Shown here: positions 1-64,000 of the stretch, in pieces
How the letters are laid out: every line of letters starts with the position of its first letter
Position numbering within the stretch: position 1 is the first letter of the stretch
Origin: Escherichia coli
Lineage (GTDB): Bacteria > Pseudomonadota > Gammaproteobacteria > Enterobacterales > Enterobacteriaceae
Length of the DNA: 64,000 bases
Strand: one strand, 5' to 3'
NCBI RefSeq assembly: GCF_003334315.1
Contig: NZ_QOWR01000011.1
Notes under the pieces: generated by a model
Told to the model about the DNA's origin: nothing
Seen by the model: only the letters and a program-made list of their open reading frames with translations
Databases searched by the model: none
Program-made: the position numbers and the translations under genes

Positions 1-1549
<1,549 letters not shown>

Positions 1550-1554
1550 AATAA

Positions 1555-2286
<732 letters not shown>

Positions 2287-2299
2287 GCTGAAGAAATAA

Positions 2300-2983
<684 letters not shown>

Positions 2984-3457
2984 TTAACTTAAAGAGTCTG
3001 TTTCAGGACATGAAATATCCAATCCGGGCAGACGGGTAATGATTCTGCTCATCACCACACCTGCCAGCAATGCAGGAATGATGCGGACAACGAGACTGTC
3101 ACCAGAAAGAATGTTTTCAAACAACTCCGAGGAAGCCATGCCCTTAATATGTACAATAACTGCACAATAGATCTCGGTGATAACGACGCCACCTATGCCA
3201 CCAGCCAGACAACGATAATTTTTCTGTGACCCGATCTTTTCCGGCAGACAGGCGACCATCACGCCGGTTAACAATGCAGGAATAGCTCCCGTAGTAATCG
3301 ACAATAAGAGAAACAATGGAAGTACCTGTATTATTACCAAAAGAACCAGCGGTTCTTTTGCGAAGAATATGTAGAGGACAAGAAACAGAACACCAATTAA
3401 CGGTCCTAAAACCGCAAAATAAAGTCCGTGATGTATTACCCGACGTGAAACAGACAT
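2984..3457 (-). CDS. cbrB: CreB-regulated inner membrane protein CbrB
   Basis: ORF track 2984..3490; multi-pass hydrophobic protein; start trimmed to the internal Met (MSVSRR...) because a cre-tag promoter element sits at 3505-3520; exact start uncertain. Confidence 0.7.
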   Translation of the reverse strand: MSVSRRVIHHGLYFAVLGPLIGVLFLVLYIFFAKEPLVLLVIIQVLPLFLLLSITTGAIPALLTGVMVACLPEKIGSQKNYRCLAGGIGGVVITEIYCAVIVHIKGMASSELFENILSGDSLVVRIIPALLAGVVMSRIITRLPGLDISCPETDSLS

Positions 3458-3504
3458 ATCAAACACCCTTAACTTACCTTTGAGCGCCAATTTAAGCGGG
3501 GTAA

Positions 3505-3520
3505 GTGAAGGGAGTGTGAA
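3505..3520 (-). promoter_or_regulatory. cre tag (CreB binding site TTCACnnnnnnTTCAC) upstream of cbrBC
   Basis: Minus-strand reading gives TTCAC-ACTCCC-TTCAC, a perfect direct repeat with 11-bp period, immediately upstream of the cbrB start. Confidence 0.6.
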
Positions 3521-3523
3521 GAA

Positions 3524-4189
3524 CTATGCCGTAATATCCCAACCACGCGCTTTCCACAGTTCCGGTAACTGCGAAAGATGGGTAAAGGTGGTGACTTTCG
3601 GGTGAACGATCGGCTTATTGTGCGGGTCGGCGCAGAAGTAGAACACTTCCATACCTGCGTCGATACCAGATTGCGCACCGGCAACTGAGTCATCAACCAG
3701 AATGCAGTTTTCTACATTTACATTCATCGCTTTTGCCGCATGGAACATTAACGCCGGGTCTGGCTTCCAGCGCTGAATATCGTAGCCGCTGAACAGTTTA
3801 TCCGGGAAGTAGTGCAACATATTCAGCTTGCCCATAGAATGCTGCATTTTGTTATTTGGGCCGTTAGATACCACACACATTGGCGCAGTGATCGCTGACA
3901 GGAGCGCTCCAGCCCCTTCGATGGCTTCCAGTTCTGAATCGAACAGCCGAGCGACTTCTGCACGGTAAACGTGTTCAGCTTCTGTTTTCGCTAACGTAAC
4001 ACCATGTTCAAGGGAAACAATATCGATAATTTCGTACAGTTTTACACCTTTGAAACGTTTGAATACCTCTTCAGGATCGAGCGTAATACCAAATTCCTGA
4101 AACATCGTTACATATGCGCGAGAGCAAATGACTTCACTGTCGACCAGCGTACCGTCGCAGTCGAAAAATACCGCTTCTATCCGGGACAT
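3524..4189 (-). CDS. yieH: HAD-superfamily sugar-phosphate phosphatase
   Basis: 221-aa ORF; N-terminal HAD motif I (AVFFDCDGTLVDS) with catalytic Asp pair. Confidence 0.85.
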   Translation of the reverse strand: MSRIEAVFFDCDGTLVDSEVICSRAYVTMFQEFGITLDPEEVFKRFKGVKLYEIIDIVSLEHGVTLAKTEAEHVYRAEVARLFDSELEAIEGAGALLSAITAPMCVVSNGPNNKMQHSMGKLNMLHYFPDKLFSGYDIQRWKPDPALMFHAAKAMNVNVENCILVDDSVAGAQSGIDAGMEVFYFCADPHNKPIVHPKVTTFTHLSQLPELWKARGWDITA

Positions 4190-4353
4190 GCCTTTCCTTT
4201 TTAATCAGTTTAACGTTTTCGTAGAGCCGATTTGCGCAACGCAATCGTTGCCGTATAAGTAAATCCAATAAAAAAGTCTCTCACAAACGCGCCTATTGTC
4301 GCATTTTGGTATACGATAGCGACGGATTTTCCCTCCTTGTTCGGAAATAGATA

Positions 4354-5691
4354 ATGAGTCAACAACACACAACCCAGGCTTCTGGCCAGGGGATGCTGGA
4401 ACGCGTGTTTAAACTGCGCGAACATGGCACGACGGCACGGACCGAAGTGATCGCTGGTTTTACCACCTTCCTGACGATGGTTTACATCGTTTTTGTTAAC
4501 CCGCAAATTCTTGGCGTTGCTGGCATGGATACCAGCGCCGTCTTCGTCACTACCTGTCTGATTGCTGCATTCGGCAGTATTATGATGGGACTGTTTGCTA
4601 ACCTGCCAGTTGCACTGGCACCCGCTATGGGCCTGAATGCGTTCTTCGCTTTTGTCGTTGTGCAGGCGATGGGCTTGCCGTGGCAGGTCGGGATGGGCGC
4701 AATCTTCTGGGGCGCGATAGGTCTGCTGTTACTGACGATTTTCCGCGTTCGCTACTGGATGATTGCCAACATTCCGGTGAGTCTGCGTGTGGGCATCACC
4801 AGCGGTATCGGTCTGTTCATTGGTATGATGGGACTGAAGAATGCAGGTGTGATTGTCGCTAACCCGGAAACGCTGGTCAGCATCGGTAATCTGACTTCTC
4901 ACAGCGTGCTGCTGGGGATCCTCGGCTTCTTCATCATCGCCATTCTGGCCTCGCGCAACATTCACGCGGCGGTGCTGGTTTCCATCGTGGTGACAACGCT
5001 GCTGGGCTGGATGCTGGGTGATGTCCACTATAATGGCATCGTTTCTGCGCCGCCGAGCGTAATGACTGTCGTGGGTCATGTAGATTTAGCCGGTTCGTTT
5101 AACCTCGGCCTGGCAGGGGTGATTTTCTCTTTCATGCTGGTCAACCTGTTTGACTCCTCCGGTACGCTGATTGGCGTGACCGATAAAGCAGGTCTGGCGG
5201 ATGAGAAGGGTAAATTCCCGCGCATGAAGCAGGCGCTATATGTCGACAGTATCTCTTCTGTTACCGGTTCGTTTATCGGTACTTCTTCTGTTACGGCGTA
5301 TATCGAGTCTTCTTCCGGCGTTTCTGTTGGTGGTCGTACCGGTCTGACGGCAGTCGTTGTTGGTCTGCTGTTCCTGCTGGTTATCTTTCTGTCGCCGCTG
5401 GCGGGGATGGTGCCAGGCTACGCTGCAGCTGGTGCGCTGATTTACGTTGGCGTGCTGATGACTTCCAGTCTGGCACGCGTGAACTGGCAGGATCTTACTG
5501 AATCTGTTCCGGCGTTTATTACCGCCGTGATGATGCCGTTCAGCTTTTCGATTACCGAAGGTATTGCGCTGGGCTTTATCTCCTACTGCGTAATGAAAAT
5601 CGGTACCGGACGTCTGCGTGATCTAAGCCCGTGCGTAATCATCGTTGCGCTGCTGTTTATCCTGAAGATTGTGTTTATCGACGCTCACTAA
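4354..5691 (+). CDS. adeP: adenine permease (NCS2/AzgA family)
   Basis: 445-aa polytopic membrane ORF; about 70 percent identical to the adeQ product encoded at 57174..58508 in this same window. Confidence 0.9.
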   Translation: MSQQHTTQASGQGMLERVFKLREHGTTARTEVIAGFTTFLTMVYIVFVNPQILGVAGMDTSAVFVTTCLIAAFGSIMMGLFANLPVALAPAMGLNAFFAFVVVQAMGLPWQVGMGAIFWGAIGLLLLTIFRVRYWMIANIPVSLRVGITSGIGLFIGMMGLKNAGVIVANPETLVSIGNLTSHSVLLGILGFFIIAILASRNIHAAVLVSIVVTTLLGWMLGDVHYNGIVSAPPSVMTVVGHVDLAGSFNLGLAGVIFSFMLVNLFDSSGTLIGVTDKAGLADEKGKFPRMKQALYVDSISSVTGSFIGTSSVTAYIESSSGVSVGGRTGLTAVVVGLLFLLVIFLSPLAGMVPGYAAAGALIYVGVLMTSSLARVNWQDLTESVPAFITAVMMPFSFSITEGIALGFISYCVMKIGTGRLRDLSPCVIIVALLFILKIVFIDAH

Positions 5692-5711
5692 AATCGATAG
5701 CGCGTTAAAAA

Positions 5712-5745
5712 CCCGCCATGCATGATTGCTGGCGGGTTATTTATT
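5712..5745. terminator. hairpin plus T-tract between convergent adeP and chrR
   Basis: CCCGCCA...TGGCGGG stem followed by TTATTTATTT directly after the adeP stop. Confidence 0.65.
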
Positions 5746-6311
5746 TAGATCTTAACTCGCTGAATAAACTCACCAAATGCGGTCAATTGCCCGGTCAGGT
5801 GGTCCAGCGTACCCTGGTCAATCACTTCTCCGGTTTGCGGATCAACTTTGTTCTGAATCACGCCGCCCATAAATTCCGGCTTGTTCATCACCATTGCATC
5901 GAGGAAAACCAGAATCTGGCGCAGGTGATACTGACAGCGCGCGCCGCCAATCACGCCCATTGAGCTGGTCTGAATCAATACCGGTTTACCGGCCAGCGGT
6001 TGATCCGGCAGGCGGGAAAGCCAGTCGATGGCATTTTTCAGCCCACCCGGTACCGAGTAGTTATATTCCGGCGTGACGATCACCACACCGTCAGCCTGAC
6101 GGATCTGTTCCGCCAGAGCTTCAACCGTTGCTGGAAAACCGTCTTCCTGCTGTACGTCAGCGTCATACAAGGGAATGTCGGCAATGGAAGGTAACGCATT
6201 GACTTCCATGCTCGCCGGAGCAATTTTCGGCAGGGTACGTGCAACCATGCCATTAAATGAGCCTTTGCGCAGGCTCCCCAGTAACGTAACCACCTGCAAT
6301 TTTTCAGACAT
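5745..6311 (-). CDS. chrR: NAD(P)H-dependent FMN reductase / chromate-quinone reductase
   Basis: 188-aa ORF; flavodoxin-like NADPH-dependent FMN reductase signature (LLGSLRKGSFN). Confidence 0.85.
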   Translation of the reverse strand: MSEKLQVVTLLGSLRKGSFNGMVARTLPKIAPASMEVNALPSIADIPLYDADVQQEDGFPATVEALAEQIRQADGVVIVTPEYNYSVPGGLKNAIDWLSRLPDQPLAGKPVLIQTSSMGVIGGARCQYHLRQILVFLDAMVMNKPEFMGGVIQNKVDPQTGEVIDQGTLDHLTGQLTAFGEFIQRVKI

Positions 6312-6332
6312 GATGACTCCTGTGGTTGTCTA

Positions 6333-7094
6333 TCAATTTGGCGAAAAAGCCTTCACGGTAGAGAGTTGGGCAAAACGCATCATCCGGCTGGTAGGATTGT
6401 TGGCGCGGCTGTGAATATCCGGCAGGCTTTTCCAGCCGTGTTTGCCATCTAACTCCCAGACACTGAGCTTTTCAATCGTGGGCGTGACCGCCACGGACCA
6501 CACCAGCACGTCTTCCGCGTCGCATAACGCTTCTACATGATTTACATGAGCACATTTCAGGCGTCCGGCAATGGGCAGCAGCTGCAGATCGCGCGGATCG
6601 TCATTCAAAACATCACCGGTTAGTTTTAGCACGCTTCGGCGCAGCGTGATGAGCTGCGCCCGCGCTTCGTTAGGATCGTTTTGTTTACTGATCCATAGCG
6701 ATTCATTGCTGGAAAAGGTGTGGTTATCGGGCGCGTGTGGGCTATGAAACCCGCGCGTCGCACGCTGTAGTTCCATATCGAGACCACATTCACCTTCGGT
6801 TGTTAACGCCACGCCAACCATATTCCCGGCATAGGAAATAGAAAACGAAGGCAAATTTTTATCACTGAAAACCGGTTTACCTTTCGGCAGGGTGACGATT
6901 TCCGGCAATTCGCCAATGCCATACAGCATGAACATCAGTTCTGCGAGTAAACCTCTAGACGCCAGAAAACGGCTTTGACGATGAGGGGGAATGTTTCGGG
7001 CTTCTTGATGACACTGGGAGGGGAGACGAACAGAAATCAGATGTCCTTCCGTTAAAATCCCTCGGGCAAAGTGAGTCGCCATTTTTCGCTCCAT
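6333..7094 (-). CDS. yieE: putative 4'-phosphopantetheinyl transferase family protein
   Basis: 253-aa ORF in track; synteny between chrR and yidZ; start may lie a few codons downstream. Confidence 0.7.
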   Translation of the reverse strand: MERKMATHFARGILTEGHLISVRLPSQCHQEARNIPPHRQSRFLASRGLLAELMFMLYGIGELPEIVTLPKGKPVFSDKNLPSFSISYAGNMVGVALTTEGECGLDMELQRATRGFHSPHAPDNHTFSSNESLWISKQNDPNEARAQLITLRRSVLKLTGDVLNDDPRDLQLLPIAGRLKCAHVNHVEALCDAEDVLVWSVAVTPTIEKLSVWELDGKHGWKSLPDIHSRANNPTSRMMRFAQLSTVKAFSPN

Positions 7095-7238
7095 GCTTAA
7101 TGGTCCATTATGAATACAAGAGTAATCATTTACTGGAATGATGGACAGACTAAAGCGGCTAAAAGTTCGATTCAGACAAGCTTATTACAACTTTTTTACA
7201 TTTTATTGTGAAATTGGGTCGCGTTTCATACGATTCGG

Positions 7239-8198
7239 TTATGCCATCGACGCGTAAAGGTTTTTAATGGTTTCCCGTAACCAGACGATCTTCGGATTAT
7301 GGCTGTTCCGTTTATGCCACAGCAGGGTAAAAGGAACTTCCAGCTTTTTTTGCTGGCTTTCGTCAAACGGGAGAGGAAGAGCAACCAACGGCAGTTGATG
7401 GAGTTGATTGTAGTACTGACAGTAGCGCGGCGCGGTCGCCAGTAGCAGATTGTCGGGTTGCGCTGCCATAAACAGTGACTGCTCAAATTCCGGCAGGCTC
7501 ATAGCAATCGTGCGTTCGCGCCCCAGCTCCTGTAACACATTGTCCAGCGCCCAGGTGTCGCTCTGTTCCCAGCAAATGCTGATATGCGGATAACGTAAAA
7601 AGGTGTCCAGATTCCACGTTTCATGCAGTGCCGGATGATCTTTGCGTAACCAGACGCAGGGTACATCACTAAACAGCACTTCATAATCAATGGCTAACGG
7701 TAGCGAGCTTAACAGCTCCCGCGAGCGAGGATGGCTTTCGCGACCGGAAAAACCAATATCCACTTCACCACGAGTAATGGCATCTAAGGAATCGTAATCC
7801 CAGTTACGTAGTTTGATGGTCGCCTGCGGGTAACGTTGGTAGATCCGTTTCGACAGCGCATTAAGCATGATCATCATCAGCGGCGATTCCGCCGCCAACT
7901 CAAACTTCAGGCCGCGCGGTGTCTGGTGGTGCGGTTTATCCAGCAGCAGATTGCTCATTTGCATCTATTCCGCCAGATTTTGCTCCATGCTGACCATCAG
8001 CGGTGTGGGCGACAGACCCAGCGGTGAGTTCACAAAGAGCGGGTCGTCAAACCACGCTCTTAACTTTGCCAGCGACTTACTCACCGCCGAAGGTGTCACG
8101 TTTATCCGCTTCGCCGCTTTGGTTACGCTGCGCTCCTGCATCAGCAGTTGCAGACAAAGCAGCAGATTGAGATCAAGCGTGGTGATGGATTTCTTCAT
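7239..8198 (-). pseudogene. yidZ: LysR-family transcriptional regulator interrupted by an in-frame amber codon (TAG at 7965..7967)
   Basis: Track shows an 80-aa HTH ORF (7965..8207) and a 241-aa substrate-domain ORF (7239..7964) in the same frame separated only by TAG; read-through gives a 319-aa LysR regulator. Confidence 0.75.
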
Positions 8199-9348
8199 GA
8201 GCGGCAACGGGGCGTCCAGGCGCGACGAACATAATCAGCAACAGGCTCACTATGCTACAGGCAATCAGAATCCCGATCAGCATATTCCATGCGCCGATAC
8301 CAACCACCGCTGCCAGCCAAATCCACAGTGACGAACCGCAAACCTGCGCAATACCTAAGGTCGAGCTGGCTACGCCCGCGCGTAATGAAAACGGCCCTAA
8401 CGCCTGACTCATCGCCACACCAAAACCTACCGAGAAACCGGCGCAAATCAGCGTGATACCAAACAGAGAAACCGCATGGGAAGGTGAAACGGCAAGAGTG
8501 ATCCCCGCCGCCAGGAATAACACCTGCGAGGTGATCATCAACGTACGTGGCTTAAAAATTCCCAGCGCAAATGGCGTGGAGAATGAAACGGTCATGCTGA
8601 CGCCAGCGGTCAGCGCCATAATGGTGGCGTATTCACCGCGCTCAAACCCCATGATTTCCATCAGCAATACCGGTGACGTGTTGACGAAAGTGAGGATCAC
8701 CGAAACGCTGAGGGTGGTGATAACAACACGGCTGAGGAAAAAACGGTTAAGCAGCGACTCGCTATTTTCTCGTGGTTTATCCGAAGCTGCGGGGGCCGCT
8801 GGGCGCGTTTCTTTTAAAATAAACAAAGACAACATCAGTACCGCGATGCCCATCATTGCCATCGCCCAGAACAGACTCTGCCACGGGAATTTAAGCATAA
8901 TCAGATGTCCGAGCACTGGCGCTAACACCGGAATGATGCAGGTAATACCGTTGAGTAATGACAGCACTTTAGCCCGACGTCGATCATCCAGCGTGTCGCG
9001 CAAAATAGCGAACGCCACTACGTAACAACAGCCTGCGCCCAACCCCTGTAGAAATCGGCCTGCAAGAAATAACGTGCTGGTTTCAGCCAGTGAACAGAAC
9101 ACCGAGGCAATAATAAATAGCGCCGCGCCGGGTATGGCGACCGGCTTTCTCCCTGAACGATCGGCCACTTTACCGGCAAATAACATCGCAGCTGCCATCC
9201 CCGCCAGATATACGGAGAACGCAATATGCAACTGCGCTTCGCTGGCATTGAGATCGGCGGCGATGCGCGGTAAACCAACGAGGTACATATCAATCCCGGC
9301 GGGATAAAGTAAAACCAGGGCAAAACTACAAATCAAAAAGCGGGACAT
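8173..9348 (-). CDS. mdtL: MFS multidrug efflux transporter
   Basis: 391-aa 12-TM ORF; MFS signature; its 3' end overlaps the yidZ start by about 26 bp. Confidence 0.85.
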
Positions 9349-9444
9349 GGGCTAAAGCGTCCTGATAGTAAGGTGACGCAAAGCATACGTGGTGAAGGAG
9401 GATCAGGCGAGTTGCCATTTGGACATAAGTGATTTCCTGAGAGG

Positions 9445-9473
9445 CAAGAAGCCAGCGAATGGCTGGCTTCTTG
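9445..9473 (-). terminator. perfect 12-bp stem hairpin downstream of tnaB (possible operon terminator; no clear U-tract)
   Basis: CAAGAAGCCAGC-GAATG-GCTGGCTTCTTG located just 3' of the tnaB stop. Confidence 0.4.
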
Positions 9474-9479
9474 AAGGAT

Positions 9480-10727
9480 TTAGCCAAATTTAGGTAACAC
9501 GTTAAAGACGTTGCCGAACCAGCACAAAATCACGGTTATACCAAAGAGAATGACAATCGCCGGAATAAGATTGCCGCCCCAGACCGTGAACATCTGATTG
9601 GGAAACTTCTTGCGAGCTTTGATTGCAAGCACTGCGGGAATAATGACCGCCCAGATGGTGGCGCACAGCCCGGCACCGCCGATCCCGTAAATAAAGCCGT
9701 TCGGGAAGATCAGATACAACAACGCAGGTGGCAGGAAGGTTAACAGCACGGTTTTGAAACGCCCGCCGTGGGAGTTATCAATCTTAAACAGGTCCGCCAG
9801 ATAATCGAACAACCCCAGCGTGACACCAAAGAACGAACTGGCAACAGCTAAGTTAGAGAACACCAGCAGGCAAAACTCGATAATGCCGTGCTGTTTGGTG
9901 CCGAGGAACGATTTCACCAGCGAATCAACGTTGCCGCCTGAGGAGATAATCGCCTTAAAGCTTTCTCGCGGAATATTCCCCATGGTGCAATAGAGCCAGA
10001 AGAGATAAATCACCAGCGCCAGCAGCGAACCAAATACTACGCTTTTGATTAACTTATCTTTGCGTTTTCCATAGCAAATAATCAGGCTGGGAATATTGCC
10101 GTGGAAACCAAATGACGCCAGACACACCGGCAAAGCCATAAAGATATACGGGAAGTAAGACGTTCCCGCAGTGGAGCTGGTGGCGTCGCGCAGAATGGAG
10201 TAATCGACCTGGAAGAAAAAAGAACCAAACACGATCACAAAGGAGATAATCTTCAGCCCGAGGAACAATGAGGTAATACGACTGGCGGCTAACGAACTTA
10301 ACCACAATACGCTGGCAACGAAAATGGCTGTGCAGATCCCGACAATACGTGGATTAGCGTGATAACCCAAATTCATTGATATCGTTTCACTAATGATCGC
10401 ACCATTAGCAGAGATATAGGCATAAGTGAGGATATAGAGAACGAAGGCAACGGTAATACCGCTGATAATGTTCCAGGTGTTACCGATTAAATCTTTGGTG
10501 ATGGTGTTAAAACTGGAGCCGACGGGATAATTTAAATTTGCTTCTAATAACAATAACCCGGAATGAAGCATTGAAAACCAGGCAATGATAAGGATAAAGG
10601 CACCCCAGAAAAACCAGGCACCGGCAAGATCAACAGGTAAAGCAAACATACCTCCACCAATTACTGTACCTGCTATAACCATAACACCCCAAAATGCAGA
10701 GTGCTTTTTTTCAGCTTGATCAGTCAT
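9480..10727 (-). CDS. tnaB: low-affinity tryptophan permease
   Basis: 415-aa membrane ORF of the aromatic amino acid permease family immediately downstream of tnaA. Confidence 0.9.
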   Translation of the reverse strand: MTDQAEKKHSAFWGVMVIAGTVIGGGMFALPVDLAGAWFFWGAFILIIAWFSMLHSGLLLLEANLNYPVGSSFNTITKDLIGNTWNIISGITVAFVLYILTYAYISANGAIISETISMNLGYHANPRIVGICTAIFVASVLWLSSLAASRITSLFLGLKIISFVIVFGSFFFQVDYSILRDATSSTAGTSYFPYIFMALPVCLASFGFHGNIPSLIICYGKRKDKLIKSVVFGSLLALVIYLFWLYCTMGNIPRESFKAIISSGGNVDSLVKSFLGTKQHGIIEFCLLVFSNLAVASSFFGVTLGLFDYLADLFKIDNSHGGRFKTVLLTFLPPALLYLIFPNGFIYGIGGAGLCATIWAVIIPAVLAIKARKKFPNQMFTVWGGNLIPAIVILFGITVILCWFGNVFNVLPKFG

Positions 10728-10817
10728 GATGCCACCTTTAGAGGAAGGCTATTTTTGTTATTGAGGATGTAGGGTAAGAGAGTGGCTAACATCCTTATAG
10801 CCACTCTGTAGTATTAA

Positions 10818-12233
10818 TTAAACTTCTTTAAGTTTTGCGGTGAAGTGACGCAATACTTTCGGTTCGTACGTAAAGGTTAATCCTTTAATATTCGCCGCGT
10901 TCTCTTTCACATGTTTAAAGGCTTCAATAATGAAGTCCATATGTGTTTGAGTATATGTTGCGCGCGGAATGGTTAAACGCAGCAGTTCAGCCGGGCATGG
11001 CAGTTGTTTACCGGTTTTCGGATCGCGGCCTAACAGGAAAGAGCCAATTTCTACCGCACGGATACCGGCGACTTTATACAGCTCGCAGGCCAGCGCCTGT
11101 GCCGGGAACTGGTCTGCCGGGATATGCGGCAACAGTTTACCGGCATCAACGAATGCCGCGTGACCGCCCGCCTGCTGGCAGACAACGCCAATCTCTTCCA
11201 GACCATCGACCAGATACTGTACCTGCGCGATACGATAAGCCAGCCAGTCGAGATTCATGCCGTCATACAGACCTACCGCCAGACGCTCCATCGCGCCGCC
11301 TTCCAGGCCGCCATATGTCGGGAAGCCTTCCTGCACCACGCAAAGGGTTCTGCACTCGGTGTACACATCAAAGAAGCTGTCGTCTTTCATGCACAGCAGG
11401 CCGCCCATCGGCACCATCGCATCTTTCTTGGCGGACATCGCCAGCATATCGGCATATTTGTAGGTTTCGCGGGTGATCTGCTCGATGGTCCAGTCTTTGT
11501 ATTCTGCTTCACGCTGCTTGATGAAATAGGCGTTTTCAGCAAAGCGCGCGGAGTCCATTACCACCGGAATATCGTATTTCTTCGCGATGCTGTACATCGC
11601 TTTTAAGTTTGCCAGTGAAACCGGCTGACCACCTGCAGAGTTACTGGTGATGGTTGCAACGATATACGGCACGTTATTCGGACCAACTTCTTCAATACCG
11701 CGTTCTAATCCCTCAAGGTCAAAGTTGCCTTTAAAGTCGTAACGCACGCCCGTATCGAAGGCTTCTTTGATATAGACGTTACGCACGGTACAGCCGTTGA
11801 TCTGGCTATGGCCCTGCGTGGTATCAAAGAAATAGTTAGAGAACGCCACCATTTTGCTGCGATCCAGGCCTTTTTCCTGCTCGCGTTTTTTAATCAGTAC
11901 CGGAATATAGATTTGCTCTGCGCCACGGCCCTGGTGAGTCGGAATGGTGTATTGATAACCAAAGATATTTTTCACTGACTCGGCTAACGCATAGTAGCTA
12001 CGACTGCCGCTGTAGGCTTCGTCGCCGCGCATCATCGCAGCCTGCATGCTCTGCGTCACCGCCCCGGTGCCGCTGTCGGTCAGTAAATCGATAAACACAT
12101 CTTCGCTATCCAGCAGGAACGGGTTCATACCGGATTTAATAATTGCCTCTTCACGATAAGCGCGAGTGGTACGTTTTACTGGCTCAATAACACGAATGCG
12201 GAACGGTTCAGGGAGATGTTTAAAGTTTTCCAT
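10818..12233 (-). CDS. tnaA: tryptophanase (tryptophan indole-lyase, PLP-dependent)
   Basis: ORF track 10818..12248 trimmed to [28 protein letters not shown]... (471 aa); beta-eliminating lyase family. Confidence 0.95.
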
Positions 12234-12453
12234 TACATAATCCTTCATTTATTTTAATTACAGTGATCCCTGTGAATATTACATCTGCTATACCGATTAA
12301 TTCGCCAGATATATATGCAAGCACCATCATTTACTAAAACAAGTAAATAAACGAGAGATGACCTTTGCAAAAGGCAAAATTAAGATATAGCAAACAAATA
12401 GATCACATTGAATCTAATCGGTTTGGCTCTGGTGATGGCTACAGAAGGGCAAA

Positions 12454-12528
12454 TCAAGGGCGGTGATCGACAATTTTGTTGTCAATATTGAACCATTTTG
12501 AGGTCACACATATATGTAAGATATTCAT
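12454..12528 (-). CDS. tnaC: tna operon leader peptide (24 aa, MNILHICVTSKWFNIDNKIVDHRP)
   Basis: Short ORF about 220 bp upstream of tnaA encoding the canonical TnaC peptide with the critical Trp12 and C-terminal Pro24 followed by TGA. Confidence 0.9.
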   Translation of the reverse strand: MNILHICVTSKWFNIDNKIVDHRP

Positions 12529-12603
12529 AATGCACTTATCCTCGCAAGACACGAGGCTACATTATTACACTCAGAGTTTTTGTCTATTCTGAAATTGTTT
12601 AAA

Positions 12604-12619
12604 TGTGAATCGAATCACA
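12604..12619. promoter_or_regulatory. CRP (cAMP receptor protein) binding site of the tna promoter
   Basis: Perfect TGTGA-N6-TCACA (aaaTGTGAatcgaaTCACAatc) about 60 bp upstream of the expected tnaC transcription start. Confidence 0.7.
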
Positions 12620-12770
12620 ATCGTTCGGGGAGCAATATTAAATGCTTTTTTTAAAGATTATAAATTACGTAAGAATTTTAATGTTTAAAAAAAGGGTTGA
12701 GGAATAACAGGAGTGGTAACAATGAAGCGAAGCCGCATCTGACAGTCAGAATGCGGCTTCGTAAGCGCGG

Positions 12771-14135
12771 TTACTTACCAATACAGAAGCTGGAGAAAAT
12801 CCGCCCCAGCAGGTCGTCTGAAGTAAATTCCCCGGTGATTTCGCTTAAGTTCTGCTGTGCCAGACGCAACTCTTCCGCCAGCAGTTCACCTGCCCAGGCT
12901 CCCAACAGTTGCGCTTTGCCCTGTTGTAGATGTTCCGCTGCCTGTTCCAGCGCCTGTAGGTGGCGACGACGCGCCAGGAAGCCGCCTTCCATGTTGGTGT
13001 CAAAGCCCATGCTCTGTTTGAGATGGTTACGCAGCACGTCCACGCCTTCACCAGTCCTTGCCGAGAGACGAATTAACGCGTGACCGTTCACTTCACTCAT
13101 TCCCAGCGTTTCGCCGGTGATATCGGCTTTATTGCGCACCACGGTGATCGGCAGTTTCGCTGGCAGACGGGCAATAAATTCCGGCCAGATCTCTGCCGGA
13201 TCCACGGCGTCTGTTGTGGTGCCATCGACCATAAACAGCACGCGGTCGGCCTGTTCAATTTCCTGCCACGCGCGCTCGATACCAATACGTTCTACTTCGT
13301 CACTGGCTTCACGTAGCCCGGCGGTATCGATGATATGCAGCGGCATTCCGTCAATGTGGATATGCTCACGCAGCACGTCACGCGTAGTTCCGGCGATATC
13401 GGTTACGATTGCCGCTTCACGCCCCGCCAGCGCGTTTAACAGGCTCGATTTACCGGCGTTAGGACGTCCGGCAATCACCACTTTCATCCCTTCGCGCAAC
13501 AAACTACCCTGACGTGCTTCAGCACGCACTGCATCAAGATCGGCAATAACGTCATTGAGCTGGGCTTCAATTTTTCCGTCGGAGAGGAAATCGATCTCTT
13601 CATCGGGGAAATCAATTGCCGCTTCGACGTAAATGCGCAAGTGGGTGAGGGCTTCTACCAGATGATTAACCCGTGCGGAGAATGCGCCTTGCAGCGAGTT
13701 AAGTGCCGAACGGGCCGCCTGTTCCGAACTGGCGTCGATAAGATCGGCAATCGCCTCGGCCTGGGCTAAGTCAAGTTTATCGTTAAGAAACGCGCGTTCG
13801 GAAAACTCACCAGGGCGAGCAATCCGCAGGCCGGGAATGGTCAGAATGCGTTTTAACAGCAGGTCGAGGATCACCGGACCGCCATGACCTTGCAGTTCCA
13901 GCACATCTTCGCCGGTGAACGAGTTCGGGCCAGGGAACCATAGCGCAATCCCCTGATCGAGCACGCTGCCGTCGGCGTCTTTAAACGGAAGATAATCGGC
14001 GTAGCGCGGCTTAGGCAGTTTACCCAGCACGGTTTCGGCAACTTCACGGGCTTTGAAGCCGGAGATGCGCAGGATGCCAACGCCGCCACGTCCCGGAGGC
14101 GTGGCCTGGGCTACGATAGTGTCATTATCGCTCAT
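12771..14135 (-). CDS. mnmE: tRNA modification GTPase MnmE (TrmE)
   Basis: 454-aa ORF; G1 motif [11 protein letters not shown]-domain and C-terminal CIGK motif. Confidence 0.95.
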
Positions 14136-14185
14136 GATGTTCCTGTTGCTTTGTGTGGCGGATGCGCGGTGCTTATCCGCCCTAC

Positions 14186-14215
14186 GAAAAGAAAAAAGGC
14201 GGTCAACTGACCGCC
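14186..14215 (-). terminator. hairpin with U-tract between yidC and mnmE (terminator/attenuator on the minus strand)
   Basis: GGCGGTCA-ac-TGACCGCC stem preceded on the plus strand by an A-run (T-run on the minus strand). Confidence 0.55.
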
Positions 14216-14240
14216 CTTATTTTAGCGAAAACTCACCGAA

Positions 14241-15887
14241 TCAGGATTTTTTCTTCTCGCGGCTATGCAGGCCACGTTTTTCCAGACCACGGTAAATCAG
14301 CTGCTGCTGAATAATGGTTACCAGGTTGCTGACGATATAGTACAGCACCAGACCTGACGGGAACCACAGGAAGAACACGGTGAAGATGACCGGCATAAAG
14401 GTCATGATCTTCTGCTGCATCGGGTCGGTCACTGTGGTCGGCGACATCTTCTGAATGAAGAACATCGTTACGCCCATCAGGATCGGCAGGATGTAGTACG
14501 GGTCCTGTGCCGACAGGTCGTGGATCCACAGTGCAAACGGTGCCTGACGCAGTTCAACGGAACCCATCAGCATGTAGTACAACGCCAGGAAGATTGGCAT
14601 CTGGATCAGCAGCGGGAAGCAGCCGCCCAGCGGGTTAACCTTCTCAGCTTTGTACAGCGCCATCATTTCCTGGCTGATACGCTGTTTGTCATCGCCCAGA
14701 CGCTCACGCATTGCCTGAATCTTCGGCTGCAACATACGCATCTTCGCCATGGAGGTGTACTGCGCTTTGGTCAGCGGGTACATGATGCCACGAACGATAA
14801 AGGTGATGATGATAATGGAGAAGCCCCAGTTACCCACAAAGCTATGGATCCATTTCAGCAGTTTGAACAGCGGCTGAGAGATGAACCACAACCAACCGTA
14901 ATCAACGGTCAGATCCAGGTGCGGAGCAACAGCTGCCATTTTGTCCTGGATTTCCGGGCCAACCCACAGGGTGCTGTTCATCGCGCCAGTCTGACCAGGC
15001 TGAACCAATACCGGCTGAGATTTATAGCCGATAGCGGCGATGCCGTTACCCAGATTAGCGGTATAGAAGTTGTTGGTACCGTCGTTATGCGGGATCCACG
15101 CCGTCGCGAAATACTGTTGCAGCATCGCCACCCAACCACCTTTCGAAGAGATGTTCAGGTTTTCGTTATCGGCAATGGTATCGAACTTGTATTTCTCATA
15201 CTTCTCGTCAGGCGTGGAGTACGCCGCGCCACGGAAGGTGTGCAGTGCGAAGTTGCTGCTTCCGGTATCGAGATGCGGTGGCAGAGTGATGGATTGCTTC
15301 AACTGACCAAACGAGGAGATTTCCAGCGGTTTCTCGCCAGCGTTCTGCACGTTGTAGTTGACGTTGACAGCGTAATCACCACGTTTCAGGACAAACGTTT
15401 TGGTAAACGTGTTGCCTGCCGCGTCGGTATACGTCATCGGCACCTGCAGTTCGTTTTGACCTTCAGCCAGCACATAAGCGTCTTTTTCAACGTTATACAG
15501 CGGACGCGGGCCGTTAGCCGGGTTATCCGGGCCATCACGACCGGTCAGACCGCTCTGTGCCTGATAAATAAACTGCGGTGAAGTTTCCAACAGCTGGAAC
15601 GGCTGGGTAGAGTTCAGCTCTTTCGGGTAAGCAGGCAGCAGAGCTTGCTCAACATCACCACCACGGGTGTTGATGGTCAGATCAAGCACGTCGGTCTTAA
15701 CCGAGATCAGTTTCCCCTGGCCACTGGCCGGTACGCCCTGGTCGGCGGCGCTACCCGCTGCGGTGGTCGTTGTCTGCGTGGTCTGTTGGGCCTGAGGTTG
15801 CGGGTTTTTATCCTGCTCCCAGGCTTGCCAGATCATGAAAGACACGAACAGCAAAGCGATGACTAAAAGATTGCGTTGCGAATCCAT
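14241..15887 (-). CDS. yidC: membrane protein insertase YidC (Oxa1 family)
   Basis: 548-aa ORF; large periplasmic domain followed by the conserved 5-TM insertase core; conserved position next to rnpA/rpmH. Confidence 0.95.
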
Positions 15888-15889
15888 CG

Positions 15890-16147
15890 TTAGTGTTCTC
15901 TGGTATCAAATGGTCCGGGCGGGACGGGATCGTCACCACCAGGGTGTAAAGGGTGGCATTTTAATACGCGTTTCACCGTCAACCAACTGCCTTTTATCAC
16001 TCCAAACCTGCGCAATGCCTCAATTCCGTAGCTTGAACAGGTTGGAGTGAAACGACAATGCGGCCCGAGTAGCGGACTAATCAGGCGTTGATAGACCCGA
16101 ATGAGGGCTATCAGGACCCGCGAGCCAGGCGACAGTGGCGGCGCCAT
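15890..16147 (-). CDS. yidD: membrane protein insertion efficiency factor YidD
   Basis: 85-aa ORF whose 5' end overlaps the rnpA 3' end by 37 bp; conserved Cys motif (PTCSSYG). Confidence 0.85.
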
Positions 16148-16470
16148 AATTTTTCCAACGCTTCCGAGAGAGCACGGTTATCGAGGTCGGCAACCCCTTT
16201 TTTCGCCACCACCACGAAATCCATAGCCGGGAGTTCATGTTGGCGCAGACGGAAGCTTTCACGCGTCAGACGTTTAATCCGATTGCGTTCATGGGCGCGT
16301 CGAACGTTTTTCTTGGCGACTGTAAGACCGATACGGGGATGCCCCAGCGAATTCAGGCGGCCGAGAATGGTAATTTGCGGCGTGCCAGCCCGTTGTGGCT
16401 GCTGGAAGACGAATGTGAATTGACTGGGAGTTAACAAGCGTAACTCCCTGGGAAATGCGAGCTTAACCAC
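16111..16470 (-). CDS. rnpA: RNase P protein component
   Basis: 119-aa basic protein, GTG start; conserved position directly downstream of rpmH. Confidence 0.9.
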
Positions 16471-16486
16471 TCAGGGGTTAGCTTTA

Positions 16487-16639
<153 letters not shown>

Positions 16640-17015
16640 CTAAACTTGAATAAATTCAATGGCTTTATTGGATATCCGCCGAAAAATGAAACGATGGACA
16701 CCGAAGCCATGGGTGATTAAAGAGGCCGGATTGTAATAATTGTACACTCCGGAGTCAATTCTCTTTCCTTATTTACCGCGCTTTTCCGCACCTTTTCGCA
16801 GGGAAAATGTACGACCTCACACCAGTGGAAACCAGCATGGCGCGCCGGGTGGAGGATTATACGGGCTGATGGGTAAAGCGCAAGGATCGTCCTGGATCTT
16901 TATTAGATCGATTAAGCCAATTTTTGTCTATGGTCATTAAATTTTCCAATATGCGGCGTAAATCGTGCCCGCCTCGCGGCAGGATCGTTTACACTTAGCG
17001 AGTTCTGGAAAGTCC

Positions 17016-17024
17016 TGTGGATAA
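17016..17024. promoter_or_regulatory. consensus DnaA box (TGTGGATAA = TTATCCACA) in the dnaA promoter region
   Basis: Exact 9/9 match about 210 bp upstream of the dnaA GTG start; the autoregulatory box of dnaA promoters lies in this region. Confidence 0.7.
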
Positions 17025-17050
17025 ATCGGGAAAATCTGTGAGAAACAGAA

Positions 17051-17110
17051 GATCTCTTGCGCAGTTTAGGCTATGATCCGCGGTCCCGATCGTTTTGCAG
17101 GATCTTGATC
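17051..17110. promoter_or_regulatory. cluster of GATC (Dam methylation / SeqA) sites in the dnaA promoter region
   Basis: Five GATC tetranucleotides within about 60 bp (plus one at about 16983), far denser than chance. Confidence 0.6.
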
Positions 17111-17233
17111 GGGCATATAACCGCAGACAGCGGTTCGTGCGTCACCCTCAAGCAGGGTCTTTTCGACGTACGTCAACAATCATGAATGTTTCAGCCTTAG
17201 TCATTATCGACTTTTGTTCGAGTGGAGTCCGCC

Positions 17234-18637
17234 GTGTCACTTTCGCTTTGGCAGCAGTGTCTTGCCCGATTGCAGGATGAGTTACCAGCCACAGAATTCA
17301 GTATGTGGATACGCCCATTGCAGGCGGAACTGAGCGATAACACGCTGGCCCTGTACGCGCCAAACCGTTTTGTCCTCGATTGGGTACGGGACAAGTACCT
17401 TAATAATATCAATGGACTGCTAACCAGTTTCTGCGGAGCGGATGCCCCACAGCTGCGTTTTGAAGTCGGCACCAAACCGGTGACGCAAACGCCACAAGCG
17501 GCAGTGACGAGCAACGTCGCGGCCCCTGCACAGGTGGCGCAAACGCAGCCGCAACGTGCTGCGCCTTCTACGCGCTCAGGTTGGGATAACGTCCCGGCCC
17601 CGGCAGAACCGACCTATCGTTCTAACGTAAACGTCAAACACACGTTTGATAACTTCGTTGAAGGTAAATCTAACCAACTGGCGCGCGCGGCGGCTCGCCA
17701 GGTGGCGGATAACCCTGGCGGTGCCTATAACCCGTTGTTCCTTTATGGCGGCACGGGTCTGGGTAAAACTCACCTGCTGCATGCGGTGGGTAACGGCATT
17801 ATGGCGCGCAAGCCGAATGCCAAAGTGGTTTATATGCACTCCGAGCGCTTTGTTCAGGACATGGTTAAAGCCCTGCAAAACAACGCGATCGAAGAGTTTA
17901 AACGCTACTACCGTTCCGTAGATGCACTGCTGATCGACGATATTCAGTTTTTTGCTAATAAAGAACGATCTCAGGAAGAGTTTTTCCACACCTTCAACGC
18001 CCTGCTGGAAGGTAATCAACAGATCATTCTCACCTCGGATCGCTATCCGAAAGAGATCAACGGCGTTGAGGATCGTTTGAAATCCCGCTTCGGTTGGGGA
18101 CTGACTGTGGCGATCGAACCGCCAGAGCTGGAAACCCGTGTGGCGATCCTGATGAAAAAGGCCGACGAAAACGACATTCGTTTGCCGGGCGAAGTGGCGT
18201 TCTTTATCGCCAAGCGTCTACGATCTAACGTACGTGAGCTGGAAGGGGCGCTGAACCGCGTCATTGCCAATGCCAACTTTACCGGACGGGCGATCACCAT
18301 CGACTTCGTGCGTGAGGCGCTGCGCGACTTGCTGGCATTGCAGGAAAAACTGGTCACCATCGACAATATTCAGAAGACGGTGGCGGAGTACTACAAGATC
18401 AAAGTCGCGGATCTCCTTTCCAAGCGTCGATCCCGCTCGGTGGCGCGTCCGCGCCAGATGGCGATGGCGCTGGCGAAAGAGCTGACTAACCACAGTCTGC
18501 CGGAGATTGGCGATGCGTTTGGTGGCCGTGACCACACGACGGTGCTTCATGCCTGCCGTAAGATCGAGCAGTTGCGTGAAGAGAGCCACGATATCAAAGA
18601 AGATTTTTCAAATTTAATCAGAACATTGTCATCGTAA
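17234..18637 (+). CDS. dnaA: chromosomal replication initiator protein DnaA
   Basis: ORF track 17222..18637 trimmed to GTG at 17234 ([14 protein letters not shown]...); AAA+ Walker [11 protein letters not shown]; C-terminal DNA-binding domain. Confidence 0.97.
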
Positions 18638-18641
18638 ACCT

Positions 18642-19741
18642 ATGAAATTTACCGTAGAACGTGAGCATTTATTAAAACCGCTACAACAGGTGAGCGGTCC
18701 GTTAGGTGGTCGTCCTACGCTACCGATTCTCGGTAATCTGCTGTTACAGGTTGCTGACGGTACGTTGTCGCTGACCGGTACTGATCTCGAGATGGAAATG
18801 GTGGCACGTGTTGCGCTGGTTCAGCCACACGAGCCAGGAGCGACGACCGTTCCGGCGCGCAAATTCTTTGATATCTGCCGTGGTCTGCCTGAAGGCGCGG
18901 AAATTGCCGTGCAGCTGGAAGGTGAACGGATGCTGGTACGCTCCGGGCGTAGCCGTTTTTCGCTGTCTACCCTGCCAGCGGCGGATTTCCCGAACCTCGA
19001 TGACTGGCAGAGTGAAGTCGAATTTACCCTGCCGCAGGCAACGATGAAGCGTCTGATTGAAGCGACCCAGTTTTCTATGGCGCATCAGGACGTTCGCTAT
19101 TACTTAAATGGTATGCTGTTTGAAACCGAAGGTGAAGAACTGCGCACCGTGGCAACCGACGGCCACCGTCTGGCGGTCTGTTCAATGCCAATTGGTCAAT
19201 CTTTGCCAAGCCATTCGGTGATCGTACCGCGTAAAGGCGTGATTGAACTGATGCGTATGCTCGACGGCGGCGACAATCCGCTGCGCGTACAGATTGGCAG
19301 CAACAACATTCGCGCCCACGTTGGCGACTTTATCTTCACCTCCAAACTGGTGGATGGTCGCTTCCCGGATTATCGCCGCGTTCTGCCGAAGAACCCGGAC
19401 AAACATCTGGAAGCTGGCTGCGATCTGCTCAAGCAGGCGTTTGCTCGCGCGGCGATTCTCTCTAACGAGAAATTCCGCGGCGTACGTCTTTATGTCAGCG
19501 AAAACCAGCTGAAAATCACCGCCAACAACCCGGAACAGGAAGAAGCGGAAGAGATCCTCGACGTTACCTATAGCGGTGCGGAGATGGAAATCGGCTTCAA
19601 CGTCAGTTATGTGCTGGATGTTCTGAACGCGCTGAAATGCGAAAACGTCCGCATGATGCTGACCGATTCGGTTTCCAGCGTGCAGATTGAAGATGCGGCC
19701 AGCCAGAGCGCGGCTTATGTTGTCATGCCAATGAGACTGTA

Positions 19742-19742
<1 letters not shown>
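18642..19742 (+). CDS. dnaN: DNA polymerase III beta sliding clamp
   Basis: 366-aa ORF starting [21 protein letters not shown]; conserved dnaA-dnaN-recF order. Confidence 0.97.
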
Positions 19743-23258
<3,516 letters not shown>

Positions 23259-23279
23259 TGGCGCTAACCATGCGAGCGT

Positions 23280-23378
23280 GCCTGATGCGCTACGCTTATC
23301 AGGCCTACGAAAATCTTGCAATGTATTGAATTTTCATGATTTTGTAGGCCGGATAAGGCGTTCACGCCGCATCCGGCA
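23280..23378. repeat. pair of REP (repetitive extragenic palindromic) elements forming a BIME-like unit downstream of gyrB
   Basis: GCCTGATGCGCTACGCTTATCAGGCCTAC and GTAGGCCGGATAAGGCGTTCACGCCGCATCCGGCA are canonical REP palindromes. Confidence 0.7.
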
Positions 23379-23390
23379 AGAAGCTATAAG

Positions 23391-23423
23391 AAAAGGGCGG
23401 AGATCATCTCCGCCCTTTTTATT
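23391..23423 (+). terminator. rho-independent terminator after gyrB
   Basis: GGGCGGAGAT-c-ATCTCCGCCC stem followed by TTTTTATTT. Confidence 0.75.
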
Positions 23424-23497
23424 TCTGCAATCCGCAATTATCATCCCGCAAATCTATACTTTTTGGGTCAACACGTAACGCTTTACAGGTGATTATC

Positions 23498-23896
23498 ATG
23501 GGGCTTTTTGATGAAGTTGTCGGTGCCTTTCTGAAAGGCGATGCGGGGAAATATCAGGCTATTTTAAGTTGAGTTGAGGAGCAGGGCGGCATTCAGGTGC
23601 TGCTGGAAAAACTGCAAAGTGGCGGCTTAGGGGCCATTCTCTCAACCTGGCTGAGTAATCAACAGGGCAATCAATCGGTTAGTGGCGAGCAACTGGAATC
23701 GGCGCTCGGCACAAATGCGGTGTCCGATCTCGGGCAAAAACTTGGCGTGGATACCAGTACAGCTTCCAGTTTACTGGCAGAACAATTGCCGAAGATTATT
23801 GATGCGCTCTCACCGCAAGGTGAAGTGTCACCACAAGCCAATAACGATCTGCTTTCCGCAGGCATGGAACTGCTGAAAGGGAAACTCTTCCGCTAA
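23498..23896 (+). pseudogene. yidB: DUF937-family protein gene interrupted by an in-frame opal codon (TGA at 23570..23572)
   Basis: ATG at 23498 with upstream GGTGA gives MGLFDEVVGAFLKGDAGKYQAILS then TGA; the same frame continues VEEQGGIQVLLEKLQ... to 23896; read-through is exactly 132 aa. Confidence 0.7.
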
Positions 23897-24010
23897 GCAA
23901 AAAGGGAGCACGCAACGCGCGTTGCATCCCCCTTTTCCCTCGGGTGTTGTACTGATTTTTGAGCGGAATCGCGTTAGCATGGGTCAGGAACCAATCTACC
24001 TGGGGAACTC

Positions 24011-24823
24011 ATGGCTATTAAACTCATTGCTATCGATATGGATGGCACCCTTCTGCTGCCCGATCACACCATTTCACCCGCCGTTAAAAATGCGATTGCC
24101 GCAGCTCGCGCCCGTGGCGTGAATGTCGTGCTAACGACGGGTCGCCCGTATGCAGGTGTGCACAACTACCTGAAAGAGCTGCATATGGAACAGCCGGGCG
24201 ACTACTGCATTACTTATAACGGCGCGCTGGTACAGAAGGCCGCTGATGGTAGCACCGTGGCGCAAACTGCTCTCAGCTATGACGACTATCGTTTCCTGGA
24301 AAAACTCTCTCGCGAAGTCGGTTCTCATTTCCACGCCCTGGACCGCACCACGCTGTACACCGCCAACCGTGATATCAGCTACTACACGGTGCATGAATCC
24401 TTCGTTGCCACCATTCCGCTGGTGTTCTGCGAAGCGGAGAAAATGGACCCCAATACCCAGTTCCTGAAAGTGATGATGATTGATGAACCCGCCATCCTCG
24501 ACCAGGCTATCGCGCGTATTCCGCAGGAAGTGAAAGAGAAATATACCGTGCTGAAAAGTGCGCCGTACTTCCTCGAAATCCTCGATAAACGCGTTAACAA
24601 AGGTACGGGGGTGAAATCACTGGCCGACGTGTTAGGTATTAAACCGGAAGAAATCATGGCGATTGGCGATCAGGAAAACGATATCGCAATGATTGAATAT
24701 GCAGGCGTCGGTGTGGCGATGGATAACGCTATTCCTTCAGTGAAAGAAGTGGCGAACTTTGTCACCAAATCTAACCTTGAAGATGGCGTGGCGTTTGCTA
24801 TTGAGAAGTATGTGCTGAATTAA
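24011..24823 (+). CDS. yidA: HAD-superfamily (Cof-type) sugar phosphatase
   Basis: 270-aa ORF; HAD motif I IAIDMDGTLL and Cof-family C-terminal motifs. Confidence 0.9.
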   Translation: MAIKLIAIDMDGTLLLPDHTISPAVKNAIAAARARGVNVVLTTGRPYAGVHNYLKELHMEQPGDYCITYNGALVQKAADGSTVAQTALSYDDYRFLEKLSREVGSHFHALDRTTLYTANRDISYYTVHESFVATIPLVFCEAEKMDPNTQFLKVMMIDEPAILDQAIARIPQEVKEKYTVLKSAPYFLEILDKRVNKGTGVKSLADVLGIKPEEIMAIGDQENDIAMIEYAGVGVAMDNAIPSVKEVANFVTKSNLEDGVAFAIEKYVLN

Positions 24824-24830
24824 TCTGTGG

Positions 24831-24861
24831 GCGGGCAAACAGCATAAACGCGTTTGCCCGC
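24831..24861. terminator. bidirectional hairpin terminator between convergent yidA and yidX
   Basis: GCGGGCAAAC...GTTTGCCCGC 10-bp stem. Confidence 0.6.
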
Positions 24862-24868
24862 TTACTGA

Positions 24869-25525
24869 TTATTGGTTTACTGCATATACAACCAGAAATT
24901 GCAGCGGTGCAGTAATGATGTCCAGCGTAACAGTCACTGGCAGTAATGCTGCGGAAACACCATCCGGAATGCCTCTGGGTGAATAGTATTCATAAAATCG
25001 CACTTTAAATGGATGGTAGAACGCCATCACCTTTGAGTAATCCATGTTTTTATTTTTCTCATGGATTGTGCCTTTTAGGTTTTCCAGTGACCTGGTACAG
25101 TGTTGAACACCACAGGCAAAACCATAATGCGTTGCCAGTGCCTTTTCTTCTTCGTTATTCCAGTAGTAGTAAAGCGATATTGTGCCGGTAAATTTCTTTT
25201 TCCCCGCATTTAAAACAAATCTTGCGTCATCGGCAACCTGAATATTGTGCCGGTTAAGTGCTGGATCATTGAGCATCTTAACGATGTCATCGGCACCATC
25301 AGTGATAAGGTAATCCAGCGATTCCCCTACAAAAACATAGCCTTTTGTTCCATTACTATCTTTTGCCTGCGATAGCCCAGTGATGGTGTCTGACTGCGAT
25401 TGATACTTTCCTGAACTACCCTTTGCGGTATGGGAAACCAGAGCATACGAGATACAGCCTGAAAGCATCAGCGCCAGTGGGAATAAACCGGCAGCCTTAA
25501 AAAATCCCTTAAAATTCAACTTCAT
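24869..25525 (-). CDS. yidX: putative lipoprotein
   Basis: ORF track 24869..25642 trimmed to Met at 25525 ([24 protein letters not shown]): lipoprotein signal peptide with lipobox LSGC; 218 aa. Confidence 0.7.
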
Positions 25526-25662
25526 GATTAATCCTTTAAACGAGTAGCTAAGCCGTTGAAAGCATACTCTTCTTTCCCTCCTGTTTAGCGCCTGATATCC
25601 CTTTTCAGATTTCTGCCCGACGCATGTCATTTTTTTATGCATTGTTCTTTTTGTGATCTAAA

Positions 25663-25737
25663 TTGTAGTACAACAATATAAGTTTGTACTACATTACACG
25701 CACGGCAAACGCGAACGTCATCACGCTGGTACTACAA
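25663..25737. promoter_or_regulatory. repeated TTGTA(G/C)TACA operator-like motifs in the dgo promoter (candidate DgoR operator)
   Basis: TTGTAGTACA, its inverted copy TTGTACTACA and a third partial copy GTACTACAA lie within about 75 bp upstream of dgoR. Confidence 0.55.
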
Positions 25738-25802
25738 AGTTGCCGCGTTATGCATCGATCGGGGTAAAGTAGAGAAGAACATACAGAGCACAAGGACTCT
25801 CC

Positions 25803-26492
25803 ATGACTCTCAATAAAACCGATCGCATTGTCATTACGCTGGGTAAACAGATCGTTCACGGCAAATACGTGCCAGGCTCGCCGCTTCCGGCTGAGGCGGA
25901 ACTCTGTGAGGAGTTTGCAACCTCGCGCAACATCATCCGTGAGGTGTTCCGTTCGCTGATGGCGAAGCGGCTGATTGAAATGAAACGTTATCGCGGGGCG
26001 TTTGTGGCACCGCGTAACCAGTGGAATTACCTCGACACTGACGTACTGCAATGGGTGCTGGAAAATGACTACGACCCACGGCTTATCAGTGCCATGAGCG
26101 AAGTGCGAAATCTGGTGGAACCGGCGATTGCCCGTTGGGCAGCAGAGCGCGCGACTTCCAGCGATCTGGCGCAGATTGAATCGGCGCTGAACGAGATGAT
26201 TGCCAACAATCAGGACCGCGAAGCGTTTAACGAAGCGGATATTCGCTACCACGAGGCGGTGCTGCAGTCGGTGCATAACCCGGTGTTACAGCAACTTAGC
26301 ATTGCGATCAGTTCGCTGCAGCGGGCGGTTTTTGAACGAACCTGGATGGGCGATGAGGCCAACATGCCGCAAACGCTCCAGGAACATAAGGCGCTGTTCG
26401 ATGCGATACGACATCAGGACGGCGATGCGGCAGAGCAGGCGGCGCTTACCATGATCGCCAGCTCGACACGAAGGTTAAAGGAAATCACATGA
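25803..26492 (+). CDS. dgoR: GntR/FadR-family repressor of the D-galactonate operon
   Basis: 229-aa ORF; N-terminal winged HTH; first gene of dgoRKADT. Confidence 0.9.
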   Translation: MTLNKTDRIVITLGKQIVHGKYVPGSPLPAEAELCEEFATSRNIIREVFRSLMAKRLIEMKRYRGAFVAPRNQWNYLDTDVLQWVLENDYDPRLISAMSEVRNLVEPAIARWAAERATSSDLAQIESALNEMIANNQDREAFNEADIRYHEAVLQSVHNPVLQQLSIAISSLQRAVFERTWMGDEANMPQTLQEHKALFDAIRHQDGDAAEQAALTMIASSTRRLKEIT

Positions 26493-27367
26493 CAGCTCGC
26501 TACATCGCAATTGACTGGGGATCGACCAATCTGCGCGCCTGGCTTTATCAGGGCGACCACTGCCTGGAGAGCAGGCAATCAGAAGCAGGCGTCACGCGCC
26601 TGAACGGAAAATCTCCGGCTGCGGTGTTAGCAGAAGTCACGACCGACTGGCGTGAAGAGAAAACGCCAGTGGTAATGGCAGGAATGGTTGGCAGCAACGT
26701 CGGCTGGAAAGTTGCACCGTATTTATCTGTTCCTGCCTGTTTTTCGTCTATTGGCGAACAATTAACGTCAGTTGGCGACAATATCTGGATTATTCCCGGA
26801 TTATGCGTCTCTCATGACGATAACCACAATGTGATGCGCGGCGAAGAAACACAATTGATCGGCGCGCGAACTCTGGCTCCTTCCTCTCTTTATGTTATGC
26901 CCGGTACGCATTGCAAATGGGTGCAGGCCGATAGCCAGCAAATCAACGATTTTCGCACCGTGATGACCGGTGAATTACATCATTTACTGTTAAATCACTC
27001 ATTGATTGGCGCAGGTTTGCCGCCGCAGGAAAACTCTGCCGATGCCTTCGCGGCTGGCCTTGAGCGCGGCCTTAATGCGCCCGCCATATTGCCGCAGCTT
27101 TTTGAAGTTCGCGCCTCGCATGTGCTGGGAACACTTCCCCGCGAACAGGTCAGCGAATTTCTCTCTGGTTTGTTGATTGGCGCAGAGGTTGCCAGTATGC
27201 GCGACTATGTGACCCATCAACACGCCATCACCCTTGTCGCCGGAACATCGCTGACCGCGCGCTACCAGCAAGCCTTTCAGGCGATGGGTTGCGACGTGAC
27301 GGCGGTGGCGGGCGACACGGCATTTCAGGCTGGTATAAGGAGCATCGCTCATGCAGTGGCAAACTAA
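26489..27367 (+). CDS. dgoK: 2-dehydro-3-deoxygalactonokinase
   Basis: 292-aa ORF; overlaps dgoR stop (ATGA) and dgoA start. Confidence 0.9.
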   Translation: MTARYIAIDWGSTNLRAWLYQGDHCLESRQSEAGVTRLNGKSPAAVLAEVTTDWREEKTPVVMAGMVGSNVGWKVAPYLSVPACFSSIGEQLTSVGDNIWIIPGLCVSHDDNHNVMRGEETQLIGARTLAPSSLYVMPGTHCKWVQADSQQINDFRTVMTGELHHLLLNHSLIGAGLPPQENSADAFAAGLERGLNAPAILPQLFEVRASHVLGTLPREQVSEFLSGLLIGAEVASMRDYVTHQHAITLVAGTSLTARYQQAFQAMGCDVTAVAGDTAFQAGIRSIAHAVAN

Positions 27368-27968
27368 ACTTCCGCTGATCGCCATTTTGCGCGGCATTAA
27401 GCCCGACGAGGCGCTGGCGCATGTTGGCGCGGTGATTGACGCCGGGTTCGACGCGGTTGAAATCCCGCTGAATTCCCCACAATGGGAGCAAAGCATTCCC
27501 GCCATCGTTGATGCGTATGGCGACAAGGCGTTGATTGGCGCAGGTACGGTACTGAAACCTGAACAGGTCGATGCGCTCGCCAGGATGGGCTGTCAGCTCA
27601 TCGTTACGCCCAATATCCATAGTGAAGTGATCCGCCGTGCGGTGGGCTACGGCATGACCGTCTGCCCCGGCTGCGCGACGGCGACCGAAGCCTTTACCGC
27701 GCTCGAAGCGGGCGCGCAGGCGCTGAAAATATTTCCGTCATCGGCTTTTGGTCCGCAATACATCAAAGCGTTAAAAGCGGTATTGCCATCGGACATCGCA
27801 GTCTTTGCCGTTGGCGGCGTGACGCCAGAAAACCTGGCGCAGTGGATAGACGCAGGTTGTGCTGGGGCGGGCTTAGGCAGCGATCTCTATCGCGCCGGGC
27901 AGTCCGTAGAACGCACCGCGCAGCAGGCAGCAGCATTTGTTAAGGCGTATCGAGAGGCAGTGCAATGA
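27351..27968 (+). CDS. dgoA: 2-dehydro-3-deoxy-6-phosphogalactonate aldolase
   Basis: 205-aa ORF, KDPG/KHG aldolase family; 17-bp overlap with dgoK. Confidence 0.9.
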
Positions 27969-29113
27969 AAATCACCAAAATTACCACGTATCGTTTACCT
28001 CCCCGCTGGATGTTCCTGAAAATTGAAACCGATGAAGGCGTGGTCGGCTGGGGCGAGCCAGTGATTGAAGGCCGCGCCCGCACGGTGGAAGCGGCAGTTC
28101 ACGAGCTGAGCGACTATTTGATTGGTCAGGATCCATCGCGCATCAACGACTTATGGCAAGTGATGTATCGCGCCGGATTTTATCGTGGCGGTCCAATCCT
28201 GATGAGCGCCATCGCCGGGATCGACCAGGCGTTATGGGATATCAAAGGCAAAGTGCTGAATGCGCCGGTCTGGCAACTGATGGGCGGCCTGGTTCGCGAC
28301 AAAATTAAAGCCTACAGTTGGGTCGGCGGCGATCGTCCGGCGGATGTTATCGACGGCATTAAAACGCTACGCGAAATCGGCTTCGATACCTTTAAACTGA
28401 ACGGTTGTGAAGAACTGGGGCTAATTGATAACTCCCGCGCGGTAGATGCGGCAGTCAACACCGTGGCACAAATTCGTGAAGCTTTTGGCAATCAGATTGA
28501 GTTTGGTCTTGATTTCCACGGTCGCGTCAGCGCGCCGATGGCGAAAGTGCTGATTAAAGAACTGGAGCCGTATCGCCCACTGTTTATTGAAGAGCCGGTG
28601 CTGGCAGAACAAGCCGAATACTACCCGAAACTGGCGGCACAAACGCATATTCCGCTGGCGGCGGGTGAGCGCATGTTCTCACGCTTCGATTTTAAACGCG
28701 TGCTGGAGGCGGGCGGTATTTCGATTCTGCAACCGGATCTCTCCCACGCGGGCGGTATTACCGAATGCTACAAAATTGCCGGAATGGCAGAAGCCTATGA
28801 TGTGACCCTTGCGCCGCACTGTCCGCTCGGACCGATTGCACTGGCGGCTTGTCTGCATATCGACTTTGTTTCCTATAACGCGGTACTTCAGGAACAAAGT
28901 ATGGGCATTCATTACAACAAAGGCGCGGAGTTACTCGACTTTGTGAAAAACAAAGAAGACTTCAGCATGGTTGGCGGCTTCTTTAAACCGTTAACGAAAC
29001 CGGGCTTAGGCGTGGAAATCGACGAAGCTAAAGTTATTGAGTTCAGTAAAAATGCCCCGGACTGGCGTAATCCGCTCTGGCGTCATGAAGATAACAGCGT
29101 AGCAGAGTGGTAA
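27965..29113 (+). CDS. dgoD: D-galactonate dehydratase (enolase superfamily)
   Basis: 382-aa ORF; mandelate racemase / muconate lactonizing enzyme family signature. Confidence 0.92.
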
Positions 29114-29232
29114 TTCCTGCCACGTAAGCCCCTCATCGGGCACTAAAACAGCAATACAAAAATATAACCCTCTGTAAATTACAGGGCATGGTGAGCGGCT
29201 TCGCTATGCCCAAAATCTGGAGAAAGCTCGCT

Positions 29233-30525
29233 ATGGATATCCCCGTTAATGCAGCAAAGCCGGGGCGTCGGCGTTATCTGACGCTGGTGATGATCTTTAT
29301 TACGGTGGTCATTTGTTATGTTGACCGCGCTAACCTGGCCGTGGCTTCCGCCCATATTCAGGAAGAGTTCGGCATTACGAAAGCGGAAATGGGCTATGTA
29401 TTTTCGGCCTTCGCCTGGCTTTATACGCTATGCCAGATCCCCGGCGGTTGGTTTTTAGATCGCGTAGGTTCTCGCGTGACTTATTTTATTGCGATATTTG
29501 GTTGGTCAGTGGCGACTTTATTCCAGGGCTTTGCCACGGGATTAATGTCATTAATTGGTCTGCGTGCGATAACCGGTATTTTCGAAGCGCCCGCTTTCCC
29601 GACCAATAACCGGATGGTGACCAGCTGGTTCCCGGAACATGAACGCGCTTCCGCCGTTGGTTTTTATACGTCTGGTCAGTTTGTCGGTCTGGCGTTTTTG
29701 ACTCCGCTGCTGATCTGGATTCAGGAGATGTTGAGCTGGCACTGGGTGTTCATTGTCACTGGTGGTATCGGCATTATCTGGTCGCTGATTTGGTTTAAGG
29801 TTTATCAGCCGCCGCGCCTGACCAAAGGTATCAGCAAAGCTGAACTGGATTACATTCGTGATGGCGGCGGTCTGGTGGATGGTGATGCGCCGGTGAAAAA
29901 AGAGGCACGTCAGCCGTTAACAGCCAAAGACTGGAAGCTGGTGTTCCATCGTAAACTGATCGGCGTTTATCTTGGGCAATTTGCGGTGGCTTCTACACTG
30001 TGGTTTTTCTTAACCTGGTTCCCGAACTATTTAACCCAGGAAAAAGGAATCACGGCGCTGAAAGCAGGCTTTATGACCACGGTGCCATTCCTCGCGGCGT
30101 TTGTCGGCGTCCTGCTCTCTGGCTGGGTCGCGGATCTGCTGGTACGTAAGGGCTTTTCACTGGGCTTTGCGCGTAAAACGCCGATTATCTGCGGCTTGCT
30201 GATCTCCACCTGCATTATGGGCGCTAACTACACTAACGATCCGATGATGATTATGTGCCTGATGGCGCTGGCATTCTTCGGTAACGGTTTTGCTTCGATT
30301 ACCTGGTCGCTGGTCTCTTCTCTGGCACCGATGCGCCTGATTGGTTTAACCGGCGGCGTGTTTAACTTCGCCGGTGGTCTGGGCGGCATCACCGTTCCGC
30401 TGGTGGTGGGGTACCTGGCGCAGGGTTACGGTTTCGCACCTGCACTGGTTTATATCTCCGCCGTCGCGTTGATTGGCGCGCTCTCTTACATCCTGCTGGT
30501 GGGCGATGTGAAGCGCGTTGGCTAA
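29233..30525 (+). CDS. dgoT: D-galactonate:H+ symporter (MFS, anion:cation symporter family)
   Basis: ORF track 29188..30525 trimmed to [16 protein letters not shown] (430 aa); 12-TM MFS. Confidence 0.9.
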
Positions 30526-31586
30526 TCTTTCAACTGTGGAATATGCGCCATACCACTGCGCATAATCCACTTTCTTAAAGCCGGTGCGGTCAGGCATCGG
30601 CTTTTTACTATCTTGCCGAAGAGTTTTAAACGCAGTTTGCGGGTGGCGCGCCAGTAAGCGGTATTGAGCTTCTCTGGCTGCTTCAGTAACACCGCACGCA
30701 GAATGTCTGCGCTATCCAGCGCATAGCTAATCCCCTCCAGCGAACTGGCGCTGATAAATCCTGCCGCTTCGCCAATCAGAAAGGCGTTGTCCTTACCGCA
30801 GACAAAATCCTGCCAGCGTGAGGGAAACAGCACCGTGCATTTTTCGCTTTTCACCGCCTTACCAAACTGGAACTGAAAGGCGCTCATTTTCTCTTTCAGC
30901 GTCGTGAAACGCGTCTGACCGTCTTTCATTGGATAAGCACCGCCAAAGATAAAATAACCGTCTTTGCTGATACTCCATGAATAACAGTTAGTTATCGAAT
31001 TATCAAAGATGCAGGAGTAGAACGGCACCGGATGTTTCTCCGCGAACCACTGCTGGATAGCGACATATTTACGGATTTGATGATCCGGGTAGAGATGTCG
31101 CCGCACCATCGAGTTTGCGCCATCGGCACCGACCAGATAGCGGGCGGTAATATGTTGCTCCCAGCCGTCTGCACGAAAAATGACATGCCATTTATCATCC
31201 TCACGCCAGATTTTTCGGCACAGGCTATCGTGATAAACCTCAACGCTGGTGGGGATCAGCGATTTCATCCACAAGTCGAAAGCATGGCGATTAATATTGA
31301 TATAGCTTCGCTGGTAGTTACGCGTGAGCGATGCGGCGACGTCGACAGTTTTGACGCTGAAAATCTGCGGGTTGGCGATCACATCGACAGGAAGCGTCAG
31401 TCCATCGCGAATAAAAGATCGCTGCGCGTCCGGTGCCAGCAGACCGCCGCAAGGTTTGCTGAAACCTTCAGTACCACACTGGTGCTTTTTATCCAGCGCG
31501 ATCACCTGCATTTTGCCTGCTAATTTTCGCGCCAACGCCGATCCTGCCGGGCCGATGCCAATAATCGCCACGTCGAAATGTTCCAT
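30522..31586 (-). CDS. cbrA: CreB-regulated FAD-dependent oxidoreductase (geranylgeranyl reductase-like)
   Basis: ORF track 30522..31607 trimmed to [22 protein letters not shown] (354 aa); Rossmann GxGxxG FAD-binding motif at the N-terminus. Confidence 0.85.
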
Positions 31587-31632
31587 CTTTTCACTCACAT
31601 TCATCACGATGGCAAAAGACTATTGTCTGAAA

Positions 31633-31648
31633 GTGAAGTCCTTGTGAA
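31633..31648 (-). promoter_or_regulatory. cre tag (CreB binding site) upstream of cbrA
   Basis: Minus-strand reading TTCAC-AAGGAC-TTCAC, a perfect direct repeat about 50 bp upstream of the cbrA start. Confidence 0.6.
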
Positions 31649-31650
31649 GT

Positions 31651-32901
31651 ATGATGGCGGGACCCGTTTTGTATCAGGACCGCGCCATGAAACAGATAAC
31701 CTTTGCTCCCCGTAATCACCTGCTCACCAATACCAATACCTGGACGCCCGACAGCCAGTGGCTGGTATTTGACGTGCGTCCTTCTGGCGCGTCGTTTACC
31801 GGAGAGAGCATTGAGCGTGTGAATATCCATACCGGCGAGGTCGAGGTTATCTATCGCGCGTCACAGGGCGCACACGTCGGCGTGGTGACCGTTCATCCGA
31901 AGTCAGAGAAGTATGTCTTCATCCACGGCCCGGAAAATCCTGATGAAACATGGCATTACGACTTCCATCATCGGCGCGGAGTGATTGTTGAAGGCGGCAA
32001 GATGAGTAACCTTGATGCGATGGATATTACCGCGCCGTATACGCCTGGAGCGCTGCGCGGCGGCAGCCATGTGCATGTCTTTAGCCCGAACGGTGAAAGG
32101 GTGAGCTTTACCTATAACGACCATGTAATGCATCAACTCGATCCGGCGCTGGATTTGCGAAACGTCGGTGTTGCTGCACCGTTTGGCCCGGTCAATGTAC
32201 AAAAGCAGCATCCGCGTGAGTACAGCGGTAGCCACTGGTGCGTGCTGGTGAGTAAAACCACGCCCACGCCGCAGCCAGGCAGTGATGAAATCAATCGTGC
32301 TTATGAAGAAGGATGGGTAGGAAATCACACGCTGGCGTTTATTGGCGACACACTTTCGCCAAAGGGCGAGAAAGTGCCGGAGCTGTTTATCGTTGAGTTA
32401 CCGCAAGATGAAGCTGGCTGGAAAGCGGCAGGTGATGCGCCGTTAAGTGGAACGGAAACCACCCTGCCCGCGCCACCGCGCGGCGTCGTGCAGCGACGTT
32501 TAACCTTTACCCACCATCGGGCTTATCCGGGGTTAGTCAACGTCCCGCGCCACTGGGTGCGCTGTAATCCGCAGGGTACGCAAATCGCGTTTTTAATGCG
32601 TGATGATAACGGCATTGTGCAACTATGGCTTATCTCGCCACAGGGCGGCGAGCCGCGCCAGTTAACCCATAACAAAACGGATATTCAGTCTGCATTTAAC
32701 TGGCATCCATCAGGAGAATGGTTGGGCTTTGTGCTGGATAATCGAATTGCTTGTGCCCATGCGCAAAGCGGCGAGGTTGAGTATTTAACCGAAAACCACG
32801 CCAATCCGCCTTCTGCGGATGCCGTGGTCTTCTCACCGGATGGTCAATGGCTGGCGTGGATGGAAGGTGGCCAGCTGTGGATCACCGAAACTGATCGCTA
32901 A
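31651..32901 (+). CDS. yidR: uncharacterised protein YidR
   Basis: 416-aa ORF in track; start uncertain (ATG at 31651/31654 or RBS-supported ATG at 31687). Confidence 0.7.
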   Translation: MMAGPVLYQDRAMKQITFAPRNHLLTNTNTWTPDSQWLVFDVRPSGASFTGESIERVNIHTGEVEVIYRASQGAHVGVVTVHPKSEKYVFIHGPENPDETWHYDFHHRRGVIVEGGKMSNLDAMDITAPYTPGALRGGSHVHVFSPNGERVSFTYNDHVMHQLDPALDLRNVGVAAPFGPVNVQKQHPREYSGSHWCVLVSKTTPTPQPGSDEINRAYEEGWVGNHTLAFIGDTLSPKGEKVPELFIVELPQDEAGWKAAGDAPLSGTETTLPAPPRGVVQRRLTFTHHRAYPGLVNVPRHWVRCNPQGTQIAFLMRDDNGIVQLWLISPQGGEPRQLTHNKTDIQSAFNWHPSGEWLGFVLDNRIACAHAQSGEVEYLTENHANPPSADAVVFSPDGQWLAWMEGGQLWITETDR

Positions 32902-32902
32902 A

Positions 32903-33235
32903 TCAGTTATCAGGCATTCTGGCCGGTGGAATAACCGCATTGGTGGCTTGCGCGTTGGCTTCGCTTTTTTCAACGCGTGAGCGCACCGAGCTGTCTTTGC
33001 GGAACACATCCCACGGCAGTAAAAGCGTGTCCATCACAGCGGTAAACGGCATATCGAGAATCGCCAGCGACTTAGTGCCCCAGTTGGTTTCATCGTCGCC
33101 AATCATGGTGGCGCTGGCGCGGGTGCCGGGATACGTTCCTTCTTTCCCCCCGGTATGGGACATCACGCTGGAGCATCCTCCGAGTAATGTCATTCCGCTG
33201 CATATCATGAACGCTAACAACACATTTCTTATCAT
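32903..33235 (-). CDS. yidQ: small lipoprotein (DUF1375 family)
   Basis: ORF track trimmed to MIRNVLLAFMICSGMTLLGGCSSV (110 aa); lipobox LGGC. Confidence 0.7.
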   Translation of the reverse strand: MIRNVLLAFMICSGMTLLGGCSSVMSHTGGKEGTYPGTRASATMIGDDETNWGTKSLAILDMPFTAVMDTLLLPWDVFRKDSSVRSRVEKSEANAQATNAVIPPARMPDN

Positions 33236-33409
33236 AATAAATTCATCTGTTGATCGTGGGTGTTGGCCTGATGAGTTATAGCGATCCCTTGCTGAAAATA
33301 ACATCATCATTACGTCGCTCTGTGGCGGCAATCGCACTTTAACGTTTCGTGCTGCCCCCTCAGTCTATGCAATAGACCATAAACTGCAAAAAAAAGTCCG
33401 CTGATAAGG

Positions 33410-33438
33410 CTTGAAAAGTTCATTTCCAGACCCATTTT
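33410..33438 (+). promoter_or_regulatory. sigma-32 heat-shock promoter of ibpAB
   Basis: -35 CTTGAAA and -10 CCCATTTT separated by 14 bp, matching the sigma-32 consensus CTTGAAA-N13-14-CCCCATnT. Confidence 0.7.
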
Positions 33439-33446
33439 TACATCGT

Positions 33447-33540
33447 AGCCGATGAGGACGCGCCTGATGGGTGTTCTGGCTACCTGACCTGTCCATTGTG
33501 GAAGGTCTTACATTCTCGCTGATTTCAGGAGCTATTGATT
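33447..33540 (+). promoter_or_regulatory. ibpA 5' UTR (about 95 nt; candidate ROSE-like RNA thermometer)
   Basis: Long structured leader between the sigma-32 promoter and the ibpA RBS; thermometer function is established knowledge, the fold was not computed. Confidence 0.45.
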
Positions 33541-33954
33541 ATGCGTAACTTTGATTTATCCCCGCTTTACCGTTCTGCTATTGGATTTGACCGTTTGTTT
33601 AACCACTTAGAAAACAACCAGAGCCAGAGTAATGGCGGCTACCCTCCGTATAACGTTGAACTGGTAGACGAAAACCATTACCGCATTGCTATCGCTGTGG
33701 CTGGTTTTGCTGAGAGCGAACTGGAAATTACCGCCCAGGATAATCTGCTGGTGGTGAAAGGTGCTCACGCCGACGAACAAAAAGAGCGCACCTATCTGTA
33801 CCAGGGCATCGCTGAACGCAACTTTGAACGCAAATTCCAGTTAGCTGAGAACATTCATGTTCGTGGGGCTAACCTGGTAAATGGTTTGCTGTATATCGAT
33901 CTCGAACGCGTGATTCCGGAAGCGAAAAAACCGCGCCGTATCGAAATCAACTAA
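33541..33954 (+). CDS. ibpA: small heat shock protein IbpA (alpha-crystallin family)
   Basis: 137-aa ORF starting [21 protein letters not shown]; alpha-crystallin domain. Confidence 0.95.
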
Positions 33955-34065
33955 TTCCCTAAGGCCGCCTGGCGCGGCCTGACATCTCCATGCTCGCCGT
34001 CAGGGAGCATATGCGAATCTTCGGATTTGCAGGTACTTACTCGCTTCTTAGAAGGAGAAATGACT

Positions 34066-34494
34066 ATGCGTAACTTCGATTTATCCCCACTGATGCGTCA
34101 ATGGATCGGTTTTGACAAACTGGCCAACGCACTGCAAAACGCCGGTGAAAGCCAGAGCTTCCCGCCGTACAACATTGAGAAAAGCGACGATAACCACTAC
34201 CGCATTACCCTTGCGCTGGCAGGTTTCCGTCAGGAAGATTTAGAGATTCAACTGGAAGGTACGCGCCTGAGCGTAAAAGGCACGCCGGAGCAGCCAAAAG
34301 AAGAGAAAAAATGGCTGCATCAAGGGCTTATGAATCAGCCATTTAGCCTGAGCTTTACGCTGGCTGAAAATATGGAAGTCTCTGGCGCAACCTTCGTAAA
34401 CGGTTTACTGCATATTGATTTAATTCGTAATGAGCCTGAACCCATCGCAGCGCAGCGTATCGCTATCAGCGAACGTCCCGCGTTAAATAGCTAA
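34066..34494 (+). CDS. ibpB: small heat shock protein IbpB
   Basis: 142-aa paralogue of ibpA starting [21 protein letters not shown]. Confidence 0.95.
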
Positions 34495-34509
34495 CTAGCT
34501 ATTCTCTTT

Positions 34510-34537
34510 GCCCCGCCATTCTGGTGGGGCTTTTTTT
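34510..34537 (+). terminator. rho-independent terminator after ibpB
   Basis: GCCCCGCCA...TGGTGGGGC stem followed by TTTTTTT. Confidence 0.75.
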
Positions 34538-34689
34538 GTCTTACTTACTCAACAATGCGTTAAATTTCGACTGTTTAAGATATTTCGGCACGTTCTTTCC
34601 CGTGATAATGTGCGCTATAAGGCAAATCTGCTTCACCGATTCAGCCATAATCCGTAGCAATTAAAATGTTATCTCAAGAGAAATGGACG

Positions 34690-36351
34690 ATGAGTGATAT
34701 AGCATTAACGGTCAGTATTCTGGCTTTGGTGGCAGTCGTCGGTTTGTTTATCGGCAACGTCAAATTTCGCGGCATAGGATTAGGTATTGGCGGCGTGCTG
34801 TTTGGTGGGATCATCGTCGGCCATTTTGTTTCTCAGGCGGGGATGACATTAAGTAGCGATATGCTGCATGTTATTCAGGAATTTGGCCTGATCCTGTTCG
34901 TTTATACCATCGGGATTCAGGTAGGGCCGGGCTTCTTTGCCTCATTGCGCGTCTCCGGATTACGCCTCAACCTGTTTGCTGTTCTGATCGTCATCATCGG
35001 TGGTCTGGTTACCGCCATCCTGCATAAACTGTTTGATATTCCACTGCCGGTAGTGCTGGGGATTTTCTCCGGTGCGGTTACCAATACGCCAGCGCTGGGG
35101 GCAGGGCAGCAGATTTTGCGCGACCTGGGTACACCAATGGAAATGGTCGATCAGATGGGGATGAGTTACGCGATGGCGTATCCATTCGGCATTTGCGGGA
35201 TTTTGTTCACCATGTGGATGTTGCGGGTTATTTTCCGCGTCAATGTCGAGACAGAAGCTCAGCAGCACGAGTCTTCACGCACCAATGGCGGCGCGCTGAT
35301 CAAGACTATCAATATTCGCGTTGAGAACCCTAACCTGCATGATTTAGCCATTAAAGATGTACCGATTCTCAACGGCGACAAAATTATCTGCTCGCGTCTG
35401 AAACGCGAAGAAACCCTAAAAGTTCCTTCGCCAGATACCATTATCCAACTGGGCGATTTGCTGCATCTGGTGGGTCAGCCAGCGGATTTACATAATGCGC
35501 AACTGGTGATTGGTCAGGAGGTCGATACCTCGCTGTCTACGAAAGGCACTGATTTGCGCGTCGAGCGTGTGGTGGTCACCAATGAAAACGTGCTCGGAAA
35601 ACGTATTCGCGACCTGCACTTTAAAGAACGCTATGACGTTGTTATCTCGCGCCTGAACCGTGCCGGGGTCGAACTGGTCGCCAGTGGCGATATCAGCCTG
35701 CAGTTCGGCGATATCCTCAATCTGGTGGGGCGTCCGTCCGCAATTGATGCCGTTGCCAATGTGCTGGGGAATGCGCAGCAAAAACTGCAACAGGTTCAGA
35801 TGCTGCCAGTGTTTATTGGCATCGGGCTTGGCGTATTGTTAGGTTCTATTCCCGTCTTTGTGCCTGGGTTCCCGGCCGCGTTGAAACTGGGGCTGGCGGG
35901 CGGTCCGCTGATTATGGCGTTGATCCTCGGGCGTATCGGCAGTATCGGCAAGCTGTACTGGTTTATGCCGCCAAGCGCCAACCTCGCGCTGCGGGAACTG
36001 GGGATCGTGCTGTTCCTCTCGGTCGTTGGTCTGAAATCTGGTGGGGATTTTGTGAATACCCTGGTCAATGGCGAAGGGCTAAGCTGGATTGGTTATGGTG
36101 CCCTGATCACCGCCGTTCCGCTGATTACTGTTGGCATTCTGGCGCGGATGTTAGCCAAAATGAATTACCTGACCATGTGCGGGATGCTGGCAGGTTCCAT
36201 GACCGATCCTCCGGCGCTGGCGTTTGCTAATAATCTTCATCCAACCAGTGGTGCGGCGGCGCTCTCTTACGCCACTGTCTATCCGTTAGTGATGTTTCTG
36301 CGAATTATCACCCCCCAATTACTGGCGGTGCTCTTCTGGAGTATCGGTTAA
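34690..36351 (+). CDS. yidE: putative transporter of the aspartate:alanine exchanger (AAE) family with two TrkA-C domains
   Basis: ORF track trimmed to [22 protein letters not shown] (553 aa); two membrane domains flanking cytoplasmic TrkA-C repeats. Confidence 0.85.
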
Positions 36352-37064
36352 CTCTTTTCCGGGTGGAGTCGCCGTAAATGGTACTCCACCTGGTATTCGC
36401 TGGCATTTCTGAACATCACTGAATAATTCAAAAACTCCCCGCTCTCGCTATATGACAACGAGGTGATCCGCAGCAGTGGCGTGTGTTCCGCTACCTTCAT
36501 TTGCCGCGCCAGCAGTCTATCGGCGAGCACTGGCGTCAGGCTTTCATAATTACCGCCAATCAAAATCCCGCACTCTTGTTCAATATATTCAAACTTCGAC
36601 CCTTCCAGATGTTGCAGCGAAAGATTACGGAACAGTTTTACCGGCATATAGCTGTCTTCCAGCATCAGCGGTTTCCCTTCCACAAAACGAACGCGACGGG
36701 AGAAGTAGATCTGCTCGTTGATTTGAATCCGTAACTGGCTGGCAATGGCCGGAGGCGCAGGCATGATTTCAAAAATCAGCACCTGGCTGGTGACCGTTTT
36801 TCCCTGCCGTTTTAACACCTCCACCAGTCCGGTCAGGCTGGCGGTTTGATGCAGCACATCTTTGCGCACCAGGTAAGTGCCGCTGCCGTGGCGGCGGACC
36901 ACCAGCCCCCACGCTACCAGCAGGTCAATCGCTTTACGGATGGTCATCCGGGATACTGCAAATTCTTCCGCCAACTTTTTTTCACCGGGAAGAAGGCTGT
37001 TTAGCGTGAAATCTGCGGAATTAAGTCGAATTCTTAACCGCTCCGCAATGCTTTTGTAGATCAT
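36348..37064 (-). CDS. yidP: GntR/HutC-family transcriptional regulator
   Basis: ORF track trimmed to [19 protein letters not shown] (238 aa); HTH motif [23 protein letters not shown] effector domain. Confidence 0.8.
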
Positions 37065-37359
37065 CTCTAGATCTCTTTTTTGCCTGCAAGCCCGGGTAAT
37101 GCGCCCACAAGTTCTGCTTAATCGATTGAAAAAACATCTTTTTTTTAAAGATGTGTTCGATGCTGTGTACCAGTGCTCACAGATGTCTACTTTTTCGCGA
37201 AAACGTAGATCTCTACCGCCCAACGAAAAGCATGAAAGCGATCACGAATCCCATTGGGTCGTCATGTTCTGTCGATCGCATCTTCCTATCCTCGCTCCAG
37301 GCCTGCCGCATAACCAATCAGGCTTCCTACTTACAGAATTGAGAAAAGAGGATGTGGAA

Positions 37360-40680
<3,321 letters not shown>

Positions 40681-40846
40681 TTTAATATCCCTCCGGCGAA
40701 TTATGCTCACAACCTGAACTTAACAGAAAACAATCCGTTCAGGGATACGACGTTTGTATTTTAAGAATCTGACTGCCTGACCCGACGCATTTTACCTCTC
40801 CCTATATTCATGCGTCCGGGACATAAACATAAATAAGGGCTATGAG

Positions 40847-42562
40847 ATGAATTCGTTACAAATCTTGAGTTTTGTCGGTTTTACGCTGCTGGTGGCGGTG
40901 ATCACCTGGTGGAAGGTCCGCAAAACAGATACCGGATCGCAACAAGGCTATTTTCTTGCCGGACGTTCACTAAAAGCGCCGGTTATTGCCGCTTCGTTAA
41001 TGCTAACCAACCTTTCCACGGAACAACTGGTCGGCCTTTCCGGGCAGGCCTACAAAAGCGGCATGTCGGTGATGGGCTGGGAAGTGACTTCAGCGGTGAC
41101 GCTGATCTTCCTCGCGCTAATCTTTTTACCGCGCTATCTGAAGCGCGGCATTGCCACCATCCCCGATTTTCTGGAGGAACGTTATGATAAAACGACGCGT
41201 ATTATCATCGACTTCTGCTTCCTAATTGCCACCGGCGTCTGCTTTCTGCCGATTGTTCTCTACTCCGGCGCGTTGGCGCTCAACAGCCTGTTTCACGTCG
41301 GGGAATCGCTACAGATTTCTCACGGTGCGGCTATCTGGCTACTGGTAATTTTGCTTGGTCTGGCGGGAATTTTGTATGCGGTGATCGGCGGACTGCGCGC
41401 AATGGCAGTGGCGGACTCCATCAACGGTATTGGGCTGGTTATCGGCGGGTTGATGGTGCCGGTATTTGGCCTGATCGCGATGGGCAAGGGCAGCTTTATG
41501 CAGGGCATTGAGCAACTCACCACCGTTCACGCCGAGAAATTAAACTCAATCGGTGGCCCGACCGTTCCCTTGCCGATTGGCGCGGCATTTACCGGTTTGA
41601 TTCTGGTGAACACCTTTTACTGGTGTACAAATCAGGGCATCGTGCAACGCACGCTGGCGTCAAAAAGCCTGGCGGAAGGGCAAAAGGGGGCGCTGTTAAC
41701 GGCGGTGCTGAAAATGCTCGACCCGCTGGTACTGGTGCTGCCAGGGTTGATTGCGTTTCATCTGTATCAGGATTTACCGAAAGCCGACATGGCCTACCCG
41801 ACGCTGGTCAATAACGTTCTGCCAGTGCCAATGGTGGGTTTCTTCGGCGCGGTGTTATTTGGTGCGGTGATCAGTACCTTCAACGGCTTTCTGAATAGCG
41901 CCAGTACGTTATTCAGTATGGGTATTTACCGTCGCATCATTAACCAGAATGCCGAGCCGCAGCAGCTGGTCACCGTCGGGCGCAAATTTGGTTTCTTTAT
42001 CGCTATCGTTTCGGTGCTGGTCGCGCCGTGGATCGCCAACGCGCCGCAGGGGCTGTATAGCTGGATGAAACAGCTCAACGGCATTTACAACGTGCCGCTG
42101 GTTACCATCATCATTATGGGCTTTTTCTTCCCGCGCATCCCGGCGCTGGCGGCAAAAGTAGCGATGGGGATTGGCATAATCAGCTACATCACCATCAACT
42201 ACCTGGTGAAGTTCGACTTCCATTTCCTCTATGTGCTGGCCTGTACGTTCTGCATCAACGTGGTCGTGATGCTGGTGATCGGTTTTATCAAACCGCGCGC
42301 CACGCCGTTCACCTTCAAAGATGCGTTTGCGGTGGACATGAAACCGTGGAAAAACGTCAAGATCGCGTCAATTGGCATCCTGTTCGCGATGATTGGCGTC
42401 TATGCCGGGCTGGCTGAATTCGGCGGCTACGGTACGCGCTGGTTAGCGATGATCAGTTATTTCATTGCCGCCGTAGTGATTGTCTACCTGATTTTTGACA
42501 GCTGGCGGCATCGTCACGACCCAGCCGTAACCTTTACTCCCGACGGGAAGGATAGCCTATGA
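40847..42562 (+). CDS. yidK: sodium:solute symporter (SSS family) transporter
   Basis: 571-aa polytopic ORF; SSS family signature; start of yidJ overlaps its stop. Confidence 0.85.
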   Translation: MNSLQILSFVGFTLLVAVITWWKVRKTDTGSQQGYFLAGRSLKAPVIAASLMLTNLSTEQLVGLSGQAYKSGMSVMGWEVTSAVTLIFLALIFLPRYLKRGIATIPDFLEERYDKTTRIIIDFCFLIATGVCFLPIVLYSGALALNSLFHVGESLQISHGAAIWLLVILLGLAGILYAVIGGLRAMAVADSINGIGLVIGGLMVPVFGLIAMGKGSFMQGIEQLTTVHAEKLNSIGGPTVPLPIGAAFTGLILVNTFYWCTNQGIVQRTLASKSLAEGQKGALLTAVLKMLDPLVLVLPGLIAFHLYQDLPKADMAYPTLVNNVLPVPMVGFFGAVLFGAVISTFNGFLNSASTLFSMGIYRRIINQNAEPQQLVTVGRKFGFFIAIVSVLVAPWIANAPQGLYSWMKQLNGIYNVPLVTIIIMGFFFPRIPALAAKVAMGIGIISYITINYLVKFDFHFLYVLACTFCINVVVMLVIGFIKPRATPFTFKDAFAVDMKPWKNVKIASIGILFAMIGVYAGLAEFGGYGTRWLAMISYFIAAVVIVYLIFDSWRHRHDPAVTFTPDGKDSL

Positions 42563-44052
42563 AACGCCCCAATTTTCTGTTCGTCATGACCGATACCCAG
42601 GCCACCAATATGGTCGGTTGCTATAGCGGTAAACCGCTGAATACGCAAAATATTGATAGTCTGGCGGCGGAAGGTATTCGCTTTAATTCCGCCTACACCT
42701 GTTCACCGGTTTGTACGCCTGCACGGGCCGGACTATTTACCGGTATCTACGCTAACCAGTCCGGCCCGTGGACCAACAACGTCGCGCCAGGCAAAAACAT
42801 CTCCACTATGGGGCGCTACTTTAAGGATGCCGGCTATCACACCTGTTACATCGGCAAATGGCATCTCGACGGTCATGACTATTTCGGCACTGGCGAGTGT
42901 CCGCCGGAGTGGGACGCTGATTACTGGTTCGATGGGGCGAACTATCTTAGCGAACTGACGGAAAAAGAGATTAGCCTGTGGCGCAATGGCCTAAACAGCG
43001 TCGAAGATTTACAGGCGAACCATATCGACGAAACCTTCACCTGGGCGCATCGTATCAGCAATCGGGCGGTGGATTTTCTGCAACAGCCTGCGCGCGCAGA
43101 CGAGCCTTTCCTGATGGTGGTTTCGTATGATGAGCCGCATCACCCGTTCACCTGTCCGGTGGAGTATTTAGAGAAATACGCTGATTTTTACTACGAGCTG
43201 GGCGAGAAAGCACAGGATGACCTGGCTAACAAACCGGAACATCACCGCTTATGGGCGCAGGCGATGCCATCGCCAGTCGGTGATGACGGGCTTTATCACC
43301 ATCCGCTCTATTTTGCCTGTAATGACTTTGTTGATGACCAAATCGGACGGGTCATCAATGCCTTAACGCCAGAGCAACGTGAAAATACGTGGGTTATTTA
43401 TACCTCCGATCACGGCGAAATGATGGGCGCACATAAGCTGATCAGTAAAGGGGCGGCGATGTATGACGACATCACCCGCATTCCGCTGATCATCCGTTCG
43501 CCGCAAGGGGAGCGGCGACAGGTCGATACGCCAGTCAGTCATATCGATTTACTGCCGACAATGATGGCGCTGGCAGATATTGAAAAACCAGAGATTCTGC
43601 CGGGGGAAAATATCCTTGCCGTGAAAGAGCCACGCGGCGTGATGGTGGAATTTAACCGCTACGAGATTGAGCATGACAGCTTTGGCGGTTTTATTCCGGT
43701 GCGTTGCTGGGTGACGGATGACTTTAAACTGGTACTCAACCTCTTCACCAGTGATGAACTTTACGATCGCCGTAATGACCCAAATGAAATGCATAACCTG
43801 ATCGATGATATCCGTTTTGCAGACGTTCGCAGCAAAATGCATGACGCCTTATTGGATTACATGGACAAAATTCGCGATCCGTTCCGCAGTTACCAATGGA
43901 GTCTGCGTCCGTGGCGTAAAGATGCACGGCCGCGCTGGATGGGGGCGTTTCGTCCACGTCCACAAGATGGCTATTCGCCAGTTGTACGCGACTATGACAC
44001 CGGCCTACCGACACAAGGGGTGAAGGTGGAGGAGAAAAAACAGAAGTTCTGA
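42559..44052 (+). CDS. yidJ: sulfatase (Cys-type, formylglycine-dependent family)
   Basis: 497-aa ORF; sulfatase active-site motif CSPVCTPARAGLFTG near the N-terminus. Confidence 0.88.
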   Translation: MKRPNFLFVMTDTQATNMVGCYSGKPLNTQNIDSLAAEGIRFNSAYTCSPVCTPARAGLFTGIYANQSGPWTNNVAPGKNISTMGRYFKDAGYHTCYIGKWHLDGHDYFGTGECPPEWDADYWFDGANYLSELTEKEISLWRNGLNSVEDLQANHIDETFTWAHRISNRAVDFLQQPARADEPFLMVVSYDEPHHPFTCPVEYLEKYADFYYELGEKAQDDLANKPEHHRLWAQAMPSPVGDDGLYHHPLYFACNDFVDDQIGRVINALTPEQRENTWVIYTSDHGEMMGAHKLISKGAAMYDDITRIPLIIRSPQGERRQVDTPVSHIDLLPTMMALADIEKPEILPGENILAVKEPRGVMVEFNRYEIEHDSFGGFIPVRCWVTDDFKLVLNLFTSDELYDRRNDPNEMHNLIDDIRFADVRSKMHDALLDYMDKIRDPFRSYQWSLRPWRKDARPRWMGAFRPRPQDGYSPVVRDYDTGLPTQGVKVEEKKQKF

Positions 44053-44098
44053 CGATAATGTCCGCTGATGATCACCCGGCGGGCATTATTCAGGCTGC

Positions 44099-44548
44099 TT
44101 AAACCAGTGAACCGCCGGTCAGGAAGGAAAAGATAAGGAATATCAGCAAAATGCTGCACACGATGCCGATACCAAAAAGCAAGGTATGGAAAGCCAGCGT
44201 CCCGCCGCCAAAAACCAGCGCGCCGCGAATGCCCCAGCGATTTTCCTTACGCATACCGCCAATAAATGCGCAAAGTAGCGCAGCAATGGCCAGTGCGATA
44301 CCGCTTTGATTGAGGATTTTATCGACATCTACGTCCTCTTTTTTCTCCACGGTGGTAATTTTTTCGCCTTTTATTCCGGCGAGAAGACCTCTTTTAATTT
44401 CAGCCGTTTTGTCCGCCACGATGCTTTCAAACGTTGGCGGTGGTGCGGAGAAAGGGCCGAATGAAAAGTGGATAATCCCCATCATTAAAGCGATGGCACC
44501 GAACAGCATGCCCAATGAACTGATTTTATTTTGAGCTATGATACCCAT
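44099..44548 (-). CDS. yidI: inner membrane protein YidI
   Basis: ORF track trimmed to MGIIAQNKISSLGMLFGAIALMMG (149 aa), with AGGAGG-like RBS upstream. Confidence 0.7.
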   Translation of the reverse strand: MGIIAQNKISSLGMLFGAIALMMGIIHFSFGPFSAPPPTFESIVADKTAEIKRGLLAGIKGEKITTVEKKEDVDVDKILNQSGIALAIAALLCAFIGGMRKENRWGIRGALVFGGGTLAFHTLLFGIGIVCSILLIFLIFSFLTGGSLV

Positions 44549-44655
44549 CTGACCTCCTTGTAGCGGATGGCAAAAGCATATCAGGAAACGGGCGGACGAA
44601 ATTCTTAAAAAAACCGCTAAAGGTAGAGCGTTAGTGAAATTGCAAAGGAGCAACA

Positions 44656-45003
44656 ATGAAAATTTCCCGCCTCGGAGAAGCGCCTGATTACCGCTTCTCG
44701 CTGGCTAATGAGCGTACTTTTCTGGCGTGGATCCGTACTGCACTAGGATTTCTGGCGGCGGGGGTTGGGCTTGATCAACTTGCGCCAGATTTCGCCACGC
44801 CCGTCATTCGCGAACTGCTGGCGTTGTTGTTGTGTCTGTTTTCCGGCGGGTTAGCGATGTATGGCTACTTGCGCTGGTTACGCAATGAAAAAGCGATGCG
44901 TCTGAAAGAGGACCTGCCCTACACCAACAGCTTATTAATCATTAGCTTAATATTGATGGTCGTGGCGGTGATCGTTATGGGACTGGTGTTGTATGCCGGA
45001 TAG
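44656..45003 (+). CDS. yidH: DUF202-family inner membrane protein
   Basis: 115-aa ORF with two predicted TM helices; overlaps yidG start. Confidence 0.7.
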   Translation: MKISRLGEAPDYRFSLANERTFLAWIRTALGFLAAGVGLDQLAPDFATPVIRELLALLLCLFSGGLAMYGYLRWLRNEKAMRLKEDLPYTNSLLIISLILMVVAVIVMGLVLYAG

Positions 45004-45355
45004 CCGCAAAGCCAGACGCATTGCCGACCCAGGACTGCAGCCGGAGCGCACATCACTGGCGTGGTTTCGTACCATGCTGGGCTACGGCGCGTTGATGGCG
45101 TTGGCTATCAAACACAACTGGCACCAGGCGGGCATGTTATTCTGGATTTCGATTGGCATTCTCGCCATCGTGGCGCTGATCCTCTGGCACTACACCCGTA
45201 ATCGCAATTTAATGGATGTCACGAATAGCGATTTTTCCCAATTTCACGTAGTCCGTGACAAATTTTTGATCTCCCTCGCGGTGTTATCTCTCGCAATACT
45301 GTTTGCTGTAACGCATATACATCAACTTATCGTATTTATTGAGAGAGTCGCATGA
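44993..45355 (+). CDS. yidG: inner membrane protein YidG
   Basis: 120-aa ORF, overlapping yidH and yidF. Confidence 0.7.
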   Translation: MPDSRKARRIADPGLQPERTSLAWFRTMLGYGALMALAIKHNWHQAGMLFWISIGILAIVALILWHYTRNRNLMDVTNSDFSQFHVVRDKFLISLAVLSLAILFAVTHIHQLIVFIERVA

Positions 45356-45849
45356 CAGGAAGTCAGGTCATTGATGCTGAAGAGGACAGGCATAAACTGG
45401 TTGTAGAGTACAAGGATGCTCTGCAACCTGCCGATTTTTATCACAATTTCAAACAGCGGGGCATCCGCTCCGTACAGCTCATTCCCTATCTTGAATTTGA
45501 TGACCGGGGCGATCTGACGGCCGCTTCGGTGACAGCAGAGCTGTGGGGGAAATTTTTAATTGCCCTGTTCGAGTGTTGGGTGCGGGCAGATATCAGTCGT
45601 ATCTCGATTGAGCTTTTTGACGCCACCTTACAAAAATGGTGTGGCAGCGAAAACCCGCAACCGCGCTGTGACTGCCAGGCGTGCGACTGGCATCGCCTGT
45701 GCCCGCACGCTCGGCAGGAGACGCCAGACAGCGTGCTTTGTGCGGGCTATCAGGCGTTTTATTCTTACTCCGCACCGCATATGCGGGTGATGCGTGATCT
45801 GATAAAGCAGCATCGTTCTCCCATGGAGCTGATGACGATGCTGCGGTGA
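45352..45849 (+). CDS. yidF: short anaerobic sulfatase-maturase-like protein lacking a radical-SAM core
   Basis: 165-aa ORF; region FLIALFECWVRADISRISIELFDATL and Cys cluster CDCQACDWHRLCPH resemble the C-terminal domain of AslB-type maturases; no CxxxCxxC motif present. Confidence 0.7.
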   Translation: MTGSQVIDAEEDRHKLVVEYKDALQPADFYHNFKQRGIRSVQLIPYLEFDDRGDLTAASVTAELWGKFLIALFECWVRADISRISIELFDATLQKWCGSENPQPRCDCQACDWHRLCPHARQETPDSVLCAGYQAFYSYSAPHMRVMRDLIKQHRSPMELMTMLR

Positions 45850-45856
45850 CGTGCGC

Positions 45857-47041
45857 TTAAACGGGCTGCCCCTGATGCGACATCCGCGTCGCCAGCGGCA
45901 GCCAGCACAGCACGATCAACAATCCCATTAAGGTCATCAACAACCCCAGGCTGCCCTGACCGGTTTGCGGCAACATCGCAGAGAGCGACGCCAGCACGCC
46001 GGAACCAATGTTTTGCAGACCGCCGACCAGCGCGCCAGCCGTGCCCGCCAGGAAGGGGAACGGCTCCATCGCGCCGCTGGTCGCCAGCGGAAACAGCATC
46101 CCGGCACCGAAAAAGAACAGCGCGGCGGGAACGAGCAGCGTCCAGACATTCATCACGCCAAACCAGTCGGGGATCCACATCAGCAAGCCAGCCAGCAGGC
46201 AGCAGATAACCGACTGCCACATTAACGTGGAGAAGCGTTTATTGGGACGTCCGGCAAACCATGCGCCAAAAAACGCTGCCGGAATCGGCAGAATAAACAA
46301 AATACTGACCGTCATACTGCTCAGCCCTAACACCGCGCCCATCAGCACGCCGGAGCAGGCTTCAAAGGCGGCAATCCCGGCCAGACCGCCAATCAGCATC
46401 AGCAAATAACAGTTAAAACCGCTGTTACCGAAAAGCGTTTTATAACTGGTAAGCAGGCGCGTGCGCGGTGCATCGACCGGACGCGTTTCCGGCATCCAGC
46501 GGGCCATACTGAAGGTCACACCAGCACAAAGAACCAACAAAAAGAGATAACAGGCGCGCCAGTTCCACATCGTATCCAGCAGACCGCCGATTAGCGGTGC
46601 GAGCAACGGACTGACGAGAATCCCCATGTTTAACAGGCTGTTAGCATGGCGCAACTGTGTCCGTTCATATAAATCTCGCGGTAAAGTACGCGCCATTACG
46701 CCGCCAACGCCGGTGCCCATCCCCTGCATCGCGCTGGCGGCAATCAACACCGTCAAACTGGAGGTCGTGACCGCGACCAGCGTTGCCAGCATAAAAATGG
46801 ACATTCCGACGAGGATCACCGGTCGGCGGCCCACGCGGTCGGAAATCGGGCCATAAAACAGCTGTGAGACACCGTAAGTCAGCAGATAAGCGCCCATTAC
46901 GCTCTGCACCGCCCCTTCACGGACGTTGAGATCGCGCGCCATATCGGCAATAGCTGGAATATAAATGGTTTGCGCCATCTGACCGACGGCCACGAGTAAT
47001 ACCAACATCAATAACAAATTGACGTTTCTTTGCCTTTTCAT
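45857..47041 (-). CDS. emrD: MFS multidrug efflux transporter EmrD
   Basis: ORF track trimmed to MKRQRNVNLLLMLVLLVAVGQMAQ (394 aa). Confidence 0.9.
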   Translation of the reverse strand: MKRQRNVNLLLMLVLLVAVGQMAQTIYIPAIADMARDLNVREGAVQSVMGAYLLTYGVSQLFYGPISDRVGRRPVILVGMSIFMLATLVAVTTSSLTVLIAASAMQGMGTGVGGVMARTLPRDLYERTQLRHANSLLNMGILVSPLLAPLIGGLLDTMWNWRACYLFLLVLCAGVTFSMARWMPETRPVDAPRTRLLTSYKTLFGNSGFNCYLLMLIGGLAGIAAFEACSGVLMGAVLGLSSMTVSILFILPIPAAFFGAWFAGRPNKRFSTLMWQSVICCLLAGLLMWIPDWFGVMNVWTLLVPAALFFFGAGMLFPLATSGAMEPFPFLAGTAGALVGGLQNIGSGVLASLSAMLPQTGQGSLGLLMTLMGLLIVLCWLPLATRMSHQGQPV

Positions 47042-47214
47042 TATCACGGATGCTTTTATAAAAATAATTAGAATAAGTCACTACGCATTCCCATAAATGC
47101 GGGAGAGGAATCTATCACATTGATGAATGTTAGCCAGATATACGCCAGGAATGGGGAATTGTTTAGCGGCAGAATATGTAAACAAAAGCGGCAATAAATG
47201 TTGCCGGGAGAGAT

Positions 47215-47255
47215 GGTAGGGCGGATAAGATGCGTCAGCATCGCATCCGACACCA
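47215..47255. repeat. REP-like palindromic element between emrD and tisB
   Basis: GGCGGATAAGATGCGTCAGCATCGCATCCGACACC resembles the REP consensus. Confidence 0.5.
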
Positions 47256-47266
47256 ACCCGCACGCT

Positions 47267-47298
47267 AAATATAAAAGGGGAGCGGTTTCCCGCTCCCC
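47267..47298 (-). terminator. rho-independent terminator of the tisAB transcript
   Basis: GGGGAGCGG-tttc-CCGCTCCCC stem; on the minus strand it is followed by a U-tract (plus-strand AAATATAAAA). Confidence 0.7.
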
Positions 47299-47320
47299 TT
47301 TGGTGCGACTTGAATCTGAA

Positions 47321-47410
47321 TTACTTCAGGTATTTCAGAACAGCATCAAGCAGTTGCAGTGCTGCAACAATGAGTTTGAGGATAAGAATGGCGATATCCA
47401 CCAGGTTCAT
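47321..47410 (-). CDS. tisB: type I toxin TisB (29-aa membrane peptide MNLVDIAILILKLIVAALQLLDAVLKYLK)
   Basis: Hand-translated 30-codon ORF below track cut-off, with AGGAG RBS; exact TisB peptide. Confidence 0.9.
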   Translation of the reverse strand: MNLVDIAILILKLIVAALQLLDAVLKYLK

Positions 47411-47512
47411 ACGCGTCTCCTGTGGTTCAGGAGCACTGCCAGCTGACGTACCTTTCCGCTGCCTGTTGCCAGCTGTTGTGCACGCGGTATCTCAAGGAGA
47501 AACGTTGTGCTT

Positions 47513-47533
47513 GTTGACATAACACAGTGTGCT
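47513..47533 (-). promoter_or_regulatory. IstR-1 target site within the tisAB 5' UTR
   Basis: 21-nt segment GTTGACATAACACAGTGTGCT is a direct repeat (20/21) of 47771..47791; because the two copies are transcribed from opposite strands the RNAs are complementary. Confidence 0.6.
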
Positions 47534-47646
47534 CACGCGGGGTTAAGGCGCTGACGGCACCACCCGTTTCAGCCAGGACTTAGTGCGCCGGGTAACGATG
47601 CGGCCCCCGCATAACACATTGCGTACAGTGATATTATAGAAGTTTA

Positions 47647-47662
47647 CTGTATAAATAAACAG
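47647..47662. promoter_or_regulatory. LexA box (SOS box) controlling the tisAB promoter
   Basis: taCTGTataaataaACAGta matches CTGT-N8-ACAG with AT-rich spacer; overlaps a minus-strand TATAAT -10 element. Confidence 0.75.
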
Positions 47663-47770
47663 TAATATTTGGACAAAACGCAAACTGTGATCGATACTCA
47701 ACTATGCACTAAATACGTCAAAATTCGTGCCGAAATTGCGCGTTCTGCGCGGAACACGTATACTTTCAGT

Positions 47771-47846
47771 GTTGACATAATACAGTGTGCTTTGCGGTTA
47801 CCAGCCGCAGGCGACTGACGAAACCTCGCTCCGGCGGGGTTTTTTG
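47771..47846 (+). ncRNA. istR: IstR-1 antitoxin small RNA (about 75 nt); the longer IstR-2 probably starts about 65 nt upstream
   Basis: TATACT -10 element just upstream; the 5' end carries the 21-nt repeat complementary to the tisAB leader; ends at a GC-rich hairpin plus GGGGTTTTTT. Confidence 0.55.
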
Positions 47847-47974
47847 TTATCTGCAATTCAGTACAAAACGTGATCAACCCCTCAATTTTCCCTTGCTGAA
47901 AAATTTTCCATTGTCTCCCCTGTAAAGCTGTGCTTGTATAAATATTGTTAAACACAAAACCAACAAGGTCCCCA

Positions 47975-48073
47975 ATGACTACTTCCATGCTCAACGCAAA
48001 ACTACTACCAACTGCGCCATCCGCCGCAGTGGTCGTCGTGCGTGTGGTGGTGGTCGTCGGCAATGCGCCGTAG
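47975..48073 (+). CDS. ivbL: ilvB operon leader peptide (32 aa, MTTSMLNAKLLPTAPSAAVVVVRVVVVVGNAP)
   Basis: Hand-translated short ORF rich in consecutive Val and Leu codons, upstream of ilvB. Confidence 0.85.
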   Translation: MTTSMLNAKLLPTAPSAAVVVVRVVVVVGNAP

Positions 48074-48096
48074 GGACTGGAACAACACACGATTCC

Positions 48097-48134
48097 AAAA
48101 CCCCGCCGGCGCAAACCGGGCGGGGTTTTTCGTT
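48097..48134 (+). terminator. ilvB attenuator terminator
   Basis: CCCCGCC-ggcgcaaacc-GGGCGGGG stem followed by TTTTTCGTTT between ivbL and ilvB. Confidence 0.75.
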
Positions 48135-48178
48135 TAAGCACCTCCCGGAAAGTCGGCCCAGAAGAAAAGGACTGGAGC

Positions 48179-49867
48179 ATGGCAAGTTCGGGCACAACAT
48201 CGACGCGTAAGCGCTTTACCGGCGCAGAATTTATCGTTCATTTCCTGGAACAGCAGGGCATTAAGATTGTGACAGGCATTCCGGGCGGTTCTATCCTGCC
48301 TGTTTACGATGCCTTAAGCCAAAGCACGCAAATCCGCCATATTCTGGCCCGTCATGAACAGGGCGCGGGCTTTATCGCTCAGGGAATGGCGCGCACCGAC
48401 GGTAAACCGGCGGTCTGTATGGCCTGTAGCGGACCGGGTGCGACTAACCTGGTGACCGCCATTGCCGATGCGCGGCTGGACTCCATCCCGCTGATTTGCA
48501 TCACTGGTCAGGTTCCCGCCTCGATGATCGGCACCGACGCCTTCCAGGAAGTGGACACCTACGGCATCTCTATCCCCATCACCAAACACAACTATCTGGT
48601 CAGACATATCGAAGAACTCCCGCAGGTCATGAGCGATGCCTTCCGCATTGCGCAATCAGGCCGCCCAGGCCCGGTGTGGATAGACATTCCTAAGGATGTG
48701 CAAACGGCAGTTTTTGAGATTGAAACACAGCCCGCTATGGCAGAAAAAGCCGCCGCCCCCGCCTTTAGCGAAGAAAGCATTCGTGACGCAGCGGCGATGA
48801 TTAACGCTGCCAAACGCCCGGTGCTTTATCTGGGCGGCGGTGTGATCAATGCGCCCGCACGGGTGCGTGAACTGGCGGAGAAAGCGCAACTGCCTACCAC
48901 CATGACTTTAATGGCGCTGGGCATGTTGCCAAAAGCGCATCCGTTGTCGCTGGGTATGCTGGGGATGCACGGCGTGCGCAGCACCAACTATATTTTGCAG
49001 GAGGCGGATTTGTTGATAGTGCTCGGTGCGCGTTTTGATGACCGGGCGATTGGCAAAACCGAGCAGTTCTGTCCGAATGCCAAAATCATTCATGTCGATA
49101 TCGACCGTGCAGAGCTGGGTAAAATCAAGCAGCCGCACGTGGCGATTCAGGCGGATGTTGATGACGTGCTGGCGCAGTTGATCCCGCTGGTGGAAGCGCA
49201 ACCGCGTGCAGAGTGGCACCAGTTGGTAGCGGATTTGCAGCGTGAGTTTCCGTGTCCAATCCCGAAAGCGTGCGATCCGTTAAGCCATTACGGCCTGATC
49301 AACGCCGTTGCCGCCTGTGTCGATGACAATGCAATTATCACCACCGACGTTGGTCAGCATCAGATGTGGACCGCGCAAGCTTATCCGCTCAATCGCCCAC
49401 GCCAGTGGCTGACCTCCGGTGGGCTGGGCACGATGGGTTTTGGCCTGCCTGCGGCGATTGGCGCTGCGCTGGCGAACCCGGATCGCAAAGTGTTGTGTTT
49501 CTCCGGCGACGGCAGCCTGATGATGAATATTCAGGAGATGGCGACCGCCAGTGAAAATCAGCTGGATGTCAAAATCATTCTGATGAACAACGAAGCGCTG
49601 GGGCTGGTGCATCAGCAACAGAGTCTGTTCTACGAGCAAGGCGTTTTTGCCGCCACCTATCCGGGCAAAATCAACTTTATGCAGATTGCCGCCGGATTCG
49701 GCCTCGAAACCTGTGATTTGAATAACGAAGCCGATCCGCAGGCTTCATTGCAGGAAATCATCAATCGCCCTGGCCCGGCGCTGATCCATGTGCGCATTGA
49801 TGCCGAAGAAAAAGTTTACCCGATGGTGCCGCCAGGTGCGGCGAATACTGAAATGGTGGGGGAATAA
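48179..49867 (+). CDS. ilvB: acetolactate synthase I large subunit (TPP-dependent)
   Basis: 562-aa ORF; TPP-binding motif (GDGS...N) in the C-terminal domain. Confidence 0.95.
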   Translation: MASSGTTSTRKRFTGAEFIVHFLEQQGIKIVTGIPGGSILPVYDALSQSTQIRHILARHEQGAGFIAQGMARTDGKPAVCMACSGPGATNLVTAIADARLDSIPLICITGQVPASMIGTDAFQEVDTYGISIPITKHNYLVRHIEELPQVMSDAFRIAQSGRPGPVWIDIPKDVQTAVFEIETQPAMAEKAAAPAFSEESIRDAAAMINAAKRPVLYLGGGVINAPARVRELAEKAQLPTTMTLMALGMLPKAHPLSLGMLGMHGVRSTNYILQEADLLIVLGARFDDRAIGKTEQFCPNAKIIHVDIDRAELGKIKQPHVAIQADVDDVLAQLIPLVEAQPRAEWHQLVADLQREFPCPIPKACDPLSHYGLINAVAACVDDNAIITTDVGQHQMWTAQAYPLNRPRQWLTSGGLGTMGFGLPAAIGAALANPDRKVLCFSGDGSLMMNIQEMATASENQLDVKIILMNNEALGLVHQQQSLFYEQGVFAATYPGKINFMQIAAGFGLETCDLNNEADPQASLQEIINRPGPALIHVRIDAEEKVYPMVPPGAANTEMVGE

Positions 49868-49870
49868 GCC

Positions 49871-50161
49871 ATGCAAAACACAACTCATGACAACGTAATT
49901 CTGGAGCTCACCGTTCGCAACCATCCGGGCGTAATGACCCACGTTTGTGGCCTTTTTGCCCGCCGCGCTTTTAACGTTGAAGGCATTCTTTGTCTGCCGA
50001 TTCAGGACAGCGACAAAAGCCATATCTGGCTACTGGTCAATGACGACCAGCGTCTGGAGCAGATGATAAGCCAAATCGATAAGCTGGAAGATGTCGTGAA
50101 AGTGCAGCGTAATCAGTCCGATCCGACGATGTTTAACAAGATCGCGGTGTTTTTTCAGTAA
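49871..50161 (+). CDS. ilvN: acetolactate synthase I small (regulatory, ACT domain) subunit
   Basis: 96-aa ORF immediately downstream of ilvB. Confidence 0.9.
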
Positions 50162-50183
50162 CCGCTCAAGGCTTGAACAACAT

Positions 50184-50218
50184 CGCGCTTATCGTTAAGG
50201 TAAGCGCGTATTTTTTTT
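50184..50218 (+). terminator. rho-independent terminator after ilvN
   Basis: CGCGCTTA...TAAGCGCG stem followed by TTTTTTTT. Confidence 0.7.
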
Positions 50219-50236
50219 ACCCGCCAGGACAAGACC

Positions 50237-50827
50237 ATGATCACCGTTGCCCTTATAGACGATCACCTCATCGTCCGCTCCGGCTTTGCGCAGCTGCTGG
50301 GGCTGGAACCTGATTTGCAGGTAGTTGCCGAGTTTGGTTCGGGGCGCGAGGCGCTGGCGGGGCTGCCGGGGCGCGGTGTGCAGGTGTGTATTTGCGATAT
50401 CTCCATGCCCGATATCTCCGGTCTGGAGCTGCTAAGCCAGCTGCCGAAAGGTATGGCGACGATTATGCTCTCCGTTCACGACAGTCCTGCGCTGGTTGAG
50501 CAGGCGCTTAACGCGGGGGCACGCGGCTTTCTTTCCAAACGCTGTAGCCCGGATGAACTCATTGCTGCGGTGCATACGGTTGCCACGGGCGGCTGTTATC
50601 TGACGCCGGATATTGCCATTAAACTGGCATCCGGTCGTCAGGACCCGCTAACCAAACGTGAACGCCAGGTGGCGGAAAAACTGGCGCAAGGAATGGCGGT
50701 GAAAGAGATTGCCGCCGAACTGGGCTTGTCACCGAAAACGGTACACGTCCATCGCGCCAATCTGATGGAAAAACTGGGCGTCAGTAACGACGTAGAGCTG
50801 GCGCGCCGCATGTTTGATGGCTGGTGA
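50237..50827 (+). CDS. uhpA: response regulator UhpA (NarL/FixJ family)
   Basis: 196-aa ORF; receiver domain with phospho-acceptor Asp ([10 protein letters not shown]) and LuxR-type HTH. Confidence 0.9.
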
Positions 50828-52329
50828 TGAAGACGTTGTTCTCCCGCTTAATTACCGTTATTGCCTGCTTTTTTATCTTCTCTGCCGCATGGTTTTGCCT
50901 GTGGAGTATCAGCCTGCATCTGGTTGAGCGCCCTGATATGGCGGTGCTGTTATTTCCGTTTGGTCTGCGTCTGGGGCTAATGCTGCAATGCCCGCGCGGA
51001 TACTGGCCCGTATTGCTGGGCGCGGAGTGGCTGCTGATTTACTGGCTAACGCAGGCGGTCGGTTTAACCCATTTTCCGTTATTGATGATCGGTAGTTTAC
51101 TGACGTTACTGCCCGTAGCGCTGATCTCGCGCTATCGCCATCAGCGTGACTGGCGCACCTTGCTGTTACAGGGGGCGGCGTTAACGGCGGCGGCGTTGTT
51201 GCAGTCGCTGCCCTGGCTTTGGCACGGCAAAGAGTCGTGGAATGCGCTGTTGCTGACTTTAACTGGCGGCCTGACGCTGGCCCCGATATGTCTGGTGTTC
51301 TGGCACTATCTCGCCAATAACACCTGGCTGCCGCTCGGTCCGTCACTGGTTTCTCAGCCAATCAACTGGCGCGGGCGACATCTGGTCTGGTACTTGCTGC
51401 TGTTTGTTATCAGTCTCTGGCTCCAGTTGGGATTGCCGGACGAACTGTCGCGCTTTACGCCATTCTGTCTGGCGCTGCCGATTATCGCGCTGGCCTGGCA
51501 CTATGGTTGGCAAGGGGCGCTGATTGCGACGTTGATGAACGCCATCGCGCTGATCGCCAGTCAAACCTGGCGCGATCATCCGGTGGATTTATTGCTCTCG
51601 CTGCTGGTGCAAAGTCTGACAGGGTTGTTGCTTGGCGCTGGCATCCAGCGGTTGCGTGAACTTAACCAGTCGCTGCAAAAGGAACTGGCGCGCAATCAGC
51701 ATCTGGCTGAACGGTTGCTGGAAACCGAAGAGAGCGTGCGCCGTGATGTGGCGCGTGAGCTGCATGATGATATCGGTCAGACCATCACTGCTATTCGTAC
51801 TCAGGCGGGCATTGTTCAGCGGCTGGCGGCAGATAACGCCAGCGTGAAGCAGAGCGGGCAGCTCATCGAACAACTATCGCTGGGCGTTTACGACGCGGTG
51901 CGCCGTTTGTTGGGTCGGTTACGTCCGCGCCAGTTGGATGATCTCACCCTGGAGCAGGCCATCCGCTCACTGATGCGGGAAATGGAGCTGGAAGGGCGCG
52001 GTATTGTCAGCCATCTCGAATGGCGAATCGATGAATCAGCGTTAAGCGAAAACCAGCGCGTGACGCTGTTTCGTGTCTGCCAGGAAGGGCTGAACAACAT
52101 TGTGAAACATGCTGATGCCAGCGCGGTCACCCTGCAAGGCTGGCAGCAGGATGAACGGTTGATGCTGGTTATTGAAGACGATGGCAGCGGTTTGCCGCCG
52201 GGTTCCGGGCAACAAGGTTTTGGCCTCACCGGAATGCGCGAGCGCGTAACGGCGCTGGGTGGCACATTACACATTTCCTGTCTGCACGGCACGCGTGTCA
52301 GCGTTTCTCTACCTCAACGCTATGTCTAA
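50827..52329 (+). CDS. uhpB: sensor histidine kinase UhpB
   Basis: 500-aa ORF; N-terminal membrane domain; H-box ELHDDIGQ; start overlaps uhpA stop. Confidence 0.9.
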
Positions 52330-52338
52330 GGTTTGATG

Positions 52339-53658
52339 ATGTTGCCGTTTCTGAAAGCGCCTGCCGATGCGCCATTAATGACTGATAAATATGAAATTGA
52401 TGCCCGCTATCGCTACTGGCGTCGGCATATTCTGCTGACCATCTGGCTGGGTTACGCGCTGTTTTACTTCACGCGGAAAAGTTTTAACGCCGCCGTACCA
52501 GAAATCCTTGCTAACGGCGTGCTCAGCCGTAGCGATATCGGCCTGTTAGCGACCCTGTTTTACATTACCTATGGCGTGTCGAAGTTTGTCTCCGGCATTG
52601 TCAGCGATCGCTCAAATGCCCGTTATTTTATGGGGATAGGGCTTATCGCCACGGGCATTATCAACATTCTGTTTGGCTTCTCGACGTCGCTATGGGCGTT
52701 TGCCGTGCTCTGGGTGCTGAACGCCTTTTTCCAGGGCTGGGGTTCACCGGTGTGTGCGCGTCTGTTAACGGCCTGGTATTCACGTACCGAGCGCGGCGGT
52801 TGGTGGGCATTATGGAACACGGCGCATAACGTCGGCGGCGCACTCATTCCCATTGTGATGGCAGCGGCTGCGCTGCATTACGGCTGGCGTGCCGGGATGA
52901 TGATTGCTGGTTGTATGGCGATAGTCGTGGGGATTTTTCTCTGCTGGCGGCTACGCGATCGCCCGCAGGCGTTAGGTTTACCGGCGGTCGGTGAATGGCG
53001 ACACGACGCGCTGGAAATTGCTCAACAACAAGAAGGGGCAGGGTTGACGCGTAAAGAGATCCTCACCAAATATGTGTTGCTGAATCCGTATATCTGGCTG
53101 CTTTCGTTTTGCTATGTGCTGGTCTATGTGGTCCGGGCGGCGATCAACGACTGGGGCAATTTGTATATGTCCGAGACACTGGGCGTCGATCTGGTCACGG
53201 CGAATACGGCAGTGACGATGTTTGAACTGGGCGGATTTATCGGTGCGCTGGTAGCCGGTTGGGGCTCGGACAAATTGTTTAACGGCAACCGAGGGCCGAT
53301 GAATTTGATTTTCGCCGCCGGAATTTTGCTTTCAGTCGGCTCCCTGTGGCTGATGCCATTTGCCAGCTACGTGATGCAGGCAACCTGCTTCTTCACCATT
53401 GGTTTTTTTGTCTTTGGCCCACAGATGTTAATCGGTATGGCGGCGGCAGAGTGTTCCCACAAAGAGGCGGCAGGGGCGGCGACGGGGTTTGTCGGCTTGT
53501 TTGCTTATCTGGGGGCGTCGCTTGCTGGTTGGCCGCTGGCGAAAGTACTCGATACCTGGCACTGGAGCGGATTTTTTGTGGTTATCTCTATCGCCGCCGG
53601 GATTTCCGCACTGCTGTTACTGCCCTTTTTGAACGCCCAGACACCGCGCGAAGCGTGA
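52339..53658 (+). CDS. uhpC: glucose-6-phosphate sensor/transporter-like MFS protein UhpC
   Basis: 439-aa ORF, paralogous to UhpT (organophosphate:Pi antiporter family). Confidence 0.88.
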   Translation: MLPFLKAPADAPLMTDKYEIDARYRYWRRHILLTIWLGYALFYFTRKSFNAAVPEILANGVLSRSDIGLLATLFYITYGVSKFVSGIVSDRSNARYFMGIGLIATGIINILFGFSTSLWAFAVLWVLNAFFQGWGSPVCARLLTAWYSRTERGGWWALWNTAHNVGGALIPIVMAAAALHYGWRAGMMIAGCMAIVVGIFLCWRLRDRPQALGLPAVGEWRHDALEIAQQQEGAGLTRKEILTKYVLLNPYIWLLSFCYVLVYVVRAAINDWGNLYMSETLGVDLVTANTAVTMFELGGFIGALVAGWGSDKLFNGNRGPMNLIFAAGILLSVGSLWLMPFASYVMQATCFFTIGFFVFGPQMLIGMAAAECSHKEAAGAATGFVGLFAYLGASLAGWPLAKVLDTWHWSGFFVVISIAAGISALLLLPFLNAQTPREA

Positions 53659-53699
53659 TGCATCTCACCTTTTCACTTCATATCCGGCAAAACTAAGAA

Positions 53700-53765
53700 A
53701 TTTTCCAGGTTTTGCCTGGACGCTATCTCAGGCCTGATTTGCTGCTGATTTTTACAATGCATGCC
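53700..53765 (+). promoter_or_regulatory. uhpT promoter region with candidate UhpA binding repeats
   Basis: Inverted CCAGG/CCTGG repeats (ttCCAGGttttgCCTGGa, CAGGCCTG) upstream of a TACAAT -10 element; assignment by position, not verified. Confidence 0.45.
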
Positions 53766-53795
53766 TCACGCAGGTATTCATTTCAGGAGTAACCC

Positions 53796-55187
53796 ATGCT
53801 GGCTTTCTTAAACCAGGTTCGCAAGCCGACCCTGGACCTTCCGCTCGAAGTGCGGCGCAAAATGTGGTTCAAACCGTTCATGCAATCCTACCTGGTGGTC
53901 TTTATCGGCTACCTGACGATGTACCTGATTCGCAAGAACTTTAACATCGCGCAGAACGATATGATTTCGACCTACGGGTTGAGCATGACGCAGCTGGGGA
54001 TGATCGGCCTGGGTTTCTCCATCACTTATGGCGTGGGTAAAACGCTGGTTTCCTACTACGCCGACGGCAAAAACACCAAACAATTCCTGCCGTTCATGCT
54101 GATCCTCTCTGCTATTTGTATGCTGGGCTTCAGTGCCAGTATGGGCAGCGGCTCGGTTAGCCTGTTCCTGATGATTGCCTTCTACGCCTTAAGCGGCTTT
54201 TTCCAGAGTACCGGCGGTTCGTGCAGTTACTCCACCATCACCAAATGGACGCCGCGTCGTAAACGCGGGACATTCCTCGGTTTCTGGAATATTTCTCACA
54301 ACCTTGGCGGTGCAGGCGCAGCAGGTGTGGCGCTGTTCGGGGCAAATTACCTGTTCGATGGCCATGTCATCGGCATGTTTATCTTCCCGTCGATTATCGC
54401 GCTGATTGTCGGTTTTATCGGCCTGCGTTACGGCAGCGACTCCCCGGAATCTTATGGCCTCGGCAAAGCTGAAGAACTGTTCGGCGAGGAGATCAGCGAA
54501 GAGGACAAAGAGACAGAATCTACCGATATGACCAAGTGGCAGATCTTTGTTGAGTATGTGCTGAAAAACAAAGTGATCTGGCTGCTGTGCTTCGCCAACA
54601 TTTTCCTCTATGTGGTACGTATTGGTATCGACCAGTGGTCAACCGTATACGCGTTCCAGGAACTGAAACTCTCTAAAGCGGTGGCGATTCAGGGCTTTAC
54701 GCTGTTTGAAGCTGGTGCGCTGGTCGGTACGCTGCTGTGGGGCTGGCTCTCTGACCTGGCGAACGGTCGCCGTGGCCTGGTGGCCTGCATCGCGCTGGCG
54801 CTGATTATCGCCACGCTCGGTGTGTATCAACATGCCAGTAACGAATATATCTATCTGGCTTCTCTCTTTGCGTTGGGTTTCCTGGTCTTTGGCCCGCAAT
54901 TGTTGATTGGTGTGGCTGCTGTTGGCTTTGTACCTAAAAAAGCGATTGGCGCTGCCGATGGTATTAAAGGCACCTTTGCTTACCTGATTGGTGACAGCTT
55001 TGCCAAGTTAGGTCTGGGAATGATTGCCGATGGGACGCCGGTATTCGGCCTTACCGGCTGGGCAGGCACCTTCGCCGCGCTGGATATCGCCGCGATTGGT
55101 TGTATCTGCCTGATGGCGATAGTGGCGGTAATGGAAGAACGCAAAATCCGCCGCGAGAAAAAAATTCAGCAGTTGACAGTGGCATAA
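53796..55187 (+). CDS. uhpT: hexose-6-phosphate:phosphate antiporter UhpT
   Basis: 463-aa MFS ORF (organophosphate:Pi antiporter family). Confidence 0.92.
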
Positions 55188-55205
55188 ACGTAACTGGTGA
55201 CTTTT

Positions 55206-55232
55206 GCCCGGCATGACGCCGGGCTTTTTTTA
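55206..55232. terminator. bidirectional rho-independent terminator between convergent uhpT and ade
   Basis: GCCCGGC-atgac-GCCGGGC stem followed by TTTTTTT. Confidence 0.75.
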
Positions 55233-56999
55233 TTATTCCGTGACTTCCAGCGTAGTGAAGGCAAACTTCTCGCCATCAAATAGCCCCTGACTGGTTAGTT
55301 TTAGCGCGGGGATCACTGGCAGAGAAAGAAACGCCATCTGAATAAACGGCTCATCGGGTAACGGACCGCATTCACGGGCGGCGGCTTTCAAGGCGTCAAT
55401 TTGTTCCGCCAGCGACTGCGCCGTGTCGGTGCTCATCAGCCCGGCAATGGGTAACGGCAGATGACTTTGTACCTGGCCGTTACGTACCACGCACAGCCCG
55501 CCGCCATCCTGAATCACCTGATTGACCGCCAGCGCCATCTCTTCGGCACTGCGACCGATCACCACAATATTATGGCTGTCATGGCTGACCGTCGCAGCCA
55601 GCGCACCTTCATTCAGTCCAAAGCCGCCAAGCAAACCACAAGCCGGAGCCAGCCGTTGCCCGTAACGCTCAAGTACGGCAATAAAGCTCACATCATCGCG
55701 ATCAAAACCATTTTCGCTGTAGACGCTGGAGTGGGAGTGCGTAATCAATTCGTTATGGATGACGTCAATGACCCGATAGCGTTTTCCGGGCGTAAATTGC
55801 AGGGCAAAGTCGCTGGCGGAAACTGGCTGGCGGGCAATGGTGTTGCCATATGGCGGAGCGGATTGTGCCAGTCTCGCCGACTCTTCCGCCTGTAAGGTTT
55901 GCGCATCAATCGGCTCGCCTTTCACCAGTACCTGCTGCACCGTGACCTTACGCGCATCGCTCAACAGGACGATATCGGCCTGCTTGCCGGGTGCCAGTAA
56001 GCCGAGGTGATTCAGACCAAAGTGGCGCGCCGTCGACCAGCTGGCGACGCGATATGCCACATGCAGCGGCACATTGTGTTGTTCGATCAGGCGGCGAATT
56101 AAGGCATCGATGTGTCCTTCATGGGCGATCTCCCACGGGTTACGGTCATCGGTACAGAGCATGCATTGCGGGCTGTTAAATTCGTTGATCAACGGTGCCA
56201 GCGCGTTGAGATTGCGGGCAGCGGACCCTTCGCGGATCATCAACGACATGCCGAGTTGTAATTTCCGGCGTCCTTCTTCCAGCTGATAACTTTCGTGGCA
56301 GTTTTCAATACCCGCAGTAATATAGGCGTTAAGTTCTTTACCACCCAAACCCGGGCAGTGACCGTCCAGCGTCAGGTGGCGAAATGCATCCAGTTTATCG
56401 AGCAGCGCATTCTGCCCGCTAATTACGCCAGGGTAGTCCATCATTTCTGCAAGGCCGGTAACCTGCGGATGGTCCCGCCAGGCGAGCATCTGTTCAAGGG
56501 TAAAACTGGCACCGTTAACATCGCAGCCTTCCAGGGCGGGTACGCAAGAGCTGACCTGTAAGTACTGGTTTTGCCTTGCCTGTTCGGCACAGCGGGCAAA
56601 CCAGGCGAATCCGGCTTCTCCCATCACGTTGACGATTTCATGAGGGTCGCAAATAACGGTCGTCAGGCCGCGCGGCAGGGTAGCGGTTTCAAAAGTGACC
56701 GGCGTCATCATGCTGGATTCAATATGCAGGTGAGCATCAATAAACCCTGGCACCGCCGTTGCGCCGCGAGCATCAATCCGCTGCAAAGCCGGAGCATCAG
56801 CGTATTCTGCGCCAACACCGGCAATGTAACGTCCTTTAATCACAATTGGGCCGGAAATTTCTCCGCCATTGATCAGGTCGAGAATAGAGACATTATCAAT
56901 AATATAATCGGCAACAGCGTCGCCACGGGAAACGGCTAACAATTCCTGGTATTCAGCCCGGCTAATGTGATGAAATTTATGGTTAATAGAATTATTCAT
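55233..56999 (-). CDS. ade: adenine deaminase
   Basis: 588-aa ORF; amidohydrolase metal-binding motif ([15 protein letters not shown]). Confidence 0.9.
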
Positions 57000-57095
57000 A
57001 TTTTTCTCATTTTGATTTTATCAATTTGATTATTATTTATCATAAAGAAACGTCGCGAGATTATTAAAGAATATCCATTAATGTGCAATTGAAAT

Positions 57096-57109
57096 GTGAT
57101 AATTATCAC
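57096..57109. promoter_or_regulatory. perfect 14-bp palindrome GTGATAATTATCAC (CRP-like / Fur-like operator candidate) in the ade-adeQ divergent region
   Basis: Reads TGTGA-N6-TCACT on one strand; sits about 65 bp upstream of the adeQ start in a very AT-rich intergenic region. Confidence 0.4.
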
Positions 57110-57173
57110 TGAACCGTTGTTGTCATTTGTTTTACAAAAGCAAGGGATTAAATCTCCTCCAATGGACAAAAAA

Positions 57174-58508
57174 ATGAATAATGACAATACCGATTACGTG
57201 AGTAATGAATCAGGGACGCTTTCGCGATTATTTAAACTACCTCAGCATGGGACCACCGTCCGCACAGAATTGATTGCGGGGATGACCACTTTTTTAACCA
57301 TGGTGTACATCGTTTTTGTGAACCCGCAAATCCTCGGCGCGGCACAAATGGACCCGAAAGTGGTGTTTGTTACCACCTGTTTGATTGCCGGTATCGGCAG
57401 TATTGCGATGGGGATATTTGCTAACTTACCCGTGGCGCTGGCTCCGGCAATGGGGCTGAACGCCTTCTTTGCCTTCGTGGTCGTGGGGGCGATGGGCATC
57501 TCCTGGCAGACCGGGATGGGCGCAATATTCTGGGGCGCAGTTGGACTATTTTTGCTCACGCTGTTTCGTATCCGGTACTGGATGATCTCCAACATTCCCT
57601 TAAGTTTACGTATTGGTATCACCAGCGGAATTGGATTATTTATCGCCTTAATGGGATTAAAAAATACTGGCGTTATTGTCGCCAATAAAGACACGCTGGT
57701 GATGATTGGCGATTTAAGTTCTCACGGCGTGTTGTTAGGTATTTTAGGGTTTTTTATTATAACCGTGTTGTCATCACGTCATTTTCATGCCGCGGTGCTG
57801 GTTTCTATTGTGGTGACGTCTTGCTGTGGATTATTTTTCGGTGATGTTCATTTTAGCGGCGTCTATTCCATTCCGCCTGATATTAGCGGCGTCATTGGTG
57901 AAGTAGATTTGAGCGGCGCGTTAACACTTGAACTCGCCGGTATCATTTTCTCCTTTATGCTGATCAACCTATTTGATTCATCAGGAACATTAATTGGTGT
58001 AACTGATAAAGCGGGCTTAATAGATAGTAACGGTAAATTCCCCAATATGAATAAGGCGCTGTATGTTGATAGCGTCAGTTCGGTGGCGGGGGCGTTTATC
58101 GGCACCTCGTCTGTTACTGCCTATATTGAAAGTACTTCTGGTGTGGCAGTCGGTGGTCGCACGGGGCTGACTGCGGTTGTGGTTGGCGTTATGTTCCTGT
58201 TAGTTATGTTCTTCTCACCGCTGGTGGCGATGGTTCCTCCTTACGCAACCGCCGGAGCGTTAATCTTTGTTGGCGTGCTGATGACTTCGAGCCTGGCGCG
58301 CGTTAACTGGGATGATTTTACCGAATCGGTGCCTGCGTTTATTACCACGGTGATGATGCCCTTTACTTTCTCGATCACCGAAGGGATTGCACTCGGCTTT
58401 ATGTCGTACTGCATCATGAAAGTGTGCACCGGGCGCTGGCGCGATCTGAACCTGTGTGTGGTGGTGGTCGCAGCTCTGTTTGCACTGAAGATTATTCTGG
58501 TGGATTAG
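57174..58508 (+). CDS. adeQ: adenine permease (NCS2/AzgA family), paralogue of adeP
   Basis: ORF track 57096..58508 trimmed to MNNDNTDYVSNESGTLSRLF (444 aa). Confidence 0.85.
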   Translation: MNNDNTDYVSNESGTLSRLFKLPQHGTTVRTELIAGMTTFLTMVYIVFVNPQILGAAQMDPKVVFVTTCLIAGIGSIAMGIFANLPVALAPAMGLNAFFAFVVVGAMGISWQTGMGAIFWGAVGLFLLTLFRIRYWMISNIPLSLRIGITSGIGLFIALMGLKNTGVIVANKDTLVMIGDLSSHGVLLGILGFFIITVLSSRHFHAAVLVSIVVTSCCGLFFGDVHFSGVYSIPPDISGVIGEVDLSGALTLELAGIIFSFMLINLFDSSGTLIGVTDKAGLIDSNGKFPNMNKALYVDSVSSVAGAFIGTSSVTAYIESTSGVAVGGRTGLTAVVVGVMFLLVMFFSPLVAMVPPYATAGALIFVGVLMTSSLARVNWDDFTESVPAFITTVMMPFTFSITEGIALGFMSYCIMKVCTGRWRDLNLCVVVVAALFALKIILVD

Positions 58509-58560
58509 TAACTGGCGAGGGTTTCCAGATATCATGAGTTCTGATTACGCAGGAGAACTC

Positions 58561-59013
58561 ATGATCTGGATAATGCTCGCCACGCTGGCGGTAGTGTTTG
58601 TGGTTGGTTTTCGGGTGCTGACATCCGGGGCCAGAAAAGCGATTCGCCGTCTCAGCGATCGGCTGAATATCGATGTCGTACCCGTGGAGTCGATGGTCGA
58701 TCAAATGGGAAAGTCAGCCGGTGACGAATTTTTACGTTATTTGCATCGCCCGGATGAGTCGCACCTGCAAAACGCCGCGCAGGTGTTGCTCATCTGGCAA
58801 ATTGTCATTGTCGATGGTAGCGAACAGAACCTGCTGCAATGGCATCGGATTTTACAAAAAGCCCGTCTTGCCGCGCCGATTACCGATGCTCAGGTCAGGC
58901 TGGCGCTGGGTTTTCTGCGCGAAACCGAACCTGAAATGCAGGATATTAATGCTTTTCAGATGCGCTATAACGCGTTCTTTCAGCCTGCCGAGGGCGTTCA
59001 CTGGCTGCATTAA
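58561..59013 (+). CDS. yicN: uncharacterised protein YicN
   Basis: ORF track trimmed to MIWIMLATLAVVFVVGFRVL (150 aa), N-terminal TM helix. Confidence 0.7.
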   Translation: MIWIMLATLAVVFVVGFRVLTSGARKAIRRLSDRLNIDVVPVESMVDQMGKSAGDEFLRYLHRPDESHLQNAAQVLLIWQIVIVDGSEQNLLQWHRILQKARLAAPITDAQVRLALGFLRETEPEMQDINAFQMRYNAFFQPAEGVHWLH

Positions 59014-59021
59014 AACCGCTT

Positions 59022-59087
59022 CGTCTTATCAGCCTACAGACCGCGCCTGACCTGTCGGGTGGATAAGACGTTCACGCCGCATCCGGT
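59022..59087. repeat. REP element(s) between yicN and nepI
   Basis: GGATAAGACGTTCACGCCGCATCCGG matches the REP consensus core. Confidence 0.6.
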
Positions 59088-59223
59088 AATCTTTGCCCTG
59101 TTCCGTTTCGATCTTAACTCCAGCTCAAGCAACACCGTAAAAGTTGCAAAAACGTTAAATGCGTCACACATTTCAATGTTAAAGTGGTCGGCTTTTCCCC
59201 TGAAACATGCCACGGGTAACACC

Positions 59224-60414
59224 ATGAGTGAATTTATTGCCGAAAACCGCGGCGCGGATGCCATCACCCGACCGAACTGGTCAGCCGTTTTCTCGGTGGC
59301 GTTTTGTGTCGCCTGTCTGATTATCGTTGAGTTTTTGCCCGTCAGTTTGTTGACGCCAATGGCCCAGGATTTAGGCATTTCGGAAGGGGTTGCCGGGCAA
59401 TCGGTGACCGTGACCGCCTTTGTGGCAATGTTTGCCAGTTTGTTTATTACCCAGACAATTCAGGCTACTGACCGCCGCTACGTTGTTATTTTGTTTGCCG
59501 TTTTGCTGACGCTCTCCTGCTTGCTGGTTTCCTTTGCTAACTCATTCAGTTTGCTTTTAATCGGTCGTGCCTGTCTGGGGCTGGCGCTGGGCGGGTTCTG
59601 GGCGATGTCGGCGTCGCTGACCATGCGTCTGGTGCCGCCGCGTACGGTGCCGAAGGCGCTGTCGGTGATCTTCGGCGCGGTTTCTATTGCGCTGGTGATT
59701 GCCGCGCCGTTGGGCAGTTTTTTAGGCGAGCTTATCGGTTGGCGCAATGTCTTTAATGCGGCGGCGGTGATGGGCGTGCTGTGTATTTTCTGGATTATCA
59801 AATCATTGCCTTCACTGCCAGGCGAACCCTCGCATCAGAAACAAAATACTTTCCGCTTATTACAACGTCCGGGTGTGATGGCAGGGATGATCGCCATCTT
59901 CATGTCTTTCGCCGGGCAGTTTGCTTTCTTCACGTATATTCGCCCGGTGTATATGAACCTGGCGGGATTCGGCGTGGATGGCTTAACGCTGGTGCTGTTG
60001 AGTTTTGGTATCGCCAGCTTTATTGGTACGTCGCTTTCGTCGTTCATTCTTAAACGTTCGGTAAAACTGGCCTTAGCAGGCGCGCCGTTAATACTGGCTG
60101 TGAGTGCGTTGGTACTGACGTTGTGGGGAAGCGATAAAATCGTTGCTACCGGCGTGGCGATTATCTGGGGGCTAACTTTTGCATTGGTTCCCGTCGGCTG
60201 GTCAACGTGGATCACCCGCTCGCTGGCCGATCAGGCAGAAAAAGCCGGGTCTATTCAGGTGGCGGTTATTCAGCTTGCTAATACCTGTGGCGCGGCAATC
60301 GGCGGTTATGCGCTGGATAATATTGGTCTGACTTCGCCGTTGATGTTGTCCGGCACATTGATGTTGCTGACTGCATTGTTGGTTACTGCAAAGGTGAAAA
60401 TGAAGAAATCCTGA
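59224..60414 (+). CDS. nepI: purine ribonucleoside efflux pump (MFS)
   Basis: ORF track 59059..60414 trimmed to [23 protein letters not shown] (396 aa); the upstream in-frame extension runs through the REP element. Confidence 0.85.
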
Positions 60415-60454
60415 TATCAGGTAAAGAAGCGTTGGTCAGTAGTTGTTGCTGTTC

Positions 60455-60748
60455 TTACATATCCGGGCATTCTACCTTACCCAACGCTTCCCAATAATTG
60501 CTCTGATTATTACGTTCCATCGCCACGATGGCCTCGCGTATATGTTGTTTATTGTTTTCATCTGACAACATTAACTTTTCCCACGCTTCATCTGATAATG
60601 ACGCCTGTGGCGTGCAAATTTTACGTAAATCTTGTAATACCGTGGTTTTCTCTTTTGCGGACTGCAGTGAGCTAAAAGGCGACTCGGCGTATACGATGCC
60701 TGGCATAGCGAAAAAAGTGAAAATAAGCAGTAGTGTCGTTGGTTTCAT
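60455..60748 (-). CDS. yicS: small secreted protein YicS
   Basis: 97-aa ORF with N-terminal signal peptide (MKPTTLLLIFTFFAMPGIVYA). Confidence 0.7.
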   Translation of the reverse strand: MKPTTLLLIFTFFAMPGIVYAESPFSSLQSAKEKTTVLQDLRKICTPQASLSDEAWEKLMLSDENNKQHIREAIVAMERNNQSNYWEALGKVECPDM

Positions 60749-60969
60749 GGATTCAACCTTTTACAAATGTGTATCGAATGAAGCATAAGTGTAGTTTGCT
60801 TTCATCGCTCTCATCATGCTGTACGAAACGCGCTTGCGTGGTCAGTAAGAAGTGCCAGACTTTATATTCCACTTTTATTCCTTTTTATTCTTATCGATAG
60901 CGTTTCGTTTTTTAAACCGCAGCGACCTTACCGCTATAGTCAGGTAATCATTAATAAAAGGATAAAAAA

Positions 60970-61788
60970 ATGAAACTGACAACACATCATCTACGGACAG
61001 GGGCCGCATTATTGCTGGCCGGAATTCTGCTGGCAGGTTGCGACCAGAGTAGCAGCGATGCAAAACACATTAAAGTTGGCGTTATAAATGGCGCAGAACA
61101 AGATGTCGCGGAAGTCGCTAAAAAGGTGGCAAAAGAGAAATATGGCCTCGATGTTGAACTGGTAGGATTTAGCGGTTCGTTGCTACCGAACGATGCGACA
61201 AATCATGGCGAACTTGATGCGAATGTCTTCCAGCATCGACCCTTTCTTGAACAAGATAATCAGGCGCATGGTTATAAACTGGTAGCGGTGGGAAATACGT
61301 TTGTCTTCCCTATGGCGGGTTATTCCAAAAAAATCAAAACCGTGGCGCAAATAAAAGAAGGCGCGACAGTGGCGATCCCCAACGACCCGACCAACCTTGG
61401 TCGCGCACTTTTACTGTTGCAAAAAGAGAAGCTAATTACTCTGAAAGAGGGAAAAGGGTTATTACCTACCGCGCTGGATATAACCGATAATCCTCGTCAT
61501 TTGCAGATTATGGAACTCGAGGGGGCGCAGCTCCCGCGCGTACTGGATGATCCCAAAGTTGATGTAGCGATTATCAGCACCACTTACATTCAGCAGACCG
61601 GGCTTTCTCCGGTGCACGACAGCGTATTTATTGAAGATAAGAATTCGCCGTATGTGAATATTTTGGTGGCACGGGAAGATAATAAGAATGCAGAAAACGT
61701 GAAGGAATTTCTGCAATCTTATCAATCACCCGAAGTCGCTAAAGCGGCAGAAACCATTTTTAACGGTGGCGCGGTGCCTGGCTGGTAA
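60970..61788 (+). CDS. nlpA: lipoprotein-28 (MetQ/NlpA-family methionine-binding lipoprotein)
   Basis: 272-aa ORF; lipoprotein signal with lipobox LAGC. Confidence 0.9.
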   Translation: MKLTTHHLRTGAALLLAGILLAGCDQSSSDAKHIKVGVINGAEQDVAEVAKKVAKEKYGLDVELVGFSGSLLPNDATNHGELDANVFQHRPFLEQDNQAHGYKLVAVGNTFVFPMAGYSKKIKTVAQIKEGATVAIPNDPTNLGRALLLLQKEKLITLKEGKGLLPTALDITDNPRHLQIMELEGAQLPRVLDDPKVDVAIISTTYIQQTGLSPVHDSVFIEDKNSPYVNILVAREDNKNAENVKEFLQSYQSPEVAKAAETIFNGGAVPGW

Positions 61789-61791
61789 TTC

Positions 61792-62715
61792 TCACTTATG
61801 CCGCGCCGGACGATTTATTTTTCTGGCGCGGCGACGGGAATCCATTGAAATCAAAATCACCGATGACAGAATCAGCAGCGTTCCCAGCCAGTCCGGTAAT
61901 GTGAACGTGATCCCCAGCAACAGCAAAGAGAGTAGCGCGCTACTTAATGGTTCTGCACAGCTCAAAATGCTGGCTTTTGGACCGCCAATTAATTGTGCTC
62001 CTTTCAGGTACAGACTAAATGTCAGGGACGTACCAATGACCACCAAATAAAAAAACGCCAGAATCAAACTGCCGTTAACGACAAAGTTTGTTCCTTGTCT
62101 GGCATAAAAAGGCAACAGAATCAGACCGCCAATCAGCATACTCCAGCCGACGACTGGTAACGTGCCATAGCGGGCAATTAGCGTTGAGGGATAGGTGGTA
62201 TAGAATGCAGCAGCAAATGCCGAGGCAATGCCCCAGAACAACGCGGCAGGAGAGATCGATAATGACGTCGGATTACCGTGTGTCACCAATAAAAAAGTCC
62301 CGACCAGCGATGTCAAAATAGCGCAGAAAACCAGAATGCCCGGGCGCGATTTACGCACCAGTGAGAACCAGGCGACGATAATCGTCGGTGAGAGGAATTG
62401 CAGCACCGTTGCCGTGGCTGCGTTCGATTTTTCGATGGTTAGCAAAAAAGTGAGCTGTACAGTTAGCGCGCCAACCACGGAAAAAATCAGCAGGCTAATG
62501 GCATCTTTATGATTGTTAATAATAGAAAAGATTTTATCGCCATGAACAAATGACAGCGTCAGTAGAATCAAACCGGCGAATATCAAACGCGTCATAGTCA
62601 AAAACTGCGACGACATCTGGCTTTGCTCCATGATGTATTGCGCGCAGACCCCTGAACTTCCCCACAACACGGCGGCAATCAGAACGTTCAGCATCCCCTT
62701 TCTGGTGGAACCCAT
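61792..62715 (-). CDS. yicL: EamA/DMT-superfamily transporter
   Basis: 307-aa 10-TM ORF with duplicated EamA domains. Confidence 0.8.
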
Positions 62716-62825
62716 TTTTCCCTCTGCATACTGTTTTGTCGTTTATGTATGCAGGCATGATAGCAAAAATGGCGAGGATGGCTCTGTTTGCGCCACGCCG
62801 ATTTTTCTTAGCCCAGACTGGTGAG

Positions 62826-63796
62826 CTAAATATCTTTAATAAACAGCAGGCAAATCATCGCAATACCCAACATCCCTATCGCCAGCCAGAACAACGCATG
62901 GTAGCTCCAGATTTCAACCATAATTCCGTCAACAGAGCCGGCGATAATCCAGCCGACGCGTGAAGTATTTGCATATAACGTTGTCGCAGAGCCTATTTTT
63001 TCAGGCATCAAGTCCTGAAAATAAAGCATGCCGATACCACAGAGAATACCAAGGAAGATGGCATTAAGAATTTGCAATTCCAGCTCAACCGCCGGAGTCG
63101 TCGCCATGAGTACGCTGGCGTAAAAACACATTCCACTCACGATAGCAATGAGCATTAATAGTCGCTTGCCAATACGTTTCATGTAATAGCCTGCGATTAA
63201 CATCATCGGAATTTCCAGACCGGCAGCGATACCAATCATTTCTCCAGCCAGTTTATCGGTTAGATGCAGTTCATCAATAATAAATAGCGGCATATTTATC
63301 ATGTAGAGATTATTCGCCGCCCACATCATTGAACAGACCACAAAAAGTAGCCGCGTATCCCGCTTCCTGTGGGTGGAGGGTAAAATTTCTACGGGTTGGG
63401 TAACGACAGGAATATTTCTTTGTATTGATGGCAAAAACAACCAGACTATCAGTCCGCAAACAACAAATGCGATGGCAGCGGTGAGATACATCACTTTAAA
63501 ACTAAATCCCATTGCCAGTTCATAAGCGAGCGGTGGCCCGATAACCCAGGCAAGCGAGATCTGAGCACGTAAAAATGTACTGAACATGACCGTCTCACGG
63601 CCTGTTCTGTCGGCGTGTTCACGGGCGAGGGCGAACATTTGCGGGTTTGCGGTGGAAGCAAAACTACTCAGAAGTACGCCCGTTGAGAGGAGAATGAAGT
63701 AGTTGCGATTCCACGCAAAAAGCGTGCAGGCCAGCACTCCAAATAAGCAACATAGCAGAATCAGTAATTTACGGTCGCCTTGTTTATCGGAGTGCC
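62826..63796 (-). pseudogene. setC: sugar efflux transporter SetC gene, truncated at its 5' end by an IS1 insertion
   Basis: Minus-strand frame stays open with SET-family sequence (...SDKQGDRKLLILLCCLFGVLACTLFAWNRNYF...) right up to 63796, where the IS1 terminal repeat begins; the SetC N-terminus is missing from the window. Confidence 0.8.
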
Positions 63797-64000
63797 GGTG
63801 ATGCTGCCAACTTACTGATTTAGTGTATGATGGTGTTTTTGAGGTGCTCCAGTGGCTTCTGTTTCTATCAGCTGTCCCTCCTGTTCAGCTACTGACGGGG
63901 TGGTGCGTAACGGCAAAAGCACCGCCGGACATCAGCGCTATCTCTGCTCTCACTGCCGTAAAACATGGCAACTGCAGTTCACTTACACCGCTTCTCAACC
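63797..64000 (+). mobile_element. IS1 insertion sequence, first 204 bp (terminal inverted repeat plus start of insA); continues beyond window
   Basis: Starts GGTGATGCTGCCAACTTACTGATTTAGTGTATGATGGTG..., the IS1 terminal inverted repeat, and runs into the insA frame. Confidence 0.9.
63852..64000 (+). CDS. insA: IS1 InsA (transposition repressor / N-terminal transposase part), partial
   Basis: GTG start 55 bp into IS1; translation (M)[48 protein letters not shown] carries the InsA zinc-finger Cys motifs. Confidence 0.85.

Follow-up and report, generated by a model that had tools for sequence, protein, structure and literature searches.

The closest described system is the tisB/istR-1 locus of Escherichia coli MG1655 (b4618/b4616), for which PMC4147584 cites the original accounts of Vogel et al. 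2004 and Darfeuille et al. 2007. The locus, its repeat, its LexA box and the ribosome standby mechanism are already known, having been described in 2004-2008 and refined up to 2020. Toxicity and membrane depolarisation by TisB, repression by the antisense RNA IstR-1 and the persistence phenotype are documented (PMC2826370, PMC4147584, PMC5668327), as is binding of 30S subunits and ribosomal protein S1 at the standby site independently of tRNA (PMC6690012). The hok/sok system of plasmid R1 is alike in having a small membrane toxin, an antisense RNA antitoxin, a duplex cut by RNase III and an mRNA that needs processing. However, Sok is encoded opposite its target, as a true cis-antisense RNA, and blocks the translationally coupled mok frame, whereas the genes of tisB/istR-1 do not overlap and their complementarity stems from a direct repeat with a spacing of 258 bp. 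The AgrB system shares no sequence homology with tisB/istR-1, and its mode of action differs: AgrB refolds the mRNA to sequester the Shine-Dalgarno sequence, whereas IstR-1 competes with standby ribosomes (PMC5668327).

The locus described here lies in a 64-kb stretch of E. coli DNA (the window, to which coordinates refer unless another sequence is named). With a probability of roughly 97% we identify it as the chromosomal tisB/istR-1 type I toxin-antitoxin locus of E. coli K-12, the identity that an earlier sequence-only reading had proposed. The identification is based on identity to MG1655, the RefSeq annotation, a match to the istR family of Rfam and the literature (PMC4147584, PMC6690012, PMC7708055, PMC2826370, PMC2577331). 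Positions 46463-49463 (3,001 bp) are the exact reverse complement of MG1655 NC_000913.3 3851500-3854500, with 0 mismatches, and in the matching region the RefSeq annotation of MG1655 names tisB, IstR-1 and IstR-2. As this is the reference locus itself, the finding is already known. The reading frame, the small RNAs, the LexA box, the promoters and the terminators are all the same as in MG1655; the one discrepancy concerns the annotated 5' end of IstR-1, which is 2 nt off the coordinate in the sequence-only reading. Our own observations concern sequence features, pairing, conservation with co-variation, and consistency of coordinates.

The istR gene is divergent from tisB, without overlap, in the intergenic region between emrD and ilvB, with emrD as the neighbour on the left and the ivbL leader and ilvB on the right. 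The region 47200-47900 is matched in 5,221 of 5,426 complete E. coli genomes and covered for at least 80% in 4,151. Rfam RF01400 (istR) matches end to end at 47716-47845 (+) with 150.1 bits against a gathering score of 45, and is the only family above threshold in this neighbourhood. Candidate matches to P6, STnc310 and naRNA4 near the locus were rejected, as their scores are below gathering and they represent a GC-rich hairpin just 3' of ivbL and a REP element. This REP element (47220-47252, the weak naRNA4 match) lies between emrD and the tisAB terminator and accounts for additional short BLAST matches at other sites of E. coli genomes. The same interval holds ysdE, a RefSeq-annotated small protein gene (24 aa) at 47123-47197 (+). 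Further matches above gathering in the window are AsdA (antisense RNA of dnaA mRNA), a ROSE_2 RNA thermometer and ES036/CssrF, the coordinates listed for this group being 17744-17824 (-), 33475-33547 (+) and 23301-23343 (-).

The toxin reading frame occupies 47321-47410 on the minus strand, the strand given in the sequence-only reading, and encodes a hydrophobic protein of 29 aa (MNLVDIAILILKLIVAALQLLDAVLKYLK). It equals the RefSeq-annotated tisB in MG1655 and in a 100%-identical E. coli genome. Residue 2 is N in the window (the K-12 variant), and S or G in O157:H7, other sampled E. coli lineages and nearly all other species; TisB with S2 is reported for 85% of E. coli (PMC11264685). The tisAB -10 element TATAAT is found at 47633-47638 (-) (also PMC11264685 Table 1), and the transcription start at 47626 follows 7 nt downstream of it. 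Numbering from this start yields C50, C51, G54, C55, U56, G57, C74, A75, G76 and C77 in the tisAB RNA, the bases that were mutated in PMC7708055. Because these ten published base identities are reproduced, we fix +1 at 47626. Primer extension and 3'-RACE gave a length of 359 nt for the tisAB RNA (PMC2577331), and an RNA of that length from 47626 would end at 47268, just beyond an intrinsic terminator hairpin (47274-47301, minus strand) with a 12-bp stem followed by a T-rich tail. The primary transcript is accordingly drawn at 47268-47626 (-).

On the same numbering, combined with the literature, the +42 processing site that forms the 5' end of the translatable mRNA falls at 47585 (-). The 5' stem-loop and pseudoknot of this active mRNA, the proposed anchor for S1 and 30S, lie at 47550-47577 (-) (+50..+77; PMC7708055); the stem-loop (+50..+64) and pseudoknot stem 2 (+53..57 with +73..77) were defined by mutagenesis (PMC7708055). 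The Shine-Dalgarno sequence of tisB, AGGAGA, is found at 47416-47421 (-) (+206..+211; PMC11264685 Table 1), and the tisB AUG is at +217. In terms of coordinates, the three isoforms (+1, +42 and +106) agree with the published numbering, the 359-nt length and the coordinates of the RefSeq ncRNAs. Two further antisense stretches are reported for the tisAB RNA, one of 20 nt directed at uxaA (GCATCGTTACCCGGCGCACT) and one of 16 nt directed at dinD (CAACTGCTTGATGCTG) (PMC2577331). In the window the former is found at 47581-47600 (-), across the +42 site, and the latter at 47339-47354 (-), inside tisB.

The divergent tisAB and istR-2 promoters have a LexA box in common (TACTGTATAAATAAACAGTA, 47645-47664, with the core CTG-N10-CAG at 47647-47662). 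It agrees with TACTG(TA)5CAGTA at 18 of 20 positions, is unique in the window and has 0 occurrences expected by chance. The box is upstream of both the tisAB -10, from which 6 bp separate it, and the istR-2 -35, from which 5 bp separate it. Motif scoring therefore upholds the earlier claim of a LexA box at 47647-47662 that overlaps the tisAB promoter, with the precision that the -35/spacer region is covered and the -10 is not. The CTG-N10-CAG core is kept in 23 of 23 species among the loci listed. Published evidence for LexA control comprises a 1,000-fold induction of tisAB by ciprofloxacin (PMC2826370), a Reg-Seq footprint at base-pair resolution with LexA pull-down at tisBp (bioRxiv 10.1101/2025.05.13.653802) and LexA ChIP-chip evidence as cited in the latter. 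The description of the locus as a known SOS-induced persistence module agrees with this literature on the LexA-controlled tisB/istR-1.

Two variants of the box were seen in other strains. O157:H7 F1273 carries the left half-site TGCTG in place of TACTG. In the seawater isolate E. coli B20127 (NZ_CP142939.1) the ISL3-family element ISKox3 (approximately 1.3 kb, 3459-4783 in the numbering of that isolate's locus) is inserted inside the LexA box, at a site that corresponds to window positions 47651-47658, with an 8-bp target duplication (ATAAATAA). The insertion halves the SOS operator and parts the tisAB -10 from the upstream promoter region and from istR.

On the other side of the box, the istR-2 promoter covers 47670-47698 (+), with the -35 TGGACA at 47670-47675, a 17-bp spacer and the -10 GATACT at 47693-47698 (PMC11264685 Table 1). 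The LexA-controlled IstR-2, mapped from RefSeq MG1655, has 140 nt (47706-47845, plus strand) and includes the whole of IstR-1. The constitutive istR-1 promoter lies within 47736-47764 (+), with the -35 TTGCGC at 47736-47741 and the -10 TATACT at 47759-47764 (PMC11264685 Table 1); this -10 is kept across species among the loci listed. The antitoxin RNA IstR-1 runs from G47771 to 47845 (+), which gives 75 nt. Its start at 47771, as the sequence-only reading had it, is at odds with the RefSeq annotation of MG1655, which maps to 47773-47845 (73 nt, start T47773). The evidence favours 47771 within this ambiguity of 2 nt: the position is exactly 7 nt downstream of the -10, the published size is approximately 75 nt (PMC2515195), the 21-nt complementarity to the target needs a start at or before 47771, and the island of cross-species conservation starts exactly there, after the variable positions 47766-47770. 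In MG1655 (NC_000913.3, minus strand), 47771 is equivalent to 3853192 and 47773 to 3853190. With a start at 47773 the duplex would shrink to 19-20 bp. The predicted fold of IstR-1 consists of a 12-nt unpaired 5' tail (in both the MFE and the centroid structure), a stem-loop and a terminator hairpin with a U-run; its MFE of -32.5 kcal/mol corresponds to z = -4.05, and 0 of 200 shuffles fold as well.

One might ask if the SOS-induced longer IstR-2, rather than IstR-1, is the functional antitoxin, for it includes the entire antisense segment as well as T47770 (which completes the 22-nt repeat) and has its LexA box in common with tisAB. Yet its predicted fold draws G47771 and the upstream neighbours into a 5' helix, so that the free tail is shorter; moreover, IstR-2 is reported to be uninvolved in TisB control, and deletion of IstR-1 to raise the number of persisters (PMC2826370, PMC11264685). 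We consider this role for IstR-2 highly improbable and retain IstR-1 as the antitoxin.

The complementarity between IstR-1 and the tisAB RNA resides in a 21-mer (GTTGACATAATACAGTGTGCT) at 47771-47791, of which a second copy with 20 of 21 identical positions is present at 47513-47533. The direct repeat can be extended to 22 nt (47512-47533 and 47770-47791; 95% identity, 258 bp apart), and in this form (AGCACACTGTGTTATGTCAACA) it has been termed 'the 22-nt istR repeat' (PMC2577331). Allowing for up to three mismatches, these are the only two copies on both strands of the 64-kb window. Pairing exists because one sequence of 21-22 nt, present twice in direct orientation, is transcribed from opposite strands: the antisense segment of IstR-1 (47771-47792, plus strand) pairs with 47534-47513 of the tisAB RNA. 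The repeat, the folds and the literature all mark 47513-47534 (-) as the IstR-1 target and single-stranded ribosome standby site. It falls inside the 359-nt tisAB RNA, at +93..+114. The only difference between both copies at the DNA level is a T in istR against a C in the leader, which becomes a U·G wobble in RNA since IstR is read from the plus strand and tisAB from the minus strand. The adjacent position (47792/47534) is likewise U·G. Duplex prediction gives 22 contiguous pairs including two G·U (21/21, or 22/22 with the second wobble) at -34.8 kcal/mol. The literature speaks of 'extensive, perfect base-pairing' (PMC6690012) and of '21 nt of complementarity' (PMC4147584). Both the direct repeat and the complementary RNAs claimed by the sequence-only reading are therefore borne out, and the repeat lies within the transcribed leader.

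Given +1 at 47626, approximately 100 nt separate the target from the ribosome binding site of tisB further downstream, and +106, the RNase III product known from the literature, maps to 47521, within the duplex; both agree with PMC6690012. A hok/sok-like cis-antisense arrangement is not what is found: IstR (47706-47845) and the tisAB RNA (47268-47626) do not overlap, and their complementarity consists of the 22-nt repeat only. A further match between 47531-47544 and 47828-47841 was set aside as probably a coincidence of G-rich stem arms.

Folding predicts the tisB Shine-Dalgarno sequence to be base-paired in all three isoforms, with P(unpaired) of 0.01-0.06. In the predicted fold of the +1 RNA, +3..+25 pair with +84..+105, by which half of the target is covered. 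Thermodynamic folds predict a P(unpaired) of the target that rises from 0.39 in the +1 RNA to 0.48 in the +42 RNA; as this gain is only modest, the structural switch rests on published probing. A partial third copy of the repeat core (CATAACACATTG, 11/12) is present at 47610-47621, which in the primary tisAB RNA is +6..+17. Since the core (CACAGTGTG) is near-palindromic, the +1 fold allows pairing between this copy and the standby region; among the loci listed, other species conserve the copy poorly.

For transcription, processing, standby loading, RNase III cleavage, toxicity and persistence we rely on the literature, from which the following sequence of events is proposed. LexA bound to 47645-47664 would repress both divergent promoters, that of tisAB (leftward) and that of istR-2 (rightward), and its removal upon DNA damage would release the 359-nt tisAB RNA from 47626. 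This primary RNA would be untranslatable, as the ribosome binding site of tisB is sequestered and the standby region is covered by the first 41 nt. Processing at +42 (47585) would then expose the single-stranded standby site (+93..+114) beside the 5' pseudoknot (+50..+77), where a 30S subunit may load by means of S1 before sliding approximately 100 nt to the sequestered ribosome binding site of tisB. The resulting TisB (29 aa) would depolarise the inner membrane and lead to persistence. Constitutive IstR-1 from 47771 would counteract this by pairing its unpaired 5' tail with the standby site into a duplex of 21-22 bp, which would block 30S loading and, after cleavage by RNase III, leave an inert +106 RNA. 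Nothing contradicts the published mechanism at this locus.

To compare the locus between species, tis/istR loci were located in genome contigs with a pattern that represents the IstR body rather than the repeat, followed by an nhmmer filter. Sampling is limited to species that keep the IstR hairpin and terminator. Of at least 120 matches, many were GC-rich sequences with no relation to the locus and at least 23 are enterobacterial tis/istR loci; at least 22 full-length loci and one truncated locus were recovered. The genera compared are Salmonella, Citrobacter, Leclercia, Enterobacter, Lelliottia, Trabulsiella, Superficieibacter, Phytobacter, Kosakonia, Pluralibacter and Siccibacter. The TisB reading frame is present in 22 of the 22 full loci listed, with 29 aa in 21 cases and 31 aa in Kosakonia cowanii, and across these 22 its core (LILKLIVA.LQLL.AVLK) is almost unchanged. 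The most conserved part of the leader is a stretch of 27 nt, 47551-47577 (-), which is invariant in 23 of the 23 sequences listed and thereby surpasses the TisB coding region in conservation. Its position is that of the proposed S1-binding pseudoknot (+50..+77) of PMC7708055, a paper that makes no mention of the conservation of this block.

Different patterns are seen for tisA, a reading frame of 37 aa at 47407-47520 (-) that is reported to be untranslated (PMC2826370). The E. coli sequence by itself invites an indirect mode of action, in which IstR-1 would block translation of tisA and a tisA-tisB coupling of the hok/mok/sok kind, not ribosome standby, would transmit the effect to the toxin: the tisA ATG (47518-47520) lies inside the IstR-1 target and hence within the duplex, the tisA stop overlaps the tisB ATG, and over 99% of E. 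coli retain the ORF (PMC11264685). However, the tisA start is ACG in 17 of the 22 other species listed, which do keep TisB, the target and IstR, and 47474-47510 in the body of tisA is gapped or poorly conserved in most other genera among the loci listed. From both observations we conclude that tisA is not a conserved gene. Together with the reported lack of tisA translation and the tRNA-independent 30S/S1 binding at the standby site (PMC6690012), they make such coupling very unlikely, and direct competition of IstR-1 with standby ribosomes is the reading we keep.

The ATG of tisA exists only where position 7 of the repeat is A, which among the loci listed is the case in Escherichia, Salmonella and some Citrobacter. 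Because the co-changing A/G at this position makes or destroys the start codon, it is conceivable, if rather doubtful, that the E. coli clade has gained an AUG in the standby site plus the extra leader sequence 47474-47510, and that this AUG could tune 30S capture or give low translation of tisA. If true, tisA would not be a meaningless ORF but would modulate standby efficiency in a lineage-specific way.

What is new here is that the duplex is kept and co-changes across the 22 other enterobacterial species listed, in each of which 19-22 of 22 pairs can form. Among the loci listed, position 7 of the repeat is A in both copies in 5 genomes (the window included) and G in both copies in 16, and position 12 has changed from A to G in both copies in four Kosakonia/Enterobacter Bisph1 genomes. 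Changes on one side only, at positions 1, 11, 20 and 22, preserve pairing via G·U in these loci; the T at IstR position 11, to which the wobble is due, is confined to E. coli in the sampled genomes, and is found in O157:H7 and two other lineages as well. Pairing is not perfect in all of the loci listed: 7 species have an A·C mismatch at position 5 and 2 Citrobacter have one at position 7, and in Pluralibacter position 13 is a G·G mismatch. Reduced to 11 distinct haplotypes among the loci listed, 98.3% of cells are paired and both sides have changed in 2 pairs; when the partner is shifted by 1-3 columns in the same haplotypes, pairing falls to 22-49%.

That the 21-22 nt repeat might have arisen by chance or be a functionless remnant of a local duplication, with IstR regulating something else, finds some footing in the flanks, where the similarity of the copies is not significant past the 22-nt core and nothing significant points to a longer ancestral duplication (Smith-Waterman score 17, reached by 23 of 500 shuffles), but it is already effectively refuted by the 0 matches to the 21-mer in 100 dinucleotide-preserving shuffles of the 64-kb window, by both copies being conservation islands with variable flanks in more than 10 genera among the loci listed, by the joint change at two positions and the wobbles that keep pairing in most one-sided changes in these loci, and by concurring published genetics and biochemistry (PMC4147584, PMC6690012).

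Summarizing, the locus is of value as a positive control: a full type I module was rebuilt from raw sequence with coordinates that are essentially right. For the family, the comparison among the loci listed shows that tisA is not conserved and that the S1-binding pseudoknot region is invariant in more than 10 genera. Together with compensatory change that keeps the antisense pairing, it lends modest support to the published models.

Follow-up and report, generated by a model that had tools for sequence, protein, structure and literature searches.

The region described here lies in a window of 64,000 nucleotides, the whole stretch of Escherichia coli DNA analysed (contig NZ_QOWR01000011.1), to which all positions refer. 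On the plus strand, an open reading frame with an ATG at 47975 runs through 32 sense codons to a TAG at 48071-48073, and translation of 47975-48073 gives MTTSMLNAKLLPTAPSAAVVVVRVVVVVGNAP followed by the stop. In RefSeq the same interval carries the annotation 'ivbL: ilvB operon leader peptide IvbL', with ilvB and ilvN following directly, and the peptide matches the NCBIfam equivalog model NF007579 at 78.7 bits (E = 2.2e-22; curated cut-off 60 bits), its residues 1-32 falling on positions 1-32 of a profile 32 residues long. The two regulated genes are immediately downstream on the same strand, in keeping with the placement of the peptide in the IvbL family: ilvB (48179-49867), which encodes the large subunit of acetohydroxyacid synthase I and scores 1087.5 bits on NF006016 (cut-off 870), and ilvN (49871-50161), which encodes the small subunit and scores 185.8 bits on NF006036 (cut-off 128), both also annotated in RefSeq. 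The annotated ivbL CDS of strain ER1709 maps exactly to 47975-48073, and its neighbours there are emrD, ysdE, tisB, ilvB, ilvN, uhpA and uhpB. Of 5426 complete E. coli genomes, 5419 have the 401-nt region around the leader; the best matches listed (ER1709 included) show 100% identity and likewise carry annotated ivbL and ilvB.

Directly upstream of ivbL is the istR/tisB type I toxin-antitoxin locus, at 47716-47845 (plus strand) and 47321-47410 (minus strand). The istR RNA is a full-length match to Rfam RF01400 (150 bits) with its own terminator at 47820-47845, and tisB is a 29-aa ORF, MNLVDIAILILKLIVAALQLLDAVLKYLK. Between emrD and tisB, RefSeq places 'protein YsdE' at 47123-47197 (plus strand), where the list of ORFs has a 25-aa ORF with a TTG start at 47120-47197. 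A weak partial match to naRNA4 (CssrE; 22 bits, E = 0.34), which is possibly a REP-type palindrome, was found in the region of 47220-47252 and 47274-47301 (minus strand), adjoined by a strong 12-bp terminator-like hairpin, AAAGGGGAGCGGGAAACCGCTCCCCTTT. Elsewhere in the window, AsdA (the antisense RNA of the dnaA mRNA; 17744-17824, minus strand), the ES036 (CssrF) sRNA (23301-23343, minus strand) and a ROSE_2 RNA thermometer (33475-33547, plus strand) were called at the Rfam gathering score. On the plus strand of 47975-48134 there were zero Rfam matches, either at E <= 1 or at the gathering score, so that the leader matched no family of Rfam 15. Minus-strand matches to P6 and STnc310 over 48088-48284 are far below their gathering scores, and the P6 alignment consists of little more than the terminator stem read in reverse complement; both were rejected as spurious. 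A promoter scan upstream of ivbL called none. The only nearby match to the CRP pattern, CGTGATCAACCCCTCA at 47869-47884 with 3 mismatches, is uninformative, given that the pattern occurs 196 times in the window against 213 expected by chance.

Six nucleotides before the ivbL ATG there is a Shine-Dalgarno-like AAGG (47965-47968), and the frame has the appearance of a short translatable leader ORF with its own ribosome-binding site. Its control codons are clustered and specify amino acids of the pathway's own products. Codons 19-28 (48029-48058) comprise nine Val codons out of ten (19-22 and 24-28), interrupted by a single Arg CGT at codon 23, and Leu is specified three times, by CTC at 47990-47992 and by CTA CTA at codons 10-11 (48002-48007); thus 9 of the 32 codons are for Val and 3 for Leu, and none is for Ile. 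The earlier note on this DNA had identified an ivbL leader and attenuator before ilvBN, an identification on which the RefSeq coordinates and the NCBIfam equivalog agree, and its 32-codon leader with Val runs (VVVVRVVVVV) is what translation gives. It had also spoken of runs of both Val and Leu codons: the Val part is correct, whereas the Leu part was an overstatement, the longest run of Leu codons being two.

Conservation was examined with a pattern of four GTN, one CGN and five GTN codons followed by GG, third positions being left free, which was searched over species-representative genomes. It returned 120 stretches, from which 90 distinct Enterobacterales leaders with the same ORF tail were retained, belonging to Escherichia, Salmonella, Citrobacter, Enterobacter, Klebsiella, Kluyvera, Serratia, Dickeya, Proteus and other genera; in 88 of the 90 a fragment of IlvB follows the leader. 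The N-terminal half of IvbL varies freely, and the peptide is near-fixed from 'LL.TA' onward. CTA is found at codon 10 in 85 of the 90 species and at codon 11 in 78, and an AGG followed by a CCC near the start of ivbL is kept across the alignment. Although the search left them free, the third positions of the Val block are nearly invariant: at four-fold degenerate third positions, the major allele has a frequency of 0.96 in leader codons 19-32, against 0.60 at conserved four-fold codons of ilvB in the same genomes. Such synonymous conservation in the control codons points to a constraint on the RNA itself, and it is as strong in this block as in the terminator across the 90 Enterobacterales species.

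Two variations of the start were seen in the alignment. In 14 of the 90 leaders, mostly of Serratia or Dickeya type (for example L012, L026, L027, L032 and L033), a GTG is aligned to the E. coli ivbL ATG, which suggests that translation at these loci begins at GTG or at a codon farther upstream. Seven Enterobacter-type loci (L006, L030, L056, L068, L093, L094 and L110) have an in-frame upstream ATG that would give a 58-codon ORF (MKIFPLSR…); this longer form is probably not the one used, as these loci also have an ATG of the E. coli type, within the AGG…CCC context.

Between the leader ORF and ilvB, the first structural gene, lies an intrinsic terminator (48097-48135), the attenuator. Its G+C-rich stem pairs 48097-48109 with 48116-48129 in 13 bp with one bulged G, at -21.6 kcal/mol, and its U-tract consists of TTTTT at 48126-48130 followed by CGTTT, position 48134 falling in the distal T stretch. 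From the end of the hairpin at 48129 there are 50 nt to the start of ilvB. Our terminator scan of the region failed to call this hairpin, most likely because the scan does not allow a bulge in the stem. In the 90 leaders 96.2% of the cells of the terminator are paired, with one compensatory change from C-G to U-A, and a Term-seq 3' end named 'ivbL_t' has been reported (PMC9023263). Judging by their recurrence in 90 distinct Enterobacterales sequences, the ORF tail, stop codon, hairpin and T-tract together are more than a chance arrangement. The spacer from the terminator to ilvB (48140-48178, plus strand; …CCCGGAAAGTCGGCCCAGAAGAAAAGGACTGGAGCATG) is also well conserved across many genera of Enterobacteriaceae. 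On the plus strand, the 8-mer GGACTGGA occurs twice, at 48074-48081 just past the ivbL stop and at 48169-48176 in the Shine-Dalgarno region of ilvB. Species that have GGTCCGGA as the first copy retain GGACTGGA in the second, and this repeat is therefore probably a coincidence.

Three alternative pairings were found in the leader, a candidate protector, an antiterminator and the terminator, and all three are conserved. The antiterminator pairs 48064-48083 with 48091-48113 (48064-48070 with 48107-48113, 48073-48075 with 48102-48104 and 48078-48083 with 48091-48097), and its energy of -21.4 kcal/mol is near-equal to the -21.6 kcal/mol of the terminator. Among 1000 dinucleotide shuffles of 48058-48096, only 7 were as stable (z = -2.8). 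Its 5' arm belongs to segment 2 (48058-48083), which is made up of codons 29-32, the stop codon (48071-48073) and 10 nt beyond, the arm itself including codons 30-32 and the stop. Segment 3 (48097-48113) is common to the antiterminator 3' arm and to the terminator, of which it forms the whole 5' arm and most of the loop, and both sets of its pairing partners are conserved. Because these 17 nt are shared, the two folds are mutually exclusive. The middle hairpin at the tip of the antiterminator (48078-48083 with 48091-48097, spanning 48078-48097) is present in both states, since it can also form by itself next to the terminator.

In the 90 leaders the helices of the antiterminator have 96.8% and 100% of their cells paired. 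Changes on both sides are seen at three pairs of the middle hairpin, which thus covaries. Mean energies over the 90 species are -22.0 kcal/mol for the terminator and -21.3 kcal/mol for the antiterminator, and the ensemble folds of all 90 pass through the same succession: segment 2 sequestered, then the antiterminator, with a probability of about 1 once segment 3 is out, and then the terminator at full length. As the strands of terminator, antiterminator and protector are almost invariant and compensatory changes are few, covariation proper is thin, and the support for the pairings comes from conservation. Two further claims of the earlier note stand on these results. The GC-rich hairpin with a U-tract that it had placed after the leader is the one at 48097-48129 (-21.6 kcal/mol), and the folding check that it had proposed, for mutually exclusive alternatives across 47975-48134, was positive, as terminator and antiterminator cannot coexist. 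Its reading of the locus as a classical attenuator is supported by these alternative folds and by the published repression by Val plus Leu (PMC11187965).

Free RNA of full length has the terminator in its minimum free energy (MFE) structure, and at equilibrium so does, nearly always, full-length RNA with a stalled ribosome, codons 25-26 being the exception. Equilibrium folds of the full length return the terminator because it is so stable, and the informative test is a nascent transcript that ends before the 3' arm of the terminator is made. When the nascent RNA ends at 48113, the antiterminator is the MFE structure for ribosome positions up to about codon 27: with a masked ribosome footprint, it stays with the A site anywhere in codons 1-27 and disappears once codons 28-33 occupy the A site. 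As the stop codon lies inside the antiterminator 5' arm, a ribosome that finishes the peptide would block this fold, and one at earlier codons would leave the arm free. In these models, the position of the ribosome would thus select the fold, a ribosome at the stop codon preventing the antiterminator and a stall at the control codons permitting it. The thermodynamics of the partial transcript favour the antiterminator even without a ribosome, so that termination of untranslated RNA must rest on kinetics and on a protector of ambiguous identity.

For this protector, the RNAalifold consensus pairs 48033-48046, within the Val/Arg codons (segment 1, plus strand), with 48066-48080, and 98.9% of the cells are paired in the 90 leaders. 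The local energy of this stem between the Val/Arg codons and segment 2 is -10.6 to -15.4 kcal/mol in E. coli. The E. coli MFE structure is an alternative, composed of an ORF-wide hairpin, a helix between the Shine-Dalgarno region and a GGG, and a 4-bp hairpin (48058-48061 with 48067-48070), and it prefers the ORF-wide hairpin over the local hairpin by about 22 kcal/mol. As a conserved protector, the ORF-wide hairpin (47975-47988 with 48044-48057) was rejected: 78% of its cells are paired, with no double changes, and when the helix is slid by three columns 60-63% are still paired, because the Val codons repeat. The second element of the MFE structure pairs GGUCCC close to the Shine-Dalgarno sequence (47967-47972) with GGGACU just past the stop codon (48073-48078). 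Over the 90 species this helix has a mean pair probability of about 0.55 and 79% of its cells paired, its central pair being unpaired in 57 of the 90 sequences, and we keep it as a bare possibility. Of these two candidates, we tentatively favour the local stem of segments 1 and 2, the classical 1:2 pairing, as the probable conserved protector; such a stem would account for the fixed Arg codon and for the fixed third positions of the Val codons. A small hairpin separates the Leu codons from the Val codons (48012-48016 with 48025-48029, spanning 48012-48029, plus strand), and it covaries clearly at one pair (CG in 56, UA in 26 and AU in 6). When pairs spanning the ribosome are forbidden, the structures that hold segment 2 are estimated at about -20 kcal/mol with codon 18 in the A site and at only about -2 kcal/mol by codon 25, and such a weakening across the Val block fits sensing by the Val codons.

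Taken together, it is highly probable that 47975-48134 acts as the ivbL-ilvBN ribosome-mediated transcription attenuator, which would work as follows. RNA polymerase would transcribe a leader of about 185 nt while a ribosome translates the 32 codons of ivbL. If Val-tRNA and Leu-tRNA are well charged, the ribosome would reach the UAG at 48071-48073 and cover segment 2 (48058-48083), and segment 3 (48097-48113) would then pair with segment 4 (48116-48129) to form the terminator, stopping transcription in the U-tract before ilvB. Under poor charging, the ribosome would come to a halt within the Val block (48029-48058) or already at CUA CUA, and by sitting on or disrupting segment 1 and the upstream structures it would leave GCGCCGUAGGG free. 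This free strand could pair with CCCCGCCGGCGC once the latter has emerged, and the resulting antiterminator would use up the 5' arm of the terminator and allow readthrough into ilvBN. With no ribosome on the leader, the protector, either the Val/Arg codons at 48033-48046 or the 4-bp local hairpin together with a helix involving the CCC close to the Shine-Dalgarno sequence, would hold segment 2, and the terminator would form. The physiological response to Val and Leu is documented in the literature: one study describes ivbL as the attenuator through which ilvBN responds to Val and Leu, and reports that Val plus Leu represses an ivbL-gfp fusion (PMC11187965). Our folding showed no clear path by which stalling at the Leu codons would lead to antitermination, and the way in which such a stall is relayed is inferred.

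Other readings of the same features were considered. Taken alone, the attenuator hairpin is a canonical terminator, and a scan called no sigma-70 promoter just upstream of ivbL, as would be the case if the hairpin were the ordinary terminator of an upstream transcript, either istR or read-in, and the Val-rich ORF an untranslated accident. However, the full-length Rfam match of istR ends at its own terminator at 47820-47845, the ORF with its Shine-Dalgarno sequence, the VVVVRVVVVVG.AP tail and the stop codon inside the antiterminator arm are kept in 90 species, with ilvB downstream in 88 of 90, and the peptide passes a curated equivalog model, so that we give this reading practically no credence. 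It could also be supposed that IvbL acts in trans as a small protein or peptide and that the ORF is conserved for this function instead of for cis attenuation, since the C-terminal 16 residues are almost invariant in the 90 species. The N-terminal half of the peptide is nevertheless free to vary, and the conservation is at the nucleotide level and includes synonymous third positions (0.96 against 0.60 in ilvB), which RNA pairing predicts and a protein function does not; moreover, conservation falls on precisely the bases that take part in the protector and antiterminator pairings. A function in trans as the reason for the conservation is accordingly very improbable.

GcvB was reported to target ivbL, to bind near its start codon and to raise the ivbL level, and RNase E cleavage sites were reported in the ivbL-ilvB intergenic region (PMC11347164). 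Since the helix that would occlude the Shine-Dalgarno sequence is in the E. coli MFE structure and is predicted for about 55% of the ensemble across species, it is conceivable that control is mainly post-transcriptional, the helix of 47967-47972 with 48073-48078, GcvB and RNase E setting translation and stability of the leader, and that attenuation is secondary. Against this stand the 79% pairing of the helix, whose central pair is open in 57 of 90 sequences, and the documented response to Val and Leu (PMC11187965); post-transcriptional control would be an added layer and not a replacement of attenuation, and we regard its predominance as highly unlikely. Two CA-rich stretches, one in the 5' UTR (47950-47966, plus strand; AACACAAAACCAACAAG) and one forming part of the middle hairpin's loop (48083-48090, plus strand; CAACACAC), resemble the C/A-rich targets of GcvB. 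A second, sRNA-dependent gate atop attenuation could be imagined, in which the helix between the Shine-Dalgarno region and the sequence past the stop, closed over the ORF-wide hairpin, hides the ribosome-binding site and GcvB opens it via the CA-rich 5' UTR; alternatively, the abundant terminated leader might act as a GcvB sponge. We consider this rather unlikely and offer it tentatively; if true, GcvB would decide whether the leader is translated and hence whether the Val/Leu sensor is armed.

The stretch 47975-48134 is the canonical, already known ivbL attenuator, and nothing in this copy is unusual. Descriptions of it go back to the early 1980s, practically all E. coli genomes carry its annotation, and it already serves as a Val/Leu biosensor in metabolic engineering. 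The discovery value is accordingly small for a system so long known; what the analysis adds is that an attenuator recognised by a first-stage reader from raw sequence was confirmed and that window coordinates are now assigned to each pairing segment of the leader. In the literature, ilvBN is named among the operons under attenuation control (PMC1183508) and ivbL is among the leader peptides of EcoCyc (PMC7815308).

Compared with known systems, the locus is the same as the ivbL-ilvBN attenuator of E. coli K-12: it has the same 32-residue peptide, the same terminator and the same placement ahead of ilvBN, and no difference was detected in the comparison, which covered sequence and annotation. 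The K-12 attenuator is said to have been described by Friden, Newman and Freundlich in 1982 and by Hauser and Hatfield in 1983. The ilvL attenuator of ilvGMEDA (ilvXGMEDA) in E. coli and Salmonella likewise works through a leader peptide before a branched-chain amino acid operon, and has alternative stems and control codons for several amino acids. It belongs to another operon, however, and its control codons and its response include Ile besides Val and Leu, whereas ivbL has no Ile codon. In the leuL attenuator the rare codon CUA is reported to act as the Leu sensor (Carter, Bartkus and Calvo, 1986, as cited in PMC1183508). This use of CUA is shared by ivbL, whose CTA CTA is conserved in 85 and 78 of 90 species. 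The leuL leader has four consecutive Leu codons, whereas ivbL has only two CUA and one CUC, and Val is dominant. With the archetype trpL (PMC1183508), ivbL shares the logic of four segments, with a probable protector 1:2, the antiterminator 2:3 and the terminator 3:4, the predicted decision by ribosome position, and a stop codon close to segment 2. It differs from trpL in having nine Val and three Leu codons in place of two Trp codons, which makes its input multivalent, in the location of its stop codon inside the antiterminator arm, and in the extra conserved hairpin at the antiterminator tip.

What the first reader, a model, noticed from the sequence alone, without database searches (positions are those of the whole stretch)
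57000..57173. Perfect 14-bp palindrome GTGATAATTATCAC in the AT-rich ade-adeQ divergent promoter region
The 174-bp spacer between divergent adenine deaminase and adenine permease genes is extremely AT-rich. It contains a perfect palindrome that reads as a near-consensus CRP site and also resembles a Fur/PurR-like AT palindrome. I could not assign it to a specific regulator from sequence. It is a candidate shared operator for the two purine-salvage genes.
Basis: seen in the sequence. Interest (0 to 1): 0.35.

Follow-up and report, generated by a model that had tools for sequence, protein, structure and literature searches.

The report
Known CRP site between adeD and adeQ
The palindrome is a real, well-conserved binding site for the E. 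coli catabolite regulator cAMP-CRP, shared by the divergent adenine deaminase and adenine permease genes, and it has already been published, so it is ordinary.

Summary
GTGATAATTATCAC lies at 57096..57109 in the 174-bp, 27% GC spacer between adeD (minus strand) and adeQ (plus strand) of E. coli. A perfect 14-bp palindrome is not unusual by itself: 3 are seen in the window against 4.1 expected. What matters is the 16-mer TGTGATAATTATCACT (57095..57110). It has the same TGTGA-N6-TCACT core as the lac CRP site. It scores 15.5 bits on a CRP matrix, second best in the window after the tnaC site, and only 43 of 100,000 spacer shuffles reach that score. In Escherichia, Citrobacter, Kluyvera and Cedecea the half-sites TGTGAT/ATCACT are kept while the central four bases vary (AATT, TGCA, TGTA, AACT). 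That pattern fits CRP and removes the Fur-like GATAAT. Fur, PurR, FNR, PlaR and H-NS motif matches are at chance level. The site is already published. Shimada et al. 2011 list this exact box for yicO<>ade from genomic SELEX. A 2021 study lists adeD and adeQ as Crp-activated, based on a crp deletion and gel shifts. My own inference is that conserved -10-like hexamers about 30 bp on each side suggest two back-to-back class II promoters. No start-site data were found to test this. Verdict: already known, low interest.

The parts
57096..57109 (.).
   Evidence: exact and unique in the window.
57092..57113 (.). cAMP-CRP binding site. The 22-mer is aaaTGTGATaattATCACTgaa, the 16-bp core is 57095..57110, and the dyad centre is 57102.5 (NC_000913.3 position 3843860.5).
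   Evidence: Matrix score 15.47 bits against 15.36 for lac; second best in the window. Half-sites are conserved with a variable centre in 4 genera. It equals the box AGTGATAATTATCACA listed for yicO<>ade in Shimada 2011 Table S3. At least 99% identical in 5340 of 5426 E. coli genomes.
57068..57073 (-). Predicted -10 hexamer of adeD (TATTCT, preceded by G at -14). It places CRP at about -41.5 and the start site near 57061. This is an inference.
   Evidence: the hexamer sits 30-35 bp from the CRP centre in all 10 orthologues. It reads TAnnnT with T1, A2 and T6 invariant and the interior variable. No start-site data were found.
57133..57138 (+). Predicted weak -10 hexamer of adeQ (TACAAA). It places CRP at about -42.5 and the start site near 57145. 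This is an inference.
   Evidence: TAcAAA, TAAAAA or TAAAAG begins 30-31 bp from the CRP centre in all orthologues. It lacks the usual T at position 6, as expected for an activator-dependent promoter.
57000..57173 (.). The 174-bp, 27% GC divergent control region between adeD and adeQ
   Evidence: Spacer length is 172-176 bp in Escherichia, Citrobacter, Kluyvera and Cedecea.
55233..56999 (-). adeD (ade/yicP), adenine deaminase, 588 aa
57174..58508 (+). adeQ (yicO), adenine permease, 444 aa

Best explanation
The palindrome is the core of one high-affinity cAMP-CRP site that serves both divergent genes. When glucose is scarce and cAMP is high, a CRP dimer binds TGTGAT-N4-ATCACT and activates transcription of both adeQ (adenine uptake) and adeD (adenine to hypoxanthine plus ammonia). 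This puts adenine salvage and catabolism under catabolite control, like many nucleoside genes. CRP binding and crp-dependent expression are shown in published work. My own inference concerns geometry. The dimer sits about 30 bp from a conserved -10-like hexamer on each side, at roughly -41.5 for adeD and -42.5 for adeQ. That would make two back-to-back class II promoters sharing one CRP, working against the H-NS silencing reported for ade.
For: The sequence has the same TGTGA-N6-TCACT core as lac, plus the preferred T and A flanking bases. It scores 15.47 bits, ranking 13th against the 45 sites used to build the matrix. The same matrix recovers the listed uhpT site (12.0 bits) and, as its top hit, what I take to be the tnaC site. 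Only the CRP core beats chance among 12 regulator consensus sequences tested. In 13 orthologous spacers from 4 genera the half-sites stay at a fixed place while the central 4 bp vary. The surrounding 40-mer is essentially invariant in E. coli. Shimada 2011 found a genomic SELEX peak at yicO<>ade with this exact box. A 2021 study lists adeD and adeQ as 'Crp activation' in its table of validated targets, based on crp-deletion RNA-seq and gel shifts with Crp-cAMP. For geometry, an invariant TAnnnT lies at 30-35 bp on the ade side and TA(c/a)AA(a/g) at 30/31 on the adeQ side. A single CRP acting on divergent promoters is described as common by Shimada 2011.
Against: I found no transcription start sites for either gene, so the class II placement rests on predicted hexamers only. 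A better -10 match on the ade strand, AATAAT at 38/39 bp, would put CRP at about -49.5, which is not a canonical position. A fully conserved extended -10-like TGATAAAAT at 57023..57015 would put it near -94. The adeQ hexamer lacks T at position 6. The held supplements of the Crp ChIP-exo paper do not mention these genes. In wild-type E. coli ade is reported to be cryptic and H-NS-silenced (Petersen 2002, cited), so CRP activation may be small under laboratory conditions. The supplementary data of the 2021 paper, which give its predicted site, were not available.
Confidence: 0.88

Rival explanations
1. It is a Fur box, giving iron-dependent repression. AdeD is a metal-dependent enzyme.
For: The palindrome contains GATAAT and ATTATC, and TGATAAT and ATTATCA are each perfect 7-mer Fur half-sites.
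Against: The half-sites overlap by 2 bp instead of being separated by 1 bp. The best matches are 10 of 14 (7-1-7 motif) and 12 of 19 (19-mer, elsewhere in the spacer), reached by 38% and 55% of spacer shuffles. Citrobacter and Kluyvera orthologues read GTGATTGCAATCAC, with no GATAAT. The 2021 study files adeD and adeQ under Crp, not Fur.
Confidence: 0.02
2. It is a PurR operator, giving purine repression of salvage genes.
For: The genes act in purine metabolism, and PurR boxes are 16-bp palindromes.
Against: The best match to ACGCAAACGTTTGCGT is 10 of 16 at 57108..57123, outside the palindrome. 17% of shuffles do as well. The palindrome has no central CG and no GCAAAC arm.
Confidence: 0.01
3. 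The palindrome is just AT-rich DNA that serves as H-NS binding or nucleation material, or it is a chance palindrome with no specific reader.
For: The spacer is 27% GC. ade is reported to be silenced by H-NS and activated by IS insertions (Petersen 2002, cited). Perfect 14-bp palindromes occur at the chance rate.
Against: The H-NS motif match is at chance level and lies elsewhere, 8 of 10 at 57015..57024. The G and C bases of the half-sites, not the AT-rich centre, are what is conserved across genera. Published work reports specific CRP binding. H-NS silencing of the region and a CRP site within it are compatible.
Confidence: 0.04
4. It is the target of another regulator, either FNR (TTGAT-N4-ATCAA) or PlaR/YiaJ, which gave a genomic SELEX peak in this spacer.
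For: GTGAT-AATT-ATCAC matches the FNR consensus at 8 of 10 positions. The PlaR study counts adeQ and adeD among its SELEX targets. TGAAAT and TGAAC flank the site.
Against: The two mismatches to FNR are the G/C pair that, from general knowledge, distinguishes CRP sites from FNR sites. The best PlaR-box match (ATnTGAAACnnnGTTCAnTT) is 10 of 15, at chance level. The flanking TGAA elements are direct repeats, not inverted ones.
Confidence: 0.03

Closest known systems
lac promoter CRP (CAP) site, TGTGAGTTAGCTCACT
   Same: It has the identical 10-base core TGTGA-N6-TCACT and almost the same matrix score, 15.36 against 15.47 bits. It is a canonical site, not a Sxy-dependent CRP-S site.
   Different: From general knowledge, lac is a class I site at -61.5 serving one promoter. 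This site lies between two divergent genes and is predicted, not shown, to sit at class II distance from both.
Single CRP sites shared by divergent promoters (El-Robh and Busby model system; gcd-hpt, araBAD-araC, fruBKA-setB and others listed by Shimada 2011)
   Same: One CRP dimer sits in a short intergenic spacer and both flanking genes depend on CRP.
   Different: For adeD and adeQ the start sites and promoter classes have not been mapped here. The locus is also subject to H-NS silencing.
CRP control of nucleoside and nucleobase genes (deo, cdd, udp, tsx, nupC, nupG)
   Same: Catabolite control of uptake and breakdown of nucleic-acid components. Some of these (cdd, tsx, nupC, udp, nupG) appear as CRP targets in Shimada 2011.
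   Different: Many of those promoters also use CytR with tandem CRP sites (general knowledge). Here there is a single CRP site and no conserved CytR octamer; the best match is 6 of 8, at chance level.

Membership tests
cAMP-CRP binding site (canonical) | Match to the TGTGA-N6-TCACA core and a matrix score in the range of known sites | tested here: met
   9 of 10 core positions and 15.47 bits. The 45 sites used to build the matrix have a median of 12.9 bits, and lac scores 15.36.
cAMP-CRP binding site (canonical) | Evolutionary pattern of a dimeric site: both half-sites conserved and the central spacer free to vary | tested here: met
   TGTGAT-(AATT/TGCA/TGTA/AACT)-ATCACT in Escherichia, Citrobacter, Kluyvera and Cedecea. 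One exception is the E. albertii type strain, which reads TGTTAT.
cAMP-CRP binding site (canonical) | cAMP-dependent binding of CRP protein to the DNA | not testable with these tools
   Published: a genomic SELEX peak with this box and a Crp-cAMP gel shift of the promoter fragments.
cAMP-CRP binding site (canonical) | Expression of the adjacent genes depends on crp | not testable with these tools
   Published: adeD and adeQ are classed as 'Crp activation' from wild type versus crp-deletion RNA-seq.
Class II CRP-dependent promoter | Site centred near -41.5 relative to a mapped transcription start | tested here: inconclusive
   Conserved -10-like hexamers lie 30-35 bp (ade side) and 30/31-36 bp (adeQ side) from the centre. 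No start-site data were found, and competing -10 candidates exist.
Fur box | 19-bp GATAATGATAATCATTATC, or 7-1-7 TGATAATnATTATCA, in correct register | tested here: not met
   12 of 19 and 10 of 14, both at chance level. The half-sites overlap by 2 bp, and the motif is lost in orthologues.
PurR box | 16-bp palindrome ACGCAAACGTTTGCGT with a central CG | tested here: not met
   The best match is 10 of 16, outside the palindrome and at chance level.
FNR site | TTGAT-N4-ATCAA with T at the discriminating first position | tested here: not met
   The site reads GTGAT-N4-ATCAC, with both discriminating positions of the CRP type.
PlaR (YiaJ) box | ATnTGAAACnnnGTTCAnTT inverted repeat | tested here: not met
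   The best match in the spacer is 10 of 15, at chance level.

The most novel reading that the evidence does not exclude
One CRP dimer sits almost exactly midway between two back-to-back class II promoters, at -41.5 for adeD and -42.5 for adeQ. The two polymerases would then compete for the same activator and the same DNA. In this reading CRP acts mainly by countering H-NS silencing. The adjacent 39-bp block at 57000..57038, which is more conserved than the coding DNA, would be the operator or leader for a still unidentified specific regulator of adenine deaminase.
Probability: 0.3. Interest if true: 0.3.

Novelty: already known. Interest (0 to 1): 0.08.

Why it matters
It matters little beyond annotation. 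The site places adenine uptake and deamination under catabolite control in E. coli and its close relatives, which is already in the literature. Two modest open points remain. The first is the exact promoter geometry, possibly two class II promoters sharing one CRP. The second is how CRP activation interacts with the reported H-NS silencing of the cryptic ade gene. The neighbouring invariant block next to the ade start codon is the only unexplained item.

Tried and rejected
- **Palindrome as a statistical signal:** rejected. There are 3 perfect palindromes of 14 bp or more in the window against 4.1 expected.
- **Other regulator motifs:** Fur, PurR, FNR, the H-NS motif, PlaR, CytR, IHF, Nac and Lrp consensus scans were all at chance level in this AT-rich spacer.
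- **Rfam scan of 56500..57600:** no RNA family matched, so there is no riboswitch.
- **Upstream ORF:** a 15-codon ORF ([15 protein letters not shown]) has a stop codon that overlaps the ade ATG. It is rejected as a conserved peptide because a 1-nt indel breaks the frame in two Escherichia lineages and the first ATG is absent in Kluyvera and Cedecea.
- **In-frame ATG at 57162 as the adeQ start:** rejected, because it is out of frame in Citrobacter R56. The conserved TGGA there looks like the ribosome-binding site.
- **Start-site tables:** the supplements of three genome-wide studies held nothing for this locus and a fourth paper is not held. The one exception was an antisense intragenic entry in ade.
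- **Papers not held:** Petersen 2002 (JBC) and Papakostas 2013 could not be read.
- **Crp ChIP-exo paper:** its held supplements do not mention these genes.

Full report
**Observation.** The window is E. coli chromosome. A 401-bp stretch around the finding matches 5403 of 5426 complete E. coli genomes, and the best matches are 100% identical. The annotated gene order there is uhpT, adeD (adenine deaminase, minus strand), adeQ (adenine permease, plus strand), yicN, nepI. In the window, adeD is 55233..56999 on the minus strand and adeQ starts at ATG 57174. The spacer 57000..57173 is 174 bp and 27% GC. GTGATAATTATCAC lies at 57096..57109 and is unique in the window even with 2 mismatches allowed. 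Window position p corresponds to NC_000913.3 position 3900963 minus p, so the dyad centre 57102.5 is K-12 position 3843860.5.

**Is it more than chance?** As a bare palindrome, no. The window has 3 perfect palindromes of 14 bp or more against 4.1 expected from local-composition shuffles. 3.8% of shuffles of the spacer alone contain one. As a CRP motif, yes.
- I built a symmetrised matrix from 45 16-mers listed for RegulonDB-known CRP targets in Table S3 of Shimada et al. 2011. This site was not among them.
- TGTGATAATTATCACT (57095..57110) scores 15.47 bits. The lac site scores 15.36, the median of the 45 input sites is 12.9, and the site ranks 13th against those 45.
- It is the second best site in all 64 kb. 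The best hit, at 12604, I take to be the tnaC promoter site from its position and from memory of that sequence. The fifth best, at 53654, is the uhpT site listed in Table S3.
- Only 43 of 100,000 shuffles of the spacer reach its score. Across the window, 0.148 sites of 15.4 bits or more are expected and 2 are seen.

**Which regulator?** I compared the spacer with consensus sequences for Fur (19-mer and 7-1-7), PurR, CRP, FNR, the H-NS high-affinity motif, PlaR, CytR, IHF, Nac and Lrp. Shuffles of the spacer served as the control.
- Only the CRP core stands out, at 9 of 10 positions, reached by 9 of 2000 shuffles.
- The Fur resemblance is superficial. TGATAAT and ATTATCA are each perfect, but they overlap by 2 bp instead of being separated by 1 bp. 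The overall 10 of 14 match is reached by 38% of shuffles.
- The best PurR match, 10 of 16, is outside the palindrome, and the palindrome has no central CG.
- The site matches FNR at 8 of 10, but the two mismatches are the G/C positions that, from general knowledge, discriminate CRP from FNR.
- Rfam finds no RNA family in 56500..57600.

**Comparative evidence.** A scan of one genome per species with the AdeD protein returned orthologous loci. In 13 of them, from Escherichia, Citrobacter, Kluyvera and Cedecea, adeQ is divergent from adeD across a spacer of 172-176 bp.
- In 12 of the 13 the best CRP-matrix hit is at the same place and scores 15.5-17.0 bits.
- The half-sites TGTGAT and ATCACT are kept while the central four bases vary: AATT, AACT, TGCA, TGTA. 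A dimeric CRP site should evolve in this way. The TGCA and TGTA forms also remove the Fur-like GATAAT.
- The exception is the E. albertii type strain, which reads TGTTAT and scores 9.7 bits.
- Morganella and a Serratia species lack the site.
- Within E. coli, the 40-mer 57083..57122 is at least 99% identical in 5340 of 5426 genomes.

**Already published.**
- Shimada et al. 2011 (PMC3105977) list yicO<>ade among divergent gene pairs with a cAMP-CRP genomic SELEX peak. Their Table S3 gives the box AGTGATAATTATCACA at 3.84188 Mb. That is the reverse complement of 57095..57110, in the older K-12 coordinate system.
- A 2021 study (PMC8085971) compared wild type on seven carbon sources with a crp deletion and tested promoter fragments by gel shift with Crp and cAMP. 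[quoted passage not shown]
- ade is also known as a cryptic gene silenced by H-NS and activated by IS insertions. This is Petersen et al. 2002, which is not held in the library but is cited.
- A PlaR (YiaJ) genomic SELEX study also counts adeQ and adeD among its targets. I find no PlaR box better than chance.

**How it most likely works.** Published work shows that cAMP-CRP binds here and that both genes need crp for full expression. The following is my inference from the sequences.
- Reading outward from the dyad centre on the ade strand, all ten orthologues compared carry a hexamer at positions 30-35. It reads TATTCT, TAAACT, TAAAGT, TAGACT, TAAAAT or TAAGCT.
- T1, A2 and T6 are invariant, the interior varies, and a G lies two bases upstream. 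This looks like a -10 element that places CRP at -41.5 and the start near 57061.
- On the adeQ strand, TACAAA, TAAAAA or TAAAAG begins at position 30 or 31. That places CRP at about -42.5 and the start near 57145. This hexamer lacks T6, so the promoter would be weak without an activator.
- Together these suggest two back-to-back class II promoters sharing one CRP dimer. Shared single CRP sites are described as common, and a model system exists from El-Robh and Busby.
- There are caveats. No start-site data were found. Other -10 candidates exist on the ade strand. AATAAT at 38/39 bp would place CRP at -49.5. TATGAT at 57044..57039 would give about -70.5. The fully conserved TGATAAAAT at 57023..57015 would give about -94.
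- I put the class II/II geometry at about 0.3-0.45, and CRP binding with dual activation at about 0.9.

**Other things seen.**
- The 39 bp next to the ade start codon (57000..57038) are 85-90% invariant across the four genera. The adjacent coding DNA is 35-60% invariant, and the rest of the spacer is much lower.
- On the ade strand this block reads AATCAAATTGATAAAATCAAAATGAGAAAAAT. It contains the 13-bp inverted repeat TTGAT-AAA-ATCAA. In Cedecea, GATAAAATCAAAAT is tandemly duplicated.
- A 15-codon upstream ORF that ends on the ade ATG is not conserved in frame.
- A second fully invariant 20-bp stretch lies inside ade at 56890..56909. I have no tested explanation for either block.

**Verdict.** The Fur and PurR resemblances are not supported. 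The site is already known, so interest is low.

Noticed in passing
window 57000..57038: The block directly upstream of the adeD start codon is 85-90% invariant across Escherichia, Citrobacter, Kluyvera and Cedecea. That is more conserved than the flanking coding DNA (35-60% invariant) and far more than the rest of the spacer. On the ade strand it contains the inverted repeat TTGAT-AAA-ATCAA and an extended -10-like TGATAAAAT. In Cedecea the unit GATAAAATCAAAAT is tandemly duplicated. None of the regulator consensus sequences tested matched it above chance.
   Followed up: partly
window 56890..56909 (inside adeD, codons about 31-37): A 20-bp AT-rich stretch, ACATTATCAATAATATAATC, is 100% invariant in 10 sequences from 4 genera, including at synonymous positions. 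It shares TTATCAAT with the leader block. It might relate to the H-NS silencing reported for ade, but this was not tested.
   Followed up: no
window 57043..56996, minus strand: A 15-codon upstream ORF ([15 protein letters not shown]) has a TGA stop that overlaps the adeD ATG as ATGA. A 1-nt indel breaks the frame in Escherichia sp. E1V33 and E. whittamii, and the first ATG is missing in Kluyvera and Cedecea. It is probably not a conserved peptide.
   Followed up: yes
L005 (E. albertii NBRC 107761), orthologous site: The CRP half-site reads TGTTAT instead of TGTGAT. The G-to-T change is at a key contact position and drops the matrix score from 15.5 to 9.7 bits, which suggests CRP control is weakened in that strain.
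   Followed up: no
window 12604..12619, 53654..53669, 63480..63495, 49712..49727: These are the other strong CRP-matrix hits. TGTGAATCGAATCACA (17.6 bits) maps to about K-12 position 3888351 and is, from memory, the tnaC promoter site. CGTGATGCATCTCACC (12.0 bits) equals the uhpT site in Shimada Table S3. GGTGAGATACATCACT (13.0 bits) appears to lie inside yicL. TGTGATTTGAATAACG (12.4 bits) was not examined.
   Followed up: partly
window 57000..57173: A PlaR (YiaJ) genomic SELEX study counts adeQ and adeD among its targets (PMC6958661). However, the spacer has no PlaR box better than chance, at 10 of 15. TGAAAT (57091..57096) and TGAAC (57110..57114) flank the CRP site as direct repeats.
   Followed up: partly
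L001 4618..6100 (E. coli E2863): In a strain whose spacer is 100% identical to the window, adeD is annotated as a frameshifted pseudogene. In the window it is an intact 588-aa ORF. This would fit decay of a gene that is reported to be cryptic.
   Followed up: no
window 57096..58508 and 57162: The ORF list gives a 470-aa ORF that starts at the GTG of the palindrome, which is a mechanical artefact. An in-frame ATG at 57162 lies 4 codons upstream of the annotated adeQ start, but it is out of frame in Citrobacter R56. The conserved TGGA there looks like the ribosome-binding site.
   Followed up: yes

Follow-up and report, generated by a model that had tools for sequence, protein, structure and literature searches.

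At the right-hand edge of the window, by which we mean the whole 64,000-nt stretch of Escherichia coli DNA analysed here, the reading frame of the sugar efflux gene setC stops abruptly against one end of an IS1 element, which raises the question of what kind of event joined the two. A preliminary description of this DNA had taken the arrangement for a strain-specific insertion interrupting setC, and proposed looking past the element for a 9-bp target duplication and for the remaining setC 5' end. The window itself stops at IS1 base 204; the full length, the frameshift and the right terminal inverted repeat (IRR) are known from relatives sharing the junction, and the far-side structure was likewise read from complete genomes that share it. 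The features on which the argument turns are collected in Table 1.

Table 1. Features at the setC-IS1 end of the window (window positions), and IRR-side end points in junction-carrying genomes (positions on L006, the reference selC island of strain S1-CAM-01-C).
Feature	Position	Strand	Basis or remark	Genomes
nlpA, intact, 272-aa ORF	60970..61788	+	colinear with K-12	
yicL, intact downstream neighbour, 307-aa ORF	61792..62715	-	colinear with K-12	
setC remnant, nt 215-1185 of the 1,185-nt gene, codons 73-394 + stop	62826..63796	-	K-12 alignment, open frame	
Nine setC bases adjoining IRL, CGGAGTGCC	63788..63796	+	expected target-duplication site	
IS1 left end, first 204 of 768 bp, cut by window edge	63797..64000	+	100% identity to full-length copies	
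IS1 left terminal inverted repeat (IRL), 23 bp	63797..63819	+	GGTGATGCTGCCAACTTACTGAT, 0 mismatches	
insA 5' part, GTG start, codons 1-49 + 2 nt	63852..64000	+	translation ending TYTASQ	
IRR-side end point	~7468 on L006		inside IS3 fragment	LR-50
IRR-side end point	9001 on L006			29 genomes; a further 11 have the aatA segment inverted between two IS1 copies
IRR-side end point	10801 on L006		421-bp aatA fragment left	L6-21
IRR-side end point	14258 on L006		end of integrase gene	13C1065T
IRR-side end point	14662 on L006		deeper in integrase	162.2
IRR-side end points	inside int			HCP30S3_I2, HCP6S3_I2
IS1 far side joined to gadX			~170 kb away on K-12 map	ET5

That the window ends in IS1 is clear from the terminal inverted repeat, an exact match with a single occurrence in the window (0 expected from shuffled sequences), and from the insA frame, which starts ~55 bp from IRL as in other members of the IS1 family and whose translation gives the 49-residue N-terminus of InsA. 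In relatives, the IS1 transposase CDS as annotated by PGAP starts at the base equivalent to 63852. The 204 IS1 bases of the window are 100% identical to 768-bp IS1 copies in HS30-1 and other genomes, and where relatives share the junction exactly, their IS1 runs to 768 bp, has its IRR and carries a transposase that PGAP annotates with a 'programmed frameshift'. The preliminary description had thus placed the IS1 end exactly and had recognised its inverted repeat and the start of insA, and the full 768-bp element that it anticipated is present in the relatives sharing the junction.

On the other side of the junction, window 1-63796 is colinear with K-12 MG1655 3,900,956-3,837,167 at 99.5% identity, with no other mobile element and with one 6-bp indel. 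Homology to K-12 ends exactly at 63796, which corresponds to setC nt 215, and identity is 99.97% across the last 3.8 kb, the region of setC, yicL and nlpA, in which synteny is conserved. The minus-strand frame is free of stops from 62829 to 63796, as had been described, and runs 29 codons into IS1 before a stop, with no start codon there. The remnant scores 551.3 bits against TIGR00899 'sugar efflux transporter' (curated cut-off 522.3; profile positions 55-375 of 375), so the frame is SET-family, as the preliminary description had proposed to verify; the nucleotide identity and synteny just given make it orthologous to K-12 setC. At the junction setC has lost its promoter, its start codon and its first 71 codons, and the first possible start in what remains is a GTG at 63737, which would give 303 aa; the remnant thus falls short of an intact MFS protein, which would have 12 helices and a start codon and promoter of its own. 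In relatives, PGAP labels it a sugar efflux transporter, 'incomplete; missing N-terminus', beside the IS1 transposase. Without a promoter, a start codon or the first two transmembrane helices, setC here is a null allele, and the earlier statement that the IS1 end adjoins the setC frame and inactivates the gene holds, with the junction at setC nt 215. To our knowledge setC has no established function. Megablast detected the setC breakpoint region in 3,758 of 5,426 complete E. coli genomes, leaving ~30% without a match, and this patchy detection is consistent with setC being dispensable; given both points, its loss is unlikely to be phenotypically important.

The colinear part of the window differs from K-12 MG1655 in a few further respects. 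The 6-bp indel is an in-frame insertion in cbrB (window ~3314-3326) and the only indel in 63.8 kb. Premature stops are found at codon 25 of yidB (23498-23896, plus strand), a likely pseudogene, and at codon 78 of yidZ, which encodes a LysR-type regulator (7239-8198, minus strand). The genes glvC and glvB, two separate CDSs in the K-12 annotation, form one continuous 537-aa frame (37360-38973, plus strand), apparently PTS EIICB in its unsplit form. Mismatches to K-12 number 314 and cluster in window 1-8000, 26000-40000 and 58000-60000, the clusters being separated by stretches of ≥10 kb with 0-2 differences; recombination among phylogroup A strains typically leaves such a mosaic.

With a 601-bp query spanning it and a coverage of ≥80%, the setC-IS1 junction was found in ~76 of 5,426 complete E. 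coli genomes, and nearly all of the matches listed were single-piece and 100% identical, so the term 'strain-specific' does not apply. Window 40000-64000 (24 kb) is 100% identical to L6-21 and PI12, among others. Three of the junction-carrying strains have been published as ST206 or ST206-like (PMC7056805). The suggestion that the DNA comes from an IS1-rich lineage fared well, as junction-carrying chromosomes have at least 40 IS1 matches each against a median of 10 places per genome. Its proposed origins fared less well: setC is intact both in K-12 and in E. coli B (C41(DE3)), and we excluded both as the source for this reason. The 34-base junction had 0 matches in the GTDB species-representative genomes, which is weak negative evidence against Shigella-type representatives. 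The junction may serve as a convenient marker of an IS1-rich, ST206-like E. coli clade.

What lies beyond the element in these genomes is not the rest of setC. In HS30-1 the complete 768-bp IS1 is flanked by CGGAGTGCC on the setC side and by GAGGAATGG on the other, followed in order by a non-coding stretch of 552 bp, an autotransporter gene of 3,498 bp, an inverted second IS1, a gene for a P4-type tyrosine integrase and the tRNA-Sec gene (selC). The corresponding 835 bp of the K-12 locus (L002 3333-4167), comprising the DNA between selC and setC and setC nt 1-214, are absent from HS30-1, where they are replaced by a 7.6-kb IS1-aatA-IS1-int segment. The nine bases adjoining the far end of IS1 are GAGGAATGG in HS30-1, GCTGAAAGT in L6-21 and CAGATTTTG in 2018-11-3CC, as against CGGAGTGCC on the setC side, and further right flanks among the relatives are GGAGAGTGA, CAAAATCGA, CGGTTGCGC and CTCGCTGGC. 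None of the junction-sharing relatives examined has a 9-bp target duplication at this IS1, CGGAGTGCC not being repeated at its other end, and in the relatives examined the setC 5' end (nt 1-214) and promoter are absent beyond the element. Lack of setC-homologous sequence past IS1 is the very outcome that the preliminary description had named as speaking against its reading. Nor has the 5' piece been relocated elsewhere, because only 4 of 3,758 records hold the breakpoint region at two places. An internal control for these comparisons is provided by the IS1 in yicJ of HS30-1, where both gene halves and an 8-9-bp duplication are present.

This yicJ element (L003 9525-10292 in HS30-1) is a simple insertion and the third IS1 within 9 kb; it is absent from L6-21 and 2018-11-3CC, so that IS1 is evidently still active in this clade.

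The far side of the window's own IS1 we infer from its near-identical relatives, one of whose configurations the window genome presumably has; the two most similar to it, L6-21 and PI12, differ from each other beyond IS1.

The autotransporter gene next to IS1 is aatA, an adhesin gene of avian pathogenic E. coli (APEC) described as exactly 3,498 bp long and as also chromosomal in E. coli B (PMC2944236). The 421-bp fragment of it retained in some relatives matches the IMT5155 chromosome at 100% identity, and the aatA segment matches C41(DE3) at 98.7% identity over 93% of its length. Like the selC islands with aatA already described (PMC2944236), the relatives have, joined to setC by IS1, a P4-type integrase gene beside tRNA-Sec and a 3,498-bp autotransporter gene; unlike those islands, here a remnant lies between two IS1 copies, aatA is in some genomes reduced to 421 bp or lost, and no part of the island falls within the window itself. 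The cousin strain S1-CAM-01-C has an intact setC and a fuller selC island, in which setC is followed by a rhuM fragment, genes for DUF4942, DUF957 and DUF5983 proteins, the cbtA/yeeU pair, IS3 and IS91 fragments and then aatA, after which come an IS1 with the same integrase-side junction as in the clade, the integrase gene and selC. In the commonest form of the clade, 5,024 bp of the S1-CAM-01-C arrangement (L006 3977-9000) are missing and IS1 stands in their place. The aatA segment is not confined to chromosomes, being found also at 258 places on plasmids; on pF1022-2 (L008), the one plasmid looked at, its left flank consists of IS3 and IS91 fragments as in the selC island, which suggests plasmid-island exchange.

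The comparison among carriers indicates how the missing DNA was lost. The IRL-setC junction is identical throughout, and the IRR-side junction, typed individually in all but ~25 of the carriers, lies at at least five nested positions (Table 1), with the ancestral DNA in between missing. An unchanging junction on one side of the IS, a nested series of end points on the other and no target duplication are together the classic signature of IS1-promoted adjacent deletion. We therefore think it very probable that the window ends in a complete IS1 that forms the fixed edge of such a deletion, and that this deletion truncated setC. One feature counts against this reading: the CGGAGTGCC target is GC-rich, versus the AT-rich context preferred by IS1.

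The best-supported course of events has two steps. IS1 would first have arrived at setC nt 214/215 with IRL facing the 3' part of the gene, as a simple insertion or as the product of intramolecular transposition from the copy resident beside aatA in the selC island. An adjacent deletion from the IRR end would then have removed setC nt 1-214, the promoter and ~4.8 kb of the neighbouring island, including the rhuM fragment, the DUF4942, DUF957 and DUF5983 genes, the cbtA/yeeU toxin-antitoxin pair and the IS3 and IS91 fragments, leaving the setC remnant fused via IS1 to aatA, the inverted IS1, the integrase gene and tRNA-Sec. Descendants would have undergone further outward deletions from the IRR end of the same element, and in some of them recombination between the two inverted IS1 copies would have flipped the aatA segment. 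The order of these events is our reconstruction from the present-day arrangements, which do not distinguish among three routes: a simple insertion with subsequent deletion, a duplicative inversion from the resident IS1 with subsequent deletion, and recombination between two direct IS1 copies.

The last of these, homologous recombination between two direct IS1 copies (one inserted in setC and one in the island) that would depend on RecA and not on transposase and leave a single hybrid IS1, we regard as very improbable. It yields the same product, a single IS1 with no duplication, in a lineage with at least 40 IS1 copies, and recombination between IS1 elements is evident there, the aatA segment being inverted in 11 genomes and IS1 of ET5 being joined to gadX. 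It requires, however, a separate directly oriented IS1 at each of at least five nested end points, and no intermediate genome with two direct IS1 copies was seen; for these two reasons it is the less parsimonious account. Moreover, the IS1 resident in the island is inverted and would be unable to mediate a deletion by recombination.

ET5 is unusual in two ways (L017 5089-8665): an ISVsa5 element (IS4-like) additionally splits its setC remnant, and the gadX to which the far side of its IS1 is joined is truncated, which implies a large IS1-mediated rearrangement.

A simple insertion, with a 9-bp CGGAGTGCC duplication and 214 nt of setC plus the promoter just past the window end, is highly improbable as the present state of the locus. 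Simple IS1 insertions do occur at other positions in setC, in 64EVA and VG888-46E9, and one may have been the first step at this very site; the window alone, stopping before the far side of the element, is compatible with a simple insertion. At the exact site, however, a query built for a simple insertion (setC 3' side, duplicated 9-mer, setC 5' side) found no complete genome with that arrangement, and its only two-piece match was VG888-46E9, an independent insertion ~50 bp away. All junction carriers examined are without the duplication and without the setC 5' end, and it is to carriers of this kind, lacking a simple insertion, that the window is 100% identical over 24 kb.

It is extremely unlikely that an IS1-aatA-IS1 unit transposed whole into setC as a composite transposon, even though aatA is flanked by two inverted IS1 copies in 40 genomes and is found on many plasmids (the 258 places noted above). 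We rejected this candidate because the sequences bordering the two IS1 copies on the outside, CGGAGTGCC and CGTTCATTT, do not duplicate each other. In addition, the int-side IS1 junction already exists in the cousin S1-CAM-01-C, where setC is intact; the K-12-like sequence from selC to setC nt 214 is missing and not split; and on the plasmid examined the flanks of aatA consist of IS3, IS91, IS256 and IS66 fragments and not of IS1. An inversion was rejected as well, the setC-side flank having no match to the inner flank of the second IS1 in reverse complement.

IS1-promoted adjacent deletion, the reading that we retain, has a well-known counterpart in the deletions of the gal region of E. coli, which likewise have a constant IS1 junction, nested loss at the other end, no duplication and an intact IS1. 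Those deletions were selected in the laboratory; unlike them, the present ones occur naturally, as differences between wild and livestock isolates within one lineage, and their direction and order would have to be reconstructed as above. The simple IS1 insertions in setC of 64EVA and VG888-46E9 and in yicJ of HS30-1 involve the same element, in the first two cases the same gene, and also inactivate the gene concerned; in contrast to the junction of the window type, which has neither in any relative, they keep both gene halves and an 8-9-bp duplication.

From these several events, setC is a recurrent IS1 target. In PEC414 (L010 3345-5000) an independent IS1-bounded truncation keeps 897 bp of setC; its IS1 is oppositely oriented, and the join lies 180 bp further into the region upstream of aatA; because this event is independent, IS1-bounded deletion of setC arose at least twice. 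The unrelated strain VG888-46E9 has, besides its own simple IS1 insertion in setC, an IS1-bounded deletion nearby (L011 5734-7292), in which IS1 joins adeD directly to a shortened nlpA and adeQ, yicN, nepI and yicS are missing.

The earlier reading of this locus is thus partly supported: IS1 did inactivate setC in an IS1-rich lineage, and the event is a clade-shared IS1-bounded deletion, not a strain-specific simple insertion, and represents ordinary genome decay. The kind of event is already known, and the remnant is already annotated as a pseudogene in relatives, so the finding has little importance beyond annotation. The locus is best read as a setC pseudogene left by an IS1-bounded deletion beside a decayed selC island, not as a clean insertion, and past the window edge we would expect neither a setC 5' end nor a target duplication. 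The variable far side nevertheless illustrates the erosion of genomic islands by IS1, including loss of the aatA adhesin gene. It is possible, though on balance doubtful, that the IS1 at setC acts as a persistent one-ended 'deletion engine' that is progressively erasing the selC island, aatA included, in a successful ST206-like lineage associated with livestock and humans; if this were true, the isolates would constitute a natural nested-deletion series in which the rate and directionality of IS1-driven genome reduction could be measured in the wild.
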